Shown: piece by piece, positions 1 to 64,000 of the stretch
How the letters are laid out: each line of letters starts with the position of its first letter
How positions within the stretch are numbered: the first letter of the stretch is position 1
DNA from: Muribaculaceae bacterium
GTDB taxonomy: Bacteria; Bacteroidota; Bacteroidia; Bacteroidales; Muribaculaceae
DNA length: 64,000 bases
Reading direction: 5' to 3'
Assembly: GCA_009775365.1 (NCBI GenBank)
Contig: VSPM01000001.1
Location: 27,735-91,734 of the forward strand
Made by a program: the position numbers and the translations under genes
Notes under the pieces: model-generated
What the model saw: the letters and a program-made list of their open reading frames with translations, nothing else
What the model was told of the DNA's origin: nothing
The model's database searches: none

Positions 1-2
1 AA

Positions 3-617
3 TACTGGGAAGACGGCAAGTGGGTGGAGACCGGGAATCTGGAGATTCATCGCCCTCTCAACTACCCGAATATCGGCGAGCGTGAGTCATATCTTCTCTA
101 TCACGAGGAGCTTGAAAGCCTTGTGCTAAATTTCCCGACTATTCGTCGTGCACGTTTCTGGATGACTTTCGGACAGGAATATCTCACTCATCTCCGCGTG
201 ATTCAAGACATAGGCATGGCGCGAATCGACCCTGTGATGTATGAAGGGCGCGAGATTGTGCCTATCCAGTTCCTGAAGGCCGTGCTTCCCGATCCAGGTT
301 CGCTCGGAGAGAACTACACCGGCGAAACCTCAATTGGATGCCGCATCTCCGGCCTTGACAAGCAGGGCAAGGAGTCAACCTATTACATCTACAACAACTG
401 CTCGCATGAGGAGGCATACAAGGAGACCGGGGCTCAGGCTGTGAGCTACACCACAGGCGTGCCTGCAATGGTGGGGGCATACATGTTCCTCACCGGACAG
501 TGGGTTAAGCCTGGTGTGCACAATGTAGAGGAGTTCGATCCGGATCCGTTCCTGGAGAAACTCTCAATTTCCGGCCTGCCATGGCACGTGATTGTGGATG
601 GCGACATAGAGCTCTGA
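3..617 (+). CDS. saccharopine dehydrogenase-family protein, C-terminal part (possibly carboxy(nor)spermidine dehydrogenase); 5' end lies outside the window
   Basis: The frame is open from the window edge to TGA at 615-617. The C-terminal region (YTTGVPAMVGA, VEEFDPDPFLEKL) resembles this family from memory. No start codon is visible. Confidence 0.55.
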   Translation, partial: YWEDGKWVETGNLEIHRPLNYPNIGERESYLLYHEELESLVLNFPTIRRARFWMTFGQEYLTHLRVIQDIGMARIDPVMYEGREIVPIQFLKAVLPDPGSLGENYTGETSIGCRISGLDKQGKESTYYIYNNCSHEEAYKETGAQAVSYTTGVPAMVGAYMFLTGQWVKPGVHNVEEFDPDPFLEKLSISGLPWHVIVDGDIEL

Positions 618-682
618 AAAGCAGACAACTCAAACTAATAAATTCTTACGTCTTTCTTGTGAACAACAGATATTTGATTGCG

Positions 683-3088
683 ATGGCGGCTGGAGCGGCC
701 GCCATCGCCATTTATACAGGGGCATATGCCAATGGCGCCGAGATAAGAGAGGTGAAAGGGGGATATGAAGTGCAGACAGATGCCGGCATTGTGTCGGTGC
801 AGCCGTTCACTTCCGAAATTTTTCGCGTGACATCACTTCCCAAGGGGTCGCAGCTCGTCTACACGCCTTCGCAATCGGCAGTGCTGGCTCCCGTGAAGGC
901 CGATGTGCGCACAACCGCCACTCCTGATGCGTTTTTCATATCGTCTCCTTCCACCACCGTCAGGATTGACCGCGCTTCGGGGCGTGTCACTTTCCATGAT
1001 CCCAACGGCAACCTCATTCTTTCAGAGTTAAAGGGTGTAGACAATTCCGGCGATGTCAAGACTGTGACATTCGCAGGCGATATGTCGGAGGCTATATATG
1101 GAGCCGGAGAGAGGGGGCATTCCCTAAATCTTAACGGCGATTCGCTTGCAATGTATAACCGCCAGAATTATGGCTACACCGCCGGCGACCCACGGATATC
1201 GCAGATGGGAATCACTATGCCCTATTTTGTGTCAGACATGGGATATGGAGTGCTTTTTGACGATTACAATGAGGCAGGGCTCACTCTTGGCGACACTATA
1301 AAGTATTCTTCAGCCACACCAAAGCCTCTTTCATATTATTTTATTAACGGTGAAGGCACTTTGGCCGGCGTTACCGAAGGCTACACCCTTCTCACAGGGC
1401 GCCAGAATCTTCCGCCTTTCTGGGGACTTGGATATATCACCTCCAAATATGGCTATCATAATCAGAAAGAGGCGATAGGAGCTATTGACTCTCTCAAGAC
1501 TCGCGGCTATCCGGTAGACGGCATGGTGCTCGACCTTTATTGGTATGGCGTGGAAACCGACATGGGTCGCCTCGAATGGGACAAGAAGCAATGGCCTGAC
1601 CATAAGAAGATGCTTTCCGATTTGAAAGAGAGGGGAGTGAACATGGTGTTGATCTCTCAGCCTTATGTTAATAAGAATGGGGCTATCGACAATTATAACT
1701 ATCTTTCAGAGCGCGGTATGCTGGCAAAAGACTCTCTGGGCCGCACTCATGATGTGACCACATGGGTGGGCGACGCCGGAATGATAGATGTGAGCAACCC
1801 CGATACGCGCGAATGGCTTTGGAACCGATTGAAAGGGCTCACTGAAGAGGGCGTGGCCGGATGGTGGGGCGACCTCGGAGAGCCGGAGGTTCATCCGCGT
1901 TCTATTGTGCATGCCAACGGCGAGACTGCGCCTCAATATCACAATGTGTATTGCAATGAATGGTCTCGTCTGATTTATGAAGGGCTGCGCAAGGATTTCC
2001 CCGACTTGCGCCCGCTCCTGATGATGCGCGGCGGCACGGCGGGACTCCAGCGTTACAGCGTGTTCCCTTGGACAACAGACGTGTCGCGCTCCTGGGGCGG
2101 TTTTCAGCCGCAGGTGAACCTCATGCTTAGTTCCGGCCTTTCCGGTCTGGGCTATATGAGTTCCGACCTTGGAGGGTTTGCTGTCGACCCTGAGCATCCG
2201 CGTGACGAGGAGCTATATGTGAGATGGGTGCAGATGGGTGCGTTCACACCGTTTATGCGCACACATGCCCAGCAGCAGCCGGAGCCTTACCATTACCCTG
2301 CTCAGGAAGAGATTCTAAAGAAATTCATAAGAATGCGCTACGAGTGGCTGCCATATAACTATACCCTCGCTTATGAAAACGCCACAAAGGGCTGGCCTTT
2401 GGCTCGTCCGTTGAATTTCTCGGGCGATAATCCCGGCGACAAGTATTCCACCGTCACCGACGAATATCTATGGGGCAGCAATGTGCTTGTGGCTCCGGTC
2501 ATGGAGCAAGGTGCGCGCAGGCGCAGGGTTGTGTTCCCCGCCGGAGAGTGGATTAACTGGAATGATCCCACTTTGCGCTATCACGGAGGCACGGAGGCTA
2601 CTGTGAATGCTCCGCTCGACGAACTTCCGATGTTTGTGCGGGCAGGATCGTTCATCCCTCAATATGACAAGCGAATCGAGAATGTCGGACAGTATGACCC
2701 GCAGCAGCTCACGGTGCGCTATTACCCATCGCCGGTGGAGACTGAATATGTGCTTTATGATGACAACAGGATTTCTCCCGCTTCATTGAGCGATGGCGCC
2801 TATCAGCTTACATTTTTCAATGGAGAGAAGAAAGGCGACAAGATAATAATCTCGCTGCGTACTAACGGAGGAAAATACGAAGGAATGCCGTCAGTGAGGA
2901 TGATTACGCTCGACATAATAGACGTTCCGCGTCCGGCAAGCGTGTCGCTTTCAGACGGCACACCCATGCAGGAAGCCGTCTCTGTGAAAGCCATACGCCA
3001 ATATGGCTGGGCCTACGATGCCTCCACGCGCACACTCTCTGTGCGTTTCCCCTGGACCTACGCCCCCCTCGGAATCCAGGTGAACTGA
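683..3088 (+). CDS. glycoside hydrolase family 31 (alpha-glucosidase/alpha-xylosidase type)
   Basis: The long ORF carries GH31-like catalytic-region strings (DGMVLDLYWYG, GWWGDLGEPE, FTPFMRTH). The ORF-track start at 581 overlaps the upstream gene. ATG at 683 (MAAGAAAIAIYTGAYA, signal-like) is the more plausible start. Confidence 0.85.
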   Translation: MAAGAAAIAIYTGAYANGAEIREVKGGYEVQTDAGIVSVQPFTSEIFRVTSLPKGSQLVYTPSQSAVLAPVKADVRTTATPDAFFISSPSTTVRIDRASGRVTFHDPNGNLILSELKGVDNSGDVKTVTFAGDMSEAIYGAGERGHSLNLNGDSLAMYNRQNYGYTAGDPRISQMGITMPYFVSDMGYGVLFDDYNEAGLTLGDTIKYSSATPKPLSYYFINGEGTLAGVTEGYTLLTGRQNLPPFWGLGYITSKYGYHNQKEAIGAIDSLKTRGYPVDGMVLDLYWYGVETDMGRLEWDKKQWPDHKKMLSDLKERGVNMVLISQPYVNKNGAIDNYNYLSERGMLAKDSLGRTHDVTTWVGDAGMIDVSNPDTREWLWNRLKGLTEEGVAGWWGDLGEPEVHPRSIVHANGETAPQYHNVYCNEWSRLIYEGLRKDFPDLRPLLMMRGGTAGLQRYSVFPWTTDVSRSWGGFQPQVNLMLSSGLSGLGYMSSDLGGFAVDPEHPRDEELYVRWVQMGAFTPFMRTHAQQQPEPYHYPAQEEILKKFIRMRYEWLPYNYTLAYENATKGWPLARPLNFSGDNPGDKYSTVTDEYLWGSNVLVAPVMEQGARRRRVVFPAGEWINWNDPTLRYHGGTEATVNAPLDELPMFVRAGSFIPQYDKRIENVGQYDPQQLTVRYYPSPVETEYVLYDDNRISPASLSDGAYQLTFFNGEKKGDKIIISLRTNGGKYEGMPSVRMITLDIIDVPRPASVSLSDGTPMQEAVSVKAIRQYGWAYDASTRTLSVRFPWTYAPLGIQVN

Positions 3089-3111
3089 ACAACATTATAA
3101 AATCAATGCCT

Positions 3112-3163
3112 CTCCTTGTGGCTGCAAAGGCAACTGCTTTATTGCCTGCGGAGCCACAAGGAG
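3112..3163 (+). terminator. hairpin downstream of the GH31 gene
   Basis: ctccttgtggct (3112-3123) pairs perfectly with agccacaaggag (3152-3163). The long loop has internal pairing, and cttt follows the stem. Confidence 0.45.
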
Positions 3164-3350
3164 GGGCTTTGATTTACAGATAAAAATGGTGGCGGGAATA
3201 ATGTTTCCTATAGATGACTTCCTTTTGGAATCTATTGTAAGGGTGTTTTTATTGTTTGATTAATAGCTCGTTATTATTTTAGATATATTTGTAGACTGTT
3301 GTTTTTATGCTAATTTGACATTAATACATAAATTTGCGCTATAGTTAATT

Positions 3351-4228
3351 TCTAAGAGATTGTCTAAAAATTAGTGCGAAATAATGTTATTAGGCATAAC
3401 AAACCCTCAATCAGAGTGTTGAAGGAGAAAAGACTAATATTATGCACGAAATCAATCTCTATCAGACACATCTGACCGAGGGTCAGTGGTCTTATATAAA
3501 CAAAGAATTCCTTGAAAATGATAGACGCAAGAGAAAATATTCACTACAATCAGTTTTTGAAGCTATCCTCTACCTATTGGTCAGCGGTTGTCAATGGCGA
3601 AGGTTGCCTCACGACTATCCCGCGTGGAAAAGTGTCTATTATTACTACCATAAATGGAGACAAGAGGGTCGTGTCGAGCATTTCCTTGAGAAACTCGTCA
3701 GAAAGATACGTCGCAAACGCGGCCAGGCATCAAGTCCGAGTGTTGGCGCGATGGATGCCCAAAGTGTCAAATGGGGTAGCCGACATGGAGATAACGGATA
3801 TGACGGCAACAAAAAAGTCAAGGGTGTCAAAAAGAATATCATCACCGACCGCAATGGCTTCATCCTTGCGAGGAAAGTATGTAACGCCGGTATTCACGAT
3901 TCAAGAATGGCTCATGATCTATGCGGACTGGCGGATGATGTATGGGAAGACCTGCGCAAGGTATTGTCCGACCGAGGGTATCGGGGAGACGTGGGCAAAG
4001 ACATTGAAAAAGACTTCGGCATCGAGCTTGAGGCATCCAATACCCCCAATGGAGTTAAGGGATTCCTGCCAAAGCCGCTCAGATGGGTGGTTGAGAGGAC
4101 TTTCGCATGGCTTTACTCTTGCCGCAGACTCGCCCGGAACTATGAGATACTGAATGAATCAGCGGAAGAAATGATTGATTTCGCTGCCATAAAATTTTTA
4201 ATCAATAAAATTTAGACAATCTCTTAGA
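3351..4228 (+). mobile_element. IS5-family insertion sequence (about 878 bp, single transposase ORF)
   Basis: Perfect 18-bp terminal inverted repeats: tctaagagattgtctaaa at 3351-3368 and its reverse complement at 4211-4228. The right repeat overlaps the transposase stop codon. I could not identify a clear target-site duplication. Confidence 0.8.
3442..4215 (+). CDS. IS5-family DDE transposase
   Basis: 257 aa. The N-terminal HTH-like region (LTEGQWSYI, YLLVSGCQWRRLP, YYYYHKWRQEG) and the C-terminal DDE region (ITDRNG, SDRGYRGD, RWVVERTFAWL, LARNYE) are typical of small IS5/IS1031-like transposases. Confidence 0.85.
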   Translation: MHEINLYQTHLTEGQWSYINKEFLENDRRKRKYSLQSVFEAILYLLVSGCQWRRLPHDYPAWKSVYYYYHKWRQEGRVEHFLEKLVRKIRRKRGQASSPSVGAMDAQSVKWGSRHGDNGYDGNKKVKGVKKNIITDRNGFILARKVCNAGIHDSRMAHDLCGLADDVWEDLRKVLSDRGYRGDVGKDIEKDFGIELEASNTPNGVKGFLPKPLRWVVERTFAWLYSCRRLARNYEILNESAEEMIDFAAIKFLINKI

Positions 4229-4271
4229 GAGTTTAAAAGATGTTGGCTTTGTTAATGGTGATAAAAATCAA

Positions 4272-4300
4272 GAGGGCAGTCTTGAGATTTGACTGTCCTC
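4272..4300 (-). terminator. hairpin downstream of ferritin
   Basis: gagggcagtc (4272-4281) and gactgtcctc (4291-4300) form a 10-bp stem with one mismatch. On the minus strand a T-rich run (ttgattttta) follows. Confidence 0.5.
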
Positions 4301-4329
4301 CTGATTTAGTTTCTTCTTTGAGGGATTGG

Positions 4330-4845
4330 TTACTTGCTGAGTAGGGCGGGGGCTTTGTAAGTGCGCTTTGCAAGCTCGGCATCGATCTGATAGATGCCTG
4401 TGCCGTCTTCGCCAACGAGTGTGAAGTTGTCGATGAGATCTTGTGCAGTCTCTTCTTCTTCAACCTGCTCTGCTATGAACCAGTTGAGCATCTGACGAGT
4501 AGCGAAGTCCTTTTCCTCTTCTGCGAGTGCGTAGAGGTTGTTGATGAGAGAAGTTACCTGGCGCTCGTGAGCGAGAGTTGCGGCAAAAGCCTCAAGAGGT
4601 GATGCCCATTCTGAAGGAACTTCTTTGATGGGGGAAAGAACCACTTTCGCACCGCGTGCATTCAGATAGTTGATGAAGATCTGAGCATGAGCGAATTCTT
4701 CTTTAAACTGGATGCGGAACCAGTTGGCGATTCCTTTGCGCCCGATCGACTCAAAGTGATTGGCCATGGAGAGGTAAAGATAACCTGACCAGAACTCCCA
4801 GTTGATCTGGGCGTTGATGGCGCTGCTGATTTTGTTGCTGATCAT
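4330..4845 (-). CDS. ftnA: non-heme ferritin
   Basis: 171 aa. The ferritin-like di-iron helices are recognisable (INAQINWEFWSGYLYLSMANHF, FKEEFAHAQ, LAHERQVT, AEQVEEE). Confidence 0.9.
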   Translation of the reverse strand: MISNKISSAINAQINWEFWSGYLYLSMANHFESIGRKGIANWFRIQFKEEFAHAQIFINYLNARGAKVVLSPIKEVPSEWASPLEAFAATLAHERQVTSLINNLYALAEEEKDFATRQMLNWFIAEQVEEEETAQDLIDNFTLVGEDGTGIYQIDAELAKRTYKAPALLSK

Positions 4846-5265
4846 TGTTAGTATTTTTAAGTTTAATGCAAATGCATTGATGCTCTATCAATATTTTCAT
4901 TGCCGCATATTGTGCCGGGCCTGCATCACAGGAAGTGAAATCTTTTAATATGTTCAAGACTTCTCACGAGGAGAAGGAGGGTTCCCGACAGGCTGCTGCG
5001 GCGGAATCTGGAGGAGATGGTTAAGTGAGACATAACAATAACGTTTAACGGTTAAAAATATTCTTAAAACCGGTTCCCGCTCGCAAAGAAAACTGCGGTC
5101 TTCCGTATATTTGCCAAACATCATATAGGCATAAAAGGTTGCCTTCTAAACATTTTTTAAGAGTTTTAAAAATCGGATTATAATTGCATATGCCGATTTT
5201 TATTCCCATATTTGCATGGTCGCTTTGGAGAAATATTCCAGGTGAATGTAAAAAATGACACGTCT

Positions 5266-6159
5266 ATGATTCTGATAACAGGTGCCTCAGGGATGCTTGG
5301 AGGATATGTGAGAGAACAATTCAGCGGAGAAAAAATAGCCACGCTCGGGAGGAGTGAGGGTGACACTTACAGGTGTGACCTGACGAAGGGAGTGCCTGAT
5401 TTTGGGAATGAACGTTTTGATCTGGTGGTGCATTGCGCCGGAACGGAATTGGATTCTGATGCGAGGTCTCTGAATTTTGACGGCACGCGCAGCCTTCTGC
5501 AGGCGTTGGAAGAGAATCCTCCGAAATATTTTGTGTATGTAAGCAGTTGCAAGGTTTATAGCCCGGAAGGTGAGAACCTGGATGAGGAGTCAAACCTGTG
5601 GGCGTTGGGAGAGGCCGGAGAGTCAAAGGCAAGCGCGGAGACGGAGGTGAAGCGGTGGGCCGGAAACAAAGGGACGGTGCTAACGATTATTCGCCCTGCG
5701 AGAATGTTTGGTAAAGGGGTAGGAGGCGACACGCTGCGCCTTTTTAATGATGCCCTAAGCGGATGGTATGTCCATATCAGAGGCAACAATGCCCGGGTAA
5801 GCCTTGTGTCTGCTCTCGATGTGGCGAAAGGGATAAAGATGGTGTATAAAGAGGGTGGTGTGTATAATGCGGCCGACGGAGTCAATCCACGGTTTATTGA
5901 TATGGTGGAGGCAATGACGGCTAATGCCGGGGCCATGAAGCGCATGACGCACCTTCCTGCATCATGGGCGGAATGGGTATGGAGGCTTGGAAGATGGATT
6001 CCGGCAATCGACCGCAACTTGAACCCCAAAGTGGCCGGACAGCGAATGAAAACGCTCACAATCAATGGGGAAAAACTTGCCGAGCATGGCGGATTCAATT
6101 ATTTTGACACGTTGGAGGTTATTTCAAGAACATCAAAAGACTATCCTTATGAAGATTGA
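5266..6159 (+). CDS. NAD-dependent epimerase/dehydratase family protein
   Basis: A Rossmann motif follows ATG 5266 directly (MILITGASGMLGG). The upstream extension of the ORF (from 5212) lacks similarity and was trimmed. Confidence 0.75.
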   Translation: MILITGASGMLGGYVREQFSGEKIATLGRSEGDTYRCDLTKGVPDFGNERFDLVVHCAGTELDSDARSLNFDGTRSLLQALEENPPKYFVYVSSCKVYSPEGENLDEESNLWALGEAGESKASAETEVKRWAGNKGTVLTIIRPARMFGKGVGGDTLRLFNDALSGWYVHIRGNNARVSLVSALDVAKGIKMVYKEGGVYNAADGVNPRFIDMVEAMTANAGAMKRMTHLPASWAEWVWRLGRWIPAIDRNLNPKVAGQRMKTLTINGEKLAEHGGFNYFDTLEVISRTSKDYPYED

Positions 6160-7018
6160 AAAAATACAAAATTTTGCGGGCACATTGGCGGCATCGGCGG
6201 CATCGCTGATAAAAGTGGCGTTGATGTCGAAGGGGGTATCGCCGCAGAGCAGTGCAGGAGAAGGAAGGTCGGTTGTTGTGATGGGTAATGGCCCCTCTTT
6301 GCGCAAGACAATAGATGAGGATGGGGAATGGCTTTGTTCTCATGACCTTATGGCTGTGAACTTCGCGGCTAACACACCGGATTTTTTCAAACTTAGACCT
6401 CGCTTTTATGTTATGGCTGACGGTCACTTTTTCTCGGGTAATGCCACTGACCCTAATGTGGCCCGTTTGTGGGGAGAGCTTGGCAAAGTGAGCTGGAAGA
6501 TGTCTTTATGGGTGCCTTCGAAATGCCGGCATCTCGCAAAAGCCTTGGTGATAGGTAACAGCAATATAGAGTTGAAAACATTCAATCTCACGCCAGTGGA
6601 GGGGGCCGGATGGCTGAAGCGTGTGTTGCTCGATTCAGGACTGGGAATGCCGAGGCCGCGAAATGTGATGATTCCGGCAATAATGGTTGCCATGCGAGAG
6701 GGTTACAAGAAAATTTACCTGTGCGGAGCCGACCACACCTGGACGCAGACCCTGAGTGTGGATGATGAGAACTTTGTGGTCAGTGTTCAGCCCCATTTCT
6801 ATAAGGATAATGATGATGAGCATAAGCGTGTGCGCGCCGCCTATGCCGGATTGCATCTTCATGATGTGCTCGGAAGCATGTCCATAGCGTTTCGCAGTTA
6901 TTGGGAGCTGGCTGACTATGCGCGAAAACGGGGAGTGGAGATAGTGAACGCCACCCCCGGCTCGATGATTGATGCCTTCCCCAGGAGGAGTGTTTGCGGA
7001 AGAGAGCCCTTACGGTAG
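6149..7018 (+). CDS. hypothetical protein, DUF115/MptE-like nucleotide-binding fold (possible glycosyl/sialyl-transferase-like)
   Basis: ATG 6149 overlaps the epimerase stop by 11 nt, suggesting translational coupling. VVVMGNGPSL and IYLCGADHTW resemble DUF115-type proteins. The function is not established. Confidence 0.45.
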   Translation: MKIEKIQNFAGTLAASAASLIKVALMSKGVSPQSSAGEGRSVVVMGNGPSLRKTIDEDGEWLCSHDLMAVNFAANTPDFFKLRPRFYVMADGHFFSGNATDPNVARLWGELGKVSWKMSLWVPSKCRHLAKALVIGNSNIELKTFNLTPVEGAGWLKRVLLDSGLGMPRPRNVMIPAIMVAMREGYKKIYLCGADHTWTQTLSVDDENFVVSVQPHFYKDNDDEHKRVRAAYAGLHLHDVLGSMSIAFRSYWELADYARKRGVEIVNATPGSMIDAFPRRSVCGREPLR

Positions 7019-7020
7019 TA

Positions 7021-7080
7021 AAGTCCTTAAGGTATTTAAAGTCCTTAGGGATATTAATGTCTTTAAAGTCTCTAAGGCTG
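7021..7080. repeat. 9-bp-periodic degenerate tandem repeat (consensus A[AG]GTC[TC]TTA)
   Basis: The units read AAGTCCTTA AGGTATTTA AAGTCCTTA GGGATATTA ATGTCTTTA AAGTCTCTA. They lie immediately 3' of the four-helix-bundle gene. Confidence 0.6.
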
Positions 7081-7097
7081 TGAGGGGTAAAGGTTTT

Positions 7098-7643
7098 TTA
7101 ATAGCCTCTTTTATCTCGGCGAAGTCTTGACATCCTTTCAGAGAAGCCTCCATTATCAATGAAGTCTTTGGAAAGACGCTGCAATTGACGGAAAAGGAGG
7201 TAGTCGGCCTGATTAATCAGAATAATAGCCATATTTGCGATTGTCTGGGGAGGGCGTGTTACAATTAGTTTCATGAAGAACTCTGCATCATTATGCTGTC
7301 TGCCAAGCTGTCGCATTGTTTCATATTCGATGCTTCCTTTTTGCCACTGCCGATGATTGCGAGTCTTGAGATAATCTTCGTAATCTTCAAGAAGTTCTTT
7401 AAGACTGGCTTTTGCTACGTTTATGAGTTTGATTTCTGTTTTTGCTGAGGTGGAGGAGGCTGCGCATCCTTCTATTATATTCTGTTTTCCGCTACGGGCG
7501 GCTTGAACCATTTGATCTATAGTCCTGTCGCCGTTGTTCAGATAAGTAGCGCAGAAATAATATGTAATCTGAAAAATTACATCACTTTTCTGATAAGTGA
7601 GCAAATTCTTGTAATTACCCGTATTGGGAATCAAATCCTCCAT
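7098..7643 (-). CDS. four-helix-bundle protein (23S rRNA intervening-sequence protein / Avd-like family, with suffix domain)
   Basis: 181 aa. The N-terminal YKNLLTYQKSDVI, TIDQMVQAARSGKQNIIEG and SLKELLEDYEDYL strings are typical of Bacteroidales four-helix-bundle proteins. Confidence 0.8.
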   Translation of the reverse strand: MEDLIPNTGNYKNLLTYQKSDVIFQITYYFCATYLNNGDRTIDQMVQAARSGKQNIIEGCAASSTSAKTEIKLINVAKASLKELLEDYEDYLKTRNHRQWQKGSIEYETMRQLGRQHNDAEFFMKLIVTRPPQTIANMAIILINQADYLLFRQLQRLSKDFIDNGGFSERMSRLRRDKRGY

Positions 7644-7755
7644 ATTCCCGTAATGTTAAAATGGTTATTATCGCAAAGTTAGCGATAATATTTTAATTAC
7701 GGGCATAAAATAATTTAAATTATTTGAGAAAATGCAGTTTAATGCCTTCGGCCTT

Positions 7756-7779
7756 GAAGACTTTAATGTCTTTAAGGAG
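7756..7779. repeat. weak copy of the 9-bp-periodic repeat on the 5' side of the four-helix-bundle gene
   Basis: gaagactttaatgtctttaaggag shares the GTCTTTAAGG core with the arrays at 7021-7080 and 32691-32760. Confidence 0.4.
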
Positions 7780-7789
7780 GTTATGGTTG

Positions 7790-9214
7790 TTAATCGGCGG
7801 GCGGGGCGGTGTAGACGTAGGCGCCGAGGTCGGGAGTGCCGTGTGAGAGGCGGTCAAGGCCGTCCATGTCGTATAGGCATTGCGGAGTCACAAAGGAGGA
7901 GTTGCCTCTCCCTATGGCCGGAGATTCCGGCTTCAGGTGATAGTTGAAATAATAATCGTTGCGCTCTGTGTAGAAGAGTGGGTCTTCGTTCCATATGCAG
8001 TCGATGAAATTATCATCGTTTGAGCCGTCGGCTTTCAGAAGAATATTCCTCAGGAACACATTTGAGCCTTTGAGATCTCCTGTGTTTATGGGAGAGCCGA
8101 TATATCCCCAGATTATTCCGTTGTCGAAAGAGGCTTTCATAAGCGGTAGGGAATTATCATCCGCGTGCTCAGGGAGACAGTGGTATAGCGACAGGTTGGA
8201 TTGCCCGAGAGAGCCGAATAGATAGTAGTTGGCGATTGTGCATTGCACAAACTCGTGCTCGCCGCCGGTGAGGCTCACAACGGCTCCGGCCGCTTCTGAG
8301 AAACAGCACCCGTAGGCATCCACTTTAGCGTAGCGGGAATCGATCACTGTGGATTGCGAGTTATGAAGCCAGCTGTTGACGAGGGTGAGCTTCTGCCTTG
8401 AAAGATCTGCACATGAATCTATGCGCAGCCCTTCCACTGTGGAGCGCATATTCACAAATTCGAGCCTGTTGCCGAATGACCCGGGGGCAATTGTCACTCC
8501 TTGCCATTGCCCGGCCATAAGGTCGTAGGGCACATCGGGAAGCACATTGTCAAGCCGGTCGCCGCGAAGGTCGATAAAATTATTTGCGTTTCCTACAGCG
8601 TTCAGAGTGCCGCGCACCACAAGACGAGCCTTGTCGTGGAAGAGCACCTGTGCGCCGGGCTCGATTGTGAGAGTGGCTCCGAGCTCTACAGACAGAGAAT
8701 CAAACACTATGTATGGGCGCTCGGCTGTGAGGTGCATATCTTTTTCCACTCTTACGCCATGAAGACGAGTTGCATTAAGCCCCCATGCTTCTACCTCCAC
8801 TTCCTGAGTGACTCCGTTGGTGACAAATTCCAGCTGGTCTGCCACTTTTTGAGGCTCCAGTGCATTGTCCGGGCTTATGAAACATTCGATGAAAATAAGA
8901 ATTGAATCGTTGCCTCGGATCTCTACATCGCGAAAGGATGTGCCGCTGACACCGTCGACATTGAACGAAAAATTTGTGTCGGGATTGCGGAACCGTATGG
9001 ATGATATGTTAACACCCTTTTTGTTATGATTGAACACCCAAAGGCGTGCGGTGGGGGTGGTGAGGTCGGTGAAAACGGTGCCGAAACTCACAGTGTCGGT
9101 AGAAAACGAGAGTGTAGCCGAAGGAGAATCGGTGAAATCGTCGTTAATGCATGACACCGATATTAAACCAAAAAACGCGGCAAGCGTCAATAAAATGTAT
9201 CTCATTGCGTTCAT
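7790..9214 (-). CDS. hypothetical lipoprotein (possibly a beta-helix type)
   Basis: The internal start MNAMRYILLTLAAFFGLISVSC gives a signal peptide with a lipobox Cys. I do not recognise a specific family. Confidence 0.6.
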   Translation of the reverse strand: MNAMRYILLTLAAFFGLISVSCINDDFTDSPSATLSFSTDTVSFGTVFTDLTTPTARLWVFNHNKKGVNISSIRFRNPDTNFSFNVDGVSGTSFRDVEIRGNDSILIFIECFISPDNALEPQKVADQLEFVTNGVTQEVEVEAWGLNATRLHGVRVEKDMHLTAERPYIVFDSLSVELGATLTIEPGAQVLFHDKARLVVRGTLNAVGNANNFIDLRGDRLDNVLPDVPYDLMAGQWQGVTIAPGSFGNRLEFVNMRSTVEGLRIDSCADLSRQKLTLVNSWLHNSQSTVIDSRYAKVDAYGCCFSEAAGAVVSLTGGEHEFVQCTIANYYLFGSLGQSNLSLYHCLPEHADDNSLPLMKASFDNGIIWGYIGSPINTGDLKGSNVFLRNILLKADGSNDDNFIDCIWNEDPLFYTERNDYYFNYHLKPESPAIGRGNSSFVTPQCLYDMDGLDRLSHGTPDLGAYVYTAPPAD

Positions 9215-9329
9215 ATAATAAAAACGTGTCTGCCGGGTCGGATATTGCGCTTTGTGAAAGGCGAAGATGTCCATATTATCGTCTCGGCGGTGAAATTTAG
9301 ATCAGAACAAGCCCACAGTACACATACGC

Positions 9330-10670
9330 ATGAAATATATGTTTATAGCCGGCGAGGCATCCGGCGATTTACATGCCTCCAATCTTATTACCACATTAAG
9401 AAAACTCGATCCGGAAGCCGAGTTTCGCTTTTTTGGCGGCGATTTGATGGCCAAGGCGGCTCGCCGCAATCCTGAAGTCCATTATGAGAATATGAATGTG
9501 ATGGGATTTTCAGAGGTGTTCAGAAAATTGCCATGCCTGATTAAAAACCTTCGCACCGCCAAGAAAGTAATAAAGGAGTTTCATCCGGATGTGCTTATAC
9601 TGGTTGACTATCCGAGTTTCAATCTGAAACTTGCAAAATATGCCCATGGACTTGGCATAAAGGTTGACTATTTCATATCCCCCAAAGTGTGGGCGTGGAA
9701 GGAATACAGGGTTAAATCAATTAAGAGATATGTCGATAATCTCTATTCTATACTTCCGTTTGAAGTCGGGTTCTATAATAGGCACGGCTATAAGGTGACT
9801 TATGTAGGGAATCCTTCCGTGCAAGAAATGGACTATGCTTTGGGCCATCTTCCGCCGCGGCGGCATTTTGTGGAGCGGCAGGGACTTGGAGAGCAGGATA
9901 AGCCGATCATTGCTCTGCTCCCGGGTTCGCGCCGAAGCGAGATTCGCAATAATCTGCCTATTATGATTGCGGCGGCGAAGAGATTCCCGGATTTTCAATA
10001 TGCTGTGGCGGCTGCGCCGGCCGTGCCGGAGAAATTCTACAGGGAGATTGCCCAGGATCCGGGTCTGCAAGTGGTGTTCGGGGCTACGCCTACTCTTCTG
10101 AAATATTCGCAGGCCGCAGTTGTGACTTCCGGCACCGCTACTCTTGAGACCGCCCTTATAGGCACTCCGCAGGTTGTGTGCTATCGCGGCAACGGACGGA
10201 AACTCACATATAGCATAATGGAGAAATTGCTGAAAGTGAAATATGTGTCGCTCCCGAATCTTATTGTAGGCAACAGTGTGGTGCCTGAACTGCTGTTGCA
10301 TCTTTGCACACCCGATGCGGTGGCGCGGGAACTGTCGCCGCTTCTTCAGCAGTCGCCGCGCAGAGAATGGCAGGTGAGCGGATACAAGAATATGCGTCGC
10401 CGGCTCGGCAACAGTGTCGCGAGCGACTATGCCGCTGAACTGATTACTGATTCTCTTGGCCTGAATCGCAGTGAAACAAGTGGAGAGGGAAGTGTGGAAA
10501 ATAGTGCGACCGAAGCAGATGAACAAAATCGCAGTGAGTCTCCGCGCCGCAAGGGGTCTCCTGGGCGGCATCGCGAAGATGCAGAGAATGCAGATAAGCC
10601 TTCCGACACGCCACGAAAGCCGCGCCGGCCTTATAGGAAACCTCGTCGAAAACCTGAAGACAGTGAATAA
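9330..10670 (+). CDS. lpxB: lipid-A-disaccharide synthase with an unusual charged C-terminal tail
   Basis: The N-terminus MKYMFIAGEASGDLHASNLI and the strings PGSRRSEI and TSGTATLETAL are LpxB hallmarks. About 70 extra residues rich in R/K/E/P/S follow the catalytic domain. Confidence 0.9.
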   Translation: MKYMFIAGEASGDLHASNLITTLRKLDPEAEFRFFGGDLMAKAARRNPEVHYENMNVMGFSEVFRKLPCLIKNLRTAKKVIKEFHPDVLILVDYPSFNLKLAKYAHGLGIKVDYFISPKVWAWKEYRVKSIKRYVDNLYSILPFEVGFYNRHGYKVTYVGNPSVQEMDYALGHLPPRRHFVERQGLGEQDKPIIALLPGSRRSEIRNNLPIMIAAAKRFPDFQYAVAAAPAVPEKFYREIAQDPGLQVVFGATPTLLKYSQAAVVTSGTATLETALIGTPQVVCYRGNGRKLTYSIMEKLLKVKYVSLPNLIVGNSVVPELLLHLCTPDAVARELSPLLQQSPRREWQVSGYKNMRRRLGNSVASDYAAELITDSLGLNRSETSGEGSVENSATEADEQNRSESPRRKGSPGRHREDAENADKPSDTPRKPRRPYRKPRRKPEDSE

Positions 10671-10675
10671 ACAGA

Positions 10676-10730
10676 AATCCCTTCCGGACTATTTTGAAGT
10701 GTGACCCACACTTTAAATGCGGAAGGGATT
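10676..10730. terminator. hairpin between convergent lpxB and the SDR gene
   Basis: aatcccttccg (10676-10686) pairs with cggaagggatt (10720-10730). There is an inner stem aagtgtg/cacactt, and ttgttgtt follows. Confidence 0.45.
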
Positions 10731-10784
10731 TTGTTGTTAATAAGTAGTCGATAAGATTGTCAGATCGTAAATCAGGATATGCTA

Positions 10785-11531
10785 TTACTTGCGGCAAATC
10801 ACGCTGCCGCTTGCCTGATGAGTGGCAAGGATAAGCATTTCTGCAATCTGAACATGTGCCGGGGCTTGCACTGCATATATCATGGCGTCGGCTATGTCTT
10901 CGCCTGTGAGGGGCGCGATGCCTTTATACACGTTGGCGGCGCGCTCCTTGTCGCCATGGAATCTCACTTCGCTGAAACGTGTCTCAACAAGTCCCGGCTT
11001 CAGGAGTGTCACTCTCACCGGAGTTTCAGCGAGGTCTATTCGCAGTCCGTCAGTGATAGCTTTCACTGCGGCTTTTGTCCCGCAATACACGTTGCCGTTT
11101 GCATAGGCGGCGTCTCCTGCCACGGAGCCGATGTTGACTACGTGTCCTTTCCCTCTGGCCACCATTCCGGGCACAACGGCGCGGGTCATGTAGAGTAGTC
11201 CTTTAATGTTTGTGTCGATCATTGTGTCCCAGTCGCGGTAGTCTCCCTCATATTCGCGGTCGAGTCCGAGGGCGAGTCCGGCATTGTTGACGAGCACGTC
11301 AATATCCTGCCAGTCGGCAGGCAGCGAAGCCACTGAAGCCTCTGCGATTTCACGGTCGCGCACGTCGAACACGAGAGGGTAGGCGTCATTGCCTAATTCT
11401 TCTTTAAGAGCGTTGAGGCGCGCCACATTGCGCCCGGTGATAATCACGCGGTAGCCGGCGGCATGTAGCCGGCGGGCGCAAGCCTCGCCGATTCCGCTTG
11501 TAGCCCCGGTCACAATAGCTGTCTTTTTCAT
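10785..11531 (-). CDS. short-chain dehydrogenase/reductase (YdfG-like NADP-dependent)
   Basis: TGATSGIGEA cofactor motif, NNAG, and the catalytic Y-x3-K in YCGTKAAV. Confidence 0.85.
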   Translation of the reverse strand: MKKTAIVTGATSGIGEACARRLHAAGYRVIITGRNVARLNALKEELGNDAYPLVFDVRDREIAEASVASLPADWQDIDVLVNNAGLALGLDREYEGDYRDWDTMIDTNIKGLLYMTRAVVPGMVARGKGHVVNIGSVAGDAAYANGNVYCGTKAAVKAITDGLRIDLAETPVRVTLLKPGLVETRFSEVRFHGDKERAANVYKGIAPLTGEDIADAMIYAVQAPAHVQIAEMLILATHQASGSVICRK

Positions 11532-11758
11532 TGGTATGTATAATTTATGGAAAATGTATTAAAATTTTTTCAAAGTTAGTGAGAATTCTCGGCATTGTCT
11601 CTTTTTTGTTCCGAAAAAATTAAATAGTCGGAATGATGTCTTTATTGGAAAATGTGCGATCTAATCTATATTTCGGACTGATGATGACAGCAGAATAAAA
11701 AAGCGATGTCGACAGATGCCGGCATCGCATGGGTATATTTGGGAAATTTTGGGTTATG

Positions 11759-12637
11759 TCATTCGGTGAGTTTTGCAGGGAGCACGGGCATGGCGCCTTG
11801 TTGGGTGCATACGAATGCGGATGTCTCAACTGCTTTGAGATGCGATTCTTCAACGGTGTGTCCTTTGAGGATGTTGGCTATGAAGGCTGCCGTGAAAGAG
11901 TCGCCTGCGCCTACAGTGTCGGCCACCTCCACTTTGGGTGTGGGCTGGAACGAAACGTTGCCGGGGGTGAAGACGTAACTGCCGTTGATGCCGCAGGTGA
12001 GTATGAGCATCTTGAGGTTGTATTTGCCAAGAAGGATCCAGCATTTGTCCTGAAGGTCGATTCCGGGGTATCCGAACATGCGGCTCACTGACACAAGCTC
12101 CTCGTCGTTAATTTTTAGGATGTTGCAACGTTTCATGGAGTTGCACAGGATTTCCTTGTTGTAGAATCCCTGGCGAAGATTGACGTCAAACACCACAAGA
12201 GTGTCGTCGTTTTTGGGCATTTCGTCGAGGAATCGGCTTATGGTTTCTCTCGACACCACGTTGCGTTGTGCAAGAGAGCCGAAGCATACAGCCTTTGTGT
12301 TGCGGGCGAGTTCTGCAAGCTGTTCTGTCCAGGGAATGTTGTCCCAGGCTACGTTCTCCTTGATTTCATATTGAGGGATGCCGGCCTGGTCTATTTCCAC
12401 CTGCACGGTGCCTGTGGGGTAAGGCACCTTCTCAATCATATATTTAATCTCTTTCTTATTGAAGTTCTCAAGCAGTTCATCGCCGAGAGCATCGTCGCCA
12501 ATGGCGCTTACGGCACAGCTGTCGATTCCAAATTGTGACACATGGTAGGCAAAGTTGGCTGGCGCGCCACCTATTTTCTTACCTTCAGGAAGGATGTCCC
12601 ACAGGGCTTCGCCCATTCCTACTACGATTTTGCTCAT
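11759..12637 (-). CDS. PfkB-family carbohydrate kinase, likely fructokinase
   Basis: PfkB signature DTVGAGDSF. Position downstream of GH32 and a sugar permease mirrors the known Bacteroides fructan locus arrangement. Confidence 0.8.
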   Translation of the reverse strand: MSKIVVGMGEALWDILPEGKKIGGAPANFAYHVSQFGIDSCAVSAIGDDALGDELLENFNKKEIKYMIEKVPYPTGTVQVEIDQAGIPQYEIKENVAWDNIPWTEQLAELARNTKAVCFGSLAQRNVVSRETISRFLDEMPKNDDTLVVFDVNLRQGFYNKEILCNSMKRCNILKINDEELVSVSRMFGYPGIDLQDKCWILLGKYNLKMLILTCGINGSYVFTPGNVSFQPTPKVEVADTVGAGDSFTAAFIANILKGHTVEESHLKAVETSAFVCTQQGAMPVLPAKLTE

Positions 12638-12646
12638 GATAAGATT

Positions 12647-13834
12647 TTATTTAATGGTTTTTATTCTAAGTGTGTAATAGAGGAGGAATGCCACTCCCAC
12701 GGTCATCACTGCCACTGCTCCGGCCTGTCCGACAGAGTCGGCGGCATATCCCATGGCCAGGGGGAAGACTGTGCCTCCGAAGAGGCCCATGATCATAAGT
12801 CCTGAAACTTCGTTCTTTTCGTTTGGCGAGGCCATGAGGGCCTGGGAGAAGATTACGGAGAACACGTTGGAATTGCCGAATCCGATTAGGGCGAGAGCCA
12901 CATAAATCGACATAAGGGTGTCGCACGCAAAAAGCATGCCCATGGCTATCAGCATCATTGCCACGCTGAGCCCGAAGAAAATTTTAGGCGACATTGAGCG
13001 CAGGATGAAAGCACCGAGGAAACATCCGGCTGTTCTGAAAATGAAGTAAACGCTGGTGGCGAATCCGGCTTCTTCAAGAGGCAGGCCGAGACGCTCCATG
13101 ATAATCTTGGGGGCGGTGGTGTTGGTGCCCACATCAATTCCCACATGGCACATTATGCCGAGGAAACATAGCAGGATGAACGGGCGGCCAAGGAGGCGGA
13201 GGCATTCGCCGATGCCTGATGCCTTGTCGGGGCGTTCCTCCTCAATGGGAGTGGCCGCGAGCACAGAGATCGACAGGAAGCTCACGATGGCGTATATCAC
13301 GAAGAGCGCTCTCCAGCCCAGCCCGAATGTGGGGATGTAAGTGGTGGCGCCCCAGGCCGCGAGAATCGGAGCGAGGAAAGAGGCGATGGCTTTCACAAAC
13401 TGCCCGAATGTGAGGGTTGAAGCCAGCTTGTCTTCACTGATGAGGTTGGTGACAAGAGGATTAAGAGATGTCTGCATTATGGCGTTGCCTATGCCGAGAA
13501 GCGAGAACGACAGGAGCATGGTGTAGTAGCCGTCGCCTGTGATAGGGAATATGAGCGACACTGTTGTGACCGCGAGACTTATGAGCACAGTCTTTTTGCG
13601 GCCAATCTTGTTCATAAGCATTCCGGTTGGAACGGAGAAGAGAAGGAACCAGAAGAACACGAGCGACGGGAAGAGGTTTGCCTGCGCGTCGGAGAGGCCG
13701 AGGTCTTTTTGCACATAGTTTGAGGCGGTGCCGACGAGATCTACGAATCCCATGGCGAAGAAGCAGAGCATCACGGGGACAATCTGCATTAGAGATGTCT
13801 TTTTCATTGAGGGTATTGCTTGGGTTGCGTCCAC
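12647..13834 (-). CDS. MFS sugar transporter (glucose/galactose-FucP type; probable fructose importer)
   Basis: 395 aa and highly hydrophobic with many predicted helices. It is 10 nt upstream of the kinase and 35 nt downstream of GH32. Confidence 0.8.
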   Translation of the reverse strand: MDATQAIPSMKKTSLMQIVPVMLCFFAMGFVDLVGTASNYVQKDLGLSDAQANLFPSLVFFWFLLFSVPTGMLMNKIGRKKTVLISLAVTTVSLIFPITGDGYYTMLLSFSLLGIGNAIMQTSLNPLVTNLISEDKLASTLTFGQFVKAIASFLAPILAAWGATTYIPTFGLGWRALFVIYAIVSFLSISVLAATPIEEERPDKASGIGECLRLLGRPFILLCFLGIMCHVGIDVGTNTTAPKIIMERLGLPLEEAGFATSVYFIFRTAGCFLGAFILRSMSPKIFFGLSVAMMLIAMGMLFACDTLMSIYVALALIGFGNSNVFSVIFSQALMASPNEKNEVSGLMIMGLFGGTVFPLAMGYAADSVGQAGAVAVMTVGVAFLLYYTLRIKTIK

Positions 13835-13868
13835 GTTGTTATGATTCTAATAGTTGAGGTTTGAGTGG

Positions 13869-15698
13869 TCACTCCAGATTGATGGAGTAGACATTCAGGC
13901 TTACGAGTTTTGCCTCGCCGCCGTCGGCTGAAACCGATAGTGATGAATATGGCTCGTTGGGGAACACGAGGTTGGTCATCACGAATCTGCCGTCGTTGCC
14001 AAACAGCTCGATGCTTGAGCGGTCAATAAATAATCGGAGGCTGATTTTGCCGTTGGTTTCAAAAGTGGGAGCTACGGTCACGGCCGGGAAGTCTTCGCTG
14101 AAGTCTATTATGCCGCTTTTGTTGCGGTTGAACGACATTGTGCGCGCTGCCGCGTCGTATGTCATGATCACTTTGTCGCCTATTTTGTTGGAAAGGGTGA
14201 TGTCTACTGTTTTTGCTTTTTTAGCCTCGAAAGAGAGGTCTATCTCACATATTCCGGGCAGATTGAACAATGATGGGGTTGAATTCAGAGTCTTTGATGA
14301 CTCGTTCACTGTTTTGTTGCCTCTCAGAGCCAAAAGTTCGGGAGAGGGTTTGCTGGAAGCGTAGACCTGGCCGTCTTTCATGCGGAACAGCCCTATTTCG
14401 CGAGGGAGAGTGTTGGCGCTTCTGTATTGAAGGGTTGGCACCTCTGCTGCATATTGCCAGTTGCTCATCCACCCGATCACGGTGCGCCGGTTGTCGGGAG
14501 TGTCGCTCCAGCTCACTGTGGCATAGTGGTCTTTGCCGAAGTCAAGCCATTTGGTAGGCACGTTTCCGGAAGCGTCGGTGTCGGCAGTGAATTTTTTGCC
14601 ATCGAAATCACCTATGAAATATTGGGTGGCGCTGCCGCCGAAGATTCCGCCCGGGTTAAGATTGCAGAGAAGCACCCATTTTTTTGTTTTGGTTCCTTCC
14701 ACAGGAAGTTCAAAGAGATCGGGACATTCCCACACTCCATCCTGAGCGCCGAGCCCTTTGCCAAAACTGCTTTGGAGAGTCCAGTTGATGAGGTCGGGCG
14801 AGGTGAAGAAAAGCATCTCATGGTCGAGAGCGTGAGCCAGCACGAGATTCCATTCACCGGTTTTTTCGTTCCAGAACATATTCGGGTCGCGTGCCTCGCT
14901 TTCGAGAGTGATCACAGGGTTGCCGGGATAGATGTTGAAAGTTGTTCCATTGTCATCGCTTGAGGCGAAGCTCTGCATCTGGCTTGTGCCTGCTGATGTG
15001 TACATGGCTATCACTGCATCCTTGCCGAATCCGGAAGTGTTATTCCTGTCGATGGCGCAGCTTCCGCTGAATACTGCTCCCAGCCCGTTGGGGCGTATTG
15101 CTATAGGCATATGTTCCCAGTGAATGAGGTCGGAAGACTTTGAGTGTCCCCATGTCATGTTCTGCCATTTTGAACCGTAGGGGTTATACTGGTAGTAAAG
15201 ATGCCATTCGCCGTCTTTGAAAAACATTCCGTTCGGGTCGTTCATCCATCCGTAGAGAGGGGTGTGGTGATAGGCGGGACGGAATTTAGATTCGCGGTCG
15301 CTTACATCGAAAGTGTCAGACAGGGAAATCCCTTTCCAACAGCAGTCCTCTTTTGCTTCGCGCACTGTGCTTCTGCCCTGGGGAGTGACCACGTCGAGGA
15401 TGACATCTTTCCCTTTGTAGCGTGAAAGGTCGAAAGGCACAGTGTAGTCTGTTTTTGAGCGGGCGAGCTTCACATATATTGTCTCGGCAATGTTGCCGTC
15501 TACGAGCACATTTATGCGGGCGTCGTCGTTAGACTCCTGAACCGGGAGGATAAGATATTTTCCCTCTCCGGTGACGCGCACCAGAGTGTTGTTTACTCCG
15601 AGATGGTCAATCTGCACGCCTTCGGCAGCAGAGAGTGTGGAGGAGGCAGATGCCCCAATCATTATCAAGGCTGTCAGGCCTGAGGTTATCTTTTTCAT
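13869..15698 (-). CDS. glycoside hydrolase family 32 (beta-fructofuranosidase / exo-fructanase), secreted
   Basis: Signal peptide, then the GH32 catalytic motifs WMNDPNG, RDPNMFW and WECPDLF, plus a C-terminal beta-sandwich region. Confidence 0.9.
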   Translation of the reverse strand: MKKITSGLTALIMIGASASSTLSAAEGVQIDHLGVNNTLVRVTGEGKYLILPVQESNDDARINVLVDGNIAETIYVKLARSKTDYTVPFDLSRYKGKDVILDVVTPQGRSTVREAKEDCCWKGISLSDTFDVSDRESKFRPAYHHTPLYGWMNDPNGMFFKDGEWHLYYQYNPYGSKWQNMTWGHSKSSDLIHWEHMPIAIRPNGLGAVFSGSCAIDRNNTSGFGKDAVIAMYTSAGTSQMQSFASSDDNGTTFNIYPGNPVITLESEARDPNMFWNEKTGEWNLVLAHALDHEMLFFTSPDLINWTLQSSFGKGLGAQDGVWECPDLFELPVEGTKTKKWVLLCNLNPGGIFGGSATQYFIGDFDGKKFTADTDASGNVPTKWLDFGKDHYATVSWSDTPDNRRTVIGWMSNWQYAAEVPTLQYRSANTLPREIGLFRMKDGQVYASSKPSPELLALRGNKTVNESSKTLNSTPSLFNLPGICEIDLSFEAKKAKTVDITLSNKIGDKVIMTYDAAARTMSFNRNKSGIIDFSEDFPAVTVAPTFETNGKISLRLFIDRSSIELFGNDGRFVMTNLVFPNEPYSSLSVSADGGEAKLVSLNVYSINLE

Positions 15699-16020
15699 TA
15701 TTGTCGTTTTTTCGTTTTTAAGTTTAACCTGAATACAATCTTTTTTACCTTGTAAGATTTCAATCGCTGCAGTAGCTTAATCTTACTAACCTAACTTTAT
15801 TATGAAATCCTGAAAAAAGCTTCTCCTTCTTCATGAAGGGTTTGCTCTGCTTTCACACTGCAAAACTACAATGTATTTGATTTTTAGGTTATAAATAAAC
15901 GTGCATAAGATGTAAGATTTGTTGCATCGCATATTTTTTTACATGAAATGCAATCTTTTTAATAGGATTTGGTTAAATTTGCGGATATTTAGGAAAAATC
16001 TGATATTATTGCTCAATCTA

Positions 16021-19000
16021 ATGAAAAAACTCTGCGAATCGATTTTTATATTTTTCTCAATTGTTTTGCTTGCATCATGCTCCGAAGAGAGGGTATATAA
16101 GATAGGGGTGTCGCAATGTAGCCAGGATGACTGGCGAGAAAAAATGAATGATGAAGTCAAGCGAGAAATCATGTTTCATGAGGATGCCGTGGTTGAGATT
16201 CGTTCTGCCGATGACAACAATCAAAAGCAAATAGAGGATATAAAATATTTTGCCGACAATGGATTCGACATTCTGATAGTCTCTCCCAACGAGGCTGCTG
16301 AGCTTACGCCAGTAATAAAGGAGGTTTATGAAAACGGTATGCCGGTGATTATTTTTGACCGTAATATCAATGGCGACACCTATACGGCCCGAATTGGTGT
16401 GGATGACGAAGGTCTCGGGCGCTCTGCGGCTCACTATGCGGTGCATATGAAAGGGAAAGATGCAAAAGCCATCGAGATTTTCGGGCTCAGAGGGTCTACT
16501 CCTGCCGAAGGAAGACACCAGGGGTTTTCTAAGGAATTTGCCAGGGAGGGTGGACATTTGCTTGCAAGCGTGGCGGCAAACTGGAATAAAGAGGATGCAG
16601 TGCCTGTTGTAGATTCACTTCTGAACATATATCCTGATGTAGATCTGATTTTTGCCCACAACGACCGCATGGCTATAGGGGCATCGGAAGTGGCGCGGCG
16701 CCACGGGCGCGGTGATATAACCATAATAGGCATTGACGCTGCCCCAAACATTGGAATCAAGGCTGTGGCCGACAGCGTGATTGATGCCACTTTCCTTTAT
16801 CCTACCGAGGGGCACAGGCTTATTCAGACCGCATTGAAGATCTTAAAGGGAAAACCTTACGAACGAGAGGTGATATTGCCTGTGTCGTCGGCTGTTGACC
16901 TTTCAAATGCCGACATACTGCTTCTGCCGAAGGAAGACACCAGGGGTTTTCTAAGGAATTTGCCAGGGAGGGTGGACATTTGCTTGCAAGCGTGGCGGCA
17001 AACTGGAATAAAGAGGATGCAGTGCCTGTTGTAGATTCACTTCTGAACATATATCCTGATGTAGATCTGATTTTTGCCCACAACGACCGCATGGCTATAG
17101 GGGCATCGGAAGTGGCGCGGCGCCACGGGCGCGGTGATATAACCATAATAGGCATTGACGCTGCCCCAAACATTGGAATCAAGGCTGTGGCCGACAGCGT
17201 GATTGATGCCACTTTCCTTTATCCTACCGAGGGGCACAGGCTTATTCAGACCGCATTGAAGATCTTAAAGGGAAAACCTTACGAACGAGAGGTGATATTG
17301 CCTGTGTCGTCGGCTGTTGACCTTTCAAATGCCGACATACTGCTTCTGCAAAATGAGACTCTTAATGAGGAAACCGGCAAGATGAGGCTGCTTAAAAGAA
17401 GAATCGACGACTATTGGGCGCAGCATTCATCGCAGACATCGCTGTTTTATGCCAGCATTGCGATAATAATCCTGCTGTTTGGAGTGTTTTTTCTGTTGCT
17501 CAGGGCATTCTGGCAGCATCGGCGTCATCAGGCGATGCTTATGGATCAGAACCGGCTGCTGGAAGAAGAGCGGGACAAACAGAAAATGCTCAATGAGAAA
17601 CTTGAGGAGGCCACACAGTCTAAACTGATGTTTTTCACCAATGTCTCGCATGACCTTCGGACTCCGCTCACTCTTATAGCCGAGCCTGTGGCTCAGCTTG
17701 CAGAGGCTGACAATCTCACGCGGCAGCAAGCCACATTGATAAAGATTGCCGATAAGAATGTAAGAATACTACGCCGTCTTATTAATCAGATTCTTGATTT
17801 TCGCAAGTATGAGAATGGCAAACTCGACTTGAAACTTTCGGAAGTGGATTTTGGAAAGGCTATTGAAGAATGGATGGAATCGTTTCGTGCCGTGGCTCGC
17901 AAGCGCGACATAAGACTCGCGCTCGATGCTCCTGATGGGGAATCTGTAAAGATGGCTCTTGATTCTGAAAAGATTGAGCGTGTGTTTTTCAATCTTGTGT
18001 CGAACGCTTTTAAATACACTCCCGACAATGGCACTATAACAGTGGCGTATCATATTGATGGAGATATGCTTAGTTTAAGTGTTGCTGACACCGGCGAAGG
18101 CATAAGTGAACGAGATCTGGGAAATATATTCGATCGTTTCTTTCAGGTTGACCGTGTTCATCCCAAAGGGTCGGGAATAGGATTGTCGCTTGCCAAGGCG
18201 TTTGTGGAACTTCATGGCGGCTCGATCTCGGTGGAAAGTGAGGTCAACAAGGGCTCTGTGTTTACGGTGAAACTTCCTGTTATACACGTTTCGGAGGTGG
18301 CTTCTGAGGTGGAGCCTGTAAATTCAGGAGCCGATGTCGAGGCGGAGCTGGGGAGCATAGAATCAGCATTTGAAATGGAAGCGGAGAAGCCTGTTGTGCT
18401 CGTGATTGACGATAACCGCGACATACAGAAACTTGTGGGTGAACTTCTTGCGGCTGATTATAATGTGGTAGTGGCTTCTAATGGGGCTGAGGGTGTGAAG
18501 AGGGCCGTGAAATATGTGCCCGACCTTGTGATTTGCGATGTGATGATGCCTGTGATGGATGGCCTGGAGTGTTGCCGCAGGCTCAAAGAAGAGGTGTCTA
18601 CTTCACACATACCTGTGTTGATGCTGACTGCATGCTCTATGGATGAGCAGAGAGTGCAAGGCTACGAAAGCGGAGCAGATGGCTATCTTGCGAAGCCGTT
18701 CAGTGCTAAAGTGCTGTTGTCGAGATGTTCGAGCCTTATTGCCAATAGAAAACGCATTAAAGAACTGTGGCAAAGCGCGGTGAATGCTGTTGCTGAGAAG
18801 CAGAGGGAGGCAGTGAAAGAGGAAAAACAAAAGGCGGACAAGCCGGTGGCCTCTGACATAGATAATCAGTTCTATAACCGGTTTATCGAGATTTTCATGG
18901 CCGAGATAGGTAATTCGGAGTTGACGGTAGACAGCCTGGCATCTAAAATGGGTTTGGAGCGCACACAGTTCTATCGCAAGATAAAGGCATTGACTAATTA

Positions 19001-19190
19001 TTCTCCGGTTGAGCTTATGCGCAACCTAAGGCTGAAGCAGGCTCGTGTGCTTGTCACCACCACCGACAAGACAATAAGTGAAATTGGCTATGACATGGGT
19101 TTTTCCACTCCGGCCTATTTTACTAAATGTTATCGCGAAGCCTTCGGCGAGACACCCACTGAGACTCGCACCAAGCTTGGCTCCAGATAA
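16021..19190 (+). pseudogene. hybrid two-component system sensor kinase/response regulator (periplasmic sugar-binding domain + HisKA/HATPase + receiver + AraC HTH), frameshifted by a 422-bp internal tandem duplication
   Basis: The gene is split into ORFs 15919-17034 and 16980-19190. The break lies at the duplication junction (ADILLL then out of frame). Length minus 422 equals 2748 nt, or 916 codons. The domains are collinear with the intact paralog at 23229-25979. Confidence 0.8.
16503..17346 (+). repeat. perfect direct tandem duplication, 2 x 422 bp (16503-16924 and 16925-17346)
   Basis: The two copies read identically base for base by eye. Antisense ORFs 16615-16815 and 17037-17237 are identical and offset by exactly 422 nt. 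ORFs 16434-16790 and 16820-17212 share the same start offset of 422 nt and an identical N-terminal ~96 aa. Confidence 0.9.
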
Positions 19191-19228
19191 TTGATTCATC
19201 AAAACACATAGAACCACCTGATAAAAAA

Positions 19229-19264
19229 CAACCTTCGGAATTCATTTCCCGAAGGTTGCTTTTT
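19229..19264 (+). terminator. rho-independent-type terminator after the first sensor gene
   Basis: caaccttcgg (19229-19238) pairs with ccgaaggttg (19249-19258), followed by cttttt. Confidence 0.6.
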
Positions 19265-19291
19265 ATCGGGGCTCATGTCACAGAGATGCTA

Positions 19292-19915
19292 TTATGTCGG
19301 CAGATAGACCTGTTGCTCTGACGATTGAGTCCACATCCCGGTCAACCCCCTATGGTGTCCTGAGGATACTGCGCTACAATAGTCATGATACAGTTTCATG
19401 TCGCTTTCATAGCGTCGGCGATCTTCTTTGGAAAGATTCTCCATGCCGGCCACCTCTGCCACTCGTTTGAAAATGGGGTTTCTGTCTGCAAACGGTATTG
19501 ACACTACAGGCATATACTCGTAGTTCCATTTCCGAGGCTTGCTCTGTTCGGTTATGGCCCGTGACGCATAATTCAATACGCGTTCTGTGAACCAGTCGTG
19601 GTATAGGTTCTGCATTTCCACGATAAACCGTCGCTTGTCAGATGTCTCGCAGTGCAGGTCAAAAGCCACGGAGCCTTCTTCCTCCTGTTCGCATATTTTC
19701 TCTTTGTCATGAAAATCCAGGCTGACAATTGGTGCGTCACCATCCCCCTCAAGGATTGCATTGAGCAGAGAAATCAGAATATCTTTTGAAGATTCTCTTC
19801 CGAATAGGATTTTAAATCCTGGGTCCGTAGTAGGGTTTATAAATTGCCCGGGTGTGGTATATTTTCCTATTGTCAGCCATTGTTTCAAAGGTTTTGTCTC
19901 ATCTTGCAAATACAA
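19292..19915 (-). CDS. PD-(D/E)XK nuclease-family transposase-like protein (Rpn/PDDEXK_2 type), probably truncated or degraded at the C-terminus
   Basis: The N-terminal region (INPTTDPGFKILFGRESSKDILISLLNAIL, FDLHCE, FIVEMQN) is typical. The protein is shorter than usual and its C-terminus is atypical. Confidence 0.6.
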   Translation of the reverse strand: MYLQDETKPLKQWLTIGKYTTPGQFINPTTDPGFKILFGRESSKDILISLLNAILEGDGDAPIVSLDFHDKEKICEQEEEGSVAFDLHCETSDKRRFIVEMQNLYHDWFTERVLNYASRAITEQSKPRKWNYEYMPVVSIPFADRNPIFKRVAEVAGMENLSKEDRRRYESDMKLYHDYCSAVSSGHHRGLTGMWTQSSEQQVYLPT

Positions 19916-19976
19916 TAGTTAAATCTCGTAATTCCAAATAGAAACACGTCTTAAGGTCAATACCCGCCTTGCGCCG

Positions 19977-20669
19977 GTGGAGGCGGATTATTGGGTGTTT
20001 AAAGATGTGACGGGCCTCAAAGGGAGAAATATAAGAATAGCGGCTCCCGGACGACAGATGCAAGGGATTGCGTATAGCCTTGACAATGGGCGTACTTTCA
20101 CAAAATACAAGGACAACCCGGTGATCGACAGTAAGGAAACATGGGATAGTGGTGACACCCGCGACCCGAAGGTTTTTAAATACGAAAATCATTGGGTGTT
20201 GGTTCTCAATGAACGCGACGGACATTCTATCTACAATATCCCGGCCTCCGACGGACGCCGGATACAGATAGGGTGGAGCAGAATTGGTCATCCGGGAATG
20301 AATTTTAATGGCATGATGCTGTTTCCTGTCGAGTTGACATTGCGCACAACTAAAGACGGGCCGAGACTTGCCGGAGTGCCTGTCAGGGAAGTGGAGGCAT
20401 TGTGTCGCAGCATAGGGAAATGGAATAACCTCTCACAAGAGGAGGCAAACGAAGCGTTAAAGGCATTTTCAGGTAAAGATTGCCTGAGAGTGCGATTCAC
20501 AGTGGAACTTATGTCCGATGTCTATATTGACCGCACTTCGGCGGAGGTGTTTGTGGAAGACGGTTTGTTTTCTTACTCTCTTCCCCGTAACGTGTCAGAC
20601 AAAAATGCGCACGAAATCACTTTCGGAGGTAATCGCCTGAAGATGAAAATCTTGAGTTTCTTGACATAG
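19977..20669 (+). pseudogene. eroded GH32 relic
   Basis: It retains YSLDNGRTFTKYKDNPVI, the RDPKVF motif, GRRIQIGW and a C-terminal DRTSAEVF-like strand. It lacks the WMNDPNG nucleophile block and the EC acid/base block, so there are large internal and 5' deletions. Confidence 0.7.
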
Positions 20670-20946
20670 GGTCAATCTGGCAGTAACAGGCATTCCCTTC
20701 GGGAGGCGCATCAGCAGGGAGCTTCTTCATGCGGACTTTGTGATTTTTGTGCGAATGTTTGAGTTTTTTCGGCGAATAATAGCAGAAATGTTGCGGAGTG
20801 TATGAATAATCGTGCATTAATCGGTTTTTGATAGCGGCAACAACATTCGTTATATGCCGATTATGAATTGGTTGTTAATTTTGCTGCAGAAATTTTAACC
20901 AATACTAACATATTGGGTAGGCACAATTGCCGACGACGGCACATTT

Positions 20947-21831
20947 GTGGCCGATGCTGCCGGGCAGTATCCCCGCAATGTGGAATTGATGAGCAAGGAT
21001 GGCTATGGGTTGCTTTCTCCCACTATCTATCAGCATAACGGCAAGACCATAGCATTGGGAATAGTTCCCGACAAGATTTCAACGGAAGACAACTGCCGTC
21101 TCGGCTGGGCGCACACATATTCCTTCCCTCGCGAATGGAGCCTGAGCGCAAGCGGCGAACTTATCCAGAAGCCATATGATGGCTTGCGCTCTCTTCGTTC
21201 TGACGTGGCATATTCGGGTGCTGACGAAGAGATTTCCGGAGTCAAGGATCTGTCGCCGGTGTCGGGGCGAAGAATAGAATTGCTCGGCAGATTTGAAATT
21301 GGCGACTCTACATTCGGATTCAAATTCTTTAAAAGTGCTTCCGGACAGGCGTCGGTGTCTTATAACCGCTCGAGCAATGAACTCACGGTAGATTTTACAG
21401 GTCTTCGCCGGCTTGTTAACGACAACGGCAGCTATAATGGCATATACCGTTGCACACTTCCCGAGCGTCCGGAGGCCGGAAGCGAAATGCTTTTGAACGT
21501 GTTTATCGACGGCTCTATAGTTGACATATTTGTGAATGACCGCTGGGCTACCTCCATCCGGGTTTATCCGTCGGATGAAGATGCCGACGGAGTAGAGGCA
21601 TTCTGCGACGGCACGGTAAAAGCACGCGAGCTCAAAGCATGGAGACTCGATTCCGGCGGCGGAGCCGGAATCGGCTCAATCCCCGGTGATGAGGGGTTTC
21701 ATTCCGACAAAGTGAATGTAAGCGCAATCGACGGCACGTTGATTAAACATAATGAGAGAATGGCCGAGGCTCTCGACGGGCTTAAAAAAGGTGTGTATGT
21801 TGTGAACGGCTGTAAAGTGATTGTGAAATAA
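20947..21831 (+). pseudogene. 5'-truncated GH32 (last propeller blade + beta-sandwich) with a T9SS C-terminal sorting domain
   Basis: It begins mid-domain (GWAHTYSFPREWSL, LIQKPYDGLRSLR, VFIDGSIVDIFVNDRW). It ends in a T9SS-type tail (GVYVVNGCKVIVK). It has no signal peptide and no N-terminal catalytic motifs. Confidence 0.7.
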
Positions 21832-21874
21832 TTTCGGATTCGGATAGAAAAATCCATGTCAGGCATAATAATTG

Positions 21875-21905
21875 CGCCCGTCTTGCTCTTGAAGCGAGAC
21901 GGGCG
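21875..21905 (+). terminator. hairpin after the truncated GH32
   Basis: cgcccgtct (21875-21883) pairs with agacgggcg (21897-21905). Confidence 0.4.
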
Positions 21906-22349
21906 TTGTGATATTGTGGCATATGGAGTTTACTTATTCCGGAATTAGAACCGAGGCGGATGTGTGGTGTCGTGAATTTTGCATAGGGTATGGCTACGGG
22001 CTGAAGCATGAGTACGTCTACAACGAGCGTGACCTTGGCATAGAGAAGGTGACATTCTTCTATGAGAATGACCAGTGGGTGCCTAATGCAAAGGGAGAAT
22101 ATGAATATGACGACGCCGATAATATCGTCGACGAGGTGCTTTATTATCCTCTTGAAGGCGACTGGCAGCCGTATGCACACAATACTGCCACATGGGACAA
22201 TATCAATCGCCAGGCAAGCATCGAAAGCCATGAGTGGAACGGCTTGGACTGGGTTGGTGTGGCAAAAGAGGACTTGAATATTATAATGATTATTCCGACA
22301 AACTCACTTATCTTGGCAGATGGTATTGGATCAAAGAAGAGAATTAGAG

Positions 22350-22381
22350 AGGCTTCCCAAAACCGGCGGGAAGCCTTTTTG
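22350..22381 (+). terminator. rho-independent-type terminator located inside the 436-aa ORF 21908-23218
   Basis: aggcttccc (22350-22358) pairs with gggaagcct (22368-22376), followed by ttttt. Confidence 0.6.
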
Positions 22382-22429
22382 TTGGTATTTTGTTGGCGCA
22401 TTCCCATTTTTTTATTAACTTGCATCGAA

Positions 22430-23218
22430 ATGTTGGTAATAGCGTTCATACTGGTTCTTTCATGCCTGATTCCTGCCCCGGCAATGCGCGCGGAGGCAAG
22501 ACAGCCCGATTATGCCAAGATGGCAGAGTCGCCGGCGAGAGATTTGTTCACTAAAGCCAATGAATATCAGCAGATGAACGATGTAGACACGGCTATGGCC
22601 TATTATCTCTATACCATAGGGGCTTTTGACATCAATTCATCAGAGGAGAATCAGCTTATTTGTGCCAAGGCATATAATGAATTCGGGAAGGCGTATTTTA
22701 ATTTCGGTCATTATTCAAAAGCCTTCGACTCTTTTGCCAATGCCATTAAAATATGTGAGGCCAATGGTTTCAGCAGCCTTTTGCCTCATATCTATAATAA
22801 TCTCGGAAGCATCTATTGCACATGGAACGACCGGGAGCAAGGTATTCATTATTTCCAGAAGGCATTTGAAATCACGGATTCTGCGTCACAGCCGGAATTA
22901 TACCGCAAGCTTCTTATCAACATGATCGGCGCCGAGTGTGAGAATGCCAATGTCAAGGCGGGAGTAAACAGCAAATATGTTTCAAAGGTTATTAATGAGG
23001 CATATGGATGTAATTTCAGAGCGTTTATAAATGAAATCCGAATACGAGAGGCGCAACGCAGGCTGCTTGACACCGACAGGTATGGCAGTTTCACCATAAA
23101 GGCTATTGCCGAAAGCGTTGGCTATAAATCTCATGCCAACTTCATATTGTTGTTCAAGAAATATGTAGGCATCTCGCCCTCGCAATATCAGAAAATGGCA
23201 ACAGAAGACAAAGAATAA
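22430..23218 (+). CDS. truncated TPR + AraC-type HTH regulator (paralog of 46945-48573, internally deleted)
   Basis: The start MLVIAFILVLSCLIPAPA lies after the terminator. The TPR-like segment (NNLGSIYCTWNDREQGIHYFQKAFEI) joins directly to the second half of an AraC HTH (GVNSKYVSKVI, IAESVGYKSHANFILLFKKYVGISPSQY). The TM segment and linker seen in the full-length paralog are missing. Confidence 0.55.
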   Translation: MLVIAFILVLSCLIPAPAMRAEARQPDYAKMAESPARDLFTKANEYQQMNDVDTAMAYYLYTIGAFDINSSEENQLICAKAYNEFGKAYFNFGHYSKAFDSFANAIKICEANGFSSLLPHIYNNLGSIYCTWNDREQGIHYFQKAFEITDSASQPELYRKLLINMIGAECENANVKAGVNSKYVSKVINEAYGCNFRAFINEIRIREAQRRLLDTDRYGSFTIKAIAESVGYKSHANFILLFKKYVGISPSQYQKMATEDKE

Positions 23219-23228
23219 ATATGTTTCA

Positions 23229-25979
23229 ATGAAAAGAGTCTATTCATTTCGGGGTCTTATAGCTGTAGTGTTTTGCTTGTTTCTGACCGCAGGATGCGGA
23301 GGAAATACGGAAAAGAGATACAGGATTGGAGTGTCGCAATGCAGCGGCGACTATTGGCGCGTGAAGATTAACGACGACATTATGCGGGAGCAGCTTCTGC
23401 ATGACGACGTGGAGGTGGAATTTCGTAATGCCGATAGCGACAATAATAGGCAAATTAGCGATATACGTTATTTTATGGATAATGGCTTCGACCTGATAAT
23501 GGTGTCGCCTAATGAGACGGAAGAGCTCACCCCGATAGTGAAAGAGTCTTATGAAAAGGGCATCCCTGTTGTCACTTTCGACCGCCGCATTGATGGCGAC
23601 TCATTCACGGCCCATATGGAGGTTGACAATTACGAGCTTGGAAAGTCTGTGGCCGGGTATGCACGCTCACACATTCAAAAGCCTTTGAGAGTAATAGAGA
23701 TACAAGGCCCTACAAGCGCATCTCCTGCCCGAAGAAGGCATGAGGGATTTGCCGACGCTATGAAAGATTATGACGATTCAGAGATTCTTGCAAGTGTGTA
23801 TGGCAACTGGGATGACGGGCTTTCCGAGTGTCTTGTCGATTCGCTGTTGAAAATATACCCCGAAACCAATCTGATATACGCCCACACCGACCATATGGGG
23901 ATAGGGGCTTCGCGTGCCGTCCGGAAAAACGGGCGAAGGGATATAGCTGTTATGGGCATAGACGGGTTCCCCGAAATCGGCATCAAGGCGGTGAAAGACA
24001 GCGTGCTTACGGCATCATTCCTTTATCCGTCAGAAGGAGAGCGGCTTTTGCGGATAGGCATGGCAATCCTTAAAGGGGAGCCATATGAGAAAATAACCCA
24101 GGTGCCTCCATTGTCGCCTATAGACTTGTCGAACGCCGACATACTTATTGCTCAAGAGAAGCTCCTCACCGGAGAAACCGAGAAAATCAACTTTCTTCGC
24201 GGGGCTCTTCATGAGTATTGGATCAGGCATTCCGCCCAGACAATGCTTCTGTATGCTTTCGTCATAATCCTTGTTCTTCTGGCAGGGGTATTGTTCCTTC
24301 TCCTGAGGGCTGTAAATGTGCATAAGCGCCATAAGGGGGTTCTATTGCAGAAAAATACTCAGCTTGAAGAAGAGAAGGAGAAACAGCAGGAACTTTACGA
24401 CAGGCTCAGAGAGGCCACGCAATCGAAACTTATGTTCTACACTAATGTGTCGCACGACTTGCGCACTCCGCTCACTCTTATTTCTGGCCCTGTGGAGGAG
24501 GTGGCCAGGGATGAATCCCTCAGCCGGCGCGACAGGCAATTGATGCAGATTGCTCAGAAGAATGTGAGCATTCTCCGGAGGCTTATCGACCAGATTCTTG
24601 ACTTCAGGAAGTATGAGAACAACAAGACCGACCTTCATCTCTCGGAGGTGGATTTCCCTGCCCTGCTGAGAGAATGGGCCGAGGCGTTCAAAGAGGCGGC
24701 CAATAAGCGCGACATTCGTCTCGCGGTTAATATTGCGCCTGTGGCCGACCCGTATGTGGGTGTTGACGTGGAGAAAATGGAGCGTGTGTTTTTCAATCTT
24801 ATGAGCAACGCTTTCAAGCACACTCCCGACAACGGAAAGATAAGCGTGGCGTATGTTTCAGACGGCACGAAATTCACTTTTTCTGTAAAAGACAATGGCG
24901 AGGGTATTTCAGAGGAGGATTGCCGTCATATTTTCGACCGTTTCTTTCAGGCTGATAAAGTCAATCCCAAGGGTTCCGGAATAGGTCTTGCTTTGACAAA
25001 AGCGTTTGTCGAGCTTCACGGCGGGGAAATTTCTGTTGACAGTGAGAAAGGGAAGGGGAGTGAATTCAAGGTGGCTCTCCCGGTGCGTCATTGCGGCAAC
25101 AAGGTGGAAGCCCCACAATCGAGAATCACATCGTCAGACATAGACATAGAATTGTCGCCTATAGAAAAAGATGGAGAGGAGTTTGACTCTAAAAAGCCGT
25201 TGCTGCTCGTTGTGGACGACAACAGAGACATACATAAACTTATAGGCGCTCTTTTGGGTGCAGATTATAATGTGATATATGCCTCTGACGGGCAGCAGGG
25301 TGTGAAGATGGCCGTGAAATATGTGCCGGACCTCGTGGTTTGCGACGTGATGATGCCCGTGATGGACGGCATGGAATGTGTGAAACGCATAAAAAGCGAG
25401 ATCACCACATCCCATATTCCTGTGCTTATGCTCACGGCATGTTCTCTCGACGAGCAGCGTGTGGAGGGGTATGACAACGGCGCCGACGGATACCTCCCCA
25501 AGCCATTTGGGGGAGATGTGCTTGCATCGCGATGCCGCAATCTCCTCATGAACAGAAAAAGGATAAAGAGCATCTATGGAAAAAGCGCTATTGCGGAGAA
25601 TGAAAAGGATGGCAAGGGCCGCGCTATCCCCCGCACAAAAGTGGCTCCCAACGATGTGGAAAGTGATTTCTACACACGATTCATGAAGATTGTGGAGAGC
25701 CGTATGTCTGACCCGAAACTGAGCATCGAGGAGATTGCCGGTGAAATGGGGTTGAGCCAGTCGCAGTTCACGAGGAAAATAAAGGCTCTTGCAAACTACA
25801 CTCCGGTCGAGATTATCCGCACAGTGAGGCTTCAAAGGGCAAAGACAATTCTCAGCTCCACCGAAAAGACCGTGAGCGAGATCTCTTTTGAGGTCGGATT
25901 CACGTCGCTTGCGTATTTCTCTAAATGCTATAAGGAGGAGTTCGGAGAGTCGCCATCCGCCATAAGAGGGAAGAAGTGA
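23229..25979 (+). CDS. hybrid two-component system sensor kinase/response regulator with periplasmic sugar-binding domain (fructan-PUL type)
   Basis: 916 aa: signal/lipobox, a PBP1-like domain (YRIGVSQCSGDYWR), a TM segment, the H-box SHDLRTPL, an ATPase region (GSGIGLALTKAFVELHGG), a receiver (DDNRDI, CDVMMPVMDG) and a C-terminal AraC HTH. Confidence 0.9.
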   Translation: MKRVYSFRGLIAVVFCLFLTAGCGGNTEKRYRIGVSQCSGDYWRVKINDDIMREQLLHDDVEVEFRNADSDNNRQISDIRYFMDNGFDLIMVSPNETEELTPIVKESYEKGIPVVTFDRRIDGDSFTAHMEVDNYELGKSVAGYARSHIQKPLRVIEIQGPTSASPARRRHEGFADAMKDYDDSEILASVYGNWDDGLSECLVDSLLKIYPETNLIYAHTDHMGIGASRAVRKNGRRDIAVMGIDGFPEIGIKAVKDSVLTASFLYPSEGERLLRIGMAILKGEPYEKITQVPPLSPIDLSNADILIAQEKLLTGETEKINFLRGALHEYWIRHSAQTMLLYAFVIILVLLAGVLFLLLRAVNVHKRHKGVLLQKNTQLEEEKEKQQELYDRLREATQSKLMFYTNVSHDLRTPLTLISGPVEEVARDESLSRRDRQLMQIAQKNVSILRRLIDQILDFRKYENNKTDLHLSEVDFPALLREWAEAFKEAANKRDIRLAVNIAPVADPYVGVDVEKMERVFFNLMSNAFKHTPDNGKISVAYVSDGTKFTFSVKDNGEGISEEDCRHIFDRFFQADKVNPKGSGIGLALTKAFVELHGGEISVDSEKGKGSEFKVALPVRHCGNKVEAPQSRITSSDIDIELSPIEKDGEEFDSKKPLLLVVDDNRDIHKLIGALLGADYNVIYASDGQQGVKMAVKYVPDLVVCDVMMPVMDGMECVKRIKSEITTSHIPVLMLTACSLDEQRVEGYDNGADGYLPKPFGGDVLASRCRNLLMNRKRIKSIYGKSAIAENEKDGKGRAIPRTKVAPNDVESDFYTRFMKIVESRMSDPKLSIEEIAGEMGLSQSQFTRKIKALANYTPVEIIRTVRLQRAKTILSSTEKTVSEISFEVGFTSLAYFSKCYKEEFGESPSAIRGKK

Positions 25980-26049
25980 GCGCCGCCCGCCTGTAGGTGT
26001 GCGTGGCTATAAAAAATTGGTCGTCATTATAACAAATGTTGATAATATA

Positions 26050-26090
26050 AAATGCAAACTGCTGAGGTTACGTGGTTTGCATTTTTATAT
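26050..26090 (+). terminator. hairpin after the second sensor gene
   Basis: aaatgcaaac (26050-26059) pairs with gtttgcattt (26076-26085), followed by a T-rich run. Confidence 0.45.
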
Positions 26091-26255
26091 AAATCCGAAT
26101 GGCGGTTCAGGCAGGCGATTATAAAAAAATCCGCAATGGTTTTAACAATAAAGGAGTCGGGTAAATTATGATAGCGTAGACAACAAATATTATATCACGC
26201 CCGTACGCACGGCATTAACTTTGCAGCAGATAATTTAACTAAAACAAACAATAAC

Positions 26256-29200
26256 ATGAAAAAAGGAATCCTCAGCGCATTGATGCTTCTGATTATGGCA
26301 ATCACGGCGCATGCACAGGAAATCACTGTGCAAGGGACGGTAATTTCACGGGCTGACGATGAGCCGCTGATCGGGGCCACAGTTCAGTGTGAAGTCACCA
26401 AACAAGGTGTGGCCACCGATATCGATGGCGGGTTTAGCCTCACAGTTCCTGATGGCTCGGTTCTTAAAATCTCTTATGTGGGCTATCAGACAGTGGAAGT
26501 GAAGGCGGAGCCTCAGATGACTATCTATATGGATGAAGACGCCGGTCTTCTCGACGAGCTTGTGGTGGTGGGTTATCAGACCGTCCGCAAGGCCGACCTC
26601 ACCGGAGCGGTGTCGGTGGTTTCAACCAAGTCGCTTGAAACCTCGTCAGACAGCGACCCCATGCGCGCTCTGCAAGGCAAGGTTCCGGGAATGACAGTTA
26701 CAGCAAACGGTTCGCCCGCAGGCACCGGCTCGGTCAGAATCCGTGGTATCGGCTCTTTCAATGCGTCACAAGACCCTCTCTTTGTAATTGACGGCGTGCC
26801 CACCACAGCCACTCTGAATTCTCTCAACATGAACGACATTGAGAGTATGCAGGTGCTTAAAGACGCAGCCTCAGCTTCAATCTATGGTTCGCGTGCGGCC
26901 AACGGCGTGATCATCATCACCACGAAGAAGGGTAAGAACTCCGGGAAGGTGAATGTGAGCTTCTCTGCCAATTTCACTACACAGTTCTATTCTTCTCAAT
27001 CGAAGATGAAGCTCCTCAACACTCCGGAATATGCAAAGGCGATGGCTCAGGCAGCGCTCAACGACGGCCTTGACCCTGTGGCCTATGCTTCAAGCTACGG
27101 CCTTAACCTTAATGCTGCAAGCGGCTATCCAATCTCTGTTTATAATATTGCCACCGGCCAGTATCAGGACTACACTGTGAACGGCTATTACGACGGCTAT
27201 ATCAATAACAAGCGCACAATGCTTATGTCTAACACCGACTGGCTTGACGAAATTTCACGCACAGGCTTCTCTCAGCATTATGACGCTTCGGTTTCTACCG
27301 CTTCCGACAAGGGCACGGCATTCTTCTCTATCGGTTATAAGAGAACCGACGGTATCCTCAAATATACAAACTTCGAGAATATCGCCGCCCGTATGAATGC
27401 TTCTTACAATATCTCTCCGGTTGTGACAGTAGGCGAGAATTTTACTCTTACATATACTGACCAGGTTGACTGCCAGCCGTTGGAGAATGCGCTGAAGATG
27501 CCGTCGTCAGTGCCTGTGTTTGAAACTGACGGCACAACATATGCCGGCCCTGTAGGGAGCATGGCCGACCGCCAGAACCCTCTCCGCGAACTCGCTTTCA
27601 ATAAAGACAACGCCCTGAATGTGTGGAGGCTTTTCGGAAATGCGTATATCGACATCAAGCCGGTGAATGGCCTGGTGCTTCGTTCAAACTTCGGTCTTGA
27701 CTATGATGCCGCTTTCATCCATTCCTACAACTACACTTTCCATAGCGACATCGTCAATAACGACACCAACTCCACCACGCTTTCGCAGGCAAACGACTCA
27801 AAGTGGACTTGGACTAACACTGCCAATTATAATTTCAATCTCTGGAACGACCATAATTTCACTGTGCTTGCCGGCATGGAGATGTTCCGCCAGAGCCGCA
27901 TAGATTTCTCGGCCTACAACGAGAACTATGACATTGAAACTCCCGATTATATGTATCCCGATGCCTCATCAGGCGTTGAACGTGCCACAGGCAATAAGTC
28001 GGCCTACGCCCTTGTTTCATTCTTCGGCAAGATTGACTATAACTGGCGCGACCTCCTTCTTGCGTCGTTCACAATCCGCCATGACGGATCATCGCGTTTC
28101 GGCAGCAACAACCGCTACGGCACATTCCCTGCCGCCACTCTCGGCTATCGCCTTTCAGAAAACATCAACAAGTCGTGGCTCGACGACCTCAAGATTCGTC
28201 TCTCATGGGGCAAGACCGGTAACCAGGCCATCTCCAACACCGCCCGCTACGCTCTTTATGTGGCAGACTATGGCAGCGACCGCGTGACGTCTACCGCCTA
28301 CGACCTCCTTCTCCAGCAGAGCGGCATATTCCCCTCAGGTTATTATGCAAGCCAGACCGCAAACCCGAATTTGAAATGGGAGACCACAATCCAGTATAAT
28401 GCCGGCATCGACTACGGTTTCCTTGGCAATCGCCTCACCGGCACATTCGACGCCTACATCAAGGATGTGAAAGACATGCTTATCATCCCTGCCTATCTCG
28501 GCTCTATGGGTGAGGGTGGCGCCTCATGGCTCAACGGCTCGTCGCTTCGCAACTGGGGTATGGAATTCCAGGTTGGATGGCGTGATGAACTTGCGTGCGG
28601 CTTCGGCTACAAGGCGGCGCTTAACTTCGATTTCTTCCGCAATCGCGTGACATATCTTCCTTCCACCACAACCGGCTCATATGTGCACACCACAACCGAA
28701 AACCTCGTTCAGTCGCGTCGTCCGTTCGGCTCAATCGTGGGCTATGTGTTCGACGGCCTGTTCCAGAGCCAGGAAGAGGTGCTTGCCTATGGTCAGGACA
28801 ACGCCCGTGTGGGCGGCATGAAATATGCCGACCTTAATGGCGACGGCAAAATCACCGCTGATGACCAGACCTGGATTTTCAATCCGGTGCCCGATCTTTC
28901 GTTTGGCCTGAATGTAGAGCTCAGCTATAAGAATTTCGATTTCCAGATGTTCTGGCAGGGTGTGCTCGGACAGGATGTCTACAACAATCAGAAATTCCAG
29001 AACGACTTCTGGAGCGTGACCGATGCCGGCAGCAACAAGGGTGTGCGTGTGCTCGACGCATGGCTGCCGAATGTGAACGCATCGTCTACAATCCCGATGC
29101 TCACCACCAACAACAAGGGCGACGAGGGGCGCGCGTCATCATACTTTGTGGAAAACGGCTCTTACGCCAAGCTCCGCACCCTGCAGATCGGCTATAACCT

Positions 29201-29372
29201 TCCTGAAAACGTGCTGTCGAAACTTCGCATGAGCAAGGCGAGAGTGTATGTGTCAGGCCAGAACCTTCTCACCATCAAGAGCAGCAGCCTCACATGCACC
29301 GACCCTGAGAATCCCAACTGGGCATATCCTATCCCGACCTCGCTCTCTTTCGGCTTGCAGGTAGATTTCTAA
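26256..29372 (+). CDS. susC: SusC/RagA-family TonB-dependent outer-membrane transporter
   Basis: 1038 aa: signal peptide, a carboxypeptidase-regulatory-like N-terminal domain (ITVQGTVIS, DEPLIGATV), a plug (SVRIRGIGS), and a C-terminal barrel ending in F. Confidence 0.95.
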   Translation: MKKGILSALMLLIMAITAHAQEITVQGTVISRADDEPLIGATVQCEVTKQGVATDIDGGFSLTVPDGSVLKISYVGYQTVEVKAEPQMTIYMDEDAGLLDELVVVGYQTVRKADLTGAVSVVSTKSLETSSDSDPMRALQGKVPGMTVTANGSPAGTGSVRIRGIGSFNASQDPLFVIDGVPTTATLNSLNMNDIESMQVLKDAASASIYGSRAANGVIIITTKKGKNSGKVNVSFSANFTTQFYSSQSKMKLLNTPEYAKAMAQAALNDGLDPVAYASSYGLNLNAASGYPISVYNIATGQYQDYTVNGYYDGYINNKRTMLMSNTDWLDEISRTGFSQHYDASVSTASDKGTAFFSIGYKRTDGILKYTNFENIAARMNASYNISPVVTVGENFTLTYTDQVDCQPLENALKMPSSVPVFETDGTTYAGPVGSMADRQNPLRELAFNKDNALNVWRLFGNAYIDIKPVNGLVLRSNFGLDYDAAFIHSYNYTFHSDIVNNDTNSTTLSQANDSKWTWTNTANYNFNLWNDHNFTVLAGMEMFRQSRIDFSAYNENYDIETPDYMYPDASSGVERATGNKSAYALVSFFGKIDYNWRDLLLASFTIRHDGSSRFGSNNRYGTFPAATLGYRLSENINKSWLDDLKIRLSWGKTGNQAISNTARYALYVADYGSDRVTSTAYDLLLQQSGIFPSGYYASQTANPNLKWETTIQYNAGIDYGFLGNRLTGTFDAYIKDVKDMLIIPAYLGSMGEGGASWLNGSSLRNWGMEFQVGWRDELACGFGYKAALNFDFFRNRVTYLPSTTTGSYVHTTTENLVQSRRPFGSIVGYVFDGLFQSQEEVLAYGQDNARVGGMKYADLNGDGKITADDQTWIFNPVPDLSFGLNVELSYKNFDFQMFWQGVLGQDVYNNQKFQNDFWSVTDAGSNKGVRVLDAWLPNVNASSTIPMLTTNNKGDEGRASSYFVENGSYAKLRTLQIGYNLPENVLSKLRMSKARVYVSGQNLLTIKSSSLTCTDPENPNWAYPIPTSLSFGLQVDF

Positions 29373-29402
29373 AACATGAACTTTCCTAAAAAACAGATAA
29401 CA

Positions 29403-31139
29403 ATGAAACTGACAAATATAATTGCGGCAGCCTCCCTGATGATTGCGGCCACATCGTGTAACGATTTCATCGATGTGCCCCCAACGGGAGTTATCGACGG
29501 CGACCTTGCCTATTCGGAGCCTGATAAAATGGTGAATGCCGCCTATGCATCGCTCGGCGACTGCTGGTATAGCTATCCGTTCAACCTGTGGCCATACGGC
29601 GACCTCTCTTCCGACGACTGCCTGAAAGGTGGCGGCGGCACGACCGACACCGGCTATCATCCTATGGAGATATGGTCCACCCTGACCTCTACTCCCGGCG
29701 AGCTCGACGAACTCTGGTATCGTCTCTATTGCAACATCTCGCGCTGCAACCGTGCGCTTGTGGCTCTTGAGCAGTATGGAGTGGAGAAACTCGGAGAGAA
29801 AACAGCCGCCCAGCGTGTAGGCGAGGTGCATTTCCTGCGTGGCCACAGCTATTTCAAACTTCTCACCATGTTCCGCCAGATTCCCTGGATTGACGAGGAG
29901 GTTTTCAAAAATAACCTTCAGGAGCAGACACCCAATAACCAGTTCACTTATGAAGAACTGTTTGGTAAGGTTATTCACGAGTTTGAGCTCGCCTATGACG
30001 CCCTTCCCGAAGAGGTGACAGATGGCGGAGGACGTGCCAACAAGGTTGCCGCCGCATCATATCTTGCCAAATGCTATCTTACACTGGCCTGGGGCGACGG
30101 CTATGAGAAAACCGACGGCGTGGCTTTCATAAAGCCTGAATATATGCAGAAGGTTGTGGACTACACTGATGTTGTGGTCAACTCCAGATATGGTTATCTC
30201 GCGGATTTCGGCGACATCTTCCTTCCCGAATATAAGAACAGCGAGGAATCGATTTTCGCCGTGCAGACTTCGCAGTACACGGAAGATAACACTCGCTACG
30301 GGCGTGCAAACTGGTCGAACATGCTTAACGGCTGCTGGGGAATGTGGTCTTGCGGATGGGATTTCCACAAGCCTTCTCAGAATCTTGTGAACGCTTATAA
30401 GACCCGCGACGGCCTCCCCATGTTTGAAGACTATGACAAAGCCGACGCCTATCCCGTGAATGGCGTGGCATCTGCCCAGAAATGGGATCCGCGTTTGTTC
30501 CACACTGTCGGAATGCCTACATTCCCTTATAAGTATGAGTCGGAGTATATGATGACCACCAGCAACTCCCGCACTCCCAACACTTACGGTTTCTACACGT
30601 CGCTCAAGGATGTGCCGCAACGCAGCGGAGGCGAGACTTTCGACGGCTCTTGGCAGGCATTCGCGATGAACGACTATGTGTTCCGCTACACCGATGTGAT
30701 GCTTATGCGTGCCGAGGCTCTTGTAGAGCTTGGCCGGCTTGAGGATGCTCGCTCAATCATCAACGACATTCGCAGCCGTGCCGCTGATTCTGTGGATAAA
30801 CACATTTCTTATGCAAAAGATTTCTGCGAGATTGCACTATATTCTTCCTCCGATTTCAGCAGCAAGGATAAGGCCCGTGTGCGCCTTCAGTGGGAGCGCC
30901 GCCTTGAGATGGCTATGGAGAGCAGCCGCTATTTCGACCTCCGTCGCTGGGGCATAGCCTCCACGGTGCTCAATGCCTATTTCGAGAAAGAGAAGGATTC
31001 TTCTTACGATGGCGTGAAGTATGGCCAGTATTATGAGGATGCGCACTACACTCCCGGAAAGAACGAGTTCTATCCCATACCATACAACCAGCTCTATTAT
31101 GTGCCCGGCCTTTATGTGCAGAATCAGGGCTATAACTAA
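29403..31139 (+). CDS. susD: SusD/RagB-family nutrient-binding lipoprotein
   Basis: It lies immediately downstream of SusC and starts with the lipoprotein signal MKLTNIIAAASLMIAATSC. The SusD-like C-terminal region is present (RLEMAMESSRYFDLRRWG, IPYNQL). Confidence 0.9.
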   Translation: MKLTNIIAAASLMIAATSCNDFIDVPPTGVIDGDLAYSEPDKMVNAAYASLGDCWYSYPFNLWPYGDLSSDDCLKGGGGTTDTGYHPMEIWSTLTSTPGELDELWYRLYCNISRCNRALVALEQYGVEKLGEKTAAQRVGEVHFLRGHSYFKLLTMFRQIPWIDEEVFKNNLQEQTPNNQFTYEELFGKVIHEFELAYDALPEEVTDGGGRANKVAAASYLAKCYLTLAWGDGYEKTDGVAFIKPEYMQKVVDYTDVVVNSRYGYLADFGDIFLPEYKNSEESIFAVQTSQYTEDNTRYGRANWSNMLNGCWGMWSCGWDFHKPSQNLVNAYKTRDGLPMFEDYDKADAYPVNGVASAQKWDPRLFHTVGMPTFPYKYESEYMMTTSNSRTPNTYGFYTSLKDVPQRSGGETFDGSWQAFAMNDYVFRYTDVMLMRAEALVELGRLEDARSIINDIRSRAADSVDKHISYAKDFCEIALYSSSDFSSKDKARVRLQWERRLEMAMESSRYFDLRRWGIASTVLNAYFEKEKDSSYDGVKYGQYYEDAHYTPGKNEFYPIPYNQLYYVPGLYVQNQGYN

Positions 31140-31184
31140 TTCATAATGCGCAAAGTCATAAGAGTTTGCTTAAAAATTAAGAAA

Positions 31185-32687
31185 ATGAAAAAATACGGAT
31201 ATATGATTCTGATGGCAGCCGGAGCTCTCCTTGCCGGCTGTCAGGACAAGGATGTGGAGATTGCCGCCCCGATACTTTCTCCAATCTCTGCTGAAGAGTT
31301 GAAGGGTGAGCTTGTCGACAATGATTATGTGTGGACATGGACTCCTCGCGAGGGTAAGACCGTGCAAGTGAATGTGATTAAGGATGGACAGATATTCACC
31401 ACTGAAACTTCATCCACAGGGTCGTTCACTCATAAGAATGTAGAGACTAAGGTGGCTTACACCTATATTTTCAAACTCACCGACGGCACAAACTTTTCGT
31501 CGGGAGTGATAAAGAATTTCACTCGGCAGGGCGCTGATGCAGTGAGCGGCATTTCTCTCACGCAAGTGGAGAAGGCTGACGCCACTTATGACGCATATGT
31601 GGAATGGACTCCGTCGGCCGATGCCAGCGAATTGACATTCAATGCCGTGGCAGGGGGGAGAACGGTGAGCAAGACCCTTCCGGGGTCGGCAACATCCTAT
31701 ACGATAGAGAATGTGGTCGACGGCGAGGAATGGAATGTGACAATCATCGCCTCAAATTCCGAAGGGAAATCGCTTCCGTCTTCCGGATCGCTTAAAATTG
31801 GTAAGACTGCAATCGGCTTCTTGAGCGAGTATGCCACAGAAGATGAGCTCATAGCAAACGGCGATGACGATGAGGCATGTGCATGGCTTTGGCTTAAAGC
31901 GGAATATCCTGCGGCTCAATATGTGTATTTCGGCAATATCTCGTCGGCCGATGACTTGAATCCGTATCGTGTATTGTTCTGGATGCGCGACCTTGAAGAC
32001 CGCACGGAGGATGATGTGTTCAATATGCCGGCTGTTGTGAGCGAGGCCACTCCTTATGTGCGAGAATGGTATGCGGCCGGAGGAAACCTCTTGCTCTGGA
32101 GCCATGCGACTGCTTATGTAGGCACTCTCGGCCGTCTTGAAACTGACATGCTCCGCTCCAACGACCATGCAATCGGACTTGGCCGTGGTGGCTGGAACGG
32201 CGACACATGGATGATGGCTGTGCAGCTTCATCCCGGAAGCCGTTTCAAGAAGGATGCGTCAACTCACCCTATTTTCAAAGGTATGGACGTGACAACCACC
32301 GATCGCACCAAGCTCATAGCATTCAAGGGCGCCGGCTGGACAGAAGACCACAATTGCCTATATTTCAATATCCCGTCGGTGCTGACCGGTATTCCAAACC
32401 AGGAAGAGGCTTGTTATAATGCCATTACCGCTACCTATGGCATTATTCCGCTCGGCACATGGGATTCGCAGATTGACTGGGTGTCGCAGCTGAATGTGTG
32501 GGAGGCACAGCAAGGAAACACTGAATTTAAGGGCACAATCCTTTGCATAGGGAATGGCGGATGTGAATTCTCAATGAAGAATGCCGATGGCACTCCCGAC
32601 ATTTCAGCCTATCCGAAGAATAACCCTTATCAGGACAATGTGCTGAGGCTTGCGAAGAATTCTCTTGAATATCTCAAAACCCGCTAA
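31185..32687 (+). CDS. surface lipoprotein in the SusE/F position (putative fructan-binding protein)
   Basis: Lipoprotein signal MKKYGYMILMAAGALLAGC. Its position after SusD matches the glycan-binding-protein slot of Bacteroides PULs. The fold is not identifiable from sequence alone. Confidence 0.55.
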   Translation: MKKYGYMILMAAGALLAGCQDKDVEIAAPILSPISAEELKGELVDNDYVWTWTPREGKTVQVNVIKDGQIFTTETSSTGSFTHKNVETKVAYTYIFKLTDGTNFSSGVIKNFTRQGADAVSGISLTQVEKADATYDAYVEWTPSADASELTFNAVAGGRTVSKTLPGSATSYTIENVVDGEEWNVTIIASNSEGKSLPSSGSLKIGKTAIGFLSEYATEDELIANGDDDEACAWLWLKAEYPAAQYVYFGNISSADDLNPYRVLFWMRDLEDRTEDDVFNMPAVVSEATPYVREWYAAGGNLLLWSHATAYVGTLGRLETDMLRSNDHAIGLGRGGWNGDTWMMAVQLHPGSRFKKDASTHPIFKGMDVTTTDRTKLIAFKGAGWTEDHNCLYFNIPSVLTGIPNQEEACYNAITATYGIIPLGTWDSQIDWVSQLNVWEAQQGNTEFKGTILCIGNGGCEFSMKNADGTPDISAYPKNNPYQDNVLRLAKNSLEYLKTR

Positions 32688-32690
32688 TGA

Positions 32691-32760
32691 AAGTCTTTAA
32701 GGTCTCTAAGGTCTTTAAGGTCTTTAAAGTCCTTAAAGACCTTAGAGTCTTTAAAGACCC
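32691..32760. repeat. 9-bp tandem repeat array (about 7.7 units, consensus A[AG]GTCTTTA) containing a perfect 17-bp inverted repeat
   Basis: Units: AAGTCTTTA AGGTCTCTA AGGTCTTTA AGGTCTTTA AAGTCCTTA AAGACCTTA GAGTCTTTA AAGACCC. ctctaaggtctttaagg (32704-32720) is the exact reverse complement of 32731-32747. Confidence 0.85.
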
Positions 32761-32799
32761 TATTAGATTGTTAGAAATTTAATCTGAGTTATTAGGAAA

Positions 32800-34314
32800 A
32801 TGATAAGAAATCTCTGCATCTTAATGGCATTGGCTTCCGTTGCTTTCTCGTCGTGCGGCGATTCAAAGTTTAACGAGCAGCCGGCGCCTCCTCAGGAGGA
32901 GAATCCTGAACAGCCGGGAGGCACCGCTCCTGAAGAGTCAAGACGCAATGAGCAGTACCGCCCGCAGATTCACTATACTCCGGCAAAAAACTGGATCAAC
33001 GACCCTAACGGCATGGTTTATGCTGATGGAGTGTATCATCTTTATTATCAATATAACCCGCAGGGCAATGACTGGGGAAATATGAGCTGGGGTCATGCCG
33101 TCTCTTCCGACCTTGTTCGCTGGGAGGAGAAAAGTGTGGCTATGGTTCGCAATGAATGGGGCGATATTTTCTCCGGAAGTGCTATTGTCGACAAGGATAA
33201 CACAGCCGGTTTTGGAAAGAATGCCATTCTTGCATTCTATACGGCTTCGGGGGAGCATCAGCAGCAGTGCCTGGCTTACAGCACTGATGGCGGAATGACC
33301 TACACGCAATATGAAGGGAATCCGGTGATTGCGAACACGGAACTTGGTGACTTCCGCGACCCGAAAGTGTTCTGGCATGAGGAATCTCGGAAATGGGTGA
33401 TGGCTCTTGCTCTCGGATGGAGCTGCAAGATTGAATTCTGGGGGTCGGCCGACCTCAAAAACTGGAGCAAGCTCTCTACGTTCACAACAACTTGTCCGCG
33501 CAGCAATATAGGGCAATGGGAATGTCCGGATCTTCTCAAACTTCCGTATAAGGGGGGAGAAAAGTGGGTGCTGATTGTCAGCAACAATCCCGGCGGCCCT
33601 GTTGGCGGTTCCGGCACAGAATATTTTGTCGGGGATTTCGATGGCACGACTTTCACTGCCATGGATCTTGACTATCCTCTTTGGCTTGACTATGGGGCCG
33701 ACAATTATGCGGGAGTGACATGGAGCAATATGCCCGGTGGCCGCACTGTCATGATTGGCTGGATGAACAATTGGAACTATGCCGGAAGTGTGCCCTGCAA
33801 TCCTTGGCGTTCGGCAATGACTCTCCCCAGGGAGCTTGCGTTGAAAGAGGTGAACGGCACTCCTTTGCTGGCAACCACGGTTGTGAAGGAGATAGACGGA
33901 ATTGCAGGGGAATGGAAAGAGGCGCAAGGAGGAAAGATTGACGCGTCAGATGCCTATGAGGCAAGATTCAAGGTCAGCCTCAAAGAGTCTTCATCGTTCA
34001 GACTTGAGAATTCTGTTGGAGAATACTTGGAGGTGGCGGTTAATCCGGCAGCCGGAAAGATAGTTGCTAGGCGCACATCTTCAACCGGCGCGGTCTCTTT
34101 CAATAATCTGTTTTCTGTTCCGAGCATATCCGCACCTTTCAATATTGAGGGTGAAGAGATGGAACTTTGCATATTTGTAGACCGTTCGTCTGTTGAGATT
34201 TTCAATTTTGACGGCACTATGGCTATGACAAACATAGTGTTCCCTAAAGAGCCTTACAACATAATTTCCGGCCCTGCAGATATTTCCTACAGGGATTTGA
34301 AGTCTATCTGGTAA
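32800..34314 (+). CDS. glycoside hydrolase family 32 lipoprotein (beta-fructosidase/fructanase)
   Basis: Lipobox (AFSSC), then WINDPNG, FRDPKVFW and WECPDLL motifs, plus a beta-sandwich C-terminus. Confidence 0.9.
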   Translation: MIRNLCILMALASVAFSSCGDSKFNEQPAPPQEENPEQPGGTAPEESRRNEQYRPQIHYTPAKNWINDPNGMVYADGVYHLYYQYNPQGNDWGNMSWGHAVSSDLVRWEEKSVAMVRNEWGDIFSGSAIVDKDNTAGFGKNAILAFYTASGEHQQQCLAYSTDGGMTYTQYEGNPVIANTELGDFRDPKVFWHEESRKWVMALALGWSCKIEFWGSADLKNWSKLSTFTTTCPRSNIGQWECPDLLKLPYKGGEKWVLIVSNNPGGPVGGSGTEYFVGDFDGTTFTAMDLDYPLWLDYGADNYAGVTWSNMPGGRTVMIGWMNNWNYAGSVPCNPWRSAMTLPRELALKEVNGTPLLATTVVKEIDGIAGEWKEAQGGKIDASDAYEARFKVSLKESSSFRLENSVGEYLEVAVNPAAGKIVARRTSSTGAVSFNNLFSVPSISAPFNIEGEEMELCIFVDRSSVEIFNFDGTMAMTNIVFPKEPYNIISGPADISYRDLKSIW

Positions 34315-34385
34315 GAGGTTTTAGCTGCTATGACTTTACAGGGCAAAGTTTTTCAATGTTTCGCATAAAACATTAGATTAGAAAA

Positions 34386-34416
34386 GAAATGAGGCCGTGA
34401 TGTCGCGGCCTCATTT
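34386..34416. terminator. bidirectional hairpin between GH32 (+) and the His-rich ORF (-)
   Basis: gaaatgaggccg (34386-34397) pairs with cggcctcatttc (34405-34416), with A/T runs on both sides. Confidence 0.6.
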
Positions 34417-34419
34417 CTT

Positions 34420-34659
34420 TTAATCATCGTGGTGGTGATGTTTATGTTTTTTATGATGGTGCTTGTGTTTCTTGTGGTTGGGATTCTTTTTATGTTTGTG
34501 ATGCTTATGGTGTTTGTGGTGGTATCCATAGTCATAGTGCGACGGATGGTCGCAGAATATAGGGCTGCAAGACGGGGTTATGACGAATATGGAGCATAGC
34601 ATCATCAGAGGCAGCAGGCGCCTTAGAGTTCTTAGCGAGGCATGGAGAATATTTCTCAT
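34420..34659 (-). CDS. small secreted/lipoprotein-like peptide with an extreme His/Lys-rich C-terminal tail
   Basis: 79 aa: a basic N-terminus, a hydrophobic core (LLPLMMLCSIFVITPSC), then HHKHHKHHKHKKNPNHKKHKHHHKKHKHHHHDD. A terminator follows directly. The coding status of this low-complexity ORF is not certain. Confidence 0.5.
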   Translation of the reverse strand: MRNILHASLRTLRRLLPLMMLCSIFVITPSCSPIFCDHPSHYDYGYHHKHHKHHKHKKNPNHKKHKHHHKKHKHHHHDD

Positions 34660-34863
34660 AGAAGTGGAATTTTATGTTACTTGATATATTTAAGATGATA
34701 TTTAGGGTAAATAAGTTCAATCGGAAGAAAAAATATGCAATTTTATCTTTTTTTACGCGCATTGGCAAACCTGTTCATACCTTCGAGGCTGATTAATCCG
34801 TTTTCTGAAAAAGGAGTCTTATAAGTGAGAAAACAGGTTTGTCTTATTAAATTGTAAAGAAAC

Positions 34864-35478
34864 ATGAAACGCTTCAGATATTTATTTGTTCCGGTCGTTG
34901 CTTGCGTAATGATGCTTTCCGGTTGCGAAAAGGACACTCCTCCTGTGGATGTGTATTCAAGTCTGCAGGAAGTCAGCCGGCTTGAGCTTGCCCGCATGAC
35001 AGTCGGCAAGGTAGGTAAGATTTCCGACCCATTAGTGTCGGATGCACATGGCTTTGCCGGAAAGTTTCAGGCGGTTGTCGATGCGATGAAAATAGGCACA
35101 CGCATAGGAGTGTATTCTTACGACACCTATCTTGTGGCTTATCTTGACCTTACAAAACTTTCTCCGGAGGATGTAGAGGTAAATGAAGAGTCGCATATTG
35201 CCAAGGTTATTCTCCCTCCGGTGGAGATAGTCACCGATGGGCGCGACCCCCGATTGCATGAGGAGCATTACAGGGTGACGGGGCTGCGTTCGTCGATAAG
35301 CCCTGCGGAGCGTGCCGCTCTCAAATCGCAGATGGCTGCCGAGGTGAAAAAGGAATTGGCGTCTGACAAGGGAAACAAGGAAGCTCTCCGCAAGGAGGCT
35401 GAAATGAAGGCGAGGGCATGGTTTGCGGCATTGCTTTCCGACTGGGGTTATGAGGCTGAAATTGAATTTAAAGATTAA
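34864..35478 (+). CDS. lipoprotein, DUF4230-like
   Basis: Signal and lipobox (VACVMMLSGC). It is a paralog of the next ORF, sharing a pattern around YLDLTKLSPEDVEV / ILPPVEIV. Confidence 0.55.
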   Translation: MKRFRYLFVPVVACVMMLSGCEKDTPPVDVYSSLQEVSRLELARMTVGKVGKISDPLVSDAHGFAGKFQAVVDAMKIGTRIGVYSYDTYLVAYLDLTKLSPEDVEVNEESHIAKVILPPVEIVTDGRDPRLHEEHYRVTGLRSSISPAERAALKSQMAAEVKKELASDKGNKEALRKEAEMKARAWFAALLSDWGYEAEIEFKD

Positions 35479-35544
35479 AGCTGCGACATAAAGAGTTTTT
35501 GAAAGTCCGGTTCAGTTGGTCCGGCATTTATAAAATTGGTGATT

Positions 35545-36138
35545 ATGAAGATATTTAAAATACTGGCTGTAATAGTTGTGATCGCCGCATTAGGAGCCGG
35601 GGTTGCATATTGGCTCAAGCCGAAACAGGATGACAGGGATTATGACACACAGGCTGCGAGGGTTAAGACAATAAGCAGCATGGTGGAACTGTGCACGGCT
35701 GATATTCACGACGAGATGCCGATAAAGGATTCAATCAATGGTAAATGGATTGTGGCGCGTCAGGTGCTTGAGGGCAGAATCCGTTTTGACCTCGACGCCC
35801 TGCGCATTGAGGAAAGGGGCGACACTACTGTTGTGTATCTTCCTCCGGAACGTGTTGACGTGCTTGAAAATGCCGGGCCGGATGCCTACGAGGTGCTTGA
35901 CGCGTGGGACGGGCGCAACATGATTTTTACGCGCACGCTCACTGCTGCCGAGGAGAATGCTCTTAAAAAGAGATGGCAGCGTCAGCTGGCAGGAAAAATT
36001 TACGATAAAGGATATGTGCGCCAGGCGAGGGCTAATGCCGTGAAGACGCTTGCTCCTTTATTGTCGGCCATGCGCGGCTCCACGTCCGGGCAAGGTGCGG
36101 TGATTGTGATTGACCCGACTCCGGAGGGCGTGAGATGA
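35545..36138 (+). CDS. membrane-anchored DUF4230-like protein
   Basis: N-terminal TM helix (MKIFKILAVIVVIAALGAGVAYWL). The motif FDLDALRIEERGDTTVVYLPPERVDVL parallels the upstream paralog. Confidence 0.55.
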   Translation: MKIFKILAVIVVIAALGAGVAYWLKPKQDDRDYDTQAARVKTISSMVELCTADIHDEMPIKDSINGKWIVARQVLEGRIRFDLDALRIEERGDTTVVYLPPERVDVLENAGPDAYEVLDAWDGRNMIFTRTLTAAEENALKKRWQRQLAGKIYDKGYVRQARANAVKTLAPLLSAMRGSTSGQGAVIVIDPTPEGVR

Positions 36139-36190
36139 CCACGATATAGATCAGATACAATACTTTCAATAATTAAAACACAGTGACATT

Positions 36191-36697
36191 ATGAGATTTA
36201 AAAATGTTGCCACAGGCGTGGCCGCCGTTCTTGCGGCGTTTTCCGGTGTGTCAATATCCATGTCGCCGCTGTCGGCGATGGGTGAGAACCCTGTTTTCGA
36301 TGGCTGGTATGCCGACCCGGAGGGGGGTGATATATGACGATACATATTGGATATTCCCCACATGGAGCGATGACCTTACGGCACTTGTCCCGTTTGATGA
36401 CGGCGAAATATATCAGGAGGTTACCTATTTCCGATTCACCTTTCGGCCCTTTCAAACGAGTCGGCAAGATATTGCAACAGGATGCAGAGATCGCCACAGG
36501 GGCAGGTCATCATTCCGTTATGAATATTCCCGGCACAAATGAATATTACATTGTCTATCACCGTCGCCCTACGGGGGGAGACTGCCCGTGATTTCAGAGT
36601 CACCTGCATAGACAGGATGGAATTTGATAATGAAGGCCATATAAAGCCGGTAAAGATGACTCGAGAAGGGGTGGAGGCACGCCCGATAAGCCGTTAG
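36191..36697 (+). pseudogene. GH43-like glycosidase relic (frameshifted, most of the gene deleted)
   Basis: A signal peptide plus GENPVFDGWYADPEG is followed by a stop. DDTYWIFPTWSDD continues in another frame. AGHHSVMNIPGTNEYYIVYHRRP and CIDRMEFDNEGHIKPVKMTREGV lie in further frames. Confidence 0.65.
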
Positions 36698-37569
36698 CCG
36701 CGTGCTGATGGGCGGGAGGATGGAGGGATGTAGGAAATACTGTTAAGGAGGCGCCTGTTATAAAGGCGCCTCTTTTTGTCGCATAGCCATCCCCATTTGT
36801 TGAAATATATGATCATGTTGACGAGGTGTATGCGGAGCATACGGAAGCTTTTGCGGGATGCCGCCGCATGTTCGTGTATTATGCTGACTCCGGGCCAGTA
36901 CATCGTTCTCCAATGCTCATGAATGCGGCGTGTGATGTCGATGTCTTCGGGGTACATGAAAAAGCATTCGTCAAATACCCCGCATTGCCTCAAGGCGTCA
37001 TTGCGAAAAAGCAGAAAACTCCCTAACAGATATGGGCAGTTGATGGCAATGTCGTGATTATGCGGCGCCAGAAGATAGCGTTCCATTCGTTTTTTTGTGA
37101 GGGATGCGGGGAGAAAACGTTTGGCAAAGAGGTCGAATGGCGTTGGCAGCATACGGCAGGTGTATTGCAGGTCGCCGTCAGGATAAAATGTCTTTGGCAT
37201 AACCATGCCAACATCCGGATTCTCTTGAAGGTAATTCAACAAAGGGGTCAGCACATCCCCTTCCCAGCATACGTCTGCATTCATCACAAGATGAAAGCCG
37301 CACGGATTTTCATTATGTTTCGCGTTGTCTGCATCTGATGCCGGCTCAATAACCTCTCGGAGGGCAATATTGTGCCCGGCTCCGAATCCGTTGTTTTCAA
37401 CGTGCCGATAGTCTATTTTAGGCGAAAACAAGGCTATGGCCGACAATGATTCGCCGGGACTGTTGTCTATTATGTAAATTTTGTCTACATGGCTGTTCAA
37501 AAGGCAATTTATGGCCTTTTGAAGCTGGCCGGCAGGCGTTTTATGAACTACGATTGAGGCGGTGAGCAT
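36694..37569 (-). CDS. glycosyltransferase family 2
   Basis: The N-terminal ASIVVHKT, IYIIDNSP and GFGAGHN strings are typical of GT2 rhamnosyltransferase-like enzymes. Confidence 0.85.
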   Translation of the reverse strand: MLTASIVVHKTPAGQLQKAINCLLNSHVDKIYIIDNSPGESLSAIALFSPKIDYRHVENNGFGAGHNIALREVIEPASDADNAKHNENPCGFHLVMNADVCWEGDVLTPLLNYLQENPDVGMVMPKTFYPDGDLQYTCRMLPTPFDLFAKRFLPASLTKKRMERYLLAPHNHDIAINCPYLLGSFLLFRNDALRQCGVFDECFFMYPEDIDITRRIHEHWRTMYWPGVSIIHEHAAASRKSFRMLRIHLVNMIIYFNKWGWLCDKKRRLYNRRLLNSISYIPPSSRPSARG

Positions 37570-37662
37570 AAAAAATTAACGGCGCCGGCATTTAGCCGAC
37601 GCCGCAGTGTATGAGGTTTGGTATAGTAGCAGGCATATTGCCTGCAAGGTTAGGGAATTATC

Positions 37663-38421
37663 TTAACGGATAAACTCTTTTGAAACCTTGTTGCCTTTCT
37701 TTACGATGTAAAGACCCTTTTCAGGATTGGCAACGCGCACACCCTGGATGGTGTAGTATTCGGGAGCGGCGTCATTGTCAGCATCGATGCTGTCAACACC
37801 TGACCAATCTTTCTTGAAGGCTAAAATCACTGTGAATTCGCTATCGGGAATTTCTTCATAATCTGTGATAACGCCATTTCCATTATAGTCGGAGATAATA
37901 ACAGGTTTTACAGAAACTGTGTATTTTGACTCAGTGTCGGGGTTAACAGTCGAGAGGTGGAACTGCCACTGGAACTCTTTGTCGCCCATAGTCTCCTGGT
38001 CTGCAAGAGCAGCGGTGAAAGGAAGACTCACACAGTTGTCGCTGAATGAACCGTCTGCGAGATTCAGGTTTTTTGCATAGCATAGAGCAACAGTGCCCCA
38101 TTTCTGATACCATTCAGTTGTGGTGTAGTCTACCGGTGGCTGGTTTTTGTATTCCTCTTCAGTAGGCATGTCGAGGAATCCTTGAGTAGTGTAAAGGCCG
38201 ATGGCGTCTTCTGTCTGGTTTACAAAAGTTATGTTAGCCTCATATGTGTAGCCCATGTTGTAGCCAGAGTTGTCAGTGTTGTCGCTGTAGTGGTCGCATA
38301 GGATTGTGCCGCCGTTCTTGACTTCTTCACCATTGTAATACACCTTGAAATACTCAGCATAGTCTGCCTGAGCCGCAAAAGCACCAAGAATGAATGCTGT
38401 TGAGAGTAAAAATTTCTTCAT
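37663..38421 (-). CDS. secreted hypothetical protein with a T9SS C-terminal sorting domain
   Basis: Signal peptide MKKFLLSTAFILGAFAAQA. The C-terminal YYTIQGVRVANPEKGLYIVKKGNKV resembles type A T9SS tails. Confidence 0.6.
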   Translation of the reverse strand: MKKFLLSTAFILGAFAAQADYAEYFKVYYNGEEVKNGGTILCDHYSDNTDNSGYNMGYTYEANITFVNQTEDAIGLYTTQGFLDMPTEEEYKNQPPVDYTTTEWYQKWGTVALCYAKNLNLADGSFSDNCVSLPFTAALADQETMGDKEFQWQFHLSTVNPDTESKYTVSVKPVIISDYNGNGVITDYEEIPDSEFTVILAFKKDWSGVDSIDADNDAAPEYYTIQGVRVANPEKGLYIVKKGNKVSKEFIR

Positions 38422-38647
38422 AATATATTATTTGTTTGGTTTTGACATTTTGTGATTGAAAGAGTCGCAATGCGCTCAATTCAAGCGCAAATATAGTCAA
38501 AATTTATGGGTGTGGCAAAGTGTAAATGTAAAAAAAATATAAAACCCTTAATTTTTTGAAATCAGGTGAGGGTTTAAAATAAAAAGGATGCACCATGACG
38601 GCGCATCCTTTTTTAGTGGCTGCAATGACGCTGCCCTTGCGCAGGGA

Positions 38648-39406
38648 TTAGTCTTTGCATTTTGCGGCGATGAAATGACGATTCATGCGGCCGATGTTTT
38701 CAAGTTTGATGTTTTTGGGGCACTCGGCAGAGCATGCGCCGGTGTTGGTGCAGTTTCCGAATCCGAGTTCGTCCATCTTGTCGACCATGGCTTTTGCGCG
38801 GCGATATTTCTCCACTTCGCCCTGGGGAAGGAGGGCGAGCTGGCTGATCTTAGCCGACACGAAAAGCATGGCAGAACCGTTCTTGCAGGCAGCCACGCAG
38901 GCTCCGCAGCCGATGCAGCTTGCAGAGTCCATGGCTTCGTCAGCCTTCACCTTTGAGATGGGAAGGTTGTTGGCATCCTGAGCGCCTCCGCAGTTGAACG
39001 ACACATAGCCGCCGGCCTGCTGGATTTTGTCGAATGCGTTGCGGTCTACCATAAGGTCTTTAATCACCGGGAAAGCGGCCGAACGCCAGGGCTCTACAGT
39101 GATTGTCTCGCCGTTCTGGAAACGACGCATATAGAGCTGGCATGTGGTTGCGCCGGTGGCAGGGCCGTGAGGATGGCCGTTGATGTAAAGCGAGCACATG
39201 CCGCAGATACCCTCGCGGCAGTCGTGGTCGAACACGATTGGCTCCTCTCCTCTCTCAACGAGAGTCTCGTTGAGAATGTCGAGGGTCTCCAGGAAGGAGG
39301 TATCGGGAGTGGTCTCGACATCGGAATAAGTCACAAACCCGCCCTTTTCTCTCGGATTGGCCTGACGCCAAACCTTGAGGTTGACTTTCATTATATTTTC
39401 TTCCAT
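38648..39406 (-). CDS. frdB: fumarate reductase/succinate dehydrogenase iron-sulfur subunit
   Basis: Cys clusters [20 protein letters not shown] and [12 protein letters not shown]. Confidence 0.9.
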
Positions 39407-39458
39407 GATTGAAATTTCTGTTTAGTAGCCGGAGGGAAAATTCCCGCCGGAAGAGGAA

Positions 39459-41483
39459 TTATGACTTATAGTTACGTGTCTGCACCTTGATTGCCTCATA
39501 GTGGAGCTGCTCCTTGATGAGGGTCGGGGCCTGGTTGTCGTTGCCGGCATAGTCCCAGCAGCTCACATAGAAGTAATCTTTGTCATCGCGGAGCGCCTCG
39601 CCTTCGGGAGTCTGGTATTCTGTGCGGAAGTGACCGCCGCAGCTCTCGTTGCGGTTGAGCGCGTCATAGGCAATGAGCTCGCCCATTGTGATGAAGTCGT
39701 TGAGACGGAACGCCTTGTCGAGCTCTATGTTCATGCCCTCTTGTGTGCCGGGCACGAAGAGGTCATTATTGAATGTCTCGCGGATATCTTTGAGTTTTCT
39801 GAGAGCGAGTTCAAGACCTTCCTTGTCGCGGGCCATGCCCACATATTCCCACATGATGTGGCCGAGCTCCTTGTGGATAGAATCGACAGAGCGTTTCCCT
39901 TTGATGTTCATGAGGCGGTCGAGGTTTGCCTGGCATTTAGCCTCCGCTGCGTCGAATTCAGGAGTGTCGGTTGAGAAATGAGGAATTGTAATCTGGTCGC
40001 TGAGGTAGTTCTGGATAGTGTAGGGGAGCACGAAGTAACCGTCGGCAAGACCCTGCATGAGGGCAGATGCGCCGAGACGGTTGGCGCCGTGGTCGGAGAA
40101 GTTGCACTCGCCAATCGCGAAGAGACCCTTGATTGATGTCTGGAGCTCGTAGTCCACCCAGATGCCACCCATTGTGTAGTGGATAGCGGGGAAGATCATC
40201 ATCGGGTTGTAATAGTTCACGCCGTTAACTTCGCGAGCGAATTCGCCGGGGTTGACGTCGGTGATTTCCTCATACATGTCGAAGAGGTTGCCGTAGCGCT
40301 GGCGAACCACGTCGATTCCGAGACGGTTGATAGCCTCAGAAAAGTCGAGGAACACGGCGAGACCTGTGTTGTTGACACCGAATCCGGCGTCGCAACGCTC
40401 TTTGGCAGCGCGTGAAGCCACGTCGCGGGGCACGAGGTTACCGAATGCCGGGTAGCGGCGCTCGAGATAGTAGTCGCGATCCTCTTCGGGGATGTCGCTG
40501 CCCTTGATCTGGCCTTTCTGAAGTTTCTCAGCATCTTCTTTCTTCTTGGGCACCCAGATGCGGCCGTCGTTACGAAGCGACTCTGACATAAGTGTGAGCT
40601 TAGACTGCTTGTCGCCGTGCACGGGGATACAGGTGGGGTGAATCTGCACATAAGCGGGGTTTGCGAAGTAAGCACCCTTGCGGTAGCAAGCCATCGCAGC
40701 CGAGCAGTTGCAACCCATAGCGTTGGTAGAAAGGAAGTAGGTGTTGCCATAACCGCCTGTGGCGATAACCACAGCGTGAGCGGCGAAGCGCTCGAGCTTG
40801 CCTGTCACGAGGTTCTTGGCGATGATGCCGCGTGCGCGCTCCACACCGTCTTTGTCTTTGATGAGCACCACGTCGTGCATTTCATAGCGGTTGAAGCTCT
40901 TCACTTTGCCGGTCTGGATCTGACGGTTGAGCGAAGAATAAGCGCCGAGGAGGAGCTGCTGGCCTGTCTGGCCCTTGGCATAGAATGTGCGGCTCACCTG
41001 AGCTCCACCGAAAGAACGGTTGGCGAGAAGGCCGCCGTATTCGCGTGCGAAAGGCACACCCTGTGCCACACACTGGTCTATGATGTTGTTTGACACCTCA
41101 GCAAGACGATAAACGTTTGCTTCACGGGCACGGTAGTCGCCGCCCTTTACAGTGTCGTAGAAAAGACGGTAGATAGAGTCGCCGTCGTTCTGATAATTCT
41201 TGGCTGCGTTGATACCGCCCTGCGCTGCGATTGAGTGAGCGCGGCGGGGGCTGTCCTGAATGCAGAAGTTAAGCACATTGAAGCCCATTTCCGCAAGTGT
41301 GGAAGCCGCGGAGGCTCCGGCAAGACCTGTGCCTACCACAATCACGTCGAGACGACGCTTGTTGGCGGGGTTCACAAGTTTCTGATGAGCCTTGTAGTTG
41401 GTCCATTTCTCAGCGACAGGACCCTCCGGGATCTTGGAATCAGCCGGATTCATTACTTTGATATTCTCTTTTATATTTTCCAT
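39459..41483 (-). CDS. frdA: fumarate reductase/succinate dehydrogenase flavoprotein subunit
   Basis: FAD-binding [26 protein letters not shown] and HPTCIP, with a typical length. The start may be the internal MNPADSK at 41453. Confidence 0.9.
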
Positions 41484-41491
41484 ATCGCTAA

Positions 41492-42469
41492 TTAGTTTGC
41501 AGGTTGGGGATTTTCAGCGGGTGCGAGCTCCTCGGCGGGAACATCCACATCGAGATAGTCGATGAGTTCGGCAGCGCGTCTGATAGTTTCAAGACGGGCG
41601 GGGAACTGAGGGTCGTTTGCGAAATAGCTCTGAGCCTCGGGCTGTTCCATCTGAGTGAGAGTGCCCTTGACCATCTGCTTCATCTGGTCGAATGGAGCAG
41701 AAGTGATAGCCTGAGCTGCGTCGGGGCCGAAGTCTTTCTCAAACATGGGGGCAAGCATCTCTTTGTATTGCTCGCGGAGAGTTTCATTGGTCTTGTAGTA
41801 GTTTTCGTGAGCCTTCACTGTGAAGACGATAGCCTGGGCAATGAAGAGAAGCACCACGATAGAGCTCCACCAGCAAGCCACCTTTTTGAGGCGGGCAATC
41901 CACACCTGGTTATCCCAGCCGATAGACTGGAACATCGACCAGAAACCGTGGTTGAGGTGGAACCAGAGGGCAATGAAGCCGATGATGTAGACAATCGGAG
42001 TCCACACAACGGAGAAAGCCTCCTGGATGAAAAGTGTGCCGGCAGCGGGAGGAAGCACGTCGTGAACGCCGAGAATCTCCTTGAGCTGCATCTTAGCCCA
42101 GAATTGGATGAGGTGCACAACCAGGAAGGCGAGGATGACCAAGCCGAGCACGAGCATGTTCTGGCTTGACCATTCAACCGTCTTGGGACGCTTTGAGATG
42201 GCGTAGCGGTCGTTGCCGCGGGCCTTGCGGTTCTGGAGCGTGAGCACTACCGCATAAATGATGTGGATGATGAAGAACAAAGCCAGACCTGCTGACGCTA
42301 TAAGCGCATACCAGTTCGCGCCTAAGAATTCGCATACGGAATTATAGGCGGCCGGCCAGCAGATGGCTATGGCGTTCATCAAACAGTGAAATGTGAGAAA
42401 TAGGACGAGAACGGCGCCGGTGACGGCCATGACGAACTTCCGCCCTACAGATGAGCTTGATAACCACAT
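41492..42469 (-). CDS. frdC: fumarate reductase cytochrome b subunit with a C-terminal soluble extension
   Basis: A five-helix hydrophobic core with conserved His residues lies upstream of frdA and frdB. About 95 extra hydrophilic residues follow the last helix. Confidence 0.8.
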
Positions 42470-42666
42470 AGCAGTTCTGATTTAATTTAAGTTATTTTGT
42501 TAGTTATTTAGTTTAGTTTCTAAGGTTTGCGACTTTGAGGAAATCGCATGCCCCACTGAGTTTTATGCATACGCAGTGGAATTATGTGCAAATTTATGTT
42601 TTTTTGTTCATTCAGACAAAGTTTTCAGGGTGTATTTTTTCACATTTTTCAACATTTCGATACTTA

Positions 42667-42699
42667 CACGGGGTCTGCACGCTTTGTGCAGACCCCGTG
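42667..42699 (-). terminator. perfect 14-bp hairpin downstream of the aminotransferase
   Basis: cacggggtctgcac (42667-42680) pairs with gtgcagaccccgtg (42686-42699). No clear T-run follows on the minus strand. Confidence 0.5.
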
Positions 42700-42729
42700 C
42701 GATTGTGCAGAGGGCTGTTTTTTGAAGTG

Positions 42730-43902
42730 TCAGACGATGCTCTCTTTTATGGCTTCAACCACTCTTGCTATCTCTTTTTCTCCCACCCATGGCCCTGCCG
42801 GGATGCAGAGGCCGCGGCTGAAGAGGTCTTCGCTCACTCCGTTCACATACGACGGGCATTTTGAAAACACGGGCTGGAGATGCATGGGCTTCCAAAGGTG
42901 GCGGCTCTCGATGTTATGCCGCTCGAGATTGCGACGCATGGCCTCGGGTTTTCCGCAGGAGTCTGCTTCTTTAACTCTGAGCTCCGGGCTGAGTGTAATG
43001 GCGCAGAGCCAGAAGTTGCTGTCGAATTCAGGCCCGGGATTTTCGTGGAGGCTGATTCCTTCGACGCCGGAAAAGAGTTCGCGGTATCGCTCCTGCACAT
43101 GGCGATGATGGGCAATGTGCTCTTCCGCTATGGTCATCTGCCCTTGCCCGATGCAGGCCGATATGTTGCTGAGGCGATAGTTGTAGCCTATGCGCTCATG
43201 CTGATACCACGGATAAGGCTCGCGGGATTGTGTGGCATAGTTCATCGCCAGTTTCCATTTCTCTTCATCGGGACATATCAGGGCTCCTCCTCCGGAGGTG
43301 GTTATCATTTTGTTGCCGTTGAACGACAGGATTCCATATTCGCCGAAAGTGCCGCACATTCTCCCCTTGTAGCGGCTTCCGAATGCTTCTGCGGAGTCTT
43401 CAAGTACCGGGATGCCCCATTTCTCTGCCACTTCCAGAATCTCGGAAATCTTTGCGGGCATTCCGTAGAGATAGACGGGGATTATGGCCTTTGGCTTTTT
43501 GCCGGTTTTCTGTATTCGGTCGGCTATCGCGTGGTCGAGCAGGGCGGGGTCCATGTTCCATGTGTCGGGCTCTGAGTCCACAAACACAGGTGTGGCCCCG
43601 ACATATGTCACGGGATTGGCAGACGCGCTGAACGTGAAACTCTGCACAATCACCTCATCGTCGCGACCCGCTCCCAGCGCCACAAGGCCGAGATGAATGG
43701 CTGCTGTGCCTGAGGCAAGGGCCACTATTCTTTTTCTCTCCAGCCCCGGAGGATATGATAAAAAGAACTTTTCAAGGTCTTTTTCAAATCCGTTTACATT
43801 GGGGCCGAGGGGCACTACCCAGTTATCGGCAAATGCCTCGTTGATAAAATCCATCTCTTTGCCGCTCATGTGGCAAAGGCAAAGCAATATGCGGTCAGAC
43901 AT
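42730..43902 (-). CDS. DegT/DnrJ/EryC1/StrS-family PLP-dependent sugar aminotransferase
   Basis: The start is at ATG 43902 (MSDRILLCLCHMSG). Longer ORF-track starts overlap the upstream gene. The family strings are typical (FEKDLEKF, SGTAAIHL, SFNGNKMITTSGGGAL). Confidence 0.85.
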   Translation of the reverse strand: MSDRILLCLCHMSGKEMDFINEAFADNWVVPLGPNVNGFEKDLEKFFLSYPPGLERKRIVALASGTAAIHLGLVALGAGRDDEVIVQSFTFSASANPVTYVGATPVFVDSEPDTWNMDPALLDHAIADRIQKTGKKPKAIIPVYLYGMPAKISEILEVAEKWGIPVLEDSAEAFGSRYKGRMCGTFGEYGILSFNGNKMITTSGGGALICPDEEKWKLAMNYATQSREPYPWYQHERIGYNYRLSNISACIGQGQMTIAEEHIAHHRHVQERYRELFSGVEGISLHENPGPEFDSNFWLCAITLSPELRVKEADSCGKPEAMRRNLERHNIESRHLWKPMHLQPVFSKCPSYVNGVSEDLFSRGLCIPAGPWVGEKEIARVVEAIKESIV

Positions 43903-43919
43903 TACTATATTTTGTTTGG

Positions 43920-46616
43920 TCAGTTCAGAATGTGGAAAGTGGCGAGGGAATCGTTGGTCTCGGCGTCGCGTATGTGGTAGACGCCAGTTGCGGGGCGCTG
44001 CCCTGATGCGTTCTCTCCGTCCCACTGAATGCGTCCGGCATTGGCTTTGCCGAGTGCGCGAATGGTTTTTCCGGAATTGTCGGTCACAATCAGTTCCCGT
44101 CCTGCCGGTAGGCCGGAAATTGTCACCCATCCCCTGAATCCGGGAGTGATGTCGGAAGGGGTCACTGTCGCCCCTTGCATATGGCTGCCTCCAAGAAATT
44201 CGGGGAAAAACTCTGTAAGGCCGAGGGCTGTGGAAATCATTATTGAGCCTCGCTCTGGGTTGTGGCAGAGTCCATACACGCGGTCGGACGGTAGCGCAGA
44301 GCCGGCTTCCCTCAGTTCGCCGAGGAGTGTTTCCCGGTCGGGAGAAAGGCAGATCACTCCTTCATCGTGAGTGGCAATCCATAGCCTGTTGTCGGAGTCT
44401 GTGGCGAATGCGTTTGCCTGGGCAGATTCAAGAATCTGAATTTCGTTCATTTCGCTGTCGCCCGATTTCACAGTGTGGCGCACTGCCAGTTTCGGATTGT
44501 CAAACGCCTCGCGCGGGTTCACGCGGAATGTCCCGGCGTGGCATCCTGCCCAAAGGTCGGCGGTTACGGGGTCTTCCCATAGGGTCACGGGGTAGATCTT
44601 GTCAATCACTTTTCCTGTGGCTGCATCGAAAAGTTTGTCGAGAGTGGCGAGGCGGTCGTCGGAGGGGTCGTCTGGGGTGCCGTTATGGTCAAGGATGTAG
44701 ACAGGGCTTTGATAGCTTCCGTTGTGAAACGCGATGAGATTACGGTTGGCCGGGGCGCAGAGGGGGAGAAGAGCCTGGTTCTGCCCGGCGTTCTCATTTA
44801 TTTTCACAGTGATTCTGTGCATATCGCGGTAGCATCCGGCGTCGGTGTTGGCGTTAGCCATCTCTCTGAGTTCATCGGCAGTGTAGAAACACAGGGCCAT
44901 GGAATAGGCGTTGGCCGCGCATTCGTCATAATCCTGATAGGCGGTCCACATCCTCCCCTCGGAGTCGAATTCGGGGGCGGAGAAATTGCATAGCGAAGTC
45001 CATGCGCTGAATGCCGGGTAGCCGTTGATGAATCCGGGAAGCTGAGCGGTAGAGGTCTTTTCATTGCCCACGTGAAGAGGAAGCTCGCTCGGGTCGTCGA
45101 GGTTTATACGCGCCCATCCGGTTGTGACGGAGCCGGCATACGCATATTGCGGGTTTGCCGGGTCGATGGCCAGTCCGTCGGGGTGGACAAGCGGATAAGA
45201 GTCAGCCTTTGAGTTGAATATTTTGTATAGATTCTCATTGCCAGCAATCTCCTTGGGCGGGAAAAACACGGGCGAGAGCTGTTTCCATCTTCCATCTTTG
45301 AGGGCGCTGACAAGCCACGGGATGTTTGGTGAACTTTGTTGGAAATTCTGGCTCACGGGATGTTCGCTCACAAGCAATCCATGCATTGGATGCCATTTCA
45401 TGAAAGGGGCGCGGAATGGAGCCGGTGCGTCGGGCCATATGGTGTCGGAGACGCTTTTCCATGAAGAACCGTCGAACGAGCGGCGGTAGAAACCTTTCCT
45501 TTCTACAAAGAACCAATAGTTTGAATAATCCCAGGAGGCAGATTCTCTCCAGGTGTTGTCGGTCTTAAAGACAGAACTGTAGATTTTTTGCTTATAGTCA
45601 TCGGCCGGGTTTGCGGCAGAGAGGTCCGGGTCAACGCCTGCCAGAAGCTGAATGCCGAAGTTCTGGGCATGGAGATAGTACCCCTTTTTATTGGGGTAGG
45701 CATTGTTGGCTGTGCGCGAAGTTACCGTGTGGTCTTTGGTTAGCATTCTTATCTCGCTCTCCACGATGGGGAGAATCCTCCATTTGTCGCCATTGCGTGT
45801 GGCTGCGGTTATGGTGCGGAGGTTGGCCGATGAGGCAGCCGGAGCGAAGAATGCGAATGTGTTGTCGGTGAGCGGCATCAGTGATGCAGGCTCTACGAGT
45901 TTCCCGTCTGAGTACATATAGTCAGCCACCTCTGAGTCTGCGGTTAGCGGTTGCAGGCTGCTCAGTTTTGACGGCAGCGAGGCCACCGGATTTGCATAGG
46001 CCGATGAATTCGCGAAAATAACCAGTGAGCCGCCTATGGGGCACAGCCAGTCAACCGGGAAGTCAGTCCTGACCATTTTCTCCAAGGAGTGAGTGGCCGG
46101 GTTTATTATTGCATAGCCATAGGAGGCTGCCAGCCATAGTTTGCCATCGGCCGGATTTTCGGTGATTGAGCGCACGGCGGGCTTGCCGGGGAGATTTATA
46201 TTTTCAAGGCCGTGGATGGCAAAAGGGTACGCATCGTCAGGAATAATCCAGATTGTGCCCCTCTCTGCTACGGCGGCAAGATGACGCCGTGACGGGGAGT
46301 ATGTGGCAGCCCTGAAAGATTCGGGGAGCCCGTCATATTTGGAAGAGAGCGGCATTATTCCGGCTTCGGGATTTTCTTTGTCGTAGACGAACAGAGTGGC
46401 GGTGTTTATCTTATGGTCTTCAAAAGAGGGAGCAAATGCCTGCTGGTGCAGCATAAAATAGGTTTTTGTCTCGCCGTCGATAATCTTTTCAATCTGCTGA
46501 TAGAAGGATGGGTGAGCCTGCCATCTGCCCGGCAGCGACGCCGCCCGGGCTGACAGCGATGCGAGTAAAGCCGTTAATATACAGACTGCGGCGTTAATGC
46601 GGGCTGACTTGAGCAT
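43920..46616 (-). CDS. large secreted protein, beta-propeller-like repeats plus an Ig-like/T9SS-type C-terminal domain
   Basis: Signal peptide MLKSARINAAVCILTALLASLSARA. Recurrent W-rich propeller-like segments are present (LWLAASYGYAIINP, RLWIATHDEGVICL). The C-terminal tail is WVTISGLPAGRELIVTDNSGKTIRAL...TGVYHI. Confidence 0.55.
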   Translation of the reverse strand: MLKSARINAAVCILTALLASLSARAASLPGRWQAHPSFYQQIEKIIDGETKTYFMLHQQAFAPSFEDHKINTATLFVYDKENPEAGIMPLSSKYDGLPESFRAATYSPSRRHLAAVAERGTIWIIPDDAYPFAIHGLENINLPGKPAVRSITENPADGKLWLAASYGYAIINPATHSLEKMVRTDFPVDWLCPIGGSLVIFANSSAYANPVASLPSKLSSLQPLTADSEVADYMYSDGKLVEPASLMPLTDNTFAFFAPAASSANLRTITAATRNGDKWRILPIVESEIRMLTKDHTVTSRTANNAYPNKKGYYLHAQNFGIQLLAGVDPDLSAANPADDYKQKIYSSVFKTDNTWRESASWDYSNYWFFVERKGFYRRSFDGSSWKSVSDTIWPDAPAPFRAPFMKWHPMHGLLVSEHPVSQNFQQSSPNIPWLVSALKDGRWKQLSPVFFPPKEIAGNENLYKIFNSKADSYPLVHPDGLAIDPANPQYAYAGSVTTGWARINLDDPSELPLHVGNEKTSTAQLPGFINGYPAFSAWTSLCNFSAPEFDSEGRMWTAYQDYDECAANAYSMALCFYTADELREMANANTDAGCYRDMHRITVKINENAGQNQALLPLCAPANRNLIAFHNGSYQSPVYILDHNGTPDDPSDDRLATLDKLFDAATGKVIDKIYPVTLWEDPVTADLWAGCHAGTFRVNPREAFDNPKLAVRHTVKSGDSEMNEIQILESAQANAFATDSDNRLWIATHDEGVICLSPDRETLLGELREAGSALPSDRVYGLCHNPERGSIMISTALGLTEFFPEFLGGSHMQGATVTPSDITPGFRGWVTISGLPAGRELIVTDNSGKTIRALGKANAGRIQWDGENASGQRPATGVYHIRDAETNDSLATFHILN

Positions 46617-46944
46617 CAGGCGTATAGATATGGTGCGCGTATGGGTGAAATGGTGTATATATTTCATGATTTCAACACTTTTCAGCAAAAATACCTAATA
46701 AAACGCAAAGAAGCAAAAAAACGGGTTATTTTCATTAAAAAAGATTTACGCGAAGTTTTTGATTTTTTTTGAGTTCAATGGTGGTTTAATCCGATTATAA
46801 GGATTAACTTTGCTAACGGACATTCCTACTGCATTGAACGCAATTCGGAGCATAGAAAATTCCGTGCATAATGATTAAGGAGTGGACGAGAGCGGAGTCA
46901 GCTCGAGCGAATTATAATTAATCGATTACTTTGGTGCTTAAGAC

Positions 46945-48573
46945 ATGATTGAGTTGGTTGCTTTATTACTTTTGACGATGTCATCGGCAGCGGTTACGCT
47001 GCCGGTCGACACAGCGACGTATGCTGGCAGTTTTTATGAGGAGACAGCCTCGCTGAATCCGGAACGGCTTCTTGCAGTGGCTGACAGCGCTTACAAGGCG
47101 CGCGACAACAGCCTTGCCATGTCGCTTTATCTTTCGATATGTGGAAGAGATTCGGAAGATTTTTGCCCCGAAATAAAGATTAAGGCATATATAGGTGCCG
47201 GTGATGTCATGATGCGCAAATGTTATTATCCGGGGGCGCTTGAATATTATGTAGAAGGATTGATGCTGTGCGAGACTGACACTGCCATGTGGCGCCGATA
47301 TTCCGGAGAATTTTATAAAAATATAGGGAATGTGTATTCTTCCCTCAATGATTATGAGCAGGGTATTCATTATTATAAACTCGCTCTTGAAGAGAGCGAC
47401 CCTAAGCAGAATGGTCTTCGGGTGCGCACATTGTATAATCTTGCAGGATTCAGCACATATGTGGGAAATGCGAAGGAAGCAAGACAATATCTCGCTCAGG
47501 CACGCAAGTGCAACTATCCATGGAACGATGTGACGCGGTTTCTGGACGTGTTTATAGAGGGTCTGGTGCTTGGTTGCGAGGGTCATAGCCGTGAGGCGAT
47601 AGCAAATCTGCGCAAATCGGAGAAATATGCCATTGATCATGGCATGAGCGCACGTTATCTGTGTTCTGCCCGTCAGCATCTCTACGTGTTATACGGTGAA
47701 ACAGGCAGGACAGACTCAATGTATTATTATCTTAAAGGCTGTGAGGAGAGTGCCGAAAGAAATGGGATCCGGCAGATGTTTCCGGGGCTTCTGTCTGACA
47801 TTGCCGACTATCATTATAGTCATGGCGATTCTGTGGCCGGCAAGGAATACCGATATCGCTATCTTGATCTCAGAGATTCTATTGGAAATGAGCGCGAATT
47901 TGATGCCGTGAAGCAGGTTCAGTTTCAGTATGAGTCTCGTAAAGTGGCCGGGAAGATTGAGTCACTTCGTTTGGAGAAGGATAAAAGCGAGGCGTTGATC
48001 GTAAGGCAGCGTGTCTGGTTGCTTGCAGTTGGGGGCGGGCTTATAATAGTTGGTGCGTTCCTATGGATTATCGCCTGGCAGAATAGAAATCTTAAAAGGA
48101 GTTATCTAAGTCTGTATAATATAAACCGAGACAGTGCCCGCAGAGAAGAGGAGCAGAAGTATGGGTCGAGCAATCTGAAAGAGGAGCGCATCGGCGAGTT
48201 GGCTAAGGATATTGAAGAACTGATGGATGGCGAAAAGATCTATTGCGAGCCTGAATTTTCATTAGATATGCTTTCAGACCGAGTCGGTGTCAACAGCAAA
48301 TATGTTTCGCAGACCATCAACATGGCATTCGGAAAAAATTTCAGTAATTATGTCAATGACTATAGGGTGCGACTTGCATGCGAGAGGCTCGAGGATGACG
48401 CATATTCCCACTACACAGTGGCGGCAGTGGGGGAGAGTGTGGGCTTCAAATCGCAGTCATCGTTTACAAGTGTGTTCCGTAAGATTACAGGTTTAAGTCC
48501 GTCTATGTTTCGTAAGATGTCAATTTTTGACAAAAATAGGGAACAATGCTCAAAAAATATATCAGATTCATGA
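46945..48573 (+). CDS. TPR-repeat, single-TM, AraC-type HTH transcriptional regulator
   Basis: TPR-like repeats (YKNIGNVYSSLNDYEQGIHYYKLALE), a TM helix (VWLLAVGGGLIIVGAFLWIIAW) and an AraC HTH (VGESVGFKSQSSFTSVFRKITGLSPSMFRK). Confidence 0.75.
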   Translation: MIELVALLLLTMSSAAVTLPVDTATYAGSFYEETASLNPERLLAVADSAYKARDNSLAMSLYLSICGRDSEDFCPEIKIKAYIGAGDVMMRKCYYPGALEYYVEGLMLCETDTAMWRRYSGEFYKNIGNVYSSLNDYEQGIHYYKLALEESDPKQNGLRVRTLYNLAGFSTYVGNAKEARQYLAQARKCNYPWNDVTRFLDVFIEGLVLGCEGHSREAIANLRKSEKYAIDHGMSARYLCSARQHLYVLYGETGRTDSMYYYLKGCEESAERNGIRQMFPGLLSDIADYHYSHGDSVAGKEYRYRYLDLRDSIGNEREFDAVKQVQFQYESRKVAGKIESLRLEKDKSEALIVRQRVWLLAVGGGLIIVGAFLWIIAWQNRNLKRSYLSLYNINRDSARREEEQKYGSSNLKEERIGELAKDIEELMDGEKIYCEPEFSLDMLSDRVGVNSKYVSQTINMAFGKNFSNYVNDYRVRLACERLEDDAYSHYTVAAVGESVGFKSQSSFTSVFRKITGLSPSMFRKMSIFDKNREQCSKNISDS

Positions 48574-48657
48574 ATCTGGCGATATGGGGCTTTGGGAAAT
48601 TGCAATACTAATGTAAATTTGCAAACGAACATAACGACTAACTATAACAGTTTAATT

Positions 48658-51354
48658 ATGGAAATGAAGCATTTTTACTTATCTATGGCGCTGGCCGGAG
48701 CACTGACTGTTCAGGCAGTTCCTGTTGCTAAGCCTTATTACGGGCAGGTGTCAGAACCGGGTAAAAGCAGTGTGCTGCTTGACCGTGCTGCATGGCGTGC
48801 GCCCATGCGTGTGACAGTTGACGAGCTCTTCGCTTGTCCTGGGAATACGGTGCTCGACGGGCCGTTTAAATCGGAAGAAGTCGGCTATCAGGGGTTCCAG
48901 AGTTCAGACCAGGGTCGACCCGGTATGCCCACAAAGTTCTATCAGGCGTTTCATGGCTGTTATAACAGTGTGAATGCAGTGAGAGTCATTGGCCTTTTCA
49001 ATTATTTCGACGATGAGGAGTATACCTGGTATGGCTGCGACAGTCGAGGAGGAGTTCAAGACGACTATACAATGACAGAACCTGTCACCTTCGAGGTTTC
49101 TTTCTACACCATGGGGGCTGACGGTCTTCCCGGAGAGTGTGTCTACACTAAGAATATCGACATCATCGGGCGTTATCTTGGTGTCACTTATGGTTCAGGC
49201 GACGATTCTTCAGCGTTATACGAGTTTAGCACAGAACTTGGTGAGGAGGTGCGCCTTGAGTCGGGATTTTTGTCGTTCAGCGCAGCGGACCTCGGAAATG
49301 AGCCGTCATGCTGGTTCTCGCTGTTCACAGCCGACACATCAATCGACTATGGCTTTGTGCTTCTTGGCGACTACGGCATGAACTATTCTAATCTTCCGTC
49401 TGTGTTCAGCCTTATGGGCGACGGTGGCCCTGTAGCTCAGAAAGCTTTGAGAATTGACAAGCTGTCAGCTCCATCGTCAAGTGCAACCGGCACACACGAG
49501 AAAGTAACGGTTAAGATAATCAATGTGGGAGCAGAAGAATTGACCGACGTGGTTCTTGATCTTCTTGTTGACGGCAAAGTGGTTGCAACAGAGGCTGTGC
49601 CTGCGTCTATCGCCTCTCAAGGAGCATGCAACTATACATTCCTTAGGAGAGTTGACCTCTCGGGCGATGGCGAACATCTTGTGGAAGTGAGAAACGCAAC
49701 GCCCGGCGATGAGGGTGTGAGCCTTGCGTCTGCTTCTGTGAAAACTTACACATGCTCGGAAGGTGAATGGTGTGGCTCTGGAAGTCAATATGAAAATGAC
49801 GAGATAAAGATTTCTCGCGTAAAGATCGGCACAATCGACAATGAAAGCGGAGCCGGCAGTTACAGCGATTATTATGATGATATTTTCACAGAGATACGTC
49901 GAGGTGAAAAATTGCTTCTTGAAATGGAGCCGATGGAGACGGCCGTTACAGGCGTGTGGGTAGACTGGAATAATGATGGCGTATTCTCCGGCCCCGGCGA
50001 AGAGATTGGCTATATCTATGACAAGCCTCTTGAAGTTTCGATTCCTGATGGCATAAGTGTGGAGGAAGGCATGAAACGCATGCGCATCGTTATGGATGTT
50101 TATGGTGAGCCTACTCCTTGCGGAAGCTATTATTTCGGAGAGACTGAGGATTATGGCCTTATGGTAACACGCAATTCAGGCACACCGTCGCTTGGCCTAA
50201 GCCTTGCCGAAGTCGCAGCCGACATGTCCAAAGGAGAAGAAAAGGAGGTTTCTTTGGATTTGTTCAATAACGGTGACGCTGTTCTCAATGCGAAACTGAG
50301 TGTGAACTATTCGCTTCCCACGGTGTATGAGCCGCGTCAGCTGGCTCCTGTAAAGGATTTTGGCAAGAAGGTTATGAATCGCAAGGTTTCAGCCAAGGTT
50401 TCTGAGCCTGTGGTTGATGCCGATGTCAAGAAGGTGCTTCGCTACGACGGCGGCTTTGAATCGTCGGTAGCTCTCGAGAACTACTCTTCTGCGATATTTG
50501 CACATTATTATCCGTCAGATGTAATGCATGCTCTTGAGGGTATGGCTTTGTCGAGTGTGGATGTCTATATCAATGAAATGCCTGCGAAGGCCAAGATTAA
50601 TGTCTACGGACAGGGAGAAGGCGGCAAGGCCGGAGCCTTGATAGCCGAGCAGCCGTTCGAGGCCGTTGCAGAGAGCTGGAACCATGTGGTGTTTGACACT
50701 CCTGTGTCCATCACCGGAGAAGATCTGTGGTTCGGTGTTCAGTTCGATGACATGGACAGCAAAGGATATTACATAGGAGTGGACGGCATATCAGCCGTGG
50801 CCGGATATGGCGACCTCTGCAATATTGGAGGAGACACATGGTGGTCGATGATGGAACTTGGAATTGACCATAATTTCTGCATCCGTGGCAATGTAACCGG
50901 CGCTGTAACTGCTGCGCTCGACTGGCTCAGCCTTGATATAGATGACATGGCTATAGCAGCCGGCGATAACGGAACTGTCAAAGTTGTGATGAGCACCGAG
51001 AATATTCCTTCCGGCATGTATGAGGCCACGATAGAGATTCGCTCGAATGACGAACTGAAACCTCTTTACAGTGTGCCGGTGTATGTGAGCAACGGCATTA
51101 TGACCGGAGTGGACAATGCTTCGCTGGTTCGCACTCAGGTGAAAGTTGAGAACGGGAACGTGGTGATTGTTTCTGATTTCAATATGCTTGGCGTTGACGC
51201 ATATGATGTGGCAGGTCGCAAGGTTGCGTCAGAGCGCACAATGGGATGCCGTCATGAGATTGGCCTTGACAATTTTGGGGACGGAGTGTATGTGTTGAAC
51301 GCGATTTACACCGATGGCACGCGCGAGACATTCAAGATTGCAGTTGCCCGTTGA
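48658..51354 (+). CDS. large secreted protein with a GEVED-like motif and a T9SS C-terminal sorting domain
   Basis: The start is at MEMKHFYLSMALAGALTVQA (signal peptide). YYFGETEDYGLMV resembles the GEVED motif. The C-terminal GDGVYVLNAIYTDGTRETFKIAV resembles a T9SS tail. Confidence 0.6.
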   Translation: MEMKHFYLSMALAGALTVQAVPVAKPYYGQVSEPGKSSVLLDRAAWRAPMRVTVDELFACPGNTVLDGPFKSEEVGYQGFQSSDQGRPGMPTKFYQAFHGCYNSVNAVRVIGLFNYFDDEEYTWYGCDSRGGVQDDYTMTEPVTFEVSFYTMGADGLPGECVYTKNIDIIGRYLGVTYGSGDDSSALYEFSTELGEEVRLESGFLSFSAADLGNEPSCWFSLFTADTSIDYGFVLLGDYGMNYSNLPSVFSLMGDGGPVAQKALRIDKLSAPSSSATGTHEKVTVKIINVGAEELTDVVLDLLVDGKVVATEAVPASIASQGACNYTFLRRVDLSGDGEHLVEVRNATPGDEGVSLASASVKTYTCSEGEWCGSGSQYENDEIKISRVKIGTIDNESGAGSYSDYYDDIFTEIRRGEKLLLEMEPMETAVTGVWVDWNNDGVFSGPGEEIGYIYDKPLEVSIPDGISVEEGMKRMRIVMDVYGEPTPCGSYYFGETEDYGLMVTRNSGTPSLGLSLAEVAADMSKGEEKEVSLDLFNNGDAVLNAKLSVNYSLPTVYEPRQLAPVKDFGKKVMNRKVSAKVSEPVVDADVKKVLRYDGGFESSVALENYSSAIFAHYYPSDVMHALEGMALSSVDVYINEMPAKAKINVYGQGEGGKAGALIAEQPFEAVAESWNHVVFDTPVSITGEDLWFGVQFDDMDSKGYYIGVDGISAVAGYGDLCNIGGDTWWSMMELGIDHNFCIRGNVTGAVTAALDWLSLDIDDMAIAAGDNGTVKVVMSTENIPSGMYEATIEIRSNDELKPLYSVPVYVSNGIMTGVDNASLVRTQVKVENGNVVIVSDFNMLGVDAYDVAGRKVASERTMGCRHEIGLDNFGDGVYVLNAIYTDGTRETFKIAVAR

Positions 51355-51404
51355 GTTTTATCTCTCGGAATATGTCAATAGCAATATTGTGAAATAATAA
51401 GACT

Positions 51405-51448
51405 GGCGCCGGAACATGTTCAACGTTCCGGCGCCGGTTGTTTTTTTT
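51405..51448. terminator. strong bidirectional rho-independent-type terminator
   Basis: ggcgccggaac (51405-51415) pairs with gttccggcgcc (51425-51435), followed by ggttgtttttttt. It lies between convergent genes. Confidence 0.75.
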
Positions 51449-51472
51449 GTTATCGGAATTAAAGAAAGAGGA

Positions 51473-52192
51473 TTACTCTTCGTCTTCCTTCATGTTGTGG
51501 AACACGTTCTGCACGTCTTCGTCGTCTTCAAATTTTTCGAGAAGTTTCTCGATTGCCTCGCGCTGCTCGGGAGTGACCTCCTTGTAGTCGTTGGGTATGC
51601 GCTCGAATTCAGCCGACACGATTTCGAGCCCGGCCTCTTCGAGATATTTCTGAAGGTTGGCGAACTGGTCGAATGCGCCGTAGATGAGCCATTCTTCGTC
51701 TTCAGCCTCAAGTTCAGCCTCAAAGTCCATGAGCTCGAGCTCGAAGTCTTCGAGAGAAGTGTCGGCGTTGGGCTTCACATGGAACACGCTCTTATGGTCG
51801 AAGAGGAATGAGAGAGACCCCTGGGTGCCGAGAGAGCCGCCGTGCTTGTTGAAGTAAGAACGCACGTTGGCCACGGTGCGCTGGTTGTTGTCGGTGGCAG
51901 TCTCCACCACAATCGCGATTCCGTGAGGGCCGTATCCTTCATACACGATTTCCTTGTAGTCGCCGGCATCCTTGTCGGTGGCTTTCTTTATGGCGCGCTC
52001 CACAGTGTCTTTCGGCATGTTTGCGGCCTTGGCGTTCTGCATGAGCACGCGGAGGCGCGGGTTCATGTCAGGGTCGGGGCCACCGGCCTTTACGGCAATA
52101 GTTATTTCCTTGCCGATGCGGGTGAATGTGCGGCTCATGTTGCCCCAGCGTTTCAGTTTTCTTGCTTTGCGATATTCAAATGCTCTTCCCAT
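51473..52192 (-). CDS. yebC: YebC/PmpR-family DNA-binding transcriptional regulator
   Basis: MGRAFEYRKARK, GGPDPDMNPRL and YEGYGPHGIA are hallmark strings. Confidence 0.9.
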   Translation of the reverse strand: MGRAFEYRKARKLKRWGNMSRTFTRIGKEITIAVKAGGPDPDMNPRLRVLMQNAKAANMPKDTVERAIKKATDKDAGDYKEIVYEGYGPHGIAIVVETATDNNQRTVANVRSYFNKHGGSLGTQGSLSFLFDHKSVFHVKPNADTSLEDFELELMDFEAELEAEDEEWLIYGAFDQFANLQKYLEEAGLEIVSAEFERIPNDYKEVTPEQREAIEKLLEKFEDDEDVQNVFHNMKEDEE

Positions 52193-52224
52193 TGTTAGAA
52201 TTAGCAATTATAGGTTTTATGATG

Positions 52225-54714
52225 TTATCTTAGTTCGGCTCCGAGTTGGCGGAGTGATGTGATAATCTTTTGCATAACGGCGTCAATCTGGCGGTCGTTG
52301 AGGGTCTTCTCGTCGTCTTGCAGGGTGATGGCTATGCCGTAAGATTTCTTGCCTGCGGGGAGGTTCTTCCCTTCGTAGACGTCGAACAGCGACACGCCCT
52401 TGAGAAGTTTACGCTCAGCCTTCTTCACGGTTTCCTCAATCTGCGCGAATGTCACACCGGTGTCAATAAGAAGGGCAAGGTCTCGGCGCACGGGCTGGGT
52501 TTTCGGCAGTGGTGCGTATGTCACCTGATGGTTTGCCACAAGCTTGAAGAGTGTGTTCCAGTCGAGGGCGGCATAAATGACGTCTTGCTCAATGTCGAAG
52601 CGTTTGAGCAGGTCGTGACGGAGAATCCCGAGTTCGCCTATGCGCTTTCCGGAGCGGCTCTTGATGTTGAGGCGAGCGGAGAAAAATTCGTCGGAGTCCT
52701 GACTGTATGTCACTGCTCCCTCAGGGAGACCGAGCACTCTGAAGATGTTGAGCACAATCCCTTTCATGTCGAAAGCGGTGGCCTTTTCAGCTTTTGCATT
52801 CCATGCAGGGAGTGTGAAATCTCCGGTGAGCCACAAGGCAAGCTCCATCGACTCGTGGAACGGGGCAAGCGGTTTTTCCGAAGTGCTCTCCTTGTCGGCG
52901 TCGCGCCGGTAGATGTTGCCGAATTCGAAGAAGCGTAGGTTTTCTGCTTTACGGTTGATGTTGTGGGCTATTGACTCAAGACCGCCGAACAGGAGAGTCT
53001 GTCGCATCACCGAAAGATCGTTGCTAAGAGGGTTCATCACCTTCACGCAACGTGAAAGGGGAAGCTGTTCGGATTTCTCGTAGTAAGATATGGCCGAGAG
53101 CGAATTGTTGAGTATCTCCAGGAACCCTTCGCCTGTGAGGCGGTTGCTTACGAGCTGCTGCAGCGAATAGCTGAGGTCAGTGTCGCCGGCAGGAGAAAGG
53201 TTGGCGTGCATTTCGGTGCCAAACTCTACATTGTTGTAGCCGTATACGCGCAGAATCTCTTCCACAACGTCGCATGGGCGTGTGACGTCTACACGATATG
53301 TCGGTATGCGCAGGCGAAGTGTGTCGGCGTTGTCGGCATCGCGCTCCACATTGATTTCAAGGGCACGCAAGATGGCGATGACCAGCTGGTCGGGGATGCG
53401 CTTGCCTATAAGCGACTCGCAATAATTAAGCGAGAATTCCATCTCGGCCTCTTTTACGGGGGCGGGATATTCGTCGGCCACGTTGCCGCAGATTTCTCCG
53501 CCGGCAAGTTCTTTGATAAGCACTGCGGCCAGTTTTGCGGCGTAGACTGTGATGTTGGGGTCAGCGCCACGCTCGTAGCGGAATGAGGCGTCGGTGTTGA
53601 GGCCGTGGCGGCGTGCGGTGAGGCGCACACGAGTCGGGTTGAAGTATGCGCTTTCGATAAACACGTCTTTAGTGTCGGCGGTCACTCCGGAGTCAAGACC
53701 TCCGAACACGCCTGCGATACACATCGGCTTCTCGGCATCGCAAATCATGAGGTCGCGTTCGTTGAGCGAACGCTCCACGCCGTCAAGGGTAGTGAATTTT
53801 GTGCCTTTGGGACATGTGCGCACCACAATTTTCTCTCCTGTCACTTTGGCGAGGTCGAAACAGTGGAGCGGCTGGCCGATTCCGTTGAGTATGAAGTTTG
53901 TGATGTCTACAATATTGTTGATAGGACGCTGGCCGATGGCGAGAAGGAGGTTGCGAAGCCATTCAGGCGACTCTTTCACCTCGACGTTGCGGATTGTCAC
54001 GCCGGAATATCTCGGGCATCCCTCTTTGTCTTCCACGTTTATTTCCACTGCTCCGTCGGCGCGGTCGGTAGCGAAAGACTCAACAGAGGGCATGCTGATT
54101 TCCGGCATGGCCGATTCCGGGTCTTTCTCTGCGGCATTGCGGGTGAAGAGGGCCTTCAGGTCGCGTGCCACGCCATAGTGGGAGGCTGCGTCAACACGAT
54201 TTGGAGTAAGTTCCACTTCGAGGCAGTAGTCGCTCTCTACATTGAAATATTTTGCTGCGGGTGTTCCGGCCGGGATGTCGGAAGGTAGCACCATGATTCC
54301 GTCATGGCTTTCGCCGATTCCGATTTCATCTTCGGCGCAGATCATGCCGTTTGACTCCACGCCACGGATTTTTGACTTTTTAATCTGGAATTCCTTGTCG
54401 CAGTCGTAGAGGGTTGTGCCGAGAGTGGCCACCACCACTGTCTGTCCTGCCGCCACGTTCGGGGCCCCGCACACGATTGTCTGGGGCTCCCCGTTGCCGA
54501 GGTCGACGGTAGTGATGTGAAGGTGGTCGGAATTGGGGTGAGGTTCACAGGTAAGGACTTTGCCGATCACGAGTCCGCGAAGCCCCCCTTTTATGCTTTC
54601 CACTTCCTCCACATGGTCACATTCAAGACCCAGCGATGTCAGCGCGGCGGTGAGTTCCTTCGGGGAGAGTGAAAAGTCGATATAGCGTTTAAGCCATTTA
54701 TACGAAATATTCAT
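52225..54714 (-). CDS. pheT: phenylalanine--tRNA ligase beta subunit
   Basis: MNISYKWLKRYIDF start, tRNA-binding domain (HPNSDHL, VVCGAPNV), B3/4 and B5 domains, and a C-terminal FDX-ACB region. Confidence 0.95.
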   Translation of the reverse strand: MNISYKWLKRYIDFSLSPKELTAALTSLGLECDHVEEVESIKGGLRGLVIGKVLTCEPHPNSDHLHITTVDLGNGEPQTIVCGAPNVAAGQTVVVATLGTTLYDCDKEFQIKKSKIRGVESNGMICAEDEIGIGESHDGIMVLPSDIPAGTPAAKYFNVESDYCLEVELTPNRVDAASHYGVARDLKALFTRNAAEKDPESAMPEISMPSVESFATDRADGAVEINVEDKEGCPRYSGVTIRNVEVKESPEWLRNLLLAIGQRPINNIVDITNFILNGIGQPLHCFDLAKVTGEKIVVRTCPKGTKFTTLDGVERSLNERDLMICDAEKPMCIAGVFGGLDSGVTADTKDVFIESAYFNPTRVRLTARRHGLNTDASFRYERGADPNITVYAAKLAAVLIKELAGGEICGNVADEYPAPVKEAEMEFSLNYCESLIGKRIPDQLVIAILRALEINVERDADNADTLRLRIPTYRVDVTRPCDVVEEILRVYGYNNVEFGTEMHANLSPAGDTDLSYSLQQLVSNRLTGEGFLEILNNSLSAISYYEKSEQLPLSRCVKVMNPLSNDLSVMRQTLLFGGLESIAHNINRKAENLRFFEFGNIYRRDADKESTSEKPLAPFHESMELALWLTGDFTLPAWNAKAEKATAFDMKGIVLNIFRVLGLPEGAVTYSQDSDEFFSARLNIKSRSGKRIGELGILRHDLLKRFDIEQDVIYAALDWNTLFKLVANHQVTYAPLPKTQPVRRDLALLIDTGVTFAQIEETVKKAERKLLKGVSLFDVYEGKNLPAGKKSYGIAITLQDDEKTLNDRQIDAVMQKIITSLRQLGAELR

Positions 54715-55000
54715 ATAGATATGATTCTGTTTTCCTGATAAGAAAGAGGAGAGTTATGCGTTTTAGAAGCAAATTTTTATGTAATCTCCTACAAAGTTGC
54801 AAAAGTAACAAAAAAGAGCGATATACACAAGTTAAGATTCGCAAGCTAATAAAAATAATGGGGCCGTTTTTGATTTAGGTCAGGGTTGGGGAACTTTATG
54901 CGGAAGGTGTTGGCAGTGGTGATTGTCAGCGAGCCTTCTCCACCTATTATCGACAGTCCATTTTAACAAATCACTTACGACAGAAGCAAAATCCGCCATG

Positions 55001-56077
55001 TCAATTGAATATTTGTGATGATATTGTTTTGATTATATTGATTGTGTCATCCTTGGCGTTAATTAGCTTCGAAAATTTAAACAAGCCATCAACAAAATCC
55101 CGGATTGTTACAACCTTTAAATCAGCAATTCTCATTTTTGCGTAGCTGAGGATAGAAATCAAACAGCAATAATGACCTTCTCTCCCAATCTTCTTCAAGG
55201 CTTGGTATACGGCATCTTCATCAAAGTTAACTTTCTTGCCGTATATGAAAAGGCTTGATGTCAAATTAGCCTGGCGGAATTTTGAAATAGCATGAATAAC
55301 ATCCTGCTCTGAGAAATTCTTGTCCTTTACCTCAATTGCATTTACCAATGTACCCTCAGAGTCAAAGATGTCGATGTCTCCAACTTCTTTTGAAGATGAG
55401 CCGCTCTCATTGACTTTATGGGGAACAACCTTATAGTCTTTACCAAGATATAGGCGTTCCAGTTCAGCAACCACTAATGGACATATCTCACCGTCCATTG
55501 TGTGATTTGTAATTTTATAAATGTAGTCGAGAACCAATTGCGAAAACTCACTTACGTCAATCAGTGCATCACCTATTGAAAATTTTTTAAGGTAGTTTTC
55601 ATGATTCTGCTTCAGCACTGCCATTGCAGATTTAAGATACTTATAGGCTATTTCACTGGTTGTGACGCTTGATAGTACGCGAATAACACTTTCAAGGGTT
55701 TCTCTATCTCGTCCTGCTCTTACTGCATTATCCGTAGATAAAGTGACAAAGCGTGCGGGTTTATTAAGGAATGGCTCATTTGAGTCTCCAAGACTACCTT
55801 GGAGTTTTAGCCGTTCAAATGGAACAATAACCTTATGACACAAAGACCTTGCATCAAATTTGCCTTGCTTACCGTCACCTTTCTGAAGACTTAAGGCATC
55901 TACCGCCTGATTTGTGGCTTTTGCAAGTAATGCATTAACCAAGATATAACGATAAGTTTTGAGGCTGCCGGTAAGGACGGAATATATGGTTTCTCCAATA
56001 TCGTCATTGGCTGGATCAGCCTCTGCTAATGCTCTTTCTAATATCAACCCTGCGGTTCTAAAATCAATTGTTGCCAT
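55001..56077 (-). CDS. type II restriction endonuclease (PD-(D/E)XK fold), specificity unknown
   Basis: It lies 2 nt downstream of a C5-methyltransferase. A candidate catalytic motif is GDIDIFD...NAIEVKDK (D...E-x-K). The region is AT-rich. Confidence 0.65.
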   Translation of the reverse strand: MATIDFRTAGLILERALAEADPANDDIGETIYSVLTGSLKTYRYILVNALLAKATNQAVDALSLQKGDGKQGKFDARSLCHKVIVPFERLKLQGSLGDSNEPFLNKPARFVTLSTDNAVRAGRDRETLESVIRVLSSVTTSEIAYKYLKSAMAVLKQNHENYLKKFSIGDALIDVSEFSQLVLDYIYKITNHTMDGEICPLVVAELERLYLGKDYKVVPHKVNESGSSSKEVGDIDIFDSEGTLVNAIEVKDKNFSEQDVIHAISKFRQANLTSSLFIYGKKVNFDEDAVYQALKKIGREGHYCCLISILSYAKMRIADLKVVTIRDFVDGLFKFSKLINAKDDTINIIKTISSQIFN

Positions 56078-56079
56078 AA

Positions 56080-57183
56080 TTAGAATAGTCCTGAATAAAT
56101 AATTGGAGCATTTCCTTTAATTACGTCAATAACCATAGAGCATACAGCTTTAGAGAGATTGCAAGGCACTGCATTTCCTATTTGGGTATACTGTGCTGAT
56201 TGTGAACCGCAGAATTTATATTCTAAAGGAAATGTTTGGATAACTCGTGCTTCATCGACAGTCATTCGCCGCAAATAGCCGGGTACTATCTCTGTTTTTG
56301 CAATTGACGAGTCTTTTTCAACTCTATCTCGGTAATCCTCAATCCAAGGAGACTTACCATTGTACAAAGCGTTTTCATCAATTATAGGGGTTTTATTGCC
56401 CCCCATTGAAGCAGGTAATGTGGCGCTATAGCCATCCAATTTTAACGGACGACCAAGCCCGTTGAAAAGCATTCCGGCATAAGCAGATTTCCGTAATACG
56501 GGATTCTGTGTAAGAGTTATTCGTGCTTTACAAAGATTTTTATTATTACCTTCGCCGGCCTTATCAAGAACAGCTAAAGCTTCTCTTACACTTTTAGCCT
56601 TTACCTTGTACGGAATAATCATACTATCCAAGTCTGGAGGTGAGGGTGACCCATTATGAAATCCCACAAAGAAAACTCGTTCTCTTGCTTGCGGAACATC
56701 AAAGTCTGAGGCATTTAAAACCATGAAATTCACGGAATATCCCAAGTCTGCAAACTTTGCCAAAAGTGCTGCTCTTACAGATGCCCACTTTTCGAGGGTT
56801 GCAAGCGCCTTTACATTTTCCATGACAAATGCTTTCGGCTTAACTGTTTCTATGACTTTAGCGTAACTCCATATTAGTTTGCTTCGCTCATCGTTGGCAT
56901 CCATTTTGCCTGCCACAGAAAAACCCTGACATGGCGGACCTCCAATAACCAGGTCTATGTTATCGTAGTCCGAAAGAGAAGGAATATATGAGTTTATGTC
57001 ACCTTGATGGATGTGTTCTCCAATATTCAAGGCATAAGACTCACATGCCTCTTTCTTCATGTCATTTGCCCATATAATCTGAGCTCCTGCATAAATAGCG
57101 CCAATATCCAATCCACCTGCACCGGAGAATAGAGAGATGGTTCGAATAGTATTGGAGGCTAATTTGTCTTTTATTTCCTTCAT
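56080..57183 (-). CDS. DNA (cytosine-5)-methyltransferase
   Basis: Motif I LFSGAGGLDIG, motif IV GGPPCQGFS, ENV (FVMENVKAL), QARERVF and a C-terminal GNAVP. The start is at MKEIKDK (57183). Confidence 0.9.
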   Translation of the reverse strand: MKEIKDKLASNTIRTISLFSGAGGLDIGAIYAGAQIIWANDMKKEACESYALNIGEHIHQGDINSYIPSLSDYDNIDLVIGGPPCQGFSVAGKMDANDERSKLIWSYAKVIETVKPKAFVMENVKALATLEKWASVRAALLAKFADLGYSVNFMVLNASDFDVPQARERVFFVGFHNGSPSPPDLDSMIIPYKVKAKSVREALAVLDKAGEGNNKNLCKARITLTQNPVLRKSAYAGMLFNGLGRPLKLDGYSATLPASMGGNKTPIIDENALYNGKSPWIEDYRDRVEKDSSIAKTEIVPGYLRRMTVDEARVIQTFPLEYKFCGSQSAQYTQIGNAVPCNLSKAVCSMVIDVIKGNAPIIYSGLF

Positions 57184-57534
57184 ATATGATAAGAACCACC
57201 AGGTAGGCTGACAGGCGACCAAACCTTTGCGTCTACAAGGAAGTTCCGTTATATCGTGTGATAAGATTTCTCTTACATTATGGGTGGTCTTTGTCAGCGA
57301 AGCGCTTTAGGTAGCAAATTTAGATAAAAATCCTGAGATTTCTACACCGGCAAAATAAAGAAATGATTTTTCTTTAGAGGAAAGTTAGTGAAAATTTAGT
57401 AAATCCAGGCGATTGCGACACAGTTTGTTTGTAGAGTAAAGGTGTAATGTAAACCGAATGTGTGTTAATTTGCTGCGGCCTGAGAGGCGAAATAACACTT
57501 TTTAAGCCGGTCTGTGGTTGACTGAGATAAGTTT

Positions 57535-57560
57535 TGTGCAGGCCCGGCCGGGCCTGCACA
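57535..57560 (-). terminator. GC-rich palindromic hairpin 5 nt after the porin stop
   Basis: tgtgcaggccc ggcc gggcctgcaca. No T-run follows on the minus strand, so its terminator function is uncertain. Confidence 0.4.
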
Positions 57561-57564
57561 AAAT

Positions 57565-58848
57565 TTAGAAACTTACCTGAAGCATGGCCTCAAGGCGATT
57601 GTCATGAGCCTGCATACCTCCGTAGTCAACTCTTCTTCCGTAGATGTATTCCAGTCCTACCTGCACTATGGAGTTGATGTTGTAGAACATATTGCCTAAA
57701 ACATATTGTGCATATTTGTAACCTGATTTCCAAGGCGTCGAAGAGTCAGAATATCGACCGGCATAAGTGCGGACATGACTGTAGGTGGCAGAGCAGAAGA
57801 GTTTGGGAGAAAAACGGTATTGAAGCGATGCGAAACCAGCCCATGCTTTCACAGGGTCAAGCGCCGCCGGGTTGGCAGGATCCGGCATAAGGTCCATTCC
57901 GCATCCGGTGAGGTCTTGGATGTAGCTTGCAATCCCTTTTCCGTAGACAGCCTGATAATATGCAGAGAGGCCGCCTATAATCGGAGTGGTGCCGCTTGCT
58001 TTTATGCCCCACCCGATCTTGTCGATATTTCTACCTGCGGCATCGTTGCGATAATATAGATTCCTTATGATTCCCGAAATCCTTAGCCATCCGGCTCCGC
58101 CGGCCCAATTGCGCTGTATGTAGAATGGAATGTCCGGCACTCGTTGCGACACAGTGGCGGTGCCTGTGGCGTTTGTGAAAGAGTTAGCCGGCATTTCAAA
58201 TCCTATTCCGGCTTTCCATTCATGCTTTTTCCCGAATTCCGGTTCATATCCTATAATGCCGTGAATCACGGCGGTGAAAGCGTTCGGCCCTTCATAATCT
58301 ATTGAGGCCGGCGCGGCCGCCGCGTCTGTAAACAATGAGAAAGTGTAGCCTGCCGTGATACCTCTATATTTAAGATAGGCATGCTGCAGATAGGGGCGAT
58401 ATCCGTCGTTGAGAAAATTCATTGACACATACGCGCCGAGCTGGTCTTTAGTGCCCGGGAGGGCCACCACATTCAGATAGATGTTACTTTGCTGGGCAGA
58501 GACCTGGAACTGCGCTCCGTTGCCCGGCTGCATTGTCATAGGAATCGCGGAGGTGACAAAAAGGCTGGGGCTGCTTATAGGGCTCCCGAAGTCATAATTT
58601 GCCACAGCCTTTATATTGGCGCCAATGCCCATATAAAATTTAGCCTCCTTGCCTAACAGGGTGAAGCGAGGCACATCTTTCATATTGACAATATGAGGCG
58701 CATTTTTATGCAGGGTGACATAATAGTCGGAAGTATCGTTATGCTCCACAATTTTAATGGTCGCATCTCCGGTCTCGTAGATATTCTTGGATTCTCCGTT
58801 TGCCAAAAGCGGGAGAACAAGAAGCGGAAGCAATAATAGATTCTTCAT
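57565..58848 (-). CDS. outer-membrane beta-barrel porin-like protein
   Basis: Signal peptide MKNLLLLPLLVLPLLANG, an alternating amphipathic pattern, and the C-terminal LEAMLQVSF ending in Phe. Confidence 0.65.
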   Translation of the reverse strand: MKNLLLLPLLVLPLLANGESKNIYETGDATIKIVEHNDTSDYYVTLHKNAPHIVNMKDVPRFTLLGKEAKFYMGIGANIKAVANYDFGSPISSPSLFVTSAIPMTMQPGNGAQFQVSAQQSNIYLNVVALPGTKDQLGAYVSMNFLNDGYRPYLQHAYLKYRGITAGYTFSLFTDAAAAPASIDYEGPNAFTAVIHGIIGYEPEFGKKHEWKAGIGFEMPANSFTNATGTATVSQRVPDIPFYIQRNWAGGAGWLRISGIIRNLYYRNDAAGRNIDKIGWGIKASGTTPIIGGLSAYYQAVYGKGIASYIQDLTGCGMDLMPDPANPAALDPVKAWAGFASLQYRFSPKLFCSATYSHVRTYAGRYSDSSTPWKSGYKYAQYVLGNMFYNINSIVQVGLEYIYGRRVDYGGMQAHDNRLEAMLQVSF

Positions 58849-58901
58849 AATATAATTTTATAGAGTTTTTATCCGTAGGAATGAATGCGGGGCGATGCTT
58901 G

Positions 58902-60167
58902 TCAATAGAAACTCTTGTTCACAGAGAATGCGAATTTCTTTCGGCATATAAAGGAAATTGCGGTGTAGACTGTCAGCGAAATGAAACAGACAAAAAATGC
59001 GAATGTCTGATGAGATTGTGCGTGCAACAAATTGCGCAGTCCGTCGATAATCAAGGGCGTCGCTACTATGGCTATATAGTTTGAAGAAAGCACCAACGCA
59101 AGAGCGAGAGTGGATTTCGAGTCAGACGACACCGCACGGCTTGCCTTGTCATAGATAAGTGGCTGGCATATTCCATAGCCAAGGCCGGCAAGAGAAGACC
59201 CGATGCACATTGCCAATTGGTCTTGAAAGAAGGCGAATAGGGCAATCCCGATTGTCATCAACAATGCGGCATAGAAGAATGCGCCGCCTTTGAGCAATTT
59301 TATAATCCAGGGGAGAGAAAACCCCGGAATAAGAATAAATAGATAATAGAGTGCCGTTACCGTGCCTGTAAGTGTGGGGCTCCAGTCGTGTTTCTCGGAC
59401 AGGAAGGGGCAGAAATAAGATACGGTCACGGTAGAGAATGTAATGAAGGCGTACACGCCGATCAATGCCCATATCTTGTTGAAATAAATTCCCGAACGTG
59501 AAGGCTTGGTTGCATTGTCTTCTGAGTCTTCCGTAGCGGAGGCCGTAGTGTGGCTCCTGGATTCCGGAAGGATTACCGATTCCGGTATAAGTTCATTTTT
59601 AGGAATTTCCCGCAGCCAGAAGGATAGCGCGAGTGGCACCAGGCATACCAGATAGACGATGAAGGGGAGATGCCAGTTGCCGTGGCTTAGCCAGCCAACG
59701 GCAAACGTGGCGATCACTAATGAAGAATTTGATATTCCTGAGACGAGTCCCATTTTGTCCATGCGGTATTTCCCTGCGAATGTGTCGGAGATAAGACCTT
59801 TGGAAAAAGGGATTATCAGACCTGCTCCACATCCCAGAATGCAGCTTACCACAATAAGCCAGACCATGCTGTCGGCAAACAGATAGGCTATAGAGCAGGC
59901 TGTGAATATAAGCAATGCCGTTACTATCACTCCTGTCTTATGCCGTGACAGCGATAATTTGCCTGAAAGAAAGACAAAAGGGATTATGGCCAGATTTGGA
60001 AGCAATGTCAGCAGTTGCTTTTCGAGCTGGGTGGTATCCGGAAAAATTTTCGAGAGCGAACCGAGCATGGGCGTGACTGCCAGCCCCGGAAGGTTTACAA
60101 TCAGGGAAATAGACAGAATGGCACAGAATGTCATCACTGAAATCGGGGTTTTGCCGGTCTGGATCAT
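58902..60167 (-). CDS. MFS transporter
   Basis: 421 aa with about 12 hydrophobic segments. It is 5 nt from the upstream antiporter stop. Confidence 0.8.
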   Translation of the reverse strand: MIQTGKTPISVMTFCAILSISLIVNLPGLAVTPMLGSLSKIFPDTTQLEKQLLTLLPNLAIIPFVFLSGKLSLSRHKTGVIVTALLIFTACSIAYLFADSMVWLIVVSCILGCGAGLIIPFSKGLISDTFAGKYRMDKMGLVSGISNSSLVIATFAVGWLSHGNWHLPFIVYLVCLVPLALSFWLREIPKNELIPESVILPESRSHTTASATEDSEDNATKPSRSGIYFNKIWALIGVYAFITFSTVTVSYFCPFLSEKHDWSPTLTGTVTALYYLFILIPGFSLPWIIKLLKGGAFFYAALLMTIGIALFAFFQDQLAMCIGSSLAGLGYGICQPLIYDKASRAVSSDSKSTLALALVLSSNYIAIVATPLIIDGLRNLLHAQSHQTFAFFVCFISLTVYTAISFICRKKFAFSVNKSFY

Positions 60168-60172
60168 AAGTC

Positions 60173-61804
60173 TTATTTTTTAGCTTGGAGCGTTTTCATG
60201 CTGACGGGGCCTGACTCTCCGTCTTCCCATTTGACGGCATGTTCGATTTCTTGAGGAGTGGGCACATATCCGGCCGGCCATTTTGATACGGTGGATGGAG
60301 TGCGTCCTTCAATTTCCCAGTCAAACGGTTCAAAGTCTGTCTGTGGGTCACGCCATTGAGGTTTGCGTTTTGCATAAACTACGAACGGCACCACAAGGAA
60401 GAAAACAGAACCGAGCACAAGGATTATGACATATACCAACGGGCTTCCGGTGTTGATTTGTGTCGGAGGCACAAAACTCAGCACCATTGCCAGGAGGGCT
60501 CCGATTACGCCGACACCGGTTACAAGCCATTTTCCGAATTTGCCGCCGGGCACGCGGAATCCGCGTCTCACGTTAGGCTCTGTGCGGCGTAGGCGTATGA
60601 ATGTGAAATATATAATGAAAACCATTGCCAGATAGATGATTGTAGACATTTGGCTCAGAATCTGATAGGCAGACTGCACGCTCGGCAGCACCACAAGGGC
60701 CAGCGACAGAACCGACACCATGATGCCCTGCACCCAGAGGATAGATGTCTGGATTCCGTTTTTATTAGTTTTCTGAAGGCTTCTGGGCAGGTAGCCTGCC
60801 TTGCCTACTGTGAGTATGCCCGAAGAGGGGGCGACAATGACGCAGCTTACTTGTCCGATAACGCCGAATGTAAGGAACAATGCGACGACATGGCCGAGCC
60901 ATTCGCAGTGTATTGAGGCGAACAGATTGTTATATGCAACAAGAAGAGACGCGAGGAGGTTGATGTCTTTCTGTGGAATGACAAAGCCGATTGCCAGTGT
61001 GCCGAAAATGAATACGCAGAGGATGATTAACACTGCTAAAAATACGGCTTTCGGAAAAGATTTTGCCGGATTCTGCATGTATGGCACATGCACGGCCTGC
61101 ATCTCCATGCCTGCAAAGAACAGGAATATTGAGGCCGCCAGCACTATGGTGCCGAATTTGGAGAAATCCGGCCAAAAAGGCTGGTGAGCATCAATATATA
61201 TATGATTACCCATGCACACATAGATTATGCCAAGGATTATAAGAATTGCTCCCGGGATTATGGTGCCGAAAAGACCTCCCATGGTAGAGAGCTTATTGGC
61301 ATATGCCTGTCCGCGGAATGAATTGAAATTCGCAATCCAGTATACTCCAAGAACCACTGCCAGGGAATATATCACATTTGAAGAAAGTTTTGAGTCGAAT
61401 GATTCCGGCCAGAAGATATAGGCGAGTGTGACAGCTCCGAACATTAGCACGGCAGGGAACCAGATCACCACCATCTGCCAGTCATAATACATGGCCGCCC
61501 ATCCCCATTTAGGCCCGAGGCCTTCGCTGACCCAGCGGAACAGTCCTCCGCTTTTTGTCCAGGTGGAAGCAAGCTCTGCGCAGACGAGAGAGTAGGGGAT
61601 CAGAAAGACAAGACCCGCGAATACATAATAAAAAATAGACGTGTACCCATATTCGGCTTGTGAGGCGAGCCCTCGCATGCTTATGATATTGGTGACAATA
61701 AGAATTGTCATAGCCCACATTCCGATAACCGGCTTTTTAATGGAACTGTTGGTGGCTCGCTGGGCTTTCCCCGAAGAAGAGGGAGTAGATTGAAGATTTG
61801 CCAT
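60173..61804 (-). CDS. APC-superfamily amino acid antiporter (glutamate:GABA antiporter GadC-like) with a C-terminal hydrophilic tail
   Basis: CAELASTWTKSGGLFRWVSEGLGPKWGW and FWPESFD resemble GadC-type antiporters. About 70 hydrophilic C-terminal residues resemble a C-plug. Confidence 0.8.
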   Translation of the reverse strand: MANLQSTPSSSGKAQRATNSSIKKPVIGMWAMTILIVTNIISMRGLASQAEYGYTSIFYYVFAGLVFLIPYSLVCAELASTWTKSGGLFRWVSEGLGPKWGWAAMYYDWQMVVIWFPAVLMFGAVTLAYIFWPESFDSKLSSNVIYSLAVVLGVYWIANFNSFRGQAYANKLSTMGGLFGTIIPGAILIILGIIYVCMGNHIYIDAHQPFWPDFSKFGTIVLAASIFLFFAGMEMQAVHVPYMQNPAKSFPKAVFLAVLIILCVFIFGTLAIGFVIPQKDINLLASLLVAYNNLFASIHCEWLGHVVALFLTFGVIGQVSCVIVAPSSGILTVGKAGYLPRSLQKTNKNGIQTSILWVQGIMVSVLSLALVVLPSVQSAYQILSQMSTIIYLAMVFIIYFTFIRLRRTEPNVRRGFRVPGGKFGKWLVTGVGVIGALLAMVLSFVPPTQINTGSPLVYVIILVLGSVFFLVVPFVVYAKRKPQWRDPQTDFEPFDWEIEGRTPSTVSKWPAGYVPTPQEIEHAVKWEDGESGPVSMKTLQAKK

Positions 61805-62203
61805 AGCAATAGGTGTTTGTGTTTTTCTTTAATGGGTCTGAGAGGCGGCGAGTAAGATTTTATGTTTTCACATCGCTGGCATCAACCCTTTATTTATTGT
61901 AAAAAGAACATGTATTTAAGGCAATTGGTTTAGGAAGATGGCAAATTTCATACATAAGGTCTGTCAATGGCTCGGATGTGAAATTGTTTTTAGGTTAGAT
62001 GTAAACTTTTTTAAGCAAGAAAGTGTTTTAGGTCTAAACAATCGGTCATTCGGTGTTTCTGAATAAGAGACTTCGGGATTGTTCCGACGAAATTATAGTT
62101 ATACGCCGGTATTATCTTGGAAAATCTGAAATCTTAATCTTAAGACAACACATAGTTCCCACTTAACCCGGTATGTTATTCATTTAAAATCCTTATAAAA
62201 ATT

Positions 62204-63361
62204 ATGGCAACAAAAAATTATTCACCTGTTGTGCAGGAGCTTATTGACTTGATAGCCAAGAATGGCTGGGAAGATAGGTTCCAGAAAGCCCTTGATGCCT
62301 GTCATGCGCTTAACACTATTGAGTATGAAAACATCAAGACCCTTGATGACTATTACGATTGGCTGGAAGGAGAGTTGAAATGGATTCCGGTAGAGAATCC
62401 AGAAGGCACTATTGTGTATGAGCATGTCACGATGTTCTATTTCCTCCTTGACCAAAGCCCAGTCAAGGAGCTTCAGACTCCAATCATTCCCTCAAAGCTA
62501 AAGGGCAACGAAGAGCCTCCGCTTACTCCTTTGTCGCAGTGGATGCGGAAATATGTGGTTTCATTCGGAGCATGGATGGATCAGCCGGAGTCGCTTAATG
62601 ATGAAGCTGTAAAAAGCTATTATGATTCTCCCCGTTATAATATGGGAGACTATGAGATGCCTGAAGGGGGTTGGAAAACGTTCAACCAGTTCTTTGCGCG
62701 CCGCAAGAAACCGGGATATATGCCGATTGCCGCAATCAACGACGACCATGTGATCACTTCTCCGGCCGACTCCACCAATGACGGCCAGTGGGAGATTAAT
62801 GCAGAATCTAAGGTTAATATCAAGGGCCTGGAATGGAGCATAGAGGAGCTCCTTGAAGGATCTGAATATAAGGATGACTTCGCCGGCGGCATATGGATTC
62901 ACCAGTTCCTTAACACTACCGACTATCACCGTCAGCATGCGCCTGTAAGCGGCACGGTTCTTGAGGCAAGAGAATTGCAGGGTGTTGTATACCTCGGAGT
63001 GGAGGCAGTTCCTATCGAAGGTGATGAAAAGGGGCGCACTCACATTGTTCGTCGTAAACTTAATGCTCTTGACGAGGCCGGCTATGAATTCTTGCAGATG
63101 CGTGGCCTGATTGTGATACAGTCTTCTATAGGAAAAGTTGCAATCCTTCCGATGGGCATGGCTCAGGTTTCGTCAATTGTGGTGACGGCAGAGAAAGGGA
63201 CAAAGTTGCGTAAAGGCGAGGAAATCTCTTATTTCCAGTTTGGTGGTTCTGATATCGTCATGGTGTTCCAGCGCGAATCGAATGTGAGCATCACAGCCCA
63301 GCCGGGTGTGCATTACAGGTCCGGCACACGTATTGCCATGGCTTATCCCGTAGGAGAATGA
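62204..63361 (+). CDS. phosphatidylserine decarboxylase-family protein with an N-terminal accessory domain (PsiD-like soluble pyruvoyl-dependent decarboxylase candidate)
   Basis: PSD motifs DYHRQHAP and FQFGGS are present (candidate autocleavage and pyruvoyl Ser349, codon 63248-63250). There is no obvious TM helix. The N-terminal domain of about 150 aa is absent from ordinary bacterial PSD. Confidence 0.75.
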   Translation: MATKNYSPVVQELIDLIAKNGWEDRFQKALDACHALNTIEYENIKTLDDYYDWLEGELKWIPVENPEGTIVYEHVTMFYFLLDQSPVKELQTPIIPSKLKGNEEPPLTPLSQWMRKYVVSFGAWMDQPESLNDEAVKSYYDSPRYNMGDYEMPEGGWKTFNQFFARRKKPGYMPIAAINDDHVITSPADSTNDGQWEINAESKVNIKGLEWSIEELLEGSEYKDDFAGGIWIHQFLNTTDYHRQHAPVSGTVLEARELQGVVYLGVEAVPIEGDEKGRTHIVRRKLNALDEAGYEFLQMRGLIVIQSSIGKVAILPMGMAQVSSIVVTAEKGTKLRKGEEISYFQFGGSDIVMVFQRESNVSITAQPGVHYRSGTRIAMAYPVGE

Positions 63362-63378
63362 CAAGTGATGGGCCTTAT

Positions 63379-63408
63379 AGATAACTTCGGATGTTATCTT
63401 GGTTTTTG
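63379..63408 (+). terminator. hairpin 1 after the decarboxylase
   Basis: agataac (63379-63385) pairs with gttatct (63393-63399), followed by tggttttt. Confidence 0.45.
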
Positions 63409-63427
63409 TGTATACTATTAATAACCT

Positions 63428-63480
63428 GACTCCCGATAGAGCCCGTTGATTACTATTGGCGCCCTGTCGGGAGTCTTTTT
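63428..63480 (+). terminator. hairpin 2, immediately upstream of the second antiporter start
   Basis: gactcccga (63428-63436) pairs with tcgggagtc (63467-63475), followed by ttttt. It ends 10 nt before ATG 63491. Confidence 0.45.
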
Positions 63481-63490
63481 ATTTTCTGCT

Positions 63491-64000
63491 ATGAACAGAC
63501 AAACTGTAATTCCTAAAGAATCGCCGGTGACATCGTCAGGACGTAAAAAGAATCTGTCTACAGCGCATGGCTCTCTCTCGATGTGGGCCATGGCTATATT
63601 GATAATCACCTCGATACTTAGCCTTAGAGGATTGCCTTCTGAGGCCAAATATGGTGTCCAGTCTATATTTTTTTATTTGTTTGCGGCGGTTGTTTTCCTT
63701 CTCCCGTTTGCGCTTGTGTGTGCGGAGCTTGCCTCTACCTACACTAAATCGGGAGGGCTTTACCGTTGGGTGTCGGAGGCGTTCGGGCCTCGGCTCGGAT
63801 GGCTTTCGATGTTTCTTGAGTGGCAGACTATTGTGATATGGTTTCCTACGGTGCTGATGTTTGCGGCCGCCTCGCTGGCTTATATGTTCTGGCCGGAGAG
63901 TTTTGACGAACGGCTTGCCTCAAACAAGTTTTATACGCTGGCTATAGCATTGCTGGTTTACTGGCTTTCCACTTGGAACGCATTCCGGGGGCAGAAGTCG
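63491..64000 (+). CDS. second GadC-like APC amino acid antiporter (3' end outside the window)
   Basis: My own translation from ATG 63491 gives MNRQTVIPKESP...CAELASTYTKSGGLYRWVSEAFGPRLGW...FWPESFDERL. It is clearly paralogous to 60173-61804 and stays open to the window end. Confidence 0.8.
   Translation, partial: MNRQTVIPKESPVTSSGRKKNLSTAHGSLSMWAMAILIITSILSLRGLPSEAKYGVQSIFFYLFAAVVFLLPFALVCAELASTYTKSGGLYRWVSEAFGPRLGWLSMFLEWQTIVIWFPTVLMFAAASLAYMFWPESFDERLASNKFYTLAIALLVYWLSTWNAFRGQKS

Follow-up and report, generated by a model that had tools for sequence, protein, structure and literature searches.

The window analysed here is a stretch of 64,000 nt from a strain of a Muribaculaceae species of the mouse gut. 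Around HTCS1, a gene for a hybrid two-component sensor of the BT1754 type, it carries the following features, with domains and gene products assigned by Pfam, translation or alignment as indicated.

11759..15698, minus strand: divergent fructose-utilisation operon with GH32 (13869-15698), MFS transporter (12647-13834) and PfkB fructokinase (11759-12637); Pfam
16021..17034, plus strand: HTCS1 5' fragment (A), 337 aa, comprising native residues 1-302 and 35 out-of-frame residues; translation and Pfam
16502..16505 (left), 16924-16927 (junction) and 17346-17349 (right), plus strand: CTGC microhomology, 4 nt each
16503..16924, plus strand: copy 1 of a 422-nt unit, gene nt 483-904, approximately residues 162-302 of the HTCS1 sensor domain
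16925..17346, plus strand: copy 2 of the unit, identical to copy 1, with the novel junction at 16924/16925
16992..19190, plus strand: HTCS1 3' fragment (B), 732 aa from GTG 16992, in an ORF that opens at 16980
19292..19915, minus strand: short gene for an Rpn/PDDEXK_2 nuclease-transposase, shared by all strains; Pfam
19977..20669, plus strand: N-terminal piece of an old GH32 pseudogene, found in both long- and short-form strains; Pfam
20911..20912, no strand: deletion junction, at which 7,840 bp of the long-form strains are missing; alignment to L095 and gene maps
20947..21831, plus strand: GH32 remnant, C-terminal domain, 294 aa, the rest of a 787-aa GH32 cut by the 7.8-kb deletion
21908..34314, plus strand: intact second fructan locus downstream of HTCS1; Pfam
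21908-23218, plus strand: TPR-AraC regulator of the second locus
23229-25979, plus strand: HTCS2, the paralogous sensor, 916 aa plus stop, 54% identical to HTCS1
26256-29372, plus strand: SusC of the second locus
29376-31139, plus strand: SusD of the second locus
31146-32687, plus strand: SGBP/DUF4960 of the second locus
32800-34314, plus strand: GH32 of the second locus

The two copies of the 422-nt unit are directly adjacent, arranged head-to-tail and free of mismatches in a self-comparison of the window. Identity at a period of 422 spans 16502-17349, which is 848 nt or 2x422+4, and TRF returned a period of 422 with 2.0 copies, 100% matches and a score of 1696. This is the sole long repeat in the 64-kb window, and a perfect repeat of this length cannot arise by chance alone. 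The junction at 16924/16925 reads ACTGCTTCTGC directly followed by CGAAGGAAG, or in shorter form ATACTGCTTCTGC followed by CGAAGGAAGAC. For random 422-nt junctions in the window, the chance of a microhomology of at least 4 nt is 0.017 per position and 0.004 per event. The unit's boundaries carry no repeat and no recombinase site, and an Rfam scan of the whole window at the gathering threshold returned nothing. Two copies without gap or loss, together with a short sequence shared at the boundaries, are the marks of a microhomology-mediated tandem duplication. A sequence-only reading of this DNA had already claimed the identity of the two copies and the short ctgc microhomology at their boundaries, and both claims hold, the first with 0/422 mismatches.

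Because 422 equals 3x140+2, the frame of HTCS1 shifts (+2) after residue 302 and meets a stop 35 codons on. From the ATG at 16021 the protein runs to SNADILLL, continues out of frame with PKEDTRGF and ends at the stop at 17032-17034. Fragment A consists of a signal/lipobox-like N-terminus and a BT1754-like periplasmic sugar-binding domain (Pfam Peripla_BP_4), of which it keeps nearly the whole. In the ORF at 16980-19190 the duplicated segment is read a second time, now in frame, and translation reaches the natural stop, so that fragment B contains the final ~105 sensor-domain residues (the Peripla_BP_4 tail in Pfam), followed by TM, HisKA, HATPase_c, Response_reg and HTH_18/AraC. The duplication uncouples the periplasmic sugar-binding domain from the output part of the protein, with its TM, kinase, receiver and AraC domains. 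Translation and Pfam bear out the sequence-only reading with respect to the frame break, the stop at 17034 and the second ORF leading from the sensor segment into the output domains. Its reconstruction of the gene needs a small correction: deleting one copy in silico does give 2748 nt, but the 916 codons it counted include the stop codon and the protein has 915 aa. Likewise, collinearity with the paralog HTCS2 stands, although the latter has 916 aa in addition to its stop and the two proteins share 54% identity. For annotation, the two ORFs are best treated as one recent pseudogene and not as two genes.

The closest known system is BT1754 of the B. thetaiotaomicron fructan PUL, which binds fructose and is required for the induction of its PUL (PMC3404733). 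HTCS1 has the same type of periplasmic-binding-protein sensor: a phmmer search against PDB aligned query residues 26-333 to 2x7x_A, the structure of the BT1754 sensor domain, with E=2.1e-81. In its single-copy form, HTCS1 also shows the same order of PBP, TM, HisKA, HATPase, REC and AraC HTH. This one-polypeptide architecture is found in the single-copy allele P0223 (915 aa) and is split in the gene of the window. Just as BT1754 is accompanied by BT1757-1759 (PMC3404733), HTCS1 lies beside genes for GH32, an MFS transporter and fructokinase. By homology, HTCS1 would bind monomeric fructose and induce its locus in the same manner. Unlike BT1754, however, it occurs in a Muribaculaceae host with two paralogous sensors that head two tandem fructan loci; in the window it is split by the duplication, and the adjacent SusC/SusD/SGBP/GH32 genes are deleted. 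The fructan-PUL context given in the sequence-only reading is correct, with the divergent GH32/MFS/PfkB genes upstream and another fructan PUL downstream.

With the duplicated allele, fructose-dependent induction is most likely abolished altogether (a null allele). Fragment B has in-frame starts at GTG 16992, GTG 17022 and ATG 17091, on either side of the fragment A stop (17034), and because of these internal starts some ligand-independent activity of fragment B is possible. Taken further, the duplication could have created a neomorphic allele in which fragment B, translated from an internal start, signals without ligand and fragment A acts as a free fructose-binding protein, leaving the fructose genes constitutive or rewired. 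Translational coupling or re-initiation at the starts listed above would be compatible with this proposal, as would the intact TM, HisKA, HATPase, REC and HTH of fragment B and the almost complete binding domain of fragment A. Still, fragment B has no signal sequence and must export about 100 residues of a partial sensor domain for correct insertion, and BT1754 needs ligand bound to its periplasmic domain in order to signal (PMC3404733). We consider a neomorphic allele very unlikely and return to the simple loss of function as the expected consequence.

Removal of one copy of the unit converts the HTCS1 gene of the window into P0223, which is the commonest allele of the species and occurs on 183 public contigs (NCBI, JGI, Logan, ENA). 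Compared with the window minus one copy, the sister genome L090 (GCA_041387065.1) matches at 20,597/20,597 bases with 0 gaps and 0 mismatches, and L098 and L099 show 0 differences over 12,673 bp each. Since the sister genome is identical after removal of one copy, the duplication is the sole difference, private to this strain and very recent. The single-copy allele in L090 and others contains both CTGC sites. To these we can add 19 loci from accurate assemblies that were fetched via neighbouring genes and not via HTCS1. All 19 are single-copy; the gene is intact (915 aa) in all but one, where it is unbroken but truncated by the contig, and no disruptive HTCS1 allele was found among them. The sequence-only reading had suggested a very recent inactivating duplication and a comparison with sister strains; the comparison supports the suggestion, as the sisters are single-copy and L090 is identical over 20.6 kb apart from the second copy.

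Perfect identity of the copies, and of the remaining locus with sister assemblies that have a single copy, would also result if the real genome were single-copy and the second copy came from traversal of a graph loop, an untrimmed contig-overlap join, a chimeric read or a template switch in library preparation. Searches for the junction elsewhere are in line with such an artefact: the junction 36-mer had no match in 185,579 species-representative genomes (genome_contigs), neither the 36-mer nor a 24-mer matched JGI metagenome contigs, and a collection of 15 billion proteins contained none of nine variants of the junction product with alternative starts. Among the matches listed for genome_contigs, none of the related loci exceeded 77% amino-acid identity. 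On the other hand, short-read assemblers normally collapse tandem duplications, and a two-copy path requires reads that contain the junction. A length of 422 nt matches neither a k-mer nor a typical overlap length, and the comparison with L090 gives no sign of noise in the rest of the window. The 4-nt microhomology is the kind of trace that biological slippage leaves (p ~0.004-0.017), although template switching in PCR could produce the same pattern. In addition, the junction-specific 337-aa product (P0121) is recorded on 2 NCBI contigs, compared to ~250 contigs with the intact gene. Its 732-aa partner product (P0222) is recorded on 1 NCBI contig (112,552 bp), and this discrepancy suggests that a second, non-identical NCBI contig carries the same junction. 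Two contigs of which neither is simply a copy of the other would argue against an assembly error, which we regard as unlikely, if by no means negligible.

We consider it likely, though well short of certain, that the window records a real and very recent microhomology-mediated tandem duplication in the sensor domain of a BT1754-type HTCS1 in one strain. During replication, the nascent strand would have slipped, or the template would have been switched, between two CTGC motifs 422 nt apart, copying HTCS1 gene nt 483-904 head to tail. The resulting shift of frame after residue 302 splits the sensor from the output domains and would most likely abolish fructose-dependent induction, leaving HTCS2 and the complete SusC/SusD/GH32 locus intact. 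Microhomology-mediated tandem duplications have been described as frequent and gene-inactivating, with reversion ~100x faster than formation (Dan et al. 2021, PNAS, PMC8639346); earlier work on such duplications in E. coli is cited there. The HTCS1 duplication resembles them in being head-to-tail, flanked by a pair of short microhomologies, located within an ORF and frameshifting, with a single-copy wild type. It differs in that it comes from a genome assembly of a gut Bacteroidota and from no selection experiment, and its 422-nt unit is longer than most of those in PMC8639346. If real, it constitutes a clean natural case of a microhomology-mediated tandem duplication that knocks out a carbohydrate sensor of a gut commensal, and the duplicated strain can be compared with a wild-type sister genome that is otherwise identical.

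Since the two copies are perfectly homologous over 422 nt, either slippage or RecA-dependent recombination can remove one and bring back the exact wild type. Such reversibility would be generic to all tandem duplications and points to no dedicated switch. The sequence-only reading had also raised a reversible ON/OFF lesion, of which the generic precise loss can be retained; there is no sign of recurrent or population-wide switching. A selected contingency switch would require that gain and precise loss of the unit toggle HTCS1 between OFF and ON as the supply of fructans and fructose changes, in the style of the pneumococcal capsule. In S. pneumoniae, phase variation of the capsule is brought about by spontaneous in-ORF duplications in cap3A, cap8E and tts (Waite et al. 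2001, 2003, as cited in PMC4022640). As these genes are portrayed in that source, HTCS1 is comparable to them: a tandem duplication in the coding sequence means off, and its precise loss would restore on. The frequent and precise reversion of tandem duplications (PMC8639346) would suit a switch, as would the occurrence of wild-type and duplicated alleles on otherwise identical backgrounds and the presence of further disruptive HTCS1 alleles in public assemblies. However, the pneumococcal duplications, again according to that source, are of many different kinds, recur per gene at high frequency and have a visible phenotype, whereas HTCS1 shows a single event for which no recurrence was found. 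The single known junction is found on 2 contigs, compared with ~250 that have the intact gene, and the 19 neighbour-anchored loci contain 0 disruptive alleles. Recurrence in independent lineages was not seen: the junction is absent from genome_contigs and the JGI contigs, and a scan of 1.8 Mb of related loci yielded no perfect tandem duplication with a period >41 nt. Moreover, a 4-nt microhomology is a weak and unspecialised substrate, with neither repeat nor recombinase site at the boundaries.

The other disruptive alleles that look credible are a K144* nonsense mutation in L103/L104 and, in L105, a break of HTCS1 into foreign DNA at codon ~207, probably an insertion; both came from a biased search, among ~250 intact contigs. 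As neither can revert through loss of a duplication, they fit plain loss of function and not switching. We regard a selected switch as very unlikely. Even slightly less credit is due to the broader idea of bet-hedging, according to which gut Muribaculaceae use microhomology-mediated in-ORF duplications of a nutrient-sensor gene as a selected reversible OFF state. If it were true, subpopulations would silence a costly fructose response and regain the exact wild-type allele once fructans return, and this would be the first such contingency mechanism described for a PUL regulator of Bacteroidota. Instead, the duplication is best described as an ordinary knockout mutation that can revert by itself, with an assembly error as a possible alternative, and it reveals no new kind of system. 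Three truncated proteins with an internal Met start, P0122, P0126 and P0128, were discounted as cases of inactivated HTCS1 and are probable sequencing errors, because P0128 is recorded on a contig equal in length to the 240,937-bp contig of GCA_018263615.1 (L102), in which almost all genes are fragmented.

The surroundings of HTCS1 include a second lesion, a deletion of 7,840 bp that had not been part of the sequence-only reading. In long-form strains, SusC/SusD/SGBP/GH32 lie directly downstream of HTCS1. Lost in the deletion are SusC (1012 aa), SusD (558 aa) and an SGBP that binds levan (489 aa), together with the 5' portion of the 787-aa GH32. No self-homology was detected at its ends when an origin between repeats was checked. 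These genes had already been lost in the strain's lineage when the duplication occurred. The order of GH32, MFS and PfkB in the divergent operon is identical across all sister loci, and this operon is the probable remaining target of HTCS1. As the PUL genes adjoining HTCS1 were deleted earlier, the loss of HTCS1 would probably come at low cost to the strain.

HTCS genes have been reported as mutational hotspots of B. thetaiotaomicron in mice (bioRxiv 10.1101/2025.06.24.661302). Similar to these hotspots, HTCS1 is a PUL-regulating HTCS with disruptive variants at the strain level, namely the duplication, K144* and the probable insertion. In contrast, that study describes polymorphisms seen when populations of a different species were sequenced deeply, and duplications are not mentioned in its text, while the HTCS1 variants stem from scattered public assemblies and a biased search. 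Within one species, the fructan locus has been visibly reshaped by the 7.8-kb PUL deletion, the nonsense allele and the probable insertion, and such a locus could serve to trace diet-driven within-host evolution in laboratory mice.

Comparison of the window with itself confirmed the sequence-only reading: 16503-16924 matches 16925-17346 at all 422 positions, and Tandem Repeats Finder also returned this array (100% matches, period 422, 2.0 copies). The array is the sole long repeat within these 64 kb. Identity at period 422 spans 16502-17349, that is 2x422+4 nt, so that the short microhomology noted earlier, CTGC, stands at both boundaries and at the junction:

16502-16505: CTGC at the left boundary
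16924-16927: CTGC at the junction
17346-17349: CTGC at the right boundary

When virtual 422-nt duplications were placed across the window, junction microhomology of at least 4 nt arose at 1.7% of positions and in 0.4% of distinct events. Across 1.8 Mb of related loci, perfect tandem duplications with periods longer than 41 nt were absent. The 422-nt duplication is present in the sequence and a chance repeat is excluded.

The duplication splits HTCS1, a BT1754-like hybrid two-component sensor gene, into two reading frames. From the ATG at 16021 the protein reads ...SNADILLL at the junction, followed by 35 out-of-frame residues (PKEDTRGF...) and a stop at 17034. Translation and domain matches bore out the frame break, the stop and the downstream frame described before:

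16021 (ATG) to 17034 (stop), forward strand: HTCS1 5' ORF, encoding a Peripla_BP_4 domain behind a signal/lipobox-like N-terminus
16980-19190, forward strand: HTCS1 3' ORF that re-reads copy 2 in frame and continues into the transmembrane segment, HisKA, HATPase_c, receiver and AraC-type HTH

Removal of one copy leaves 2748 nt, encoding 915 amino acids plus a stop, and this protein is indeed collinear with the intact 916-aa paralog HTCS2 at 23229-25979 (54% identity). The HTCS1 sensor domain matches the periplasmic domain of BT1754 (PDB 2x7x; E=2e-81, residues 26-333), which binds monomeric fructose and is needed to induce the fructan PUL of B. thetaiotaomicron (PMC3404733). The duplicated unit covers gene nucleotides 483-904, which encode approximately residues 162-302 at the C-terminal side of the binding domain, before the membrane segment, and its duplication uncouples this domain from the signalling domains. 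Because signalling of the BT1754 type requires that the periplasmic domain bind its ligand (PMC3404733), the duplicated allele is most likely null, and its record is useful for pseudogene annotation. As a residual possibility, internal initiation at one of the candidate starts around the stop at 17034 (GTG 16992, GTG 17022, ATG 17091) could give a kinase that lacks the sensor and is active without ligand.

The single-copy HTCS1 protein corresponds exactly to collection entry P0223 (MEZ3532052.1, 'MAG: substrate-binding domain-containing protein [Muribaculaceae bacterium]'), which is recorded for 183 NCBI, JGI, Logan and ENA contigs. For the comparison with sister strains proposed in the sequence-only reading, loci of the same species were fetched via neighbouring genes (the 609-aa GH32, the Rpn gene and the 1038-aa SusC), which leaves the sample unbiased for the state of HTCS1. 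In the accurate assemblies HTCS1 was unbroken and single-copy in 19 of 19 such loci and full length (915 aa) in 18, a contig end cutting the remaining one (L099). One locus (L090; GCA_041387065.1, JAIAXK010000045.1) matched the window from which one copy had been removed without mismatch or gap across 20,597 bp, and two others (L098, Logan SRR11344328; L099, GCA_948981875.1) were each identical to this single-copy version over 12,673 bp. The duplication is the sole difference from the nearest sister genomes over the compared DNA, and therefore it is either private and very recent or an artefact.

The exact 337-aa frameshifted product with its junction tail is present on 2 NCBI contigs in a collection of 15 billion proteins, the longest of 112,552 bp, whereas its 732-aa partner starting at GTG 16992 is present on 1 contig, of 112,552 bp. 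Since these counts differ, the second contig is no plain copy of the first, which suggests that a second assembly carries the same junction. The collection holds no alternative-start versions of the 337-aa product, and the junction had no match in 185,579 species-representative genomes or in JGI metagenome contigs. The rarity of the duplicated allele would suit an assembly artefact. However, the 4-nt microhomology speaks for a real event, a 422-nt unit fits no k-mer size and the remainder of the contig is error-free. Moreover, short-read assemblers tend to collapse tandem repeats rather than create them. Judged from the assembled sequence, we consider a real event quite probable and an artefact unlikely. 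A very recent inactivating duplication is the best supported of the three options raised before, given that the single-copy form is P0223 and L090 is otherwise identical; the earlier descriptive account was right overall.

The lesion has the structure of a microhomology-mediated tandem duplication: slippage, or a template switch, from one short sequence to its identical partner would copy the intervening stretch head to tail. Duplications of this kind arise genome-wide in fission yeast and inactivate genes by frameshift, and exact reversion to wild type, via replication slippage and recombination, is about 100 times commoner than formation (PMC8639346, where earlier E. coli work is also cited). 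Likewise, spontaneous duplications within ORFs of S. pneumoniae capsule genes lead to phase variation (Waite 2001, 2003, as cited in PMC4022640). In HTCS1, RecA-dependent recombination or slippage could drop one copy and restore exactly P0223, and in a gut population of at least 10^9 cells revertants would be constantly present. We therefore infer that the lesion is reversible in the generic sense, and to this extent the proposed ON/OFF lesion holds as a property of any tandem duplication. A dedicated or selected switch found no support: a single junction is known, without recurrence in the collections scanned, and repeat scans of the window revealed no specialised boundary sequence. That the PUL sensor is in a selected, reversible OFF state is very improbable. 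The duplication is a new instance of a known mutation type in a known regulator type, and no new system.

Further HTCS1 lesions were sought inside the 90% cluster of N-terminal fragments, a biased search that gave two credible cases. A K144* nonsense allele (AAA>TAA) occurs on three Logan contigs in the background with an additional fructan gene block (long form); it was retrieved in L103 (3876-6623, SRR22378364) and L104 (2909-5656, SRR22378367) and is independent, with 9 other substitutions. In the second case HTCS1 runs at codon ~207 into unrelated sequence, TCAGTAGATGACAAAAATTGAATTTAT, where the contig ends, which suggests insertion of a repeated element; the product is on three Logan contigs and was retrieved once (L105, 6001-6647, Logan SRR12961056). 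Disrupted HTCS1 amounts to a few percent relative to ~250 contigs with the intact gene. This is compatible with ordinary mutation-selection balance and also with the report that HTCS genes of B. thetaiotaomicron are mutational hotspots in vivo (bioRxiv 10.1101/2025.06.24.661302). Apparent splits near codon ~791 (P0002 and P0232, Logan, 25-kb contig) and codon ~808 (P0007 and P0235, NCBI, 5.5-kb contig), both separating the AraC HTH from the rest, could be true frameshifts or sequencing errors. Several other truncated entries were discounted as apparently coming from noisy assemblies such as L102 (GCA_018263615.1, VZQX01002413.1), a public assembly of this species where nearly all locus genes are fragmented, with 28 gap openings over 20 kb relative to the window, and whose truncated proteins should not be taken as biological pseudogenes.

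HTCS1 lies within a fructan locus that its homologues assign to the Muribaculaceae and that is composed as follows:

11759-12637: PfkB fructokinase, divergent, upstream of HTCS1
12647-13834: MFS transporter, divergent, upstream of HTCS1
13869-15698: GH32, divergent, upstream of HTCS1
19292-19915, reverse strand: short gene (195-207 aa) for an Rpn/PDDEXK_2 nuclease-transposase, covering about half of the Pfam model
19977-20669, forward strand: GH32 N-terminal fragment
20947-21831: GH32 C-terminal fragment, downstream of HTCS1
21908-23218: TPR-AraC regulator, downstream of HTCS1
23229-25979: HTCS2 paralog, downstream of HTCS1
26256-29372: SusC, downstream of HTCS2
29376-31139: SusD, downstream of HTCS2
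31146-32687: DUF4960/levan-binding SGBP, downstream of HTCS2
32800-34314: GH32, final gene of the intact fructan PUL, downstream of HTCS2

Long-form strains (L001, L091, L094-L096, L100, L103, L104) have four more genes in the interval from the GH32 N-terminal fragment to the TPR-AraC gene: SusC (1012 aa), SusD (558 aa), a 489-aa levan-binding SGBP and a 787-aa GH32. Both sensors thus have a fructan PUL of their own downstream. Most assemblies seen, the window included, show the short form, and either form is common in the public assemblies of this species. Relative to long-form sisters (e.g. L095, L096, L100), a deletion of 7,840 bp, joined at 20911/20912, removed SusC-1012, SusD-558, SGBP-489 and the 5' part of the 787-aa GH32, of which ORF 20947-21831 is the remnant; alignment to the long form detected no repeat at the deletion ends. 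As many strains with intact HTCS1 share the deletion, it is older than the duplication, and HTCS1 of this lineage had thus lost its adjacent PUL earlier. Here HTCS1 probably controls only the divergent GH32/MFS/fructokinase operon, which would lower the expected cost of its loss. The duplication could serve to mark within-host evolution at this fructan locus, which is being remodelled.

The Rpn/PDDEXK_2 gene and the GH32 N-terminal fragment lie between HTCS1 and the next PUL in all strains seen and appear to be old conserved remnants. The TPR-AraC gene ends 10 nt upstream of HTCS2 and is split into two ORFs (261 aa and 141 aa) in one accurate sister assembly (L083). The short space separating the SGBP gene from the last GH32 gene contains, at 32690-32762, about 7 copies of a 9-nt tandem repeat (GTCTTTAAG; 83% matches), and an 18-nt repeat lies at 7008-7066. 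An insertion sequence of the IS4/IS5 family at 3351-4228 is bounded by imperfect inverted ends of 40 nt (3351-3390 and 4189-4228) and encloses a 257-aa DDE transposase (3442-4215) that is fragmentary in sister assemblies L083 and L085.

Follow-up and report, generated by a model that had tools for sequence, protein, structure and literature searches.

The HdcA/HdcP pair of Gram-positive bacteria combines a pyruvoyl-dependent, self-processing decarboxylase with a precursor/product antiporter, and since these hosts have no outer membrane the system has no porin. Trace-amine production has precedents in fungi, with PsiD, and in lactic acid bacteria, with TyrDC/TyrP. DcaP-like proteins were believed to be restricted to the Moraxellaceae. 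A histidine decarboxylation system has been described in L. reuteri (PMC6909576). PsiD (8x4q, 8zia; PMC11929908), the L-tryptophan decarboxylase of Psilocybe and a member of the phosphatidylserine decarboxylase (PSD) superfamily, is a soluble, self-cleaving pyruvoyl enzyme with a GGS motif that acts on a free amino acid; the setting of its gene is a fungal secondary-metabolite cluster rather than a transporter operon. The PSD of E. coli attaches to the membrane monotopically through basic amphipathic helices at its N-terminus, and its Tyr137 and Ser166 bind the phosphatidylserine (PS) head group (PMC7952604). In Acinetobacter, the dca operon contains the gene for DcaP, a channel that is selective for dicarboxylates and prefers anions, together with an MFS transporter gene (bioRxiv 10.1101/306035; 10.1101/2025.07.02.662759).

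Here we analyzed a locus of a gut bacterium of the Muribaculaceae (Bacteroidales) in which a PSD-like gene is flanked by two GadC-like antiporter genes, and found no published description of this decarboxylase-antiporter module. Our best explanation, which we give with moderate confidence, is that the enzyme is a pyruvoyl amino-acid decarboxylase of the cytoplasm whose activity is coupled to precursor/product antiport.

Organization of the locus

The window, meaning the whole 64-kb stretch of DNA that was analyzed, was re-read, and the five open reading frames observed at 57565-64000 matched an initial annotation of the same sequence in their coordinates, motifs, gene order and divergent arrangement. 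Three genes occupy the minus strand: a DcaP-like porin (57565..58848, 427 aa), an MFS transporter (58902..60167, 421 aa) and a type-A GadC-like APC antiporter (60173..61804, 543 aa), with gaps of 53 bp between porin and MFS and 5 bp between MFS and antiporter. A divergent intergenic region of 399 bp (61805..62203), presumed to contain the promoters for both transcription units, leads to the plus-strand gene for a predicted PSD-superfamily pyruvoyl proenzyme (62204..63361, 385 aa). After a further 129 bp this is followed on the same strand by a type-B GadC-like APC antiporter gene (63491..64000), whose ORF runs past the end of the window and is represented by its N-terminal 170 aa only. An Rfam search of the 399-bp region (E<=1) matched no family, and a scan for the sigma-70 consensus, which does not cover Bacteroidota promoters, gave no more sites than shuffled sequence.

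Domains and catalytic residues of the PSD-like protein

A Pfam profile search matched PF02666 to residues 160-378, the catalytic domain, with 148.1 bits (cut-off 22). Some 160 residues therefore remain at the N-terminus, in line with the extra domain of about 150 aa that had been proposed for this protein. This helical N-domain (aa 1 to ~159, 62204-62680, plus strand) is acidic, with a net charge of -12 and a pI of 4.46. Both hallmark motifs of the family were recovered as annotated, with DYHRQHAP beginning at residue 240 and FQFGGSD beginning at residue 344, which places the cleavage serine at S349 (codon 63248-63250, plus strand). Cleavage at G348/S349 is predicted to release a beta chain of 39.6 kDa and an alpha chain of 4.1 kDa. 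The residues D189, D240 and H242 (plus-strand codons 62768-62770, 62921-62923 and 62927-62929, respectively) were invariant across 31 homologues together with G348 and S349, and D189, D240, H242 and S349 align to D90, D142, H144 and S254 of the E. coli enzyme (PMC7952604). Judged from these residues, the catalytic machinery is intact.

No transmembrane segment was observed in the PSD-like protein, where the maximum Kyte-Doolittle mean over 19 residues was 1.58, while the same scan found 19 and 16 hydrophobic windows in two transporters. The initial annotation had noted this feature; the observation itself was correct, but it does not discriminate the protein from true PSDs, which are likewise without transmembrane segments (PMC7952604).

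Comparison with lipid PSDs

The absence of such segments is thus equally consistent with a lipid enzyme, housekeeping or accessory, that would decarboxylate PS, lyso-PS or another serine-headgroup lipid and have no functional coupling to the transporters. Like E. coli Psd (7cnw, 6l06), the protein combines a PF02666 core with the D/D-H-S autocleavage triad, a Gly-Ser cleavage site and, by prediction, pyruvoyl chemistry, and every database name assigned to it is phosphatidylserine decarboxylase. No second PSD homologue was found within the window or in 2.3 Mb of related loci, and one distant homologue was located near a patatin phospholipase gene. However, all eight NCBIfam PSD/ASD equivalog models matched the protein far under their cut-offs, e.g. 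NF001941 (106.3 bits against 371), another model (98.6 against 307), TIGR00163 (70.7 against 111.75) and TIGR00164 (32.4 against 230). The hydrophilic, acidic domain of 160 aa also stands in place of the basic amphipathic helices with which the E. coli enzyme binds the membrane, and which have a net charge of +7 and a pI of 9.99. Two of the three E. coli PS head-group binders are missing, both of them phosphate/carboxyl binders: the Tyr137 position is an invariant Phe235 in the PSD-like family, as in PsiD, and the LFSVN/Ser166 motif is absent, with a rearranged GDxxG[RK] loop in its place (PMC7952604). The genomic setting differs as well, with operon-like linkage to an amino-acid antiporter in most related loci, and the patchy distribution, tandem copies, mobile context and absence of the gene from a close relative are ill-suited to an essential housekeeping gene. 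We therefore consider a lipid enzyme very unlikely, and agree with the annotation that this is probably not the housekeeping PSD.

Comparison with PsiD

By sequence, profile and fold, the nearest solved relative of the PSD-like protein is PsiD. It was the best PDB match of the single sequence (4e-14, with E. coli PSD at 8e-11) and of the family profile (2.4e-21, with E. coli PSD at 2e-15), and a homologue from Metarhizium with 42% identity is named 'PsiD-like domain-containing' in UniRef. The structure comparison suggested in the annotation gave 8x4q_A as the top Foldseek match of the model (E 3.6e-11, ~392-395 aligned columns, TMq 0.53, TMt 0.57), while E. coli PSD aligned over 261 columns. 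The two proteins have in common the Phe at the E. coli Tyr137 position, a GD-containing loop 3 and an extra helical N-terminal region. They differ in that identity is only ~17-25% and the N-domain has no sequence or profile match. The PF12588 model (IPR022237) was not detected in the whole protein at E<=0.01 or in residues 1-172 at E<=10, and the family profile aligned to PsiD over the catalytic domain only. The TM-score against PsiD is moderate, which means that the N-domain superposes only loosely. The annotation's suggestion that both enzymes have the same accessory domain consequently held loosely at the fold level but failed at the HMM and profile levels.

The alignable pocket positions of PsiD (F289, L290, V292, M373, T374, I376, F398) correspond to F235, L236, T238, M319, A320, V322 and F344, while loops 1 and 3 were not reliably alignable. 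All seven of these residues are hydrophobic or neutral, and none gave a sign of an acidic substrate. Their hydrophobic character is that of the aligned positions in PsiD, a tryptophan enzyme and the nearest characterized relative, and would suit an alternative in which the same architecture acts on an aromatic or neutral substrate (Trp, Tyr, Phe, DOPA) to produce trace amines such as tryptamine, tyramine and phenethylamine. Against this, the indole N-H acceptor of PsiD, Thr374, is replaced by Ala320, the overall identity is low, and the domain that provides pocket loop 1 in PsiD is the one without a sequence match. The transporters also bear on this choice.

Antiporters

The type-A antiporter matched PF13520 (182 bits), and its best PDB match was E. 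coli GadC (4dji, 6e-68). Its score on TIGR03813, the Gln/Glu-GABA antiporter model, was 613.9 bits, a near miss of the cut-off of 650, and its relatives scored 597.6-613.4, likewise under 650; E. coli GadC itself reached only 313 bits on this model. Lower scores were obtained from the TyrP model (261 bits) and the E. coli-type GadC model (265 bits). The C-terminal tail of the type-A antiporter is conserved. The type-B antiporter matched PF13520 with 55 bits and TIGR03813 with 188 bits over 142 residues, and was 59% identical to type A over 162 aa, which bears out its description as a clear paralogue. Orthologues of type B (73-92% identity) adjoined a PSD-like gene in more than 22 genome loci, while in ~28 metagenome loci they were orphans among unrelated neighbors, an observation we count against our best explanation.

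Matches of the antiporters to TyrP (260-284 bits) may be read in favor of an aromatic substrate, but the scores on the Gln/Glu-GABA model (598-614 bits) are more than twice as high and point to an acidic one.

Porin and MFS transporter

Sequence support for the annotated porin was sub-threshold in Pfam, both for DcaP (PF19577, 21.7 bits, cut-off 27) and for Porin_2 (21.4 bits), with precomputed PF19577 or PF02530 matches present in many of its homologues. The structural model supported the call: the AlphaFold2 prediction (pLDDT 80, pTM 0.79) had A. baumannii DcaP as its top Foldseek match (6eus_A, E 2.8e-24, TMt 0.89, rmsd 3.3 A). Generic porins came next at ~1e-12, eleven orders of magnitude behind. 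On this modelled structure, the product is confirmed as a DcaP-like outer-membrane channel, with 16 predicted strands and a predicted signal peptide; its last residue is Phe. The 25 porin homologues in the loci all have the same C-terminal residue and a hydrophobic start of signal-like type, and many of their Arg residues are invariant. The MFS transporter matched PF07690 (92 bits) and gave weak NCBIfam matches only, to drug efflux models and the aromatic-acid:H+ symporter TIGR00895 (28 bits, cut-off 418), and no PDB relative was found by sequence. The locus thus resembles the DcaP/DcaK setting of Acinetobacter in the superposition of the porin model on DcaP and the presence of an MFS gene, but the porin is only ~20% identical to DcaP, with a PF19577 score under the cut-off, and the MFS score on TIGR00895 does not allow assignment to the DcaK/AAHS family.

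Resemblance of the porin to an anion/dicarboxylate channel is a second pointer to an acidic substrate and a further argument against an aromatic one. Even with the tyrosine-decarboxylase-like relatives of a neighboring gene product (see below) in its favor, we regard aromatic or neutral substrates as unlikely.

Conservation of the neighborhood

Related loci were counted with the PSD-like gene as anchor (present in 80 of 80 loci, in 100 copies). An APC antiporter gene adjoined it in 68 of the 80. At least 33 loci had an MFS gene after that of the antiporter, and at least 25 had a porin gene with the module. No other genes were conserved and the flanks were variable, from which it appears that these genes move as a module. 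The reciprocal scan was in agreement, as type-A relatives of at least 64% identity had an adjacent PSD-like gene in about 30 of the 31 loci with enough upstream DNA. The decarboxylase-antiporter neighborhood, on whose conservation the annotation had made its proposal depend, is therefore retained among related genomes. A GadB-like gene was observed in none of 79 antiporter-anchored metagenome loci. In 9 genome loci and at locus L133, a PLP group II decarboxylase gene (PF00282) lay directly upstream; the best solved relatives of its product were tyrosine-decarboxylase-like (7cwx, 5hsi, 2.5e-15), by a slight margin. Tandem paralogues of the PSD-like gene were common.

Several observations count against our best explanation. 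Two or three tandem decarboxylase paralogues share one antiporter, and at L088, the locus most closely related to this one, the genes for both antiporters, the MFS transporter and the porin are retained with no decarboxylase gene between them. Furthermore, homologues from fungi, a Pseudomonadota MAG and other sources outside the Muribaculaceae had no adjacent antiporter. Homologues without an antiporter, transporters without an enzyme (at L088 and the type-B loci) and the lack of a conserved acid-response regulator in the module would all be in keeping with a biosynthetic cytoplasmic decarboxylase that supplies the cell itself with a product such as beta-alanine, ethanolamine or a polyamine precursor. 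The APC, MFS and porin proteins would then import the compound from which that product is made, with no product antiport or acid resistance. However, the antiporter belongs to the GadC/TyrP clade of precursor/product exchangers and keeps its C-terminal tail, while the tandem decarboxylases and the PLP decarboxylase suggest high-flux catabolism, not trace biosynthesis. A purely biosynthetic role seems to us quite unlikely.

Discussion

The initial annotation read this locus as an amino-acid decarboxylation/antiport module, and we find support for this in PsiD as the nearest relative, the antiporter linkage, the upstream PLP decarboxylase and the DcaP-like porin. According to our proposed model, a soluble cytoplasmic proenzyme would self-cleave between Gly348 and Ser349, leaving an N-terminal pyruvoyl group on the alpha chain. 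This group would react with a free amino acid at its alpha-amino group to give a Schiff base, with release of CO2 and consumption of one proton, while the adjoining GadC-type APC antiporter or antiporters would bring in external substrate in exchange for the amine product. Decarboxylation and exchange together may raise the cytoplasmic pH and generate proton-motive force, as in GadB/GadC, HdcA/HdcP and TyrDC/TyrP. The DcaP-like porin would provide the outer-membrane route for substrate and product, with the MFS transporter as an accessory importer or exporter. By analogy with the antiporter and porin families matched, we favor an acidic substrate, with L-glutamate converted to GABA or L-aspartate to beta-alanine.

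The arrangement resembles GadB/GadC acid resistance in that the gene of a predicted cytoplasmic decarboxylase adjoins that of a GadC-family APC antiporter, with E. coli GadC as the best solved antiporter relative and TIGR03813 as the best family. It differs in having a PSD-fold, predicted pyruvoyl enzyme where GadB is PLP-dependent, an antiporter just under the equivalog cut-off, and a dedicated porin and MFS transporter in addition. The pairing of a predicted pyruvoyl, self-processing amino-acid decarboxylase with an antiporter is also that of HdcA/HdcP, but HdcA is unrelated in fold and family and lacks PF02666, and HdcP belongs to another APC subfamily, whose model TIGR04298 gave only 19.7 bits on the type-B antiporter.

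A more far-reaching possibility, which we put forward tentatively and regard as rather doubtful, is that the module encodes a pyruvoyl glutamate or acidic-amino-acid decarboxylase of PSD fold, a cofactor-independent and non-homologous analogue of GadB, whose gene in the Muribaculaceae joined those of a DcaP-like porin, a GadC-like antiporter and an MFS transporter that together span the envelope, and was then amplified into two to three tandem paralogues. In this reading the PSD-like clade, which is common mainly to the Muribaculaceae and fungi, would probably have been exchanged between domains. As for the module in general, a glutamate/GABA-type exchanger, a further transporter and an outer-membrane channel are almost always encoded next to this soluble PSD-family enzyme, so that these genes probably represent an undescribed, vitamin-B6-independent route by which gut bacteria decarboxylate free amino acids and export amines. 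If the more far-reaching possibility is true, the Muribaculaceae would supply GABA or other amines to the rodent and human gut as a source not recognized so far, to which current surveys based on PLP motifs would be blind.

Organization of the locus

The five open reading frames of the initial annotation were all recovered at the same coordinates, the last of them by translation and the others from the ORF list. Three lie on the minus strand and are separated by gaps of 53 and 5 bp: a porin-like ORF of 427 aa (57565-58848; sub-threshold Pfam matches only, to DcaP and Porin_2), an MFS transporter of 421 aa (58902-60167; MFS_1) and a GadC-like antiporter of 543 aa, here termed type A (60173-61804; AA_permease_2). 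Divergent from these, across 399 bp, is the plus-strand gene for a 385-aa protein of the phosphatidylserine decarboxylase (PSD) superfamily (62204-63361; PF02666, 148 bits, residues 160-378), followed after 129 bp by a second plus-strand antiporter, type B (63491 onward, past the window end; AA_permease_2). The two antiporters had been described as paralogous, in agreement with their identity of 59% across 162 aa.

No riboswitch or other RNA element was matched in Rfam (E ≤ 1) within 57000-64000. Neither Rfam nor a sigma-70 promoter and terminator scan, a method unsuited to Bacteroidota whose sites were no more frequent than in shuffled sequence, found a regulatory element in the divergent intergenic region. 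A plasmid origin was considered and set aside, with no match by megablast to PLSDB. Between pheT and the porin gene we observed an island (55001-57222, minus strand) of low GC content (0.38-0.41 vs 0.50-0.56 in the flanks). Its genes encode a restriction endonuclease of SacI type (PF09566, 256 bits) and a C5 cytosine DNA methylase (PF00145, 237 bits), and it is probably a horizontally acquired restriction-modification system. Further upstream are fumarate reductase/succinate dehydrogenase flavoprotein and Fe-S subunits (38648-41483, minus strand), a TPR plus AraC-type regulator (46945-48573, plus strand) and a 920-aa GEVED-domain protein (48592-51354, plus strand); they form an ordinary chromosomal setting and show no evident tie to the module.

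Catalytic features and contrast with lipid PSD

The two PSD hallmarks reported earlier were located in the PSD-like protein, DYHRQHAP from residue 240 and FQFGGSD, containing Ser349, from residue 344. If cut ahead of Ser349, the protein would yield chains with calculated masses of 39.6 and 4.1 kDa. Residues D189, D240, H242, G348 and S349 were invariant in an alignment of 31 homologues, and a profile alignment equated the triad and cleavage residues with D90, D142, H144 and S254 of E. coli Psd, experimentally shown to drive autocleavage (PMC7952604). Because the autocleavage residues are both invariant and matched to these experimentally proven positions, the proenzyme is very likely active.

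The protein had been proposed not to be the housekeeping lipid PSD, and several features now favour that view. All eight NCBIfam PSD and archaetidylserine-decarboxylase equivalogs matched far below their cut-offs. The position of Tyr137, which in the E. coli enzyme binds the phosphate/carboxyl of phosphatidylserine (PMC7952604), is an invariant Phe in the PSD-like family, as in PsiD, the fungal L-tryptophan decarboxylase, and where the E. coli enzyme has the LFSVN motif (with Ser166) there is instead a longer GDxxG[RK] loop. The N-terminal 150 residues are hydrophilic, with a net charge of -12 and a pI of 4.5, compared with +7 and a pI of 10 for the membrane-binding helices of E. coli Psd. Judged by these sequence features, the protein is unlike lipid PSD and falls outside the housekeeping PSD families. 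The absence of a transmembrane segment, also raised in its favour, stood as an observation (all hydrophobic windows were under threshold) but not as an argument against PSD, since E. coli PSD has no such segment either (PMC7952604). A family HMM run on the six-frame translation of the window returned only the query and no second psd, and a jackhmmer search from E. coli PSD found only the long type, and no housekeeping psd, in 2.3 Mb of fetched loci covering little of any one genome. Databases name the PSD-like genes uniformly as 'phosphatidylserine decarboxylase'.

Relation to PsiD

PsiD was the best solved relative both by single sequence (4e-14 vs 8e-11 for E. coli Psd) and by family profile (2.4e-21 vs 2e-15). 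The structural comparison suggested by the initial annotation likewise ranked PsiD first by fold: an AlphaFold2 model (pLDDT 81, pTM 0.72), built like our other model as an unprocessed monomer, is helical in its N-domain (residues 8-140) and beta-rich in its core, and Foldseek aligned it to PsiD over about 395 columns (E 4e-11, TMq 0.53) vs only 261 columns for E. coli Psd. The proposal that the two proteins share an accessory domain (PF12588) did not hold, as Pfam gave no match to this domain, even with the N-terminal 172 residues alone at E ≤ 10, and the alignment of the family profile to PsiD in the PDB was confined to the catalytic domain, with none of it reaching into the PsiD N-domain. 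On these two grounds the protein is not a PsiD orthologue; it belongs with other long, soluble PSD-like enzymes in a clade distinct from PsiD.

Conservation of the gene neighbourhood

All ORFs were clustered from 80 loci, comprising 79 homologue-bearing genome loci and the window. Only four families were conserved: the PSD-like protein in all 80 (100 copies), the APC antiporter in 68, the MFS transporter in at least 33 and the porin in at least 25, while the flanks varied between loci. The commonest order was PSD-like, APC, MFS and porin on a single strand. The window differs, with porin, MFS and type-A antiporter divergent from the PSD-like gene and type B following it, a layout also observed in its closest relatives (L001-L005, L008). 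Conservation of the decarboxylase-antiporter neighbourhood, which the initial annotation had set as a check, is borne out by the 68 of 80 loci with an antiporter, and in comparative terms the pattern reads as the signature of an amino-acid decarboxylation locus.

In many loci (L036-L048, L055, L057, L062-L064, L069, L070, L073; e.g. L044:10001-12427), a single antiporter gene is preceded by two or three PSD-like paralogues in tandem, which share 52-64% identity. In one paralogue clade Asp189 is replaced by Glu, and GMSNVSS or GMGQVSS stands in place of GMAQVSS. These copies may reflect substrate diversification or hetero-oligomers. In nine genome loci and one metagenome locus (L013, L018, L020 at 8213-9967, L029, L035, L058, L066, L071, L077, L133), the PSD-like gene is immediately preceded by a gene for a 584-aa PLP-dependent group II decarboxylase, which matches PF00282 and carries the PLP motif DFHK, without an equivalog assignment; its closest PDB relatives are tyrosine-decarboxylase-like (2.5e-15). 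It may be an isofunctional partner or provide a second decarboxylation activity using the same antiporter.

For the reciprocal comparison, metagenome contigs were scanned with the antiporter alignment, yielding 79 loci. Among type-A antiporters (≥64% identity to that of the window), a PSD-like gene was adjacent in about 30 of the 31 with sufficient upstream sequence. The exception, L088 (4075-7725), is also the locus most closely related to that of the window. It has the MFS and porin genes and no PSD-like gene: the divergent genes for its type-A antiporter (87% identical) and its type-B antiporter (92% identical) adjoin directly, and in the alignment about 1.35 kb is cleanly present in one locus and absent from the other. 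In more than 22 genome loci, type-B orthologues (73-92% identity to the window fragment) adjoin a PSD-like gene; in about 28 metagenome loci they were orphans with unrelated neighbours. From the adjacency of type A, the L088 exception and the orphan type-B antiporters, the unit of type A, MFS and porin is strongly coupled to the PSD-like gene, and for type B the coupling is facultative. A GadB-type partner was also sought, and tblastn with E. coli GadB found none in the 79 antiporter-anchored loci.

Clues to the substrate

All antiporter types scored 598-614 bits on TIGR03813, the Gln/Glu-GABA antiporter model, narrowly under its cut-off of 650, and 435-458 on NF053662 (Glu/GABA); scores on the TyrP and E. 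coli-type GadC models were only 254-284. E. coli GadC, the only close solved relative of the antiporter, itself reached only 313 bits on TIGR03813. The porin assignment was supported by a structure predicted with database homologues (pLDDT 80), which superposes on the A. baumannii porin DcaP (TMt 0.89, E 2.8e-24; runner-up porins about 1e-12). DcaP is a trimeric anion-selective channel for di-/tricarboxylates and is encoded with an MFS transporter, DcaK (bioRxiv 10.1101/306035; 10.1101/2025.07.02.662759). Many arginines are invariant within the porin family. The PSD-like protein itself has conserved basic residues, among them R283/R284 in loop 3 and R300; were the substrate to carry a distal carboxylate, such residues would be expected to point towards the pyruvoyl group.

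The antiporter scores, the kinship to GadC, the DcaP-like porin and its invariant arginines together lead us to suggest, tentatively, an acidic amino acid as the substrate, with glutamate favoured and aspartate less likely. Against this reading, the nearest characterised enzyme, PsiD, acts on tryptophan, the alignable pocket positions of the PSD-like protein are hydrophobic, and the neighbouring PLP decarboxylase is, by a small margin, most similar to tyrosine decarboxylases; an acidic substrate is accordingly offered as a possibility that we would rate below even.

We also observed that the C-terminal 60 or so residues of the antiporter at 60173-61804 and of all its homologues in our set form a highly conserved cytoplasmic tail, KRKPxWRDPxTDFxPFDWxIEGR...SKWPxGYxPT, with a few positions also common to E. 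coli GadC. This tail may be the equivalent of the pH-gating C-plug.

Distribution and distant homologues

At E ≤ 1e-3 the PSD-like protein matched 3,723 representative proteins, of which 211 remained at E ≤ 1e-30. Close homologues (60-100% identity) came exclusively from Muribaculaceae-type genomes, including the isolate Lepagella muris NM04_E33, which carries locus L004 at 86% identity, and from rodent or human gut assemblies. Beyond Muribaculaceae, the nearest relatives (40-53% identity over the full length) belong to one Theionarchaea MAG and many fungi, among them Beauveria, Rhizophagus, Aspergillus, Metarhizium, Ophiocordyceps, Pilatotrama and Ascobolus, with more distant relatives in one Pseudomonadota and one Anoxychlamydiales MAG. 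The motifs PADS, FLNTxDYHRQHA, PMGMAQVSS and YFQFGGSD are common to all of these non-Muribaculaceae relatives, none of which appears to have been characterised. The patchy distribution suggests transfer of the gene between domains. No antiporter was found beside the non-Muribaculaceae homologues (the Pseudomonadota MAG and several contigs of unknown or probably eukaryotic origin), so they provide no substrate clue.

Several individual homologues were also recorded. Eight of the nearest relatives (P0123, P0124, P0126, P0130, P0132, P0137, P0146, P0147), from fungi and the Theionarchaea MAG, have identical active-site motifs. Two long PSD-like proteins are fusions, P0162 of Aspergillus ibericus with DUF3425 (UniRef name 'BZIP domain-containing protein') and P0228 (JGI/IMG) with an inosine-uridine nucleoside hydrolase. 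Distant PSD-like genes adjoin a radical-SAM/methyltransferase protein and a convergent trpEGDC operon (L169:3974-7037), occur as two tandem PSD-family genes followed by a B12/radical-SAM protein (L085:6001-11056), or are convergent with MFS, GntP, patatin and OEP genes (L083:3724-10311); these contexts could be small natural-product or lipid pathways.

Proposed function and significance

The autoprocessing motif is intact, the protein is soluble and acidic with a PsiD-like fold, and its gene is linked to a GadC-type exchanger, an MFS transporter and a DcaP-like porin. We consider it fairly probable that the locus encodes a pyruvoyl amino-acid decarboxylase coupled to antiport. The proenzyme would cut itself at G348/S349 to form the pyruvoyl group, with which a free amino acid would form a Schiff base and be decarboxylated, consuming one proton. 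The antiporter would then exchange the product for fresh substrate, and the porin would pass both through the outer membrane. The expected outcome would be cytoplasmic alkalinisation, proton-motive force and amine release.

Pairing a decarboxylase with an antiporter is a classic way to resist acid, conserve energy and produce biogenic amines. To our knowledge, the decarboxylases in such pairs are only PLP enzymes or the HdcA-type pyruvoyl enzyme. The module resembles GadB/GadC in function and HdcA/HdcP in both function and the use of a pyruvoyl enzyme; PsiD and PSD are closest by enzyme family; the PsiD accessory domain is not detected by sequence. Literature searches turned up no account of a PsiD-like or other PSD-family amino-acid decarboxylase from bacteria or of this module, and nothing relevant on pyruvoyl enzymes, GABA or PSD in Muribaculaceae. 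The pyruvoyl types named in a 2025 survey of amino-acid decarboxylases of the gut are limited to His, Asp-1 and Arg (PMC12484125).

The candidate module is well supported by comparative genomics. If the model is correct, the PSD-superfamily enzyme would be a fourth type of pyruvoyl amino-acid decarboxylase in bacteria, and PsiD-like chemistry would reach from fungal secondary metabolism into bacterial primary physiology. A dedicated DcaP-like porin would be a rare outer-membrane component within a decarboxylase/antiporter module. Metagenomic inventories of neuroactive-amine potential miss these genes because of their uniform annotation, and since Muribaculaceae are dominant in the mouse gut, a hidden source of GABA or other amines would affect the reading of mouse microbiome-gut-brain studies.
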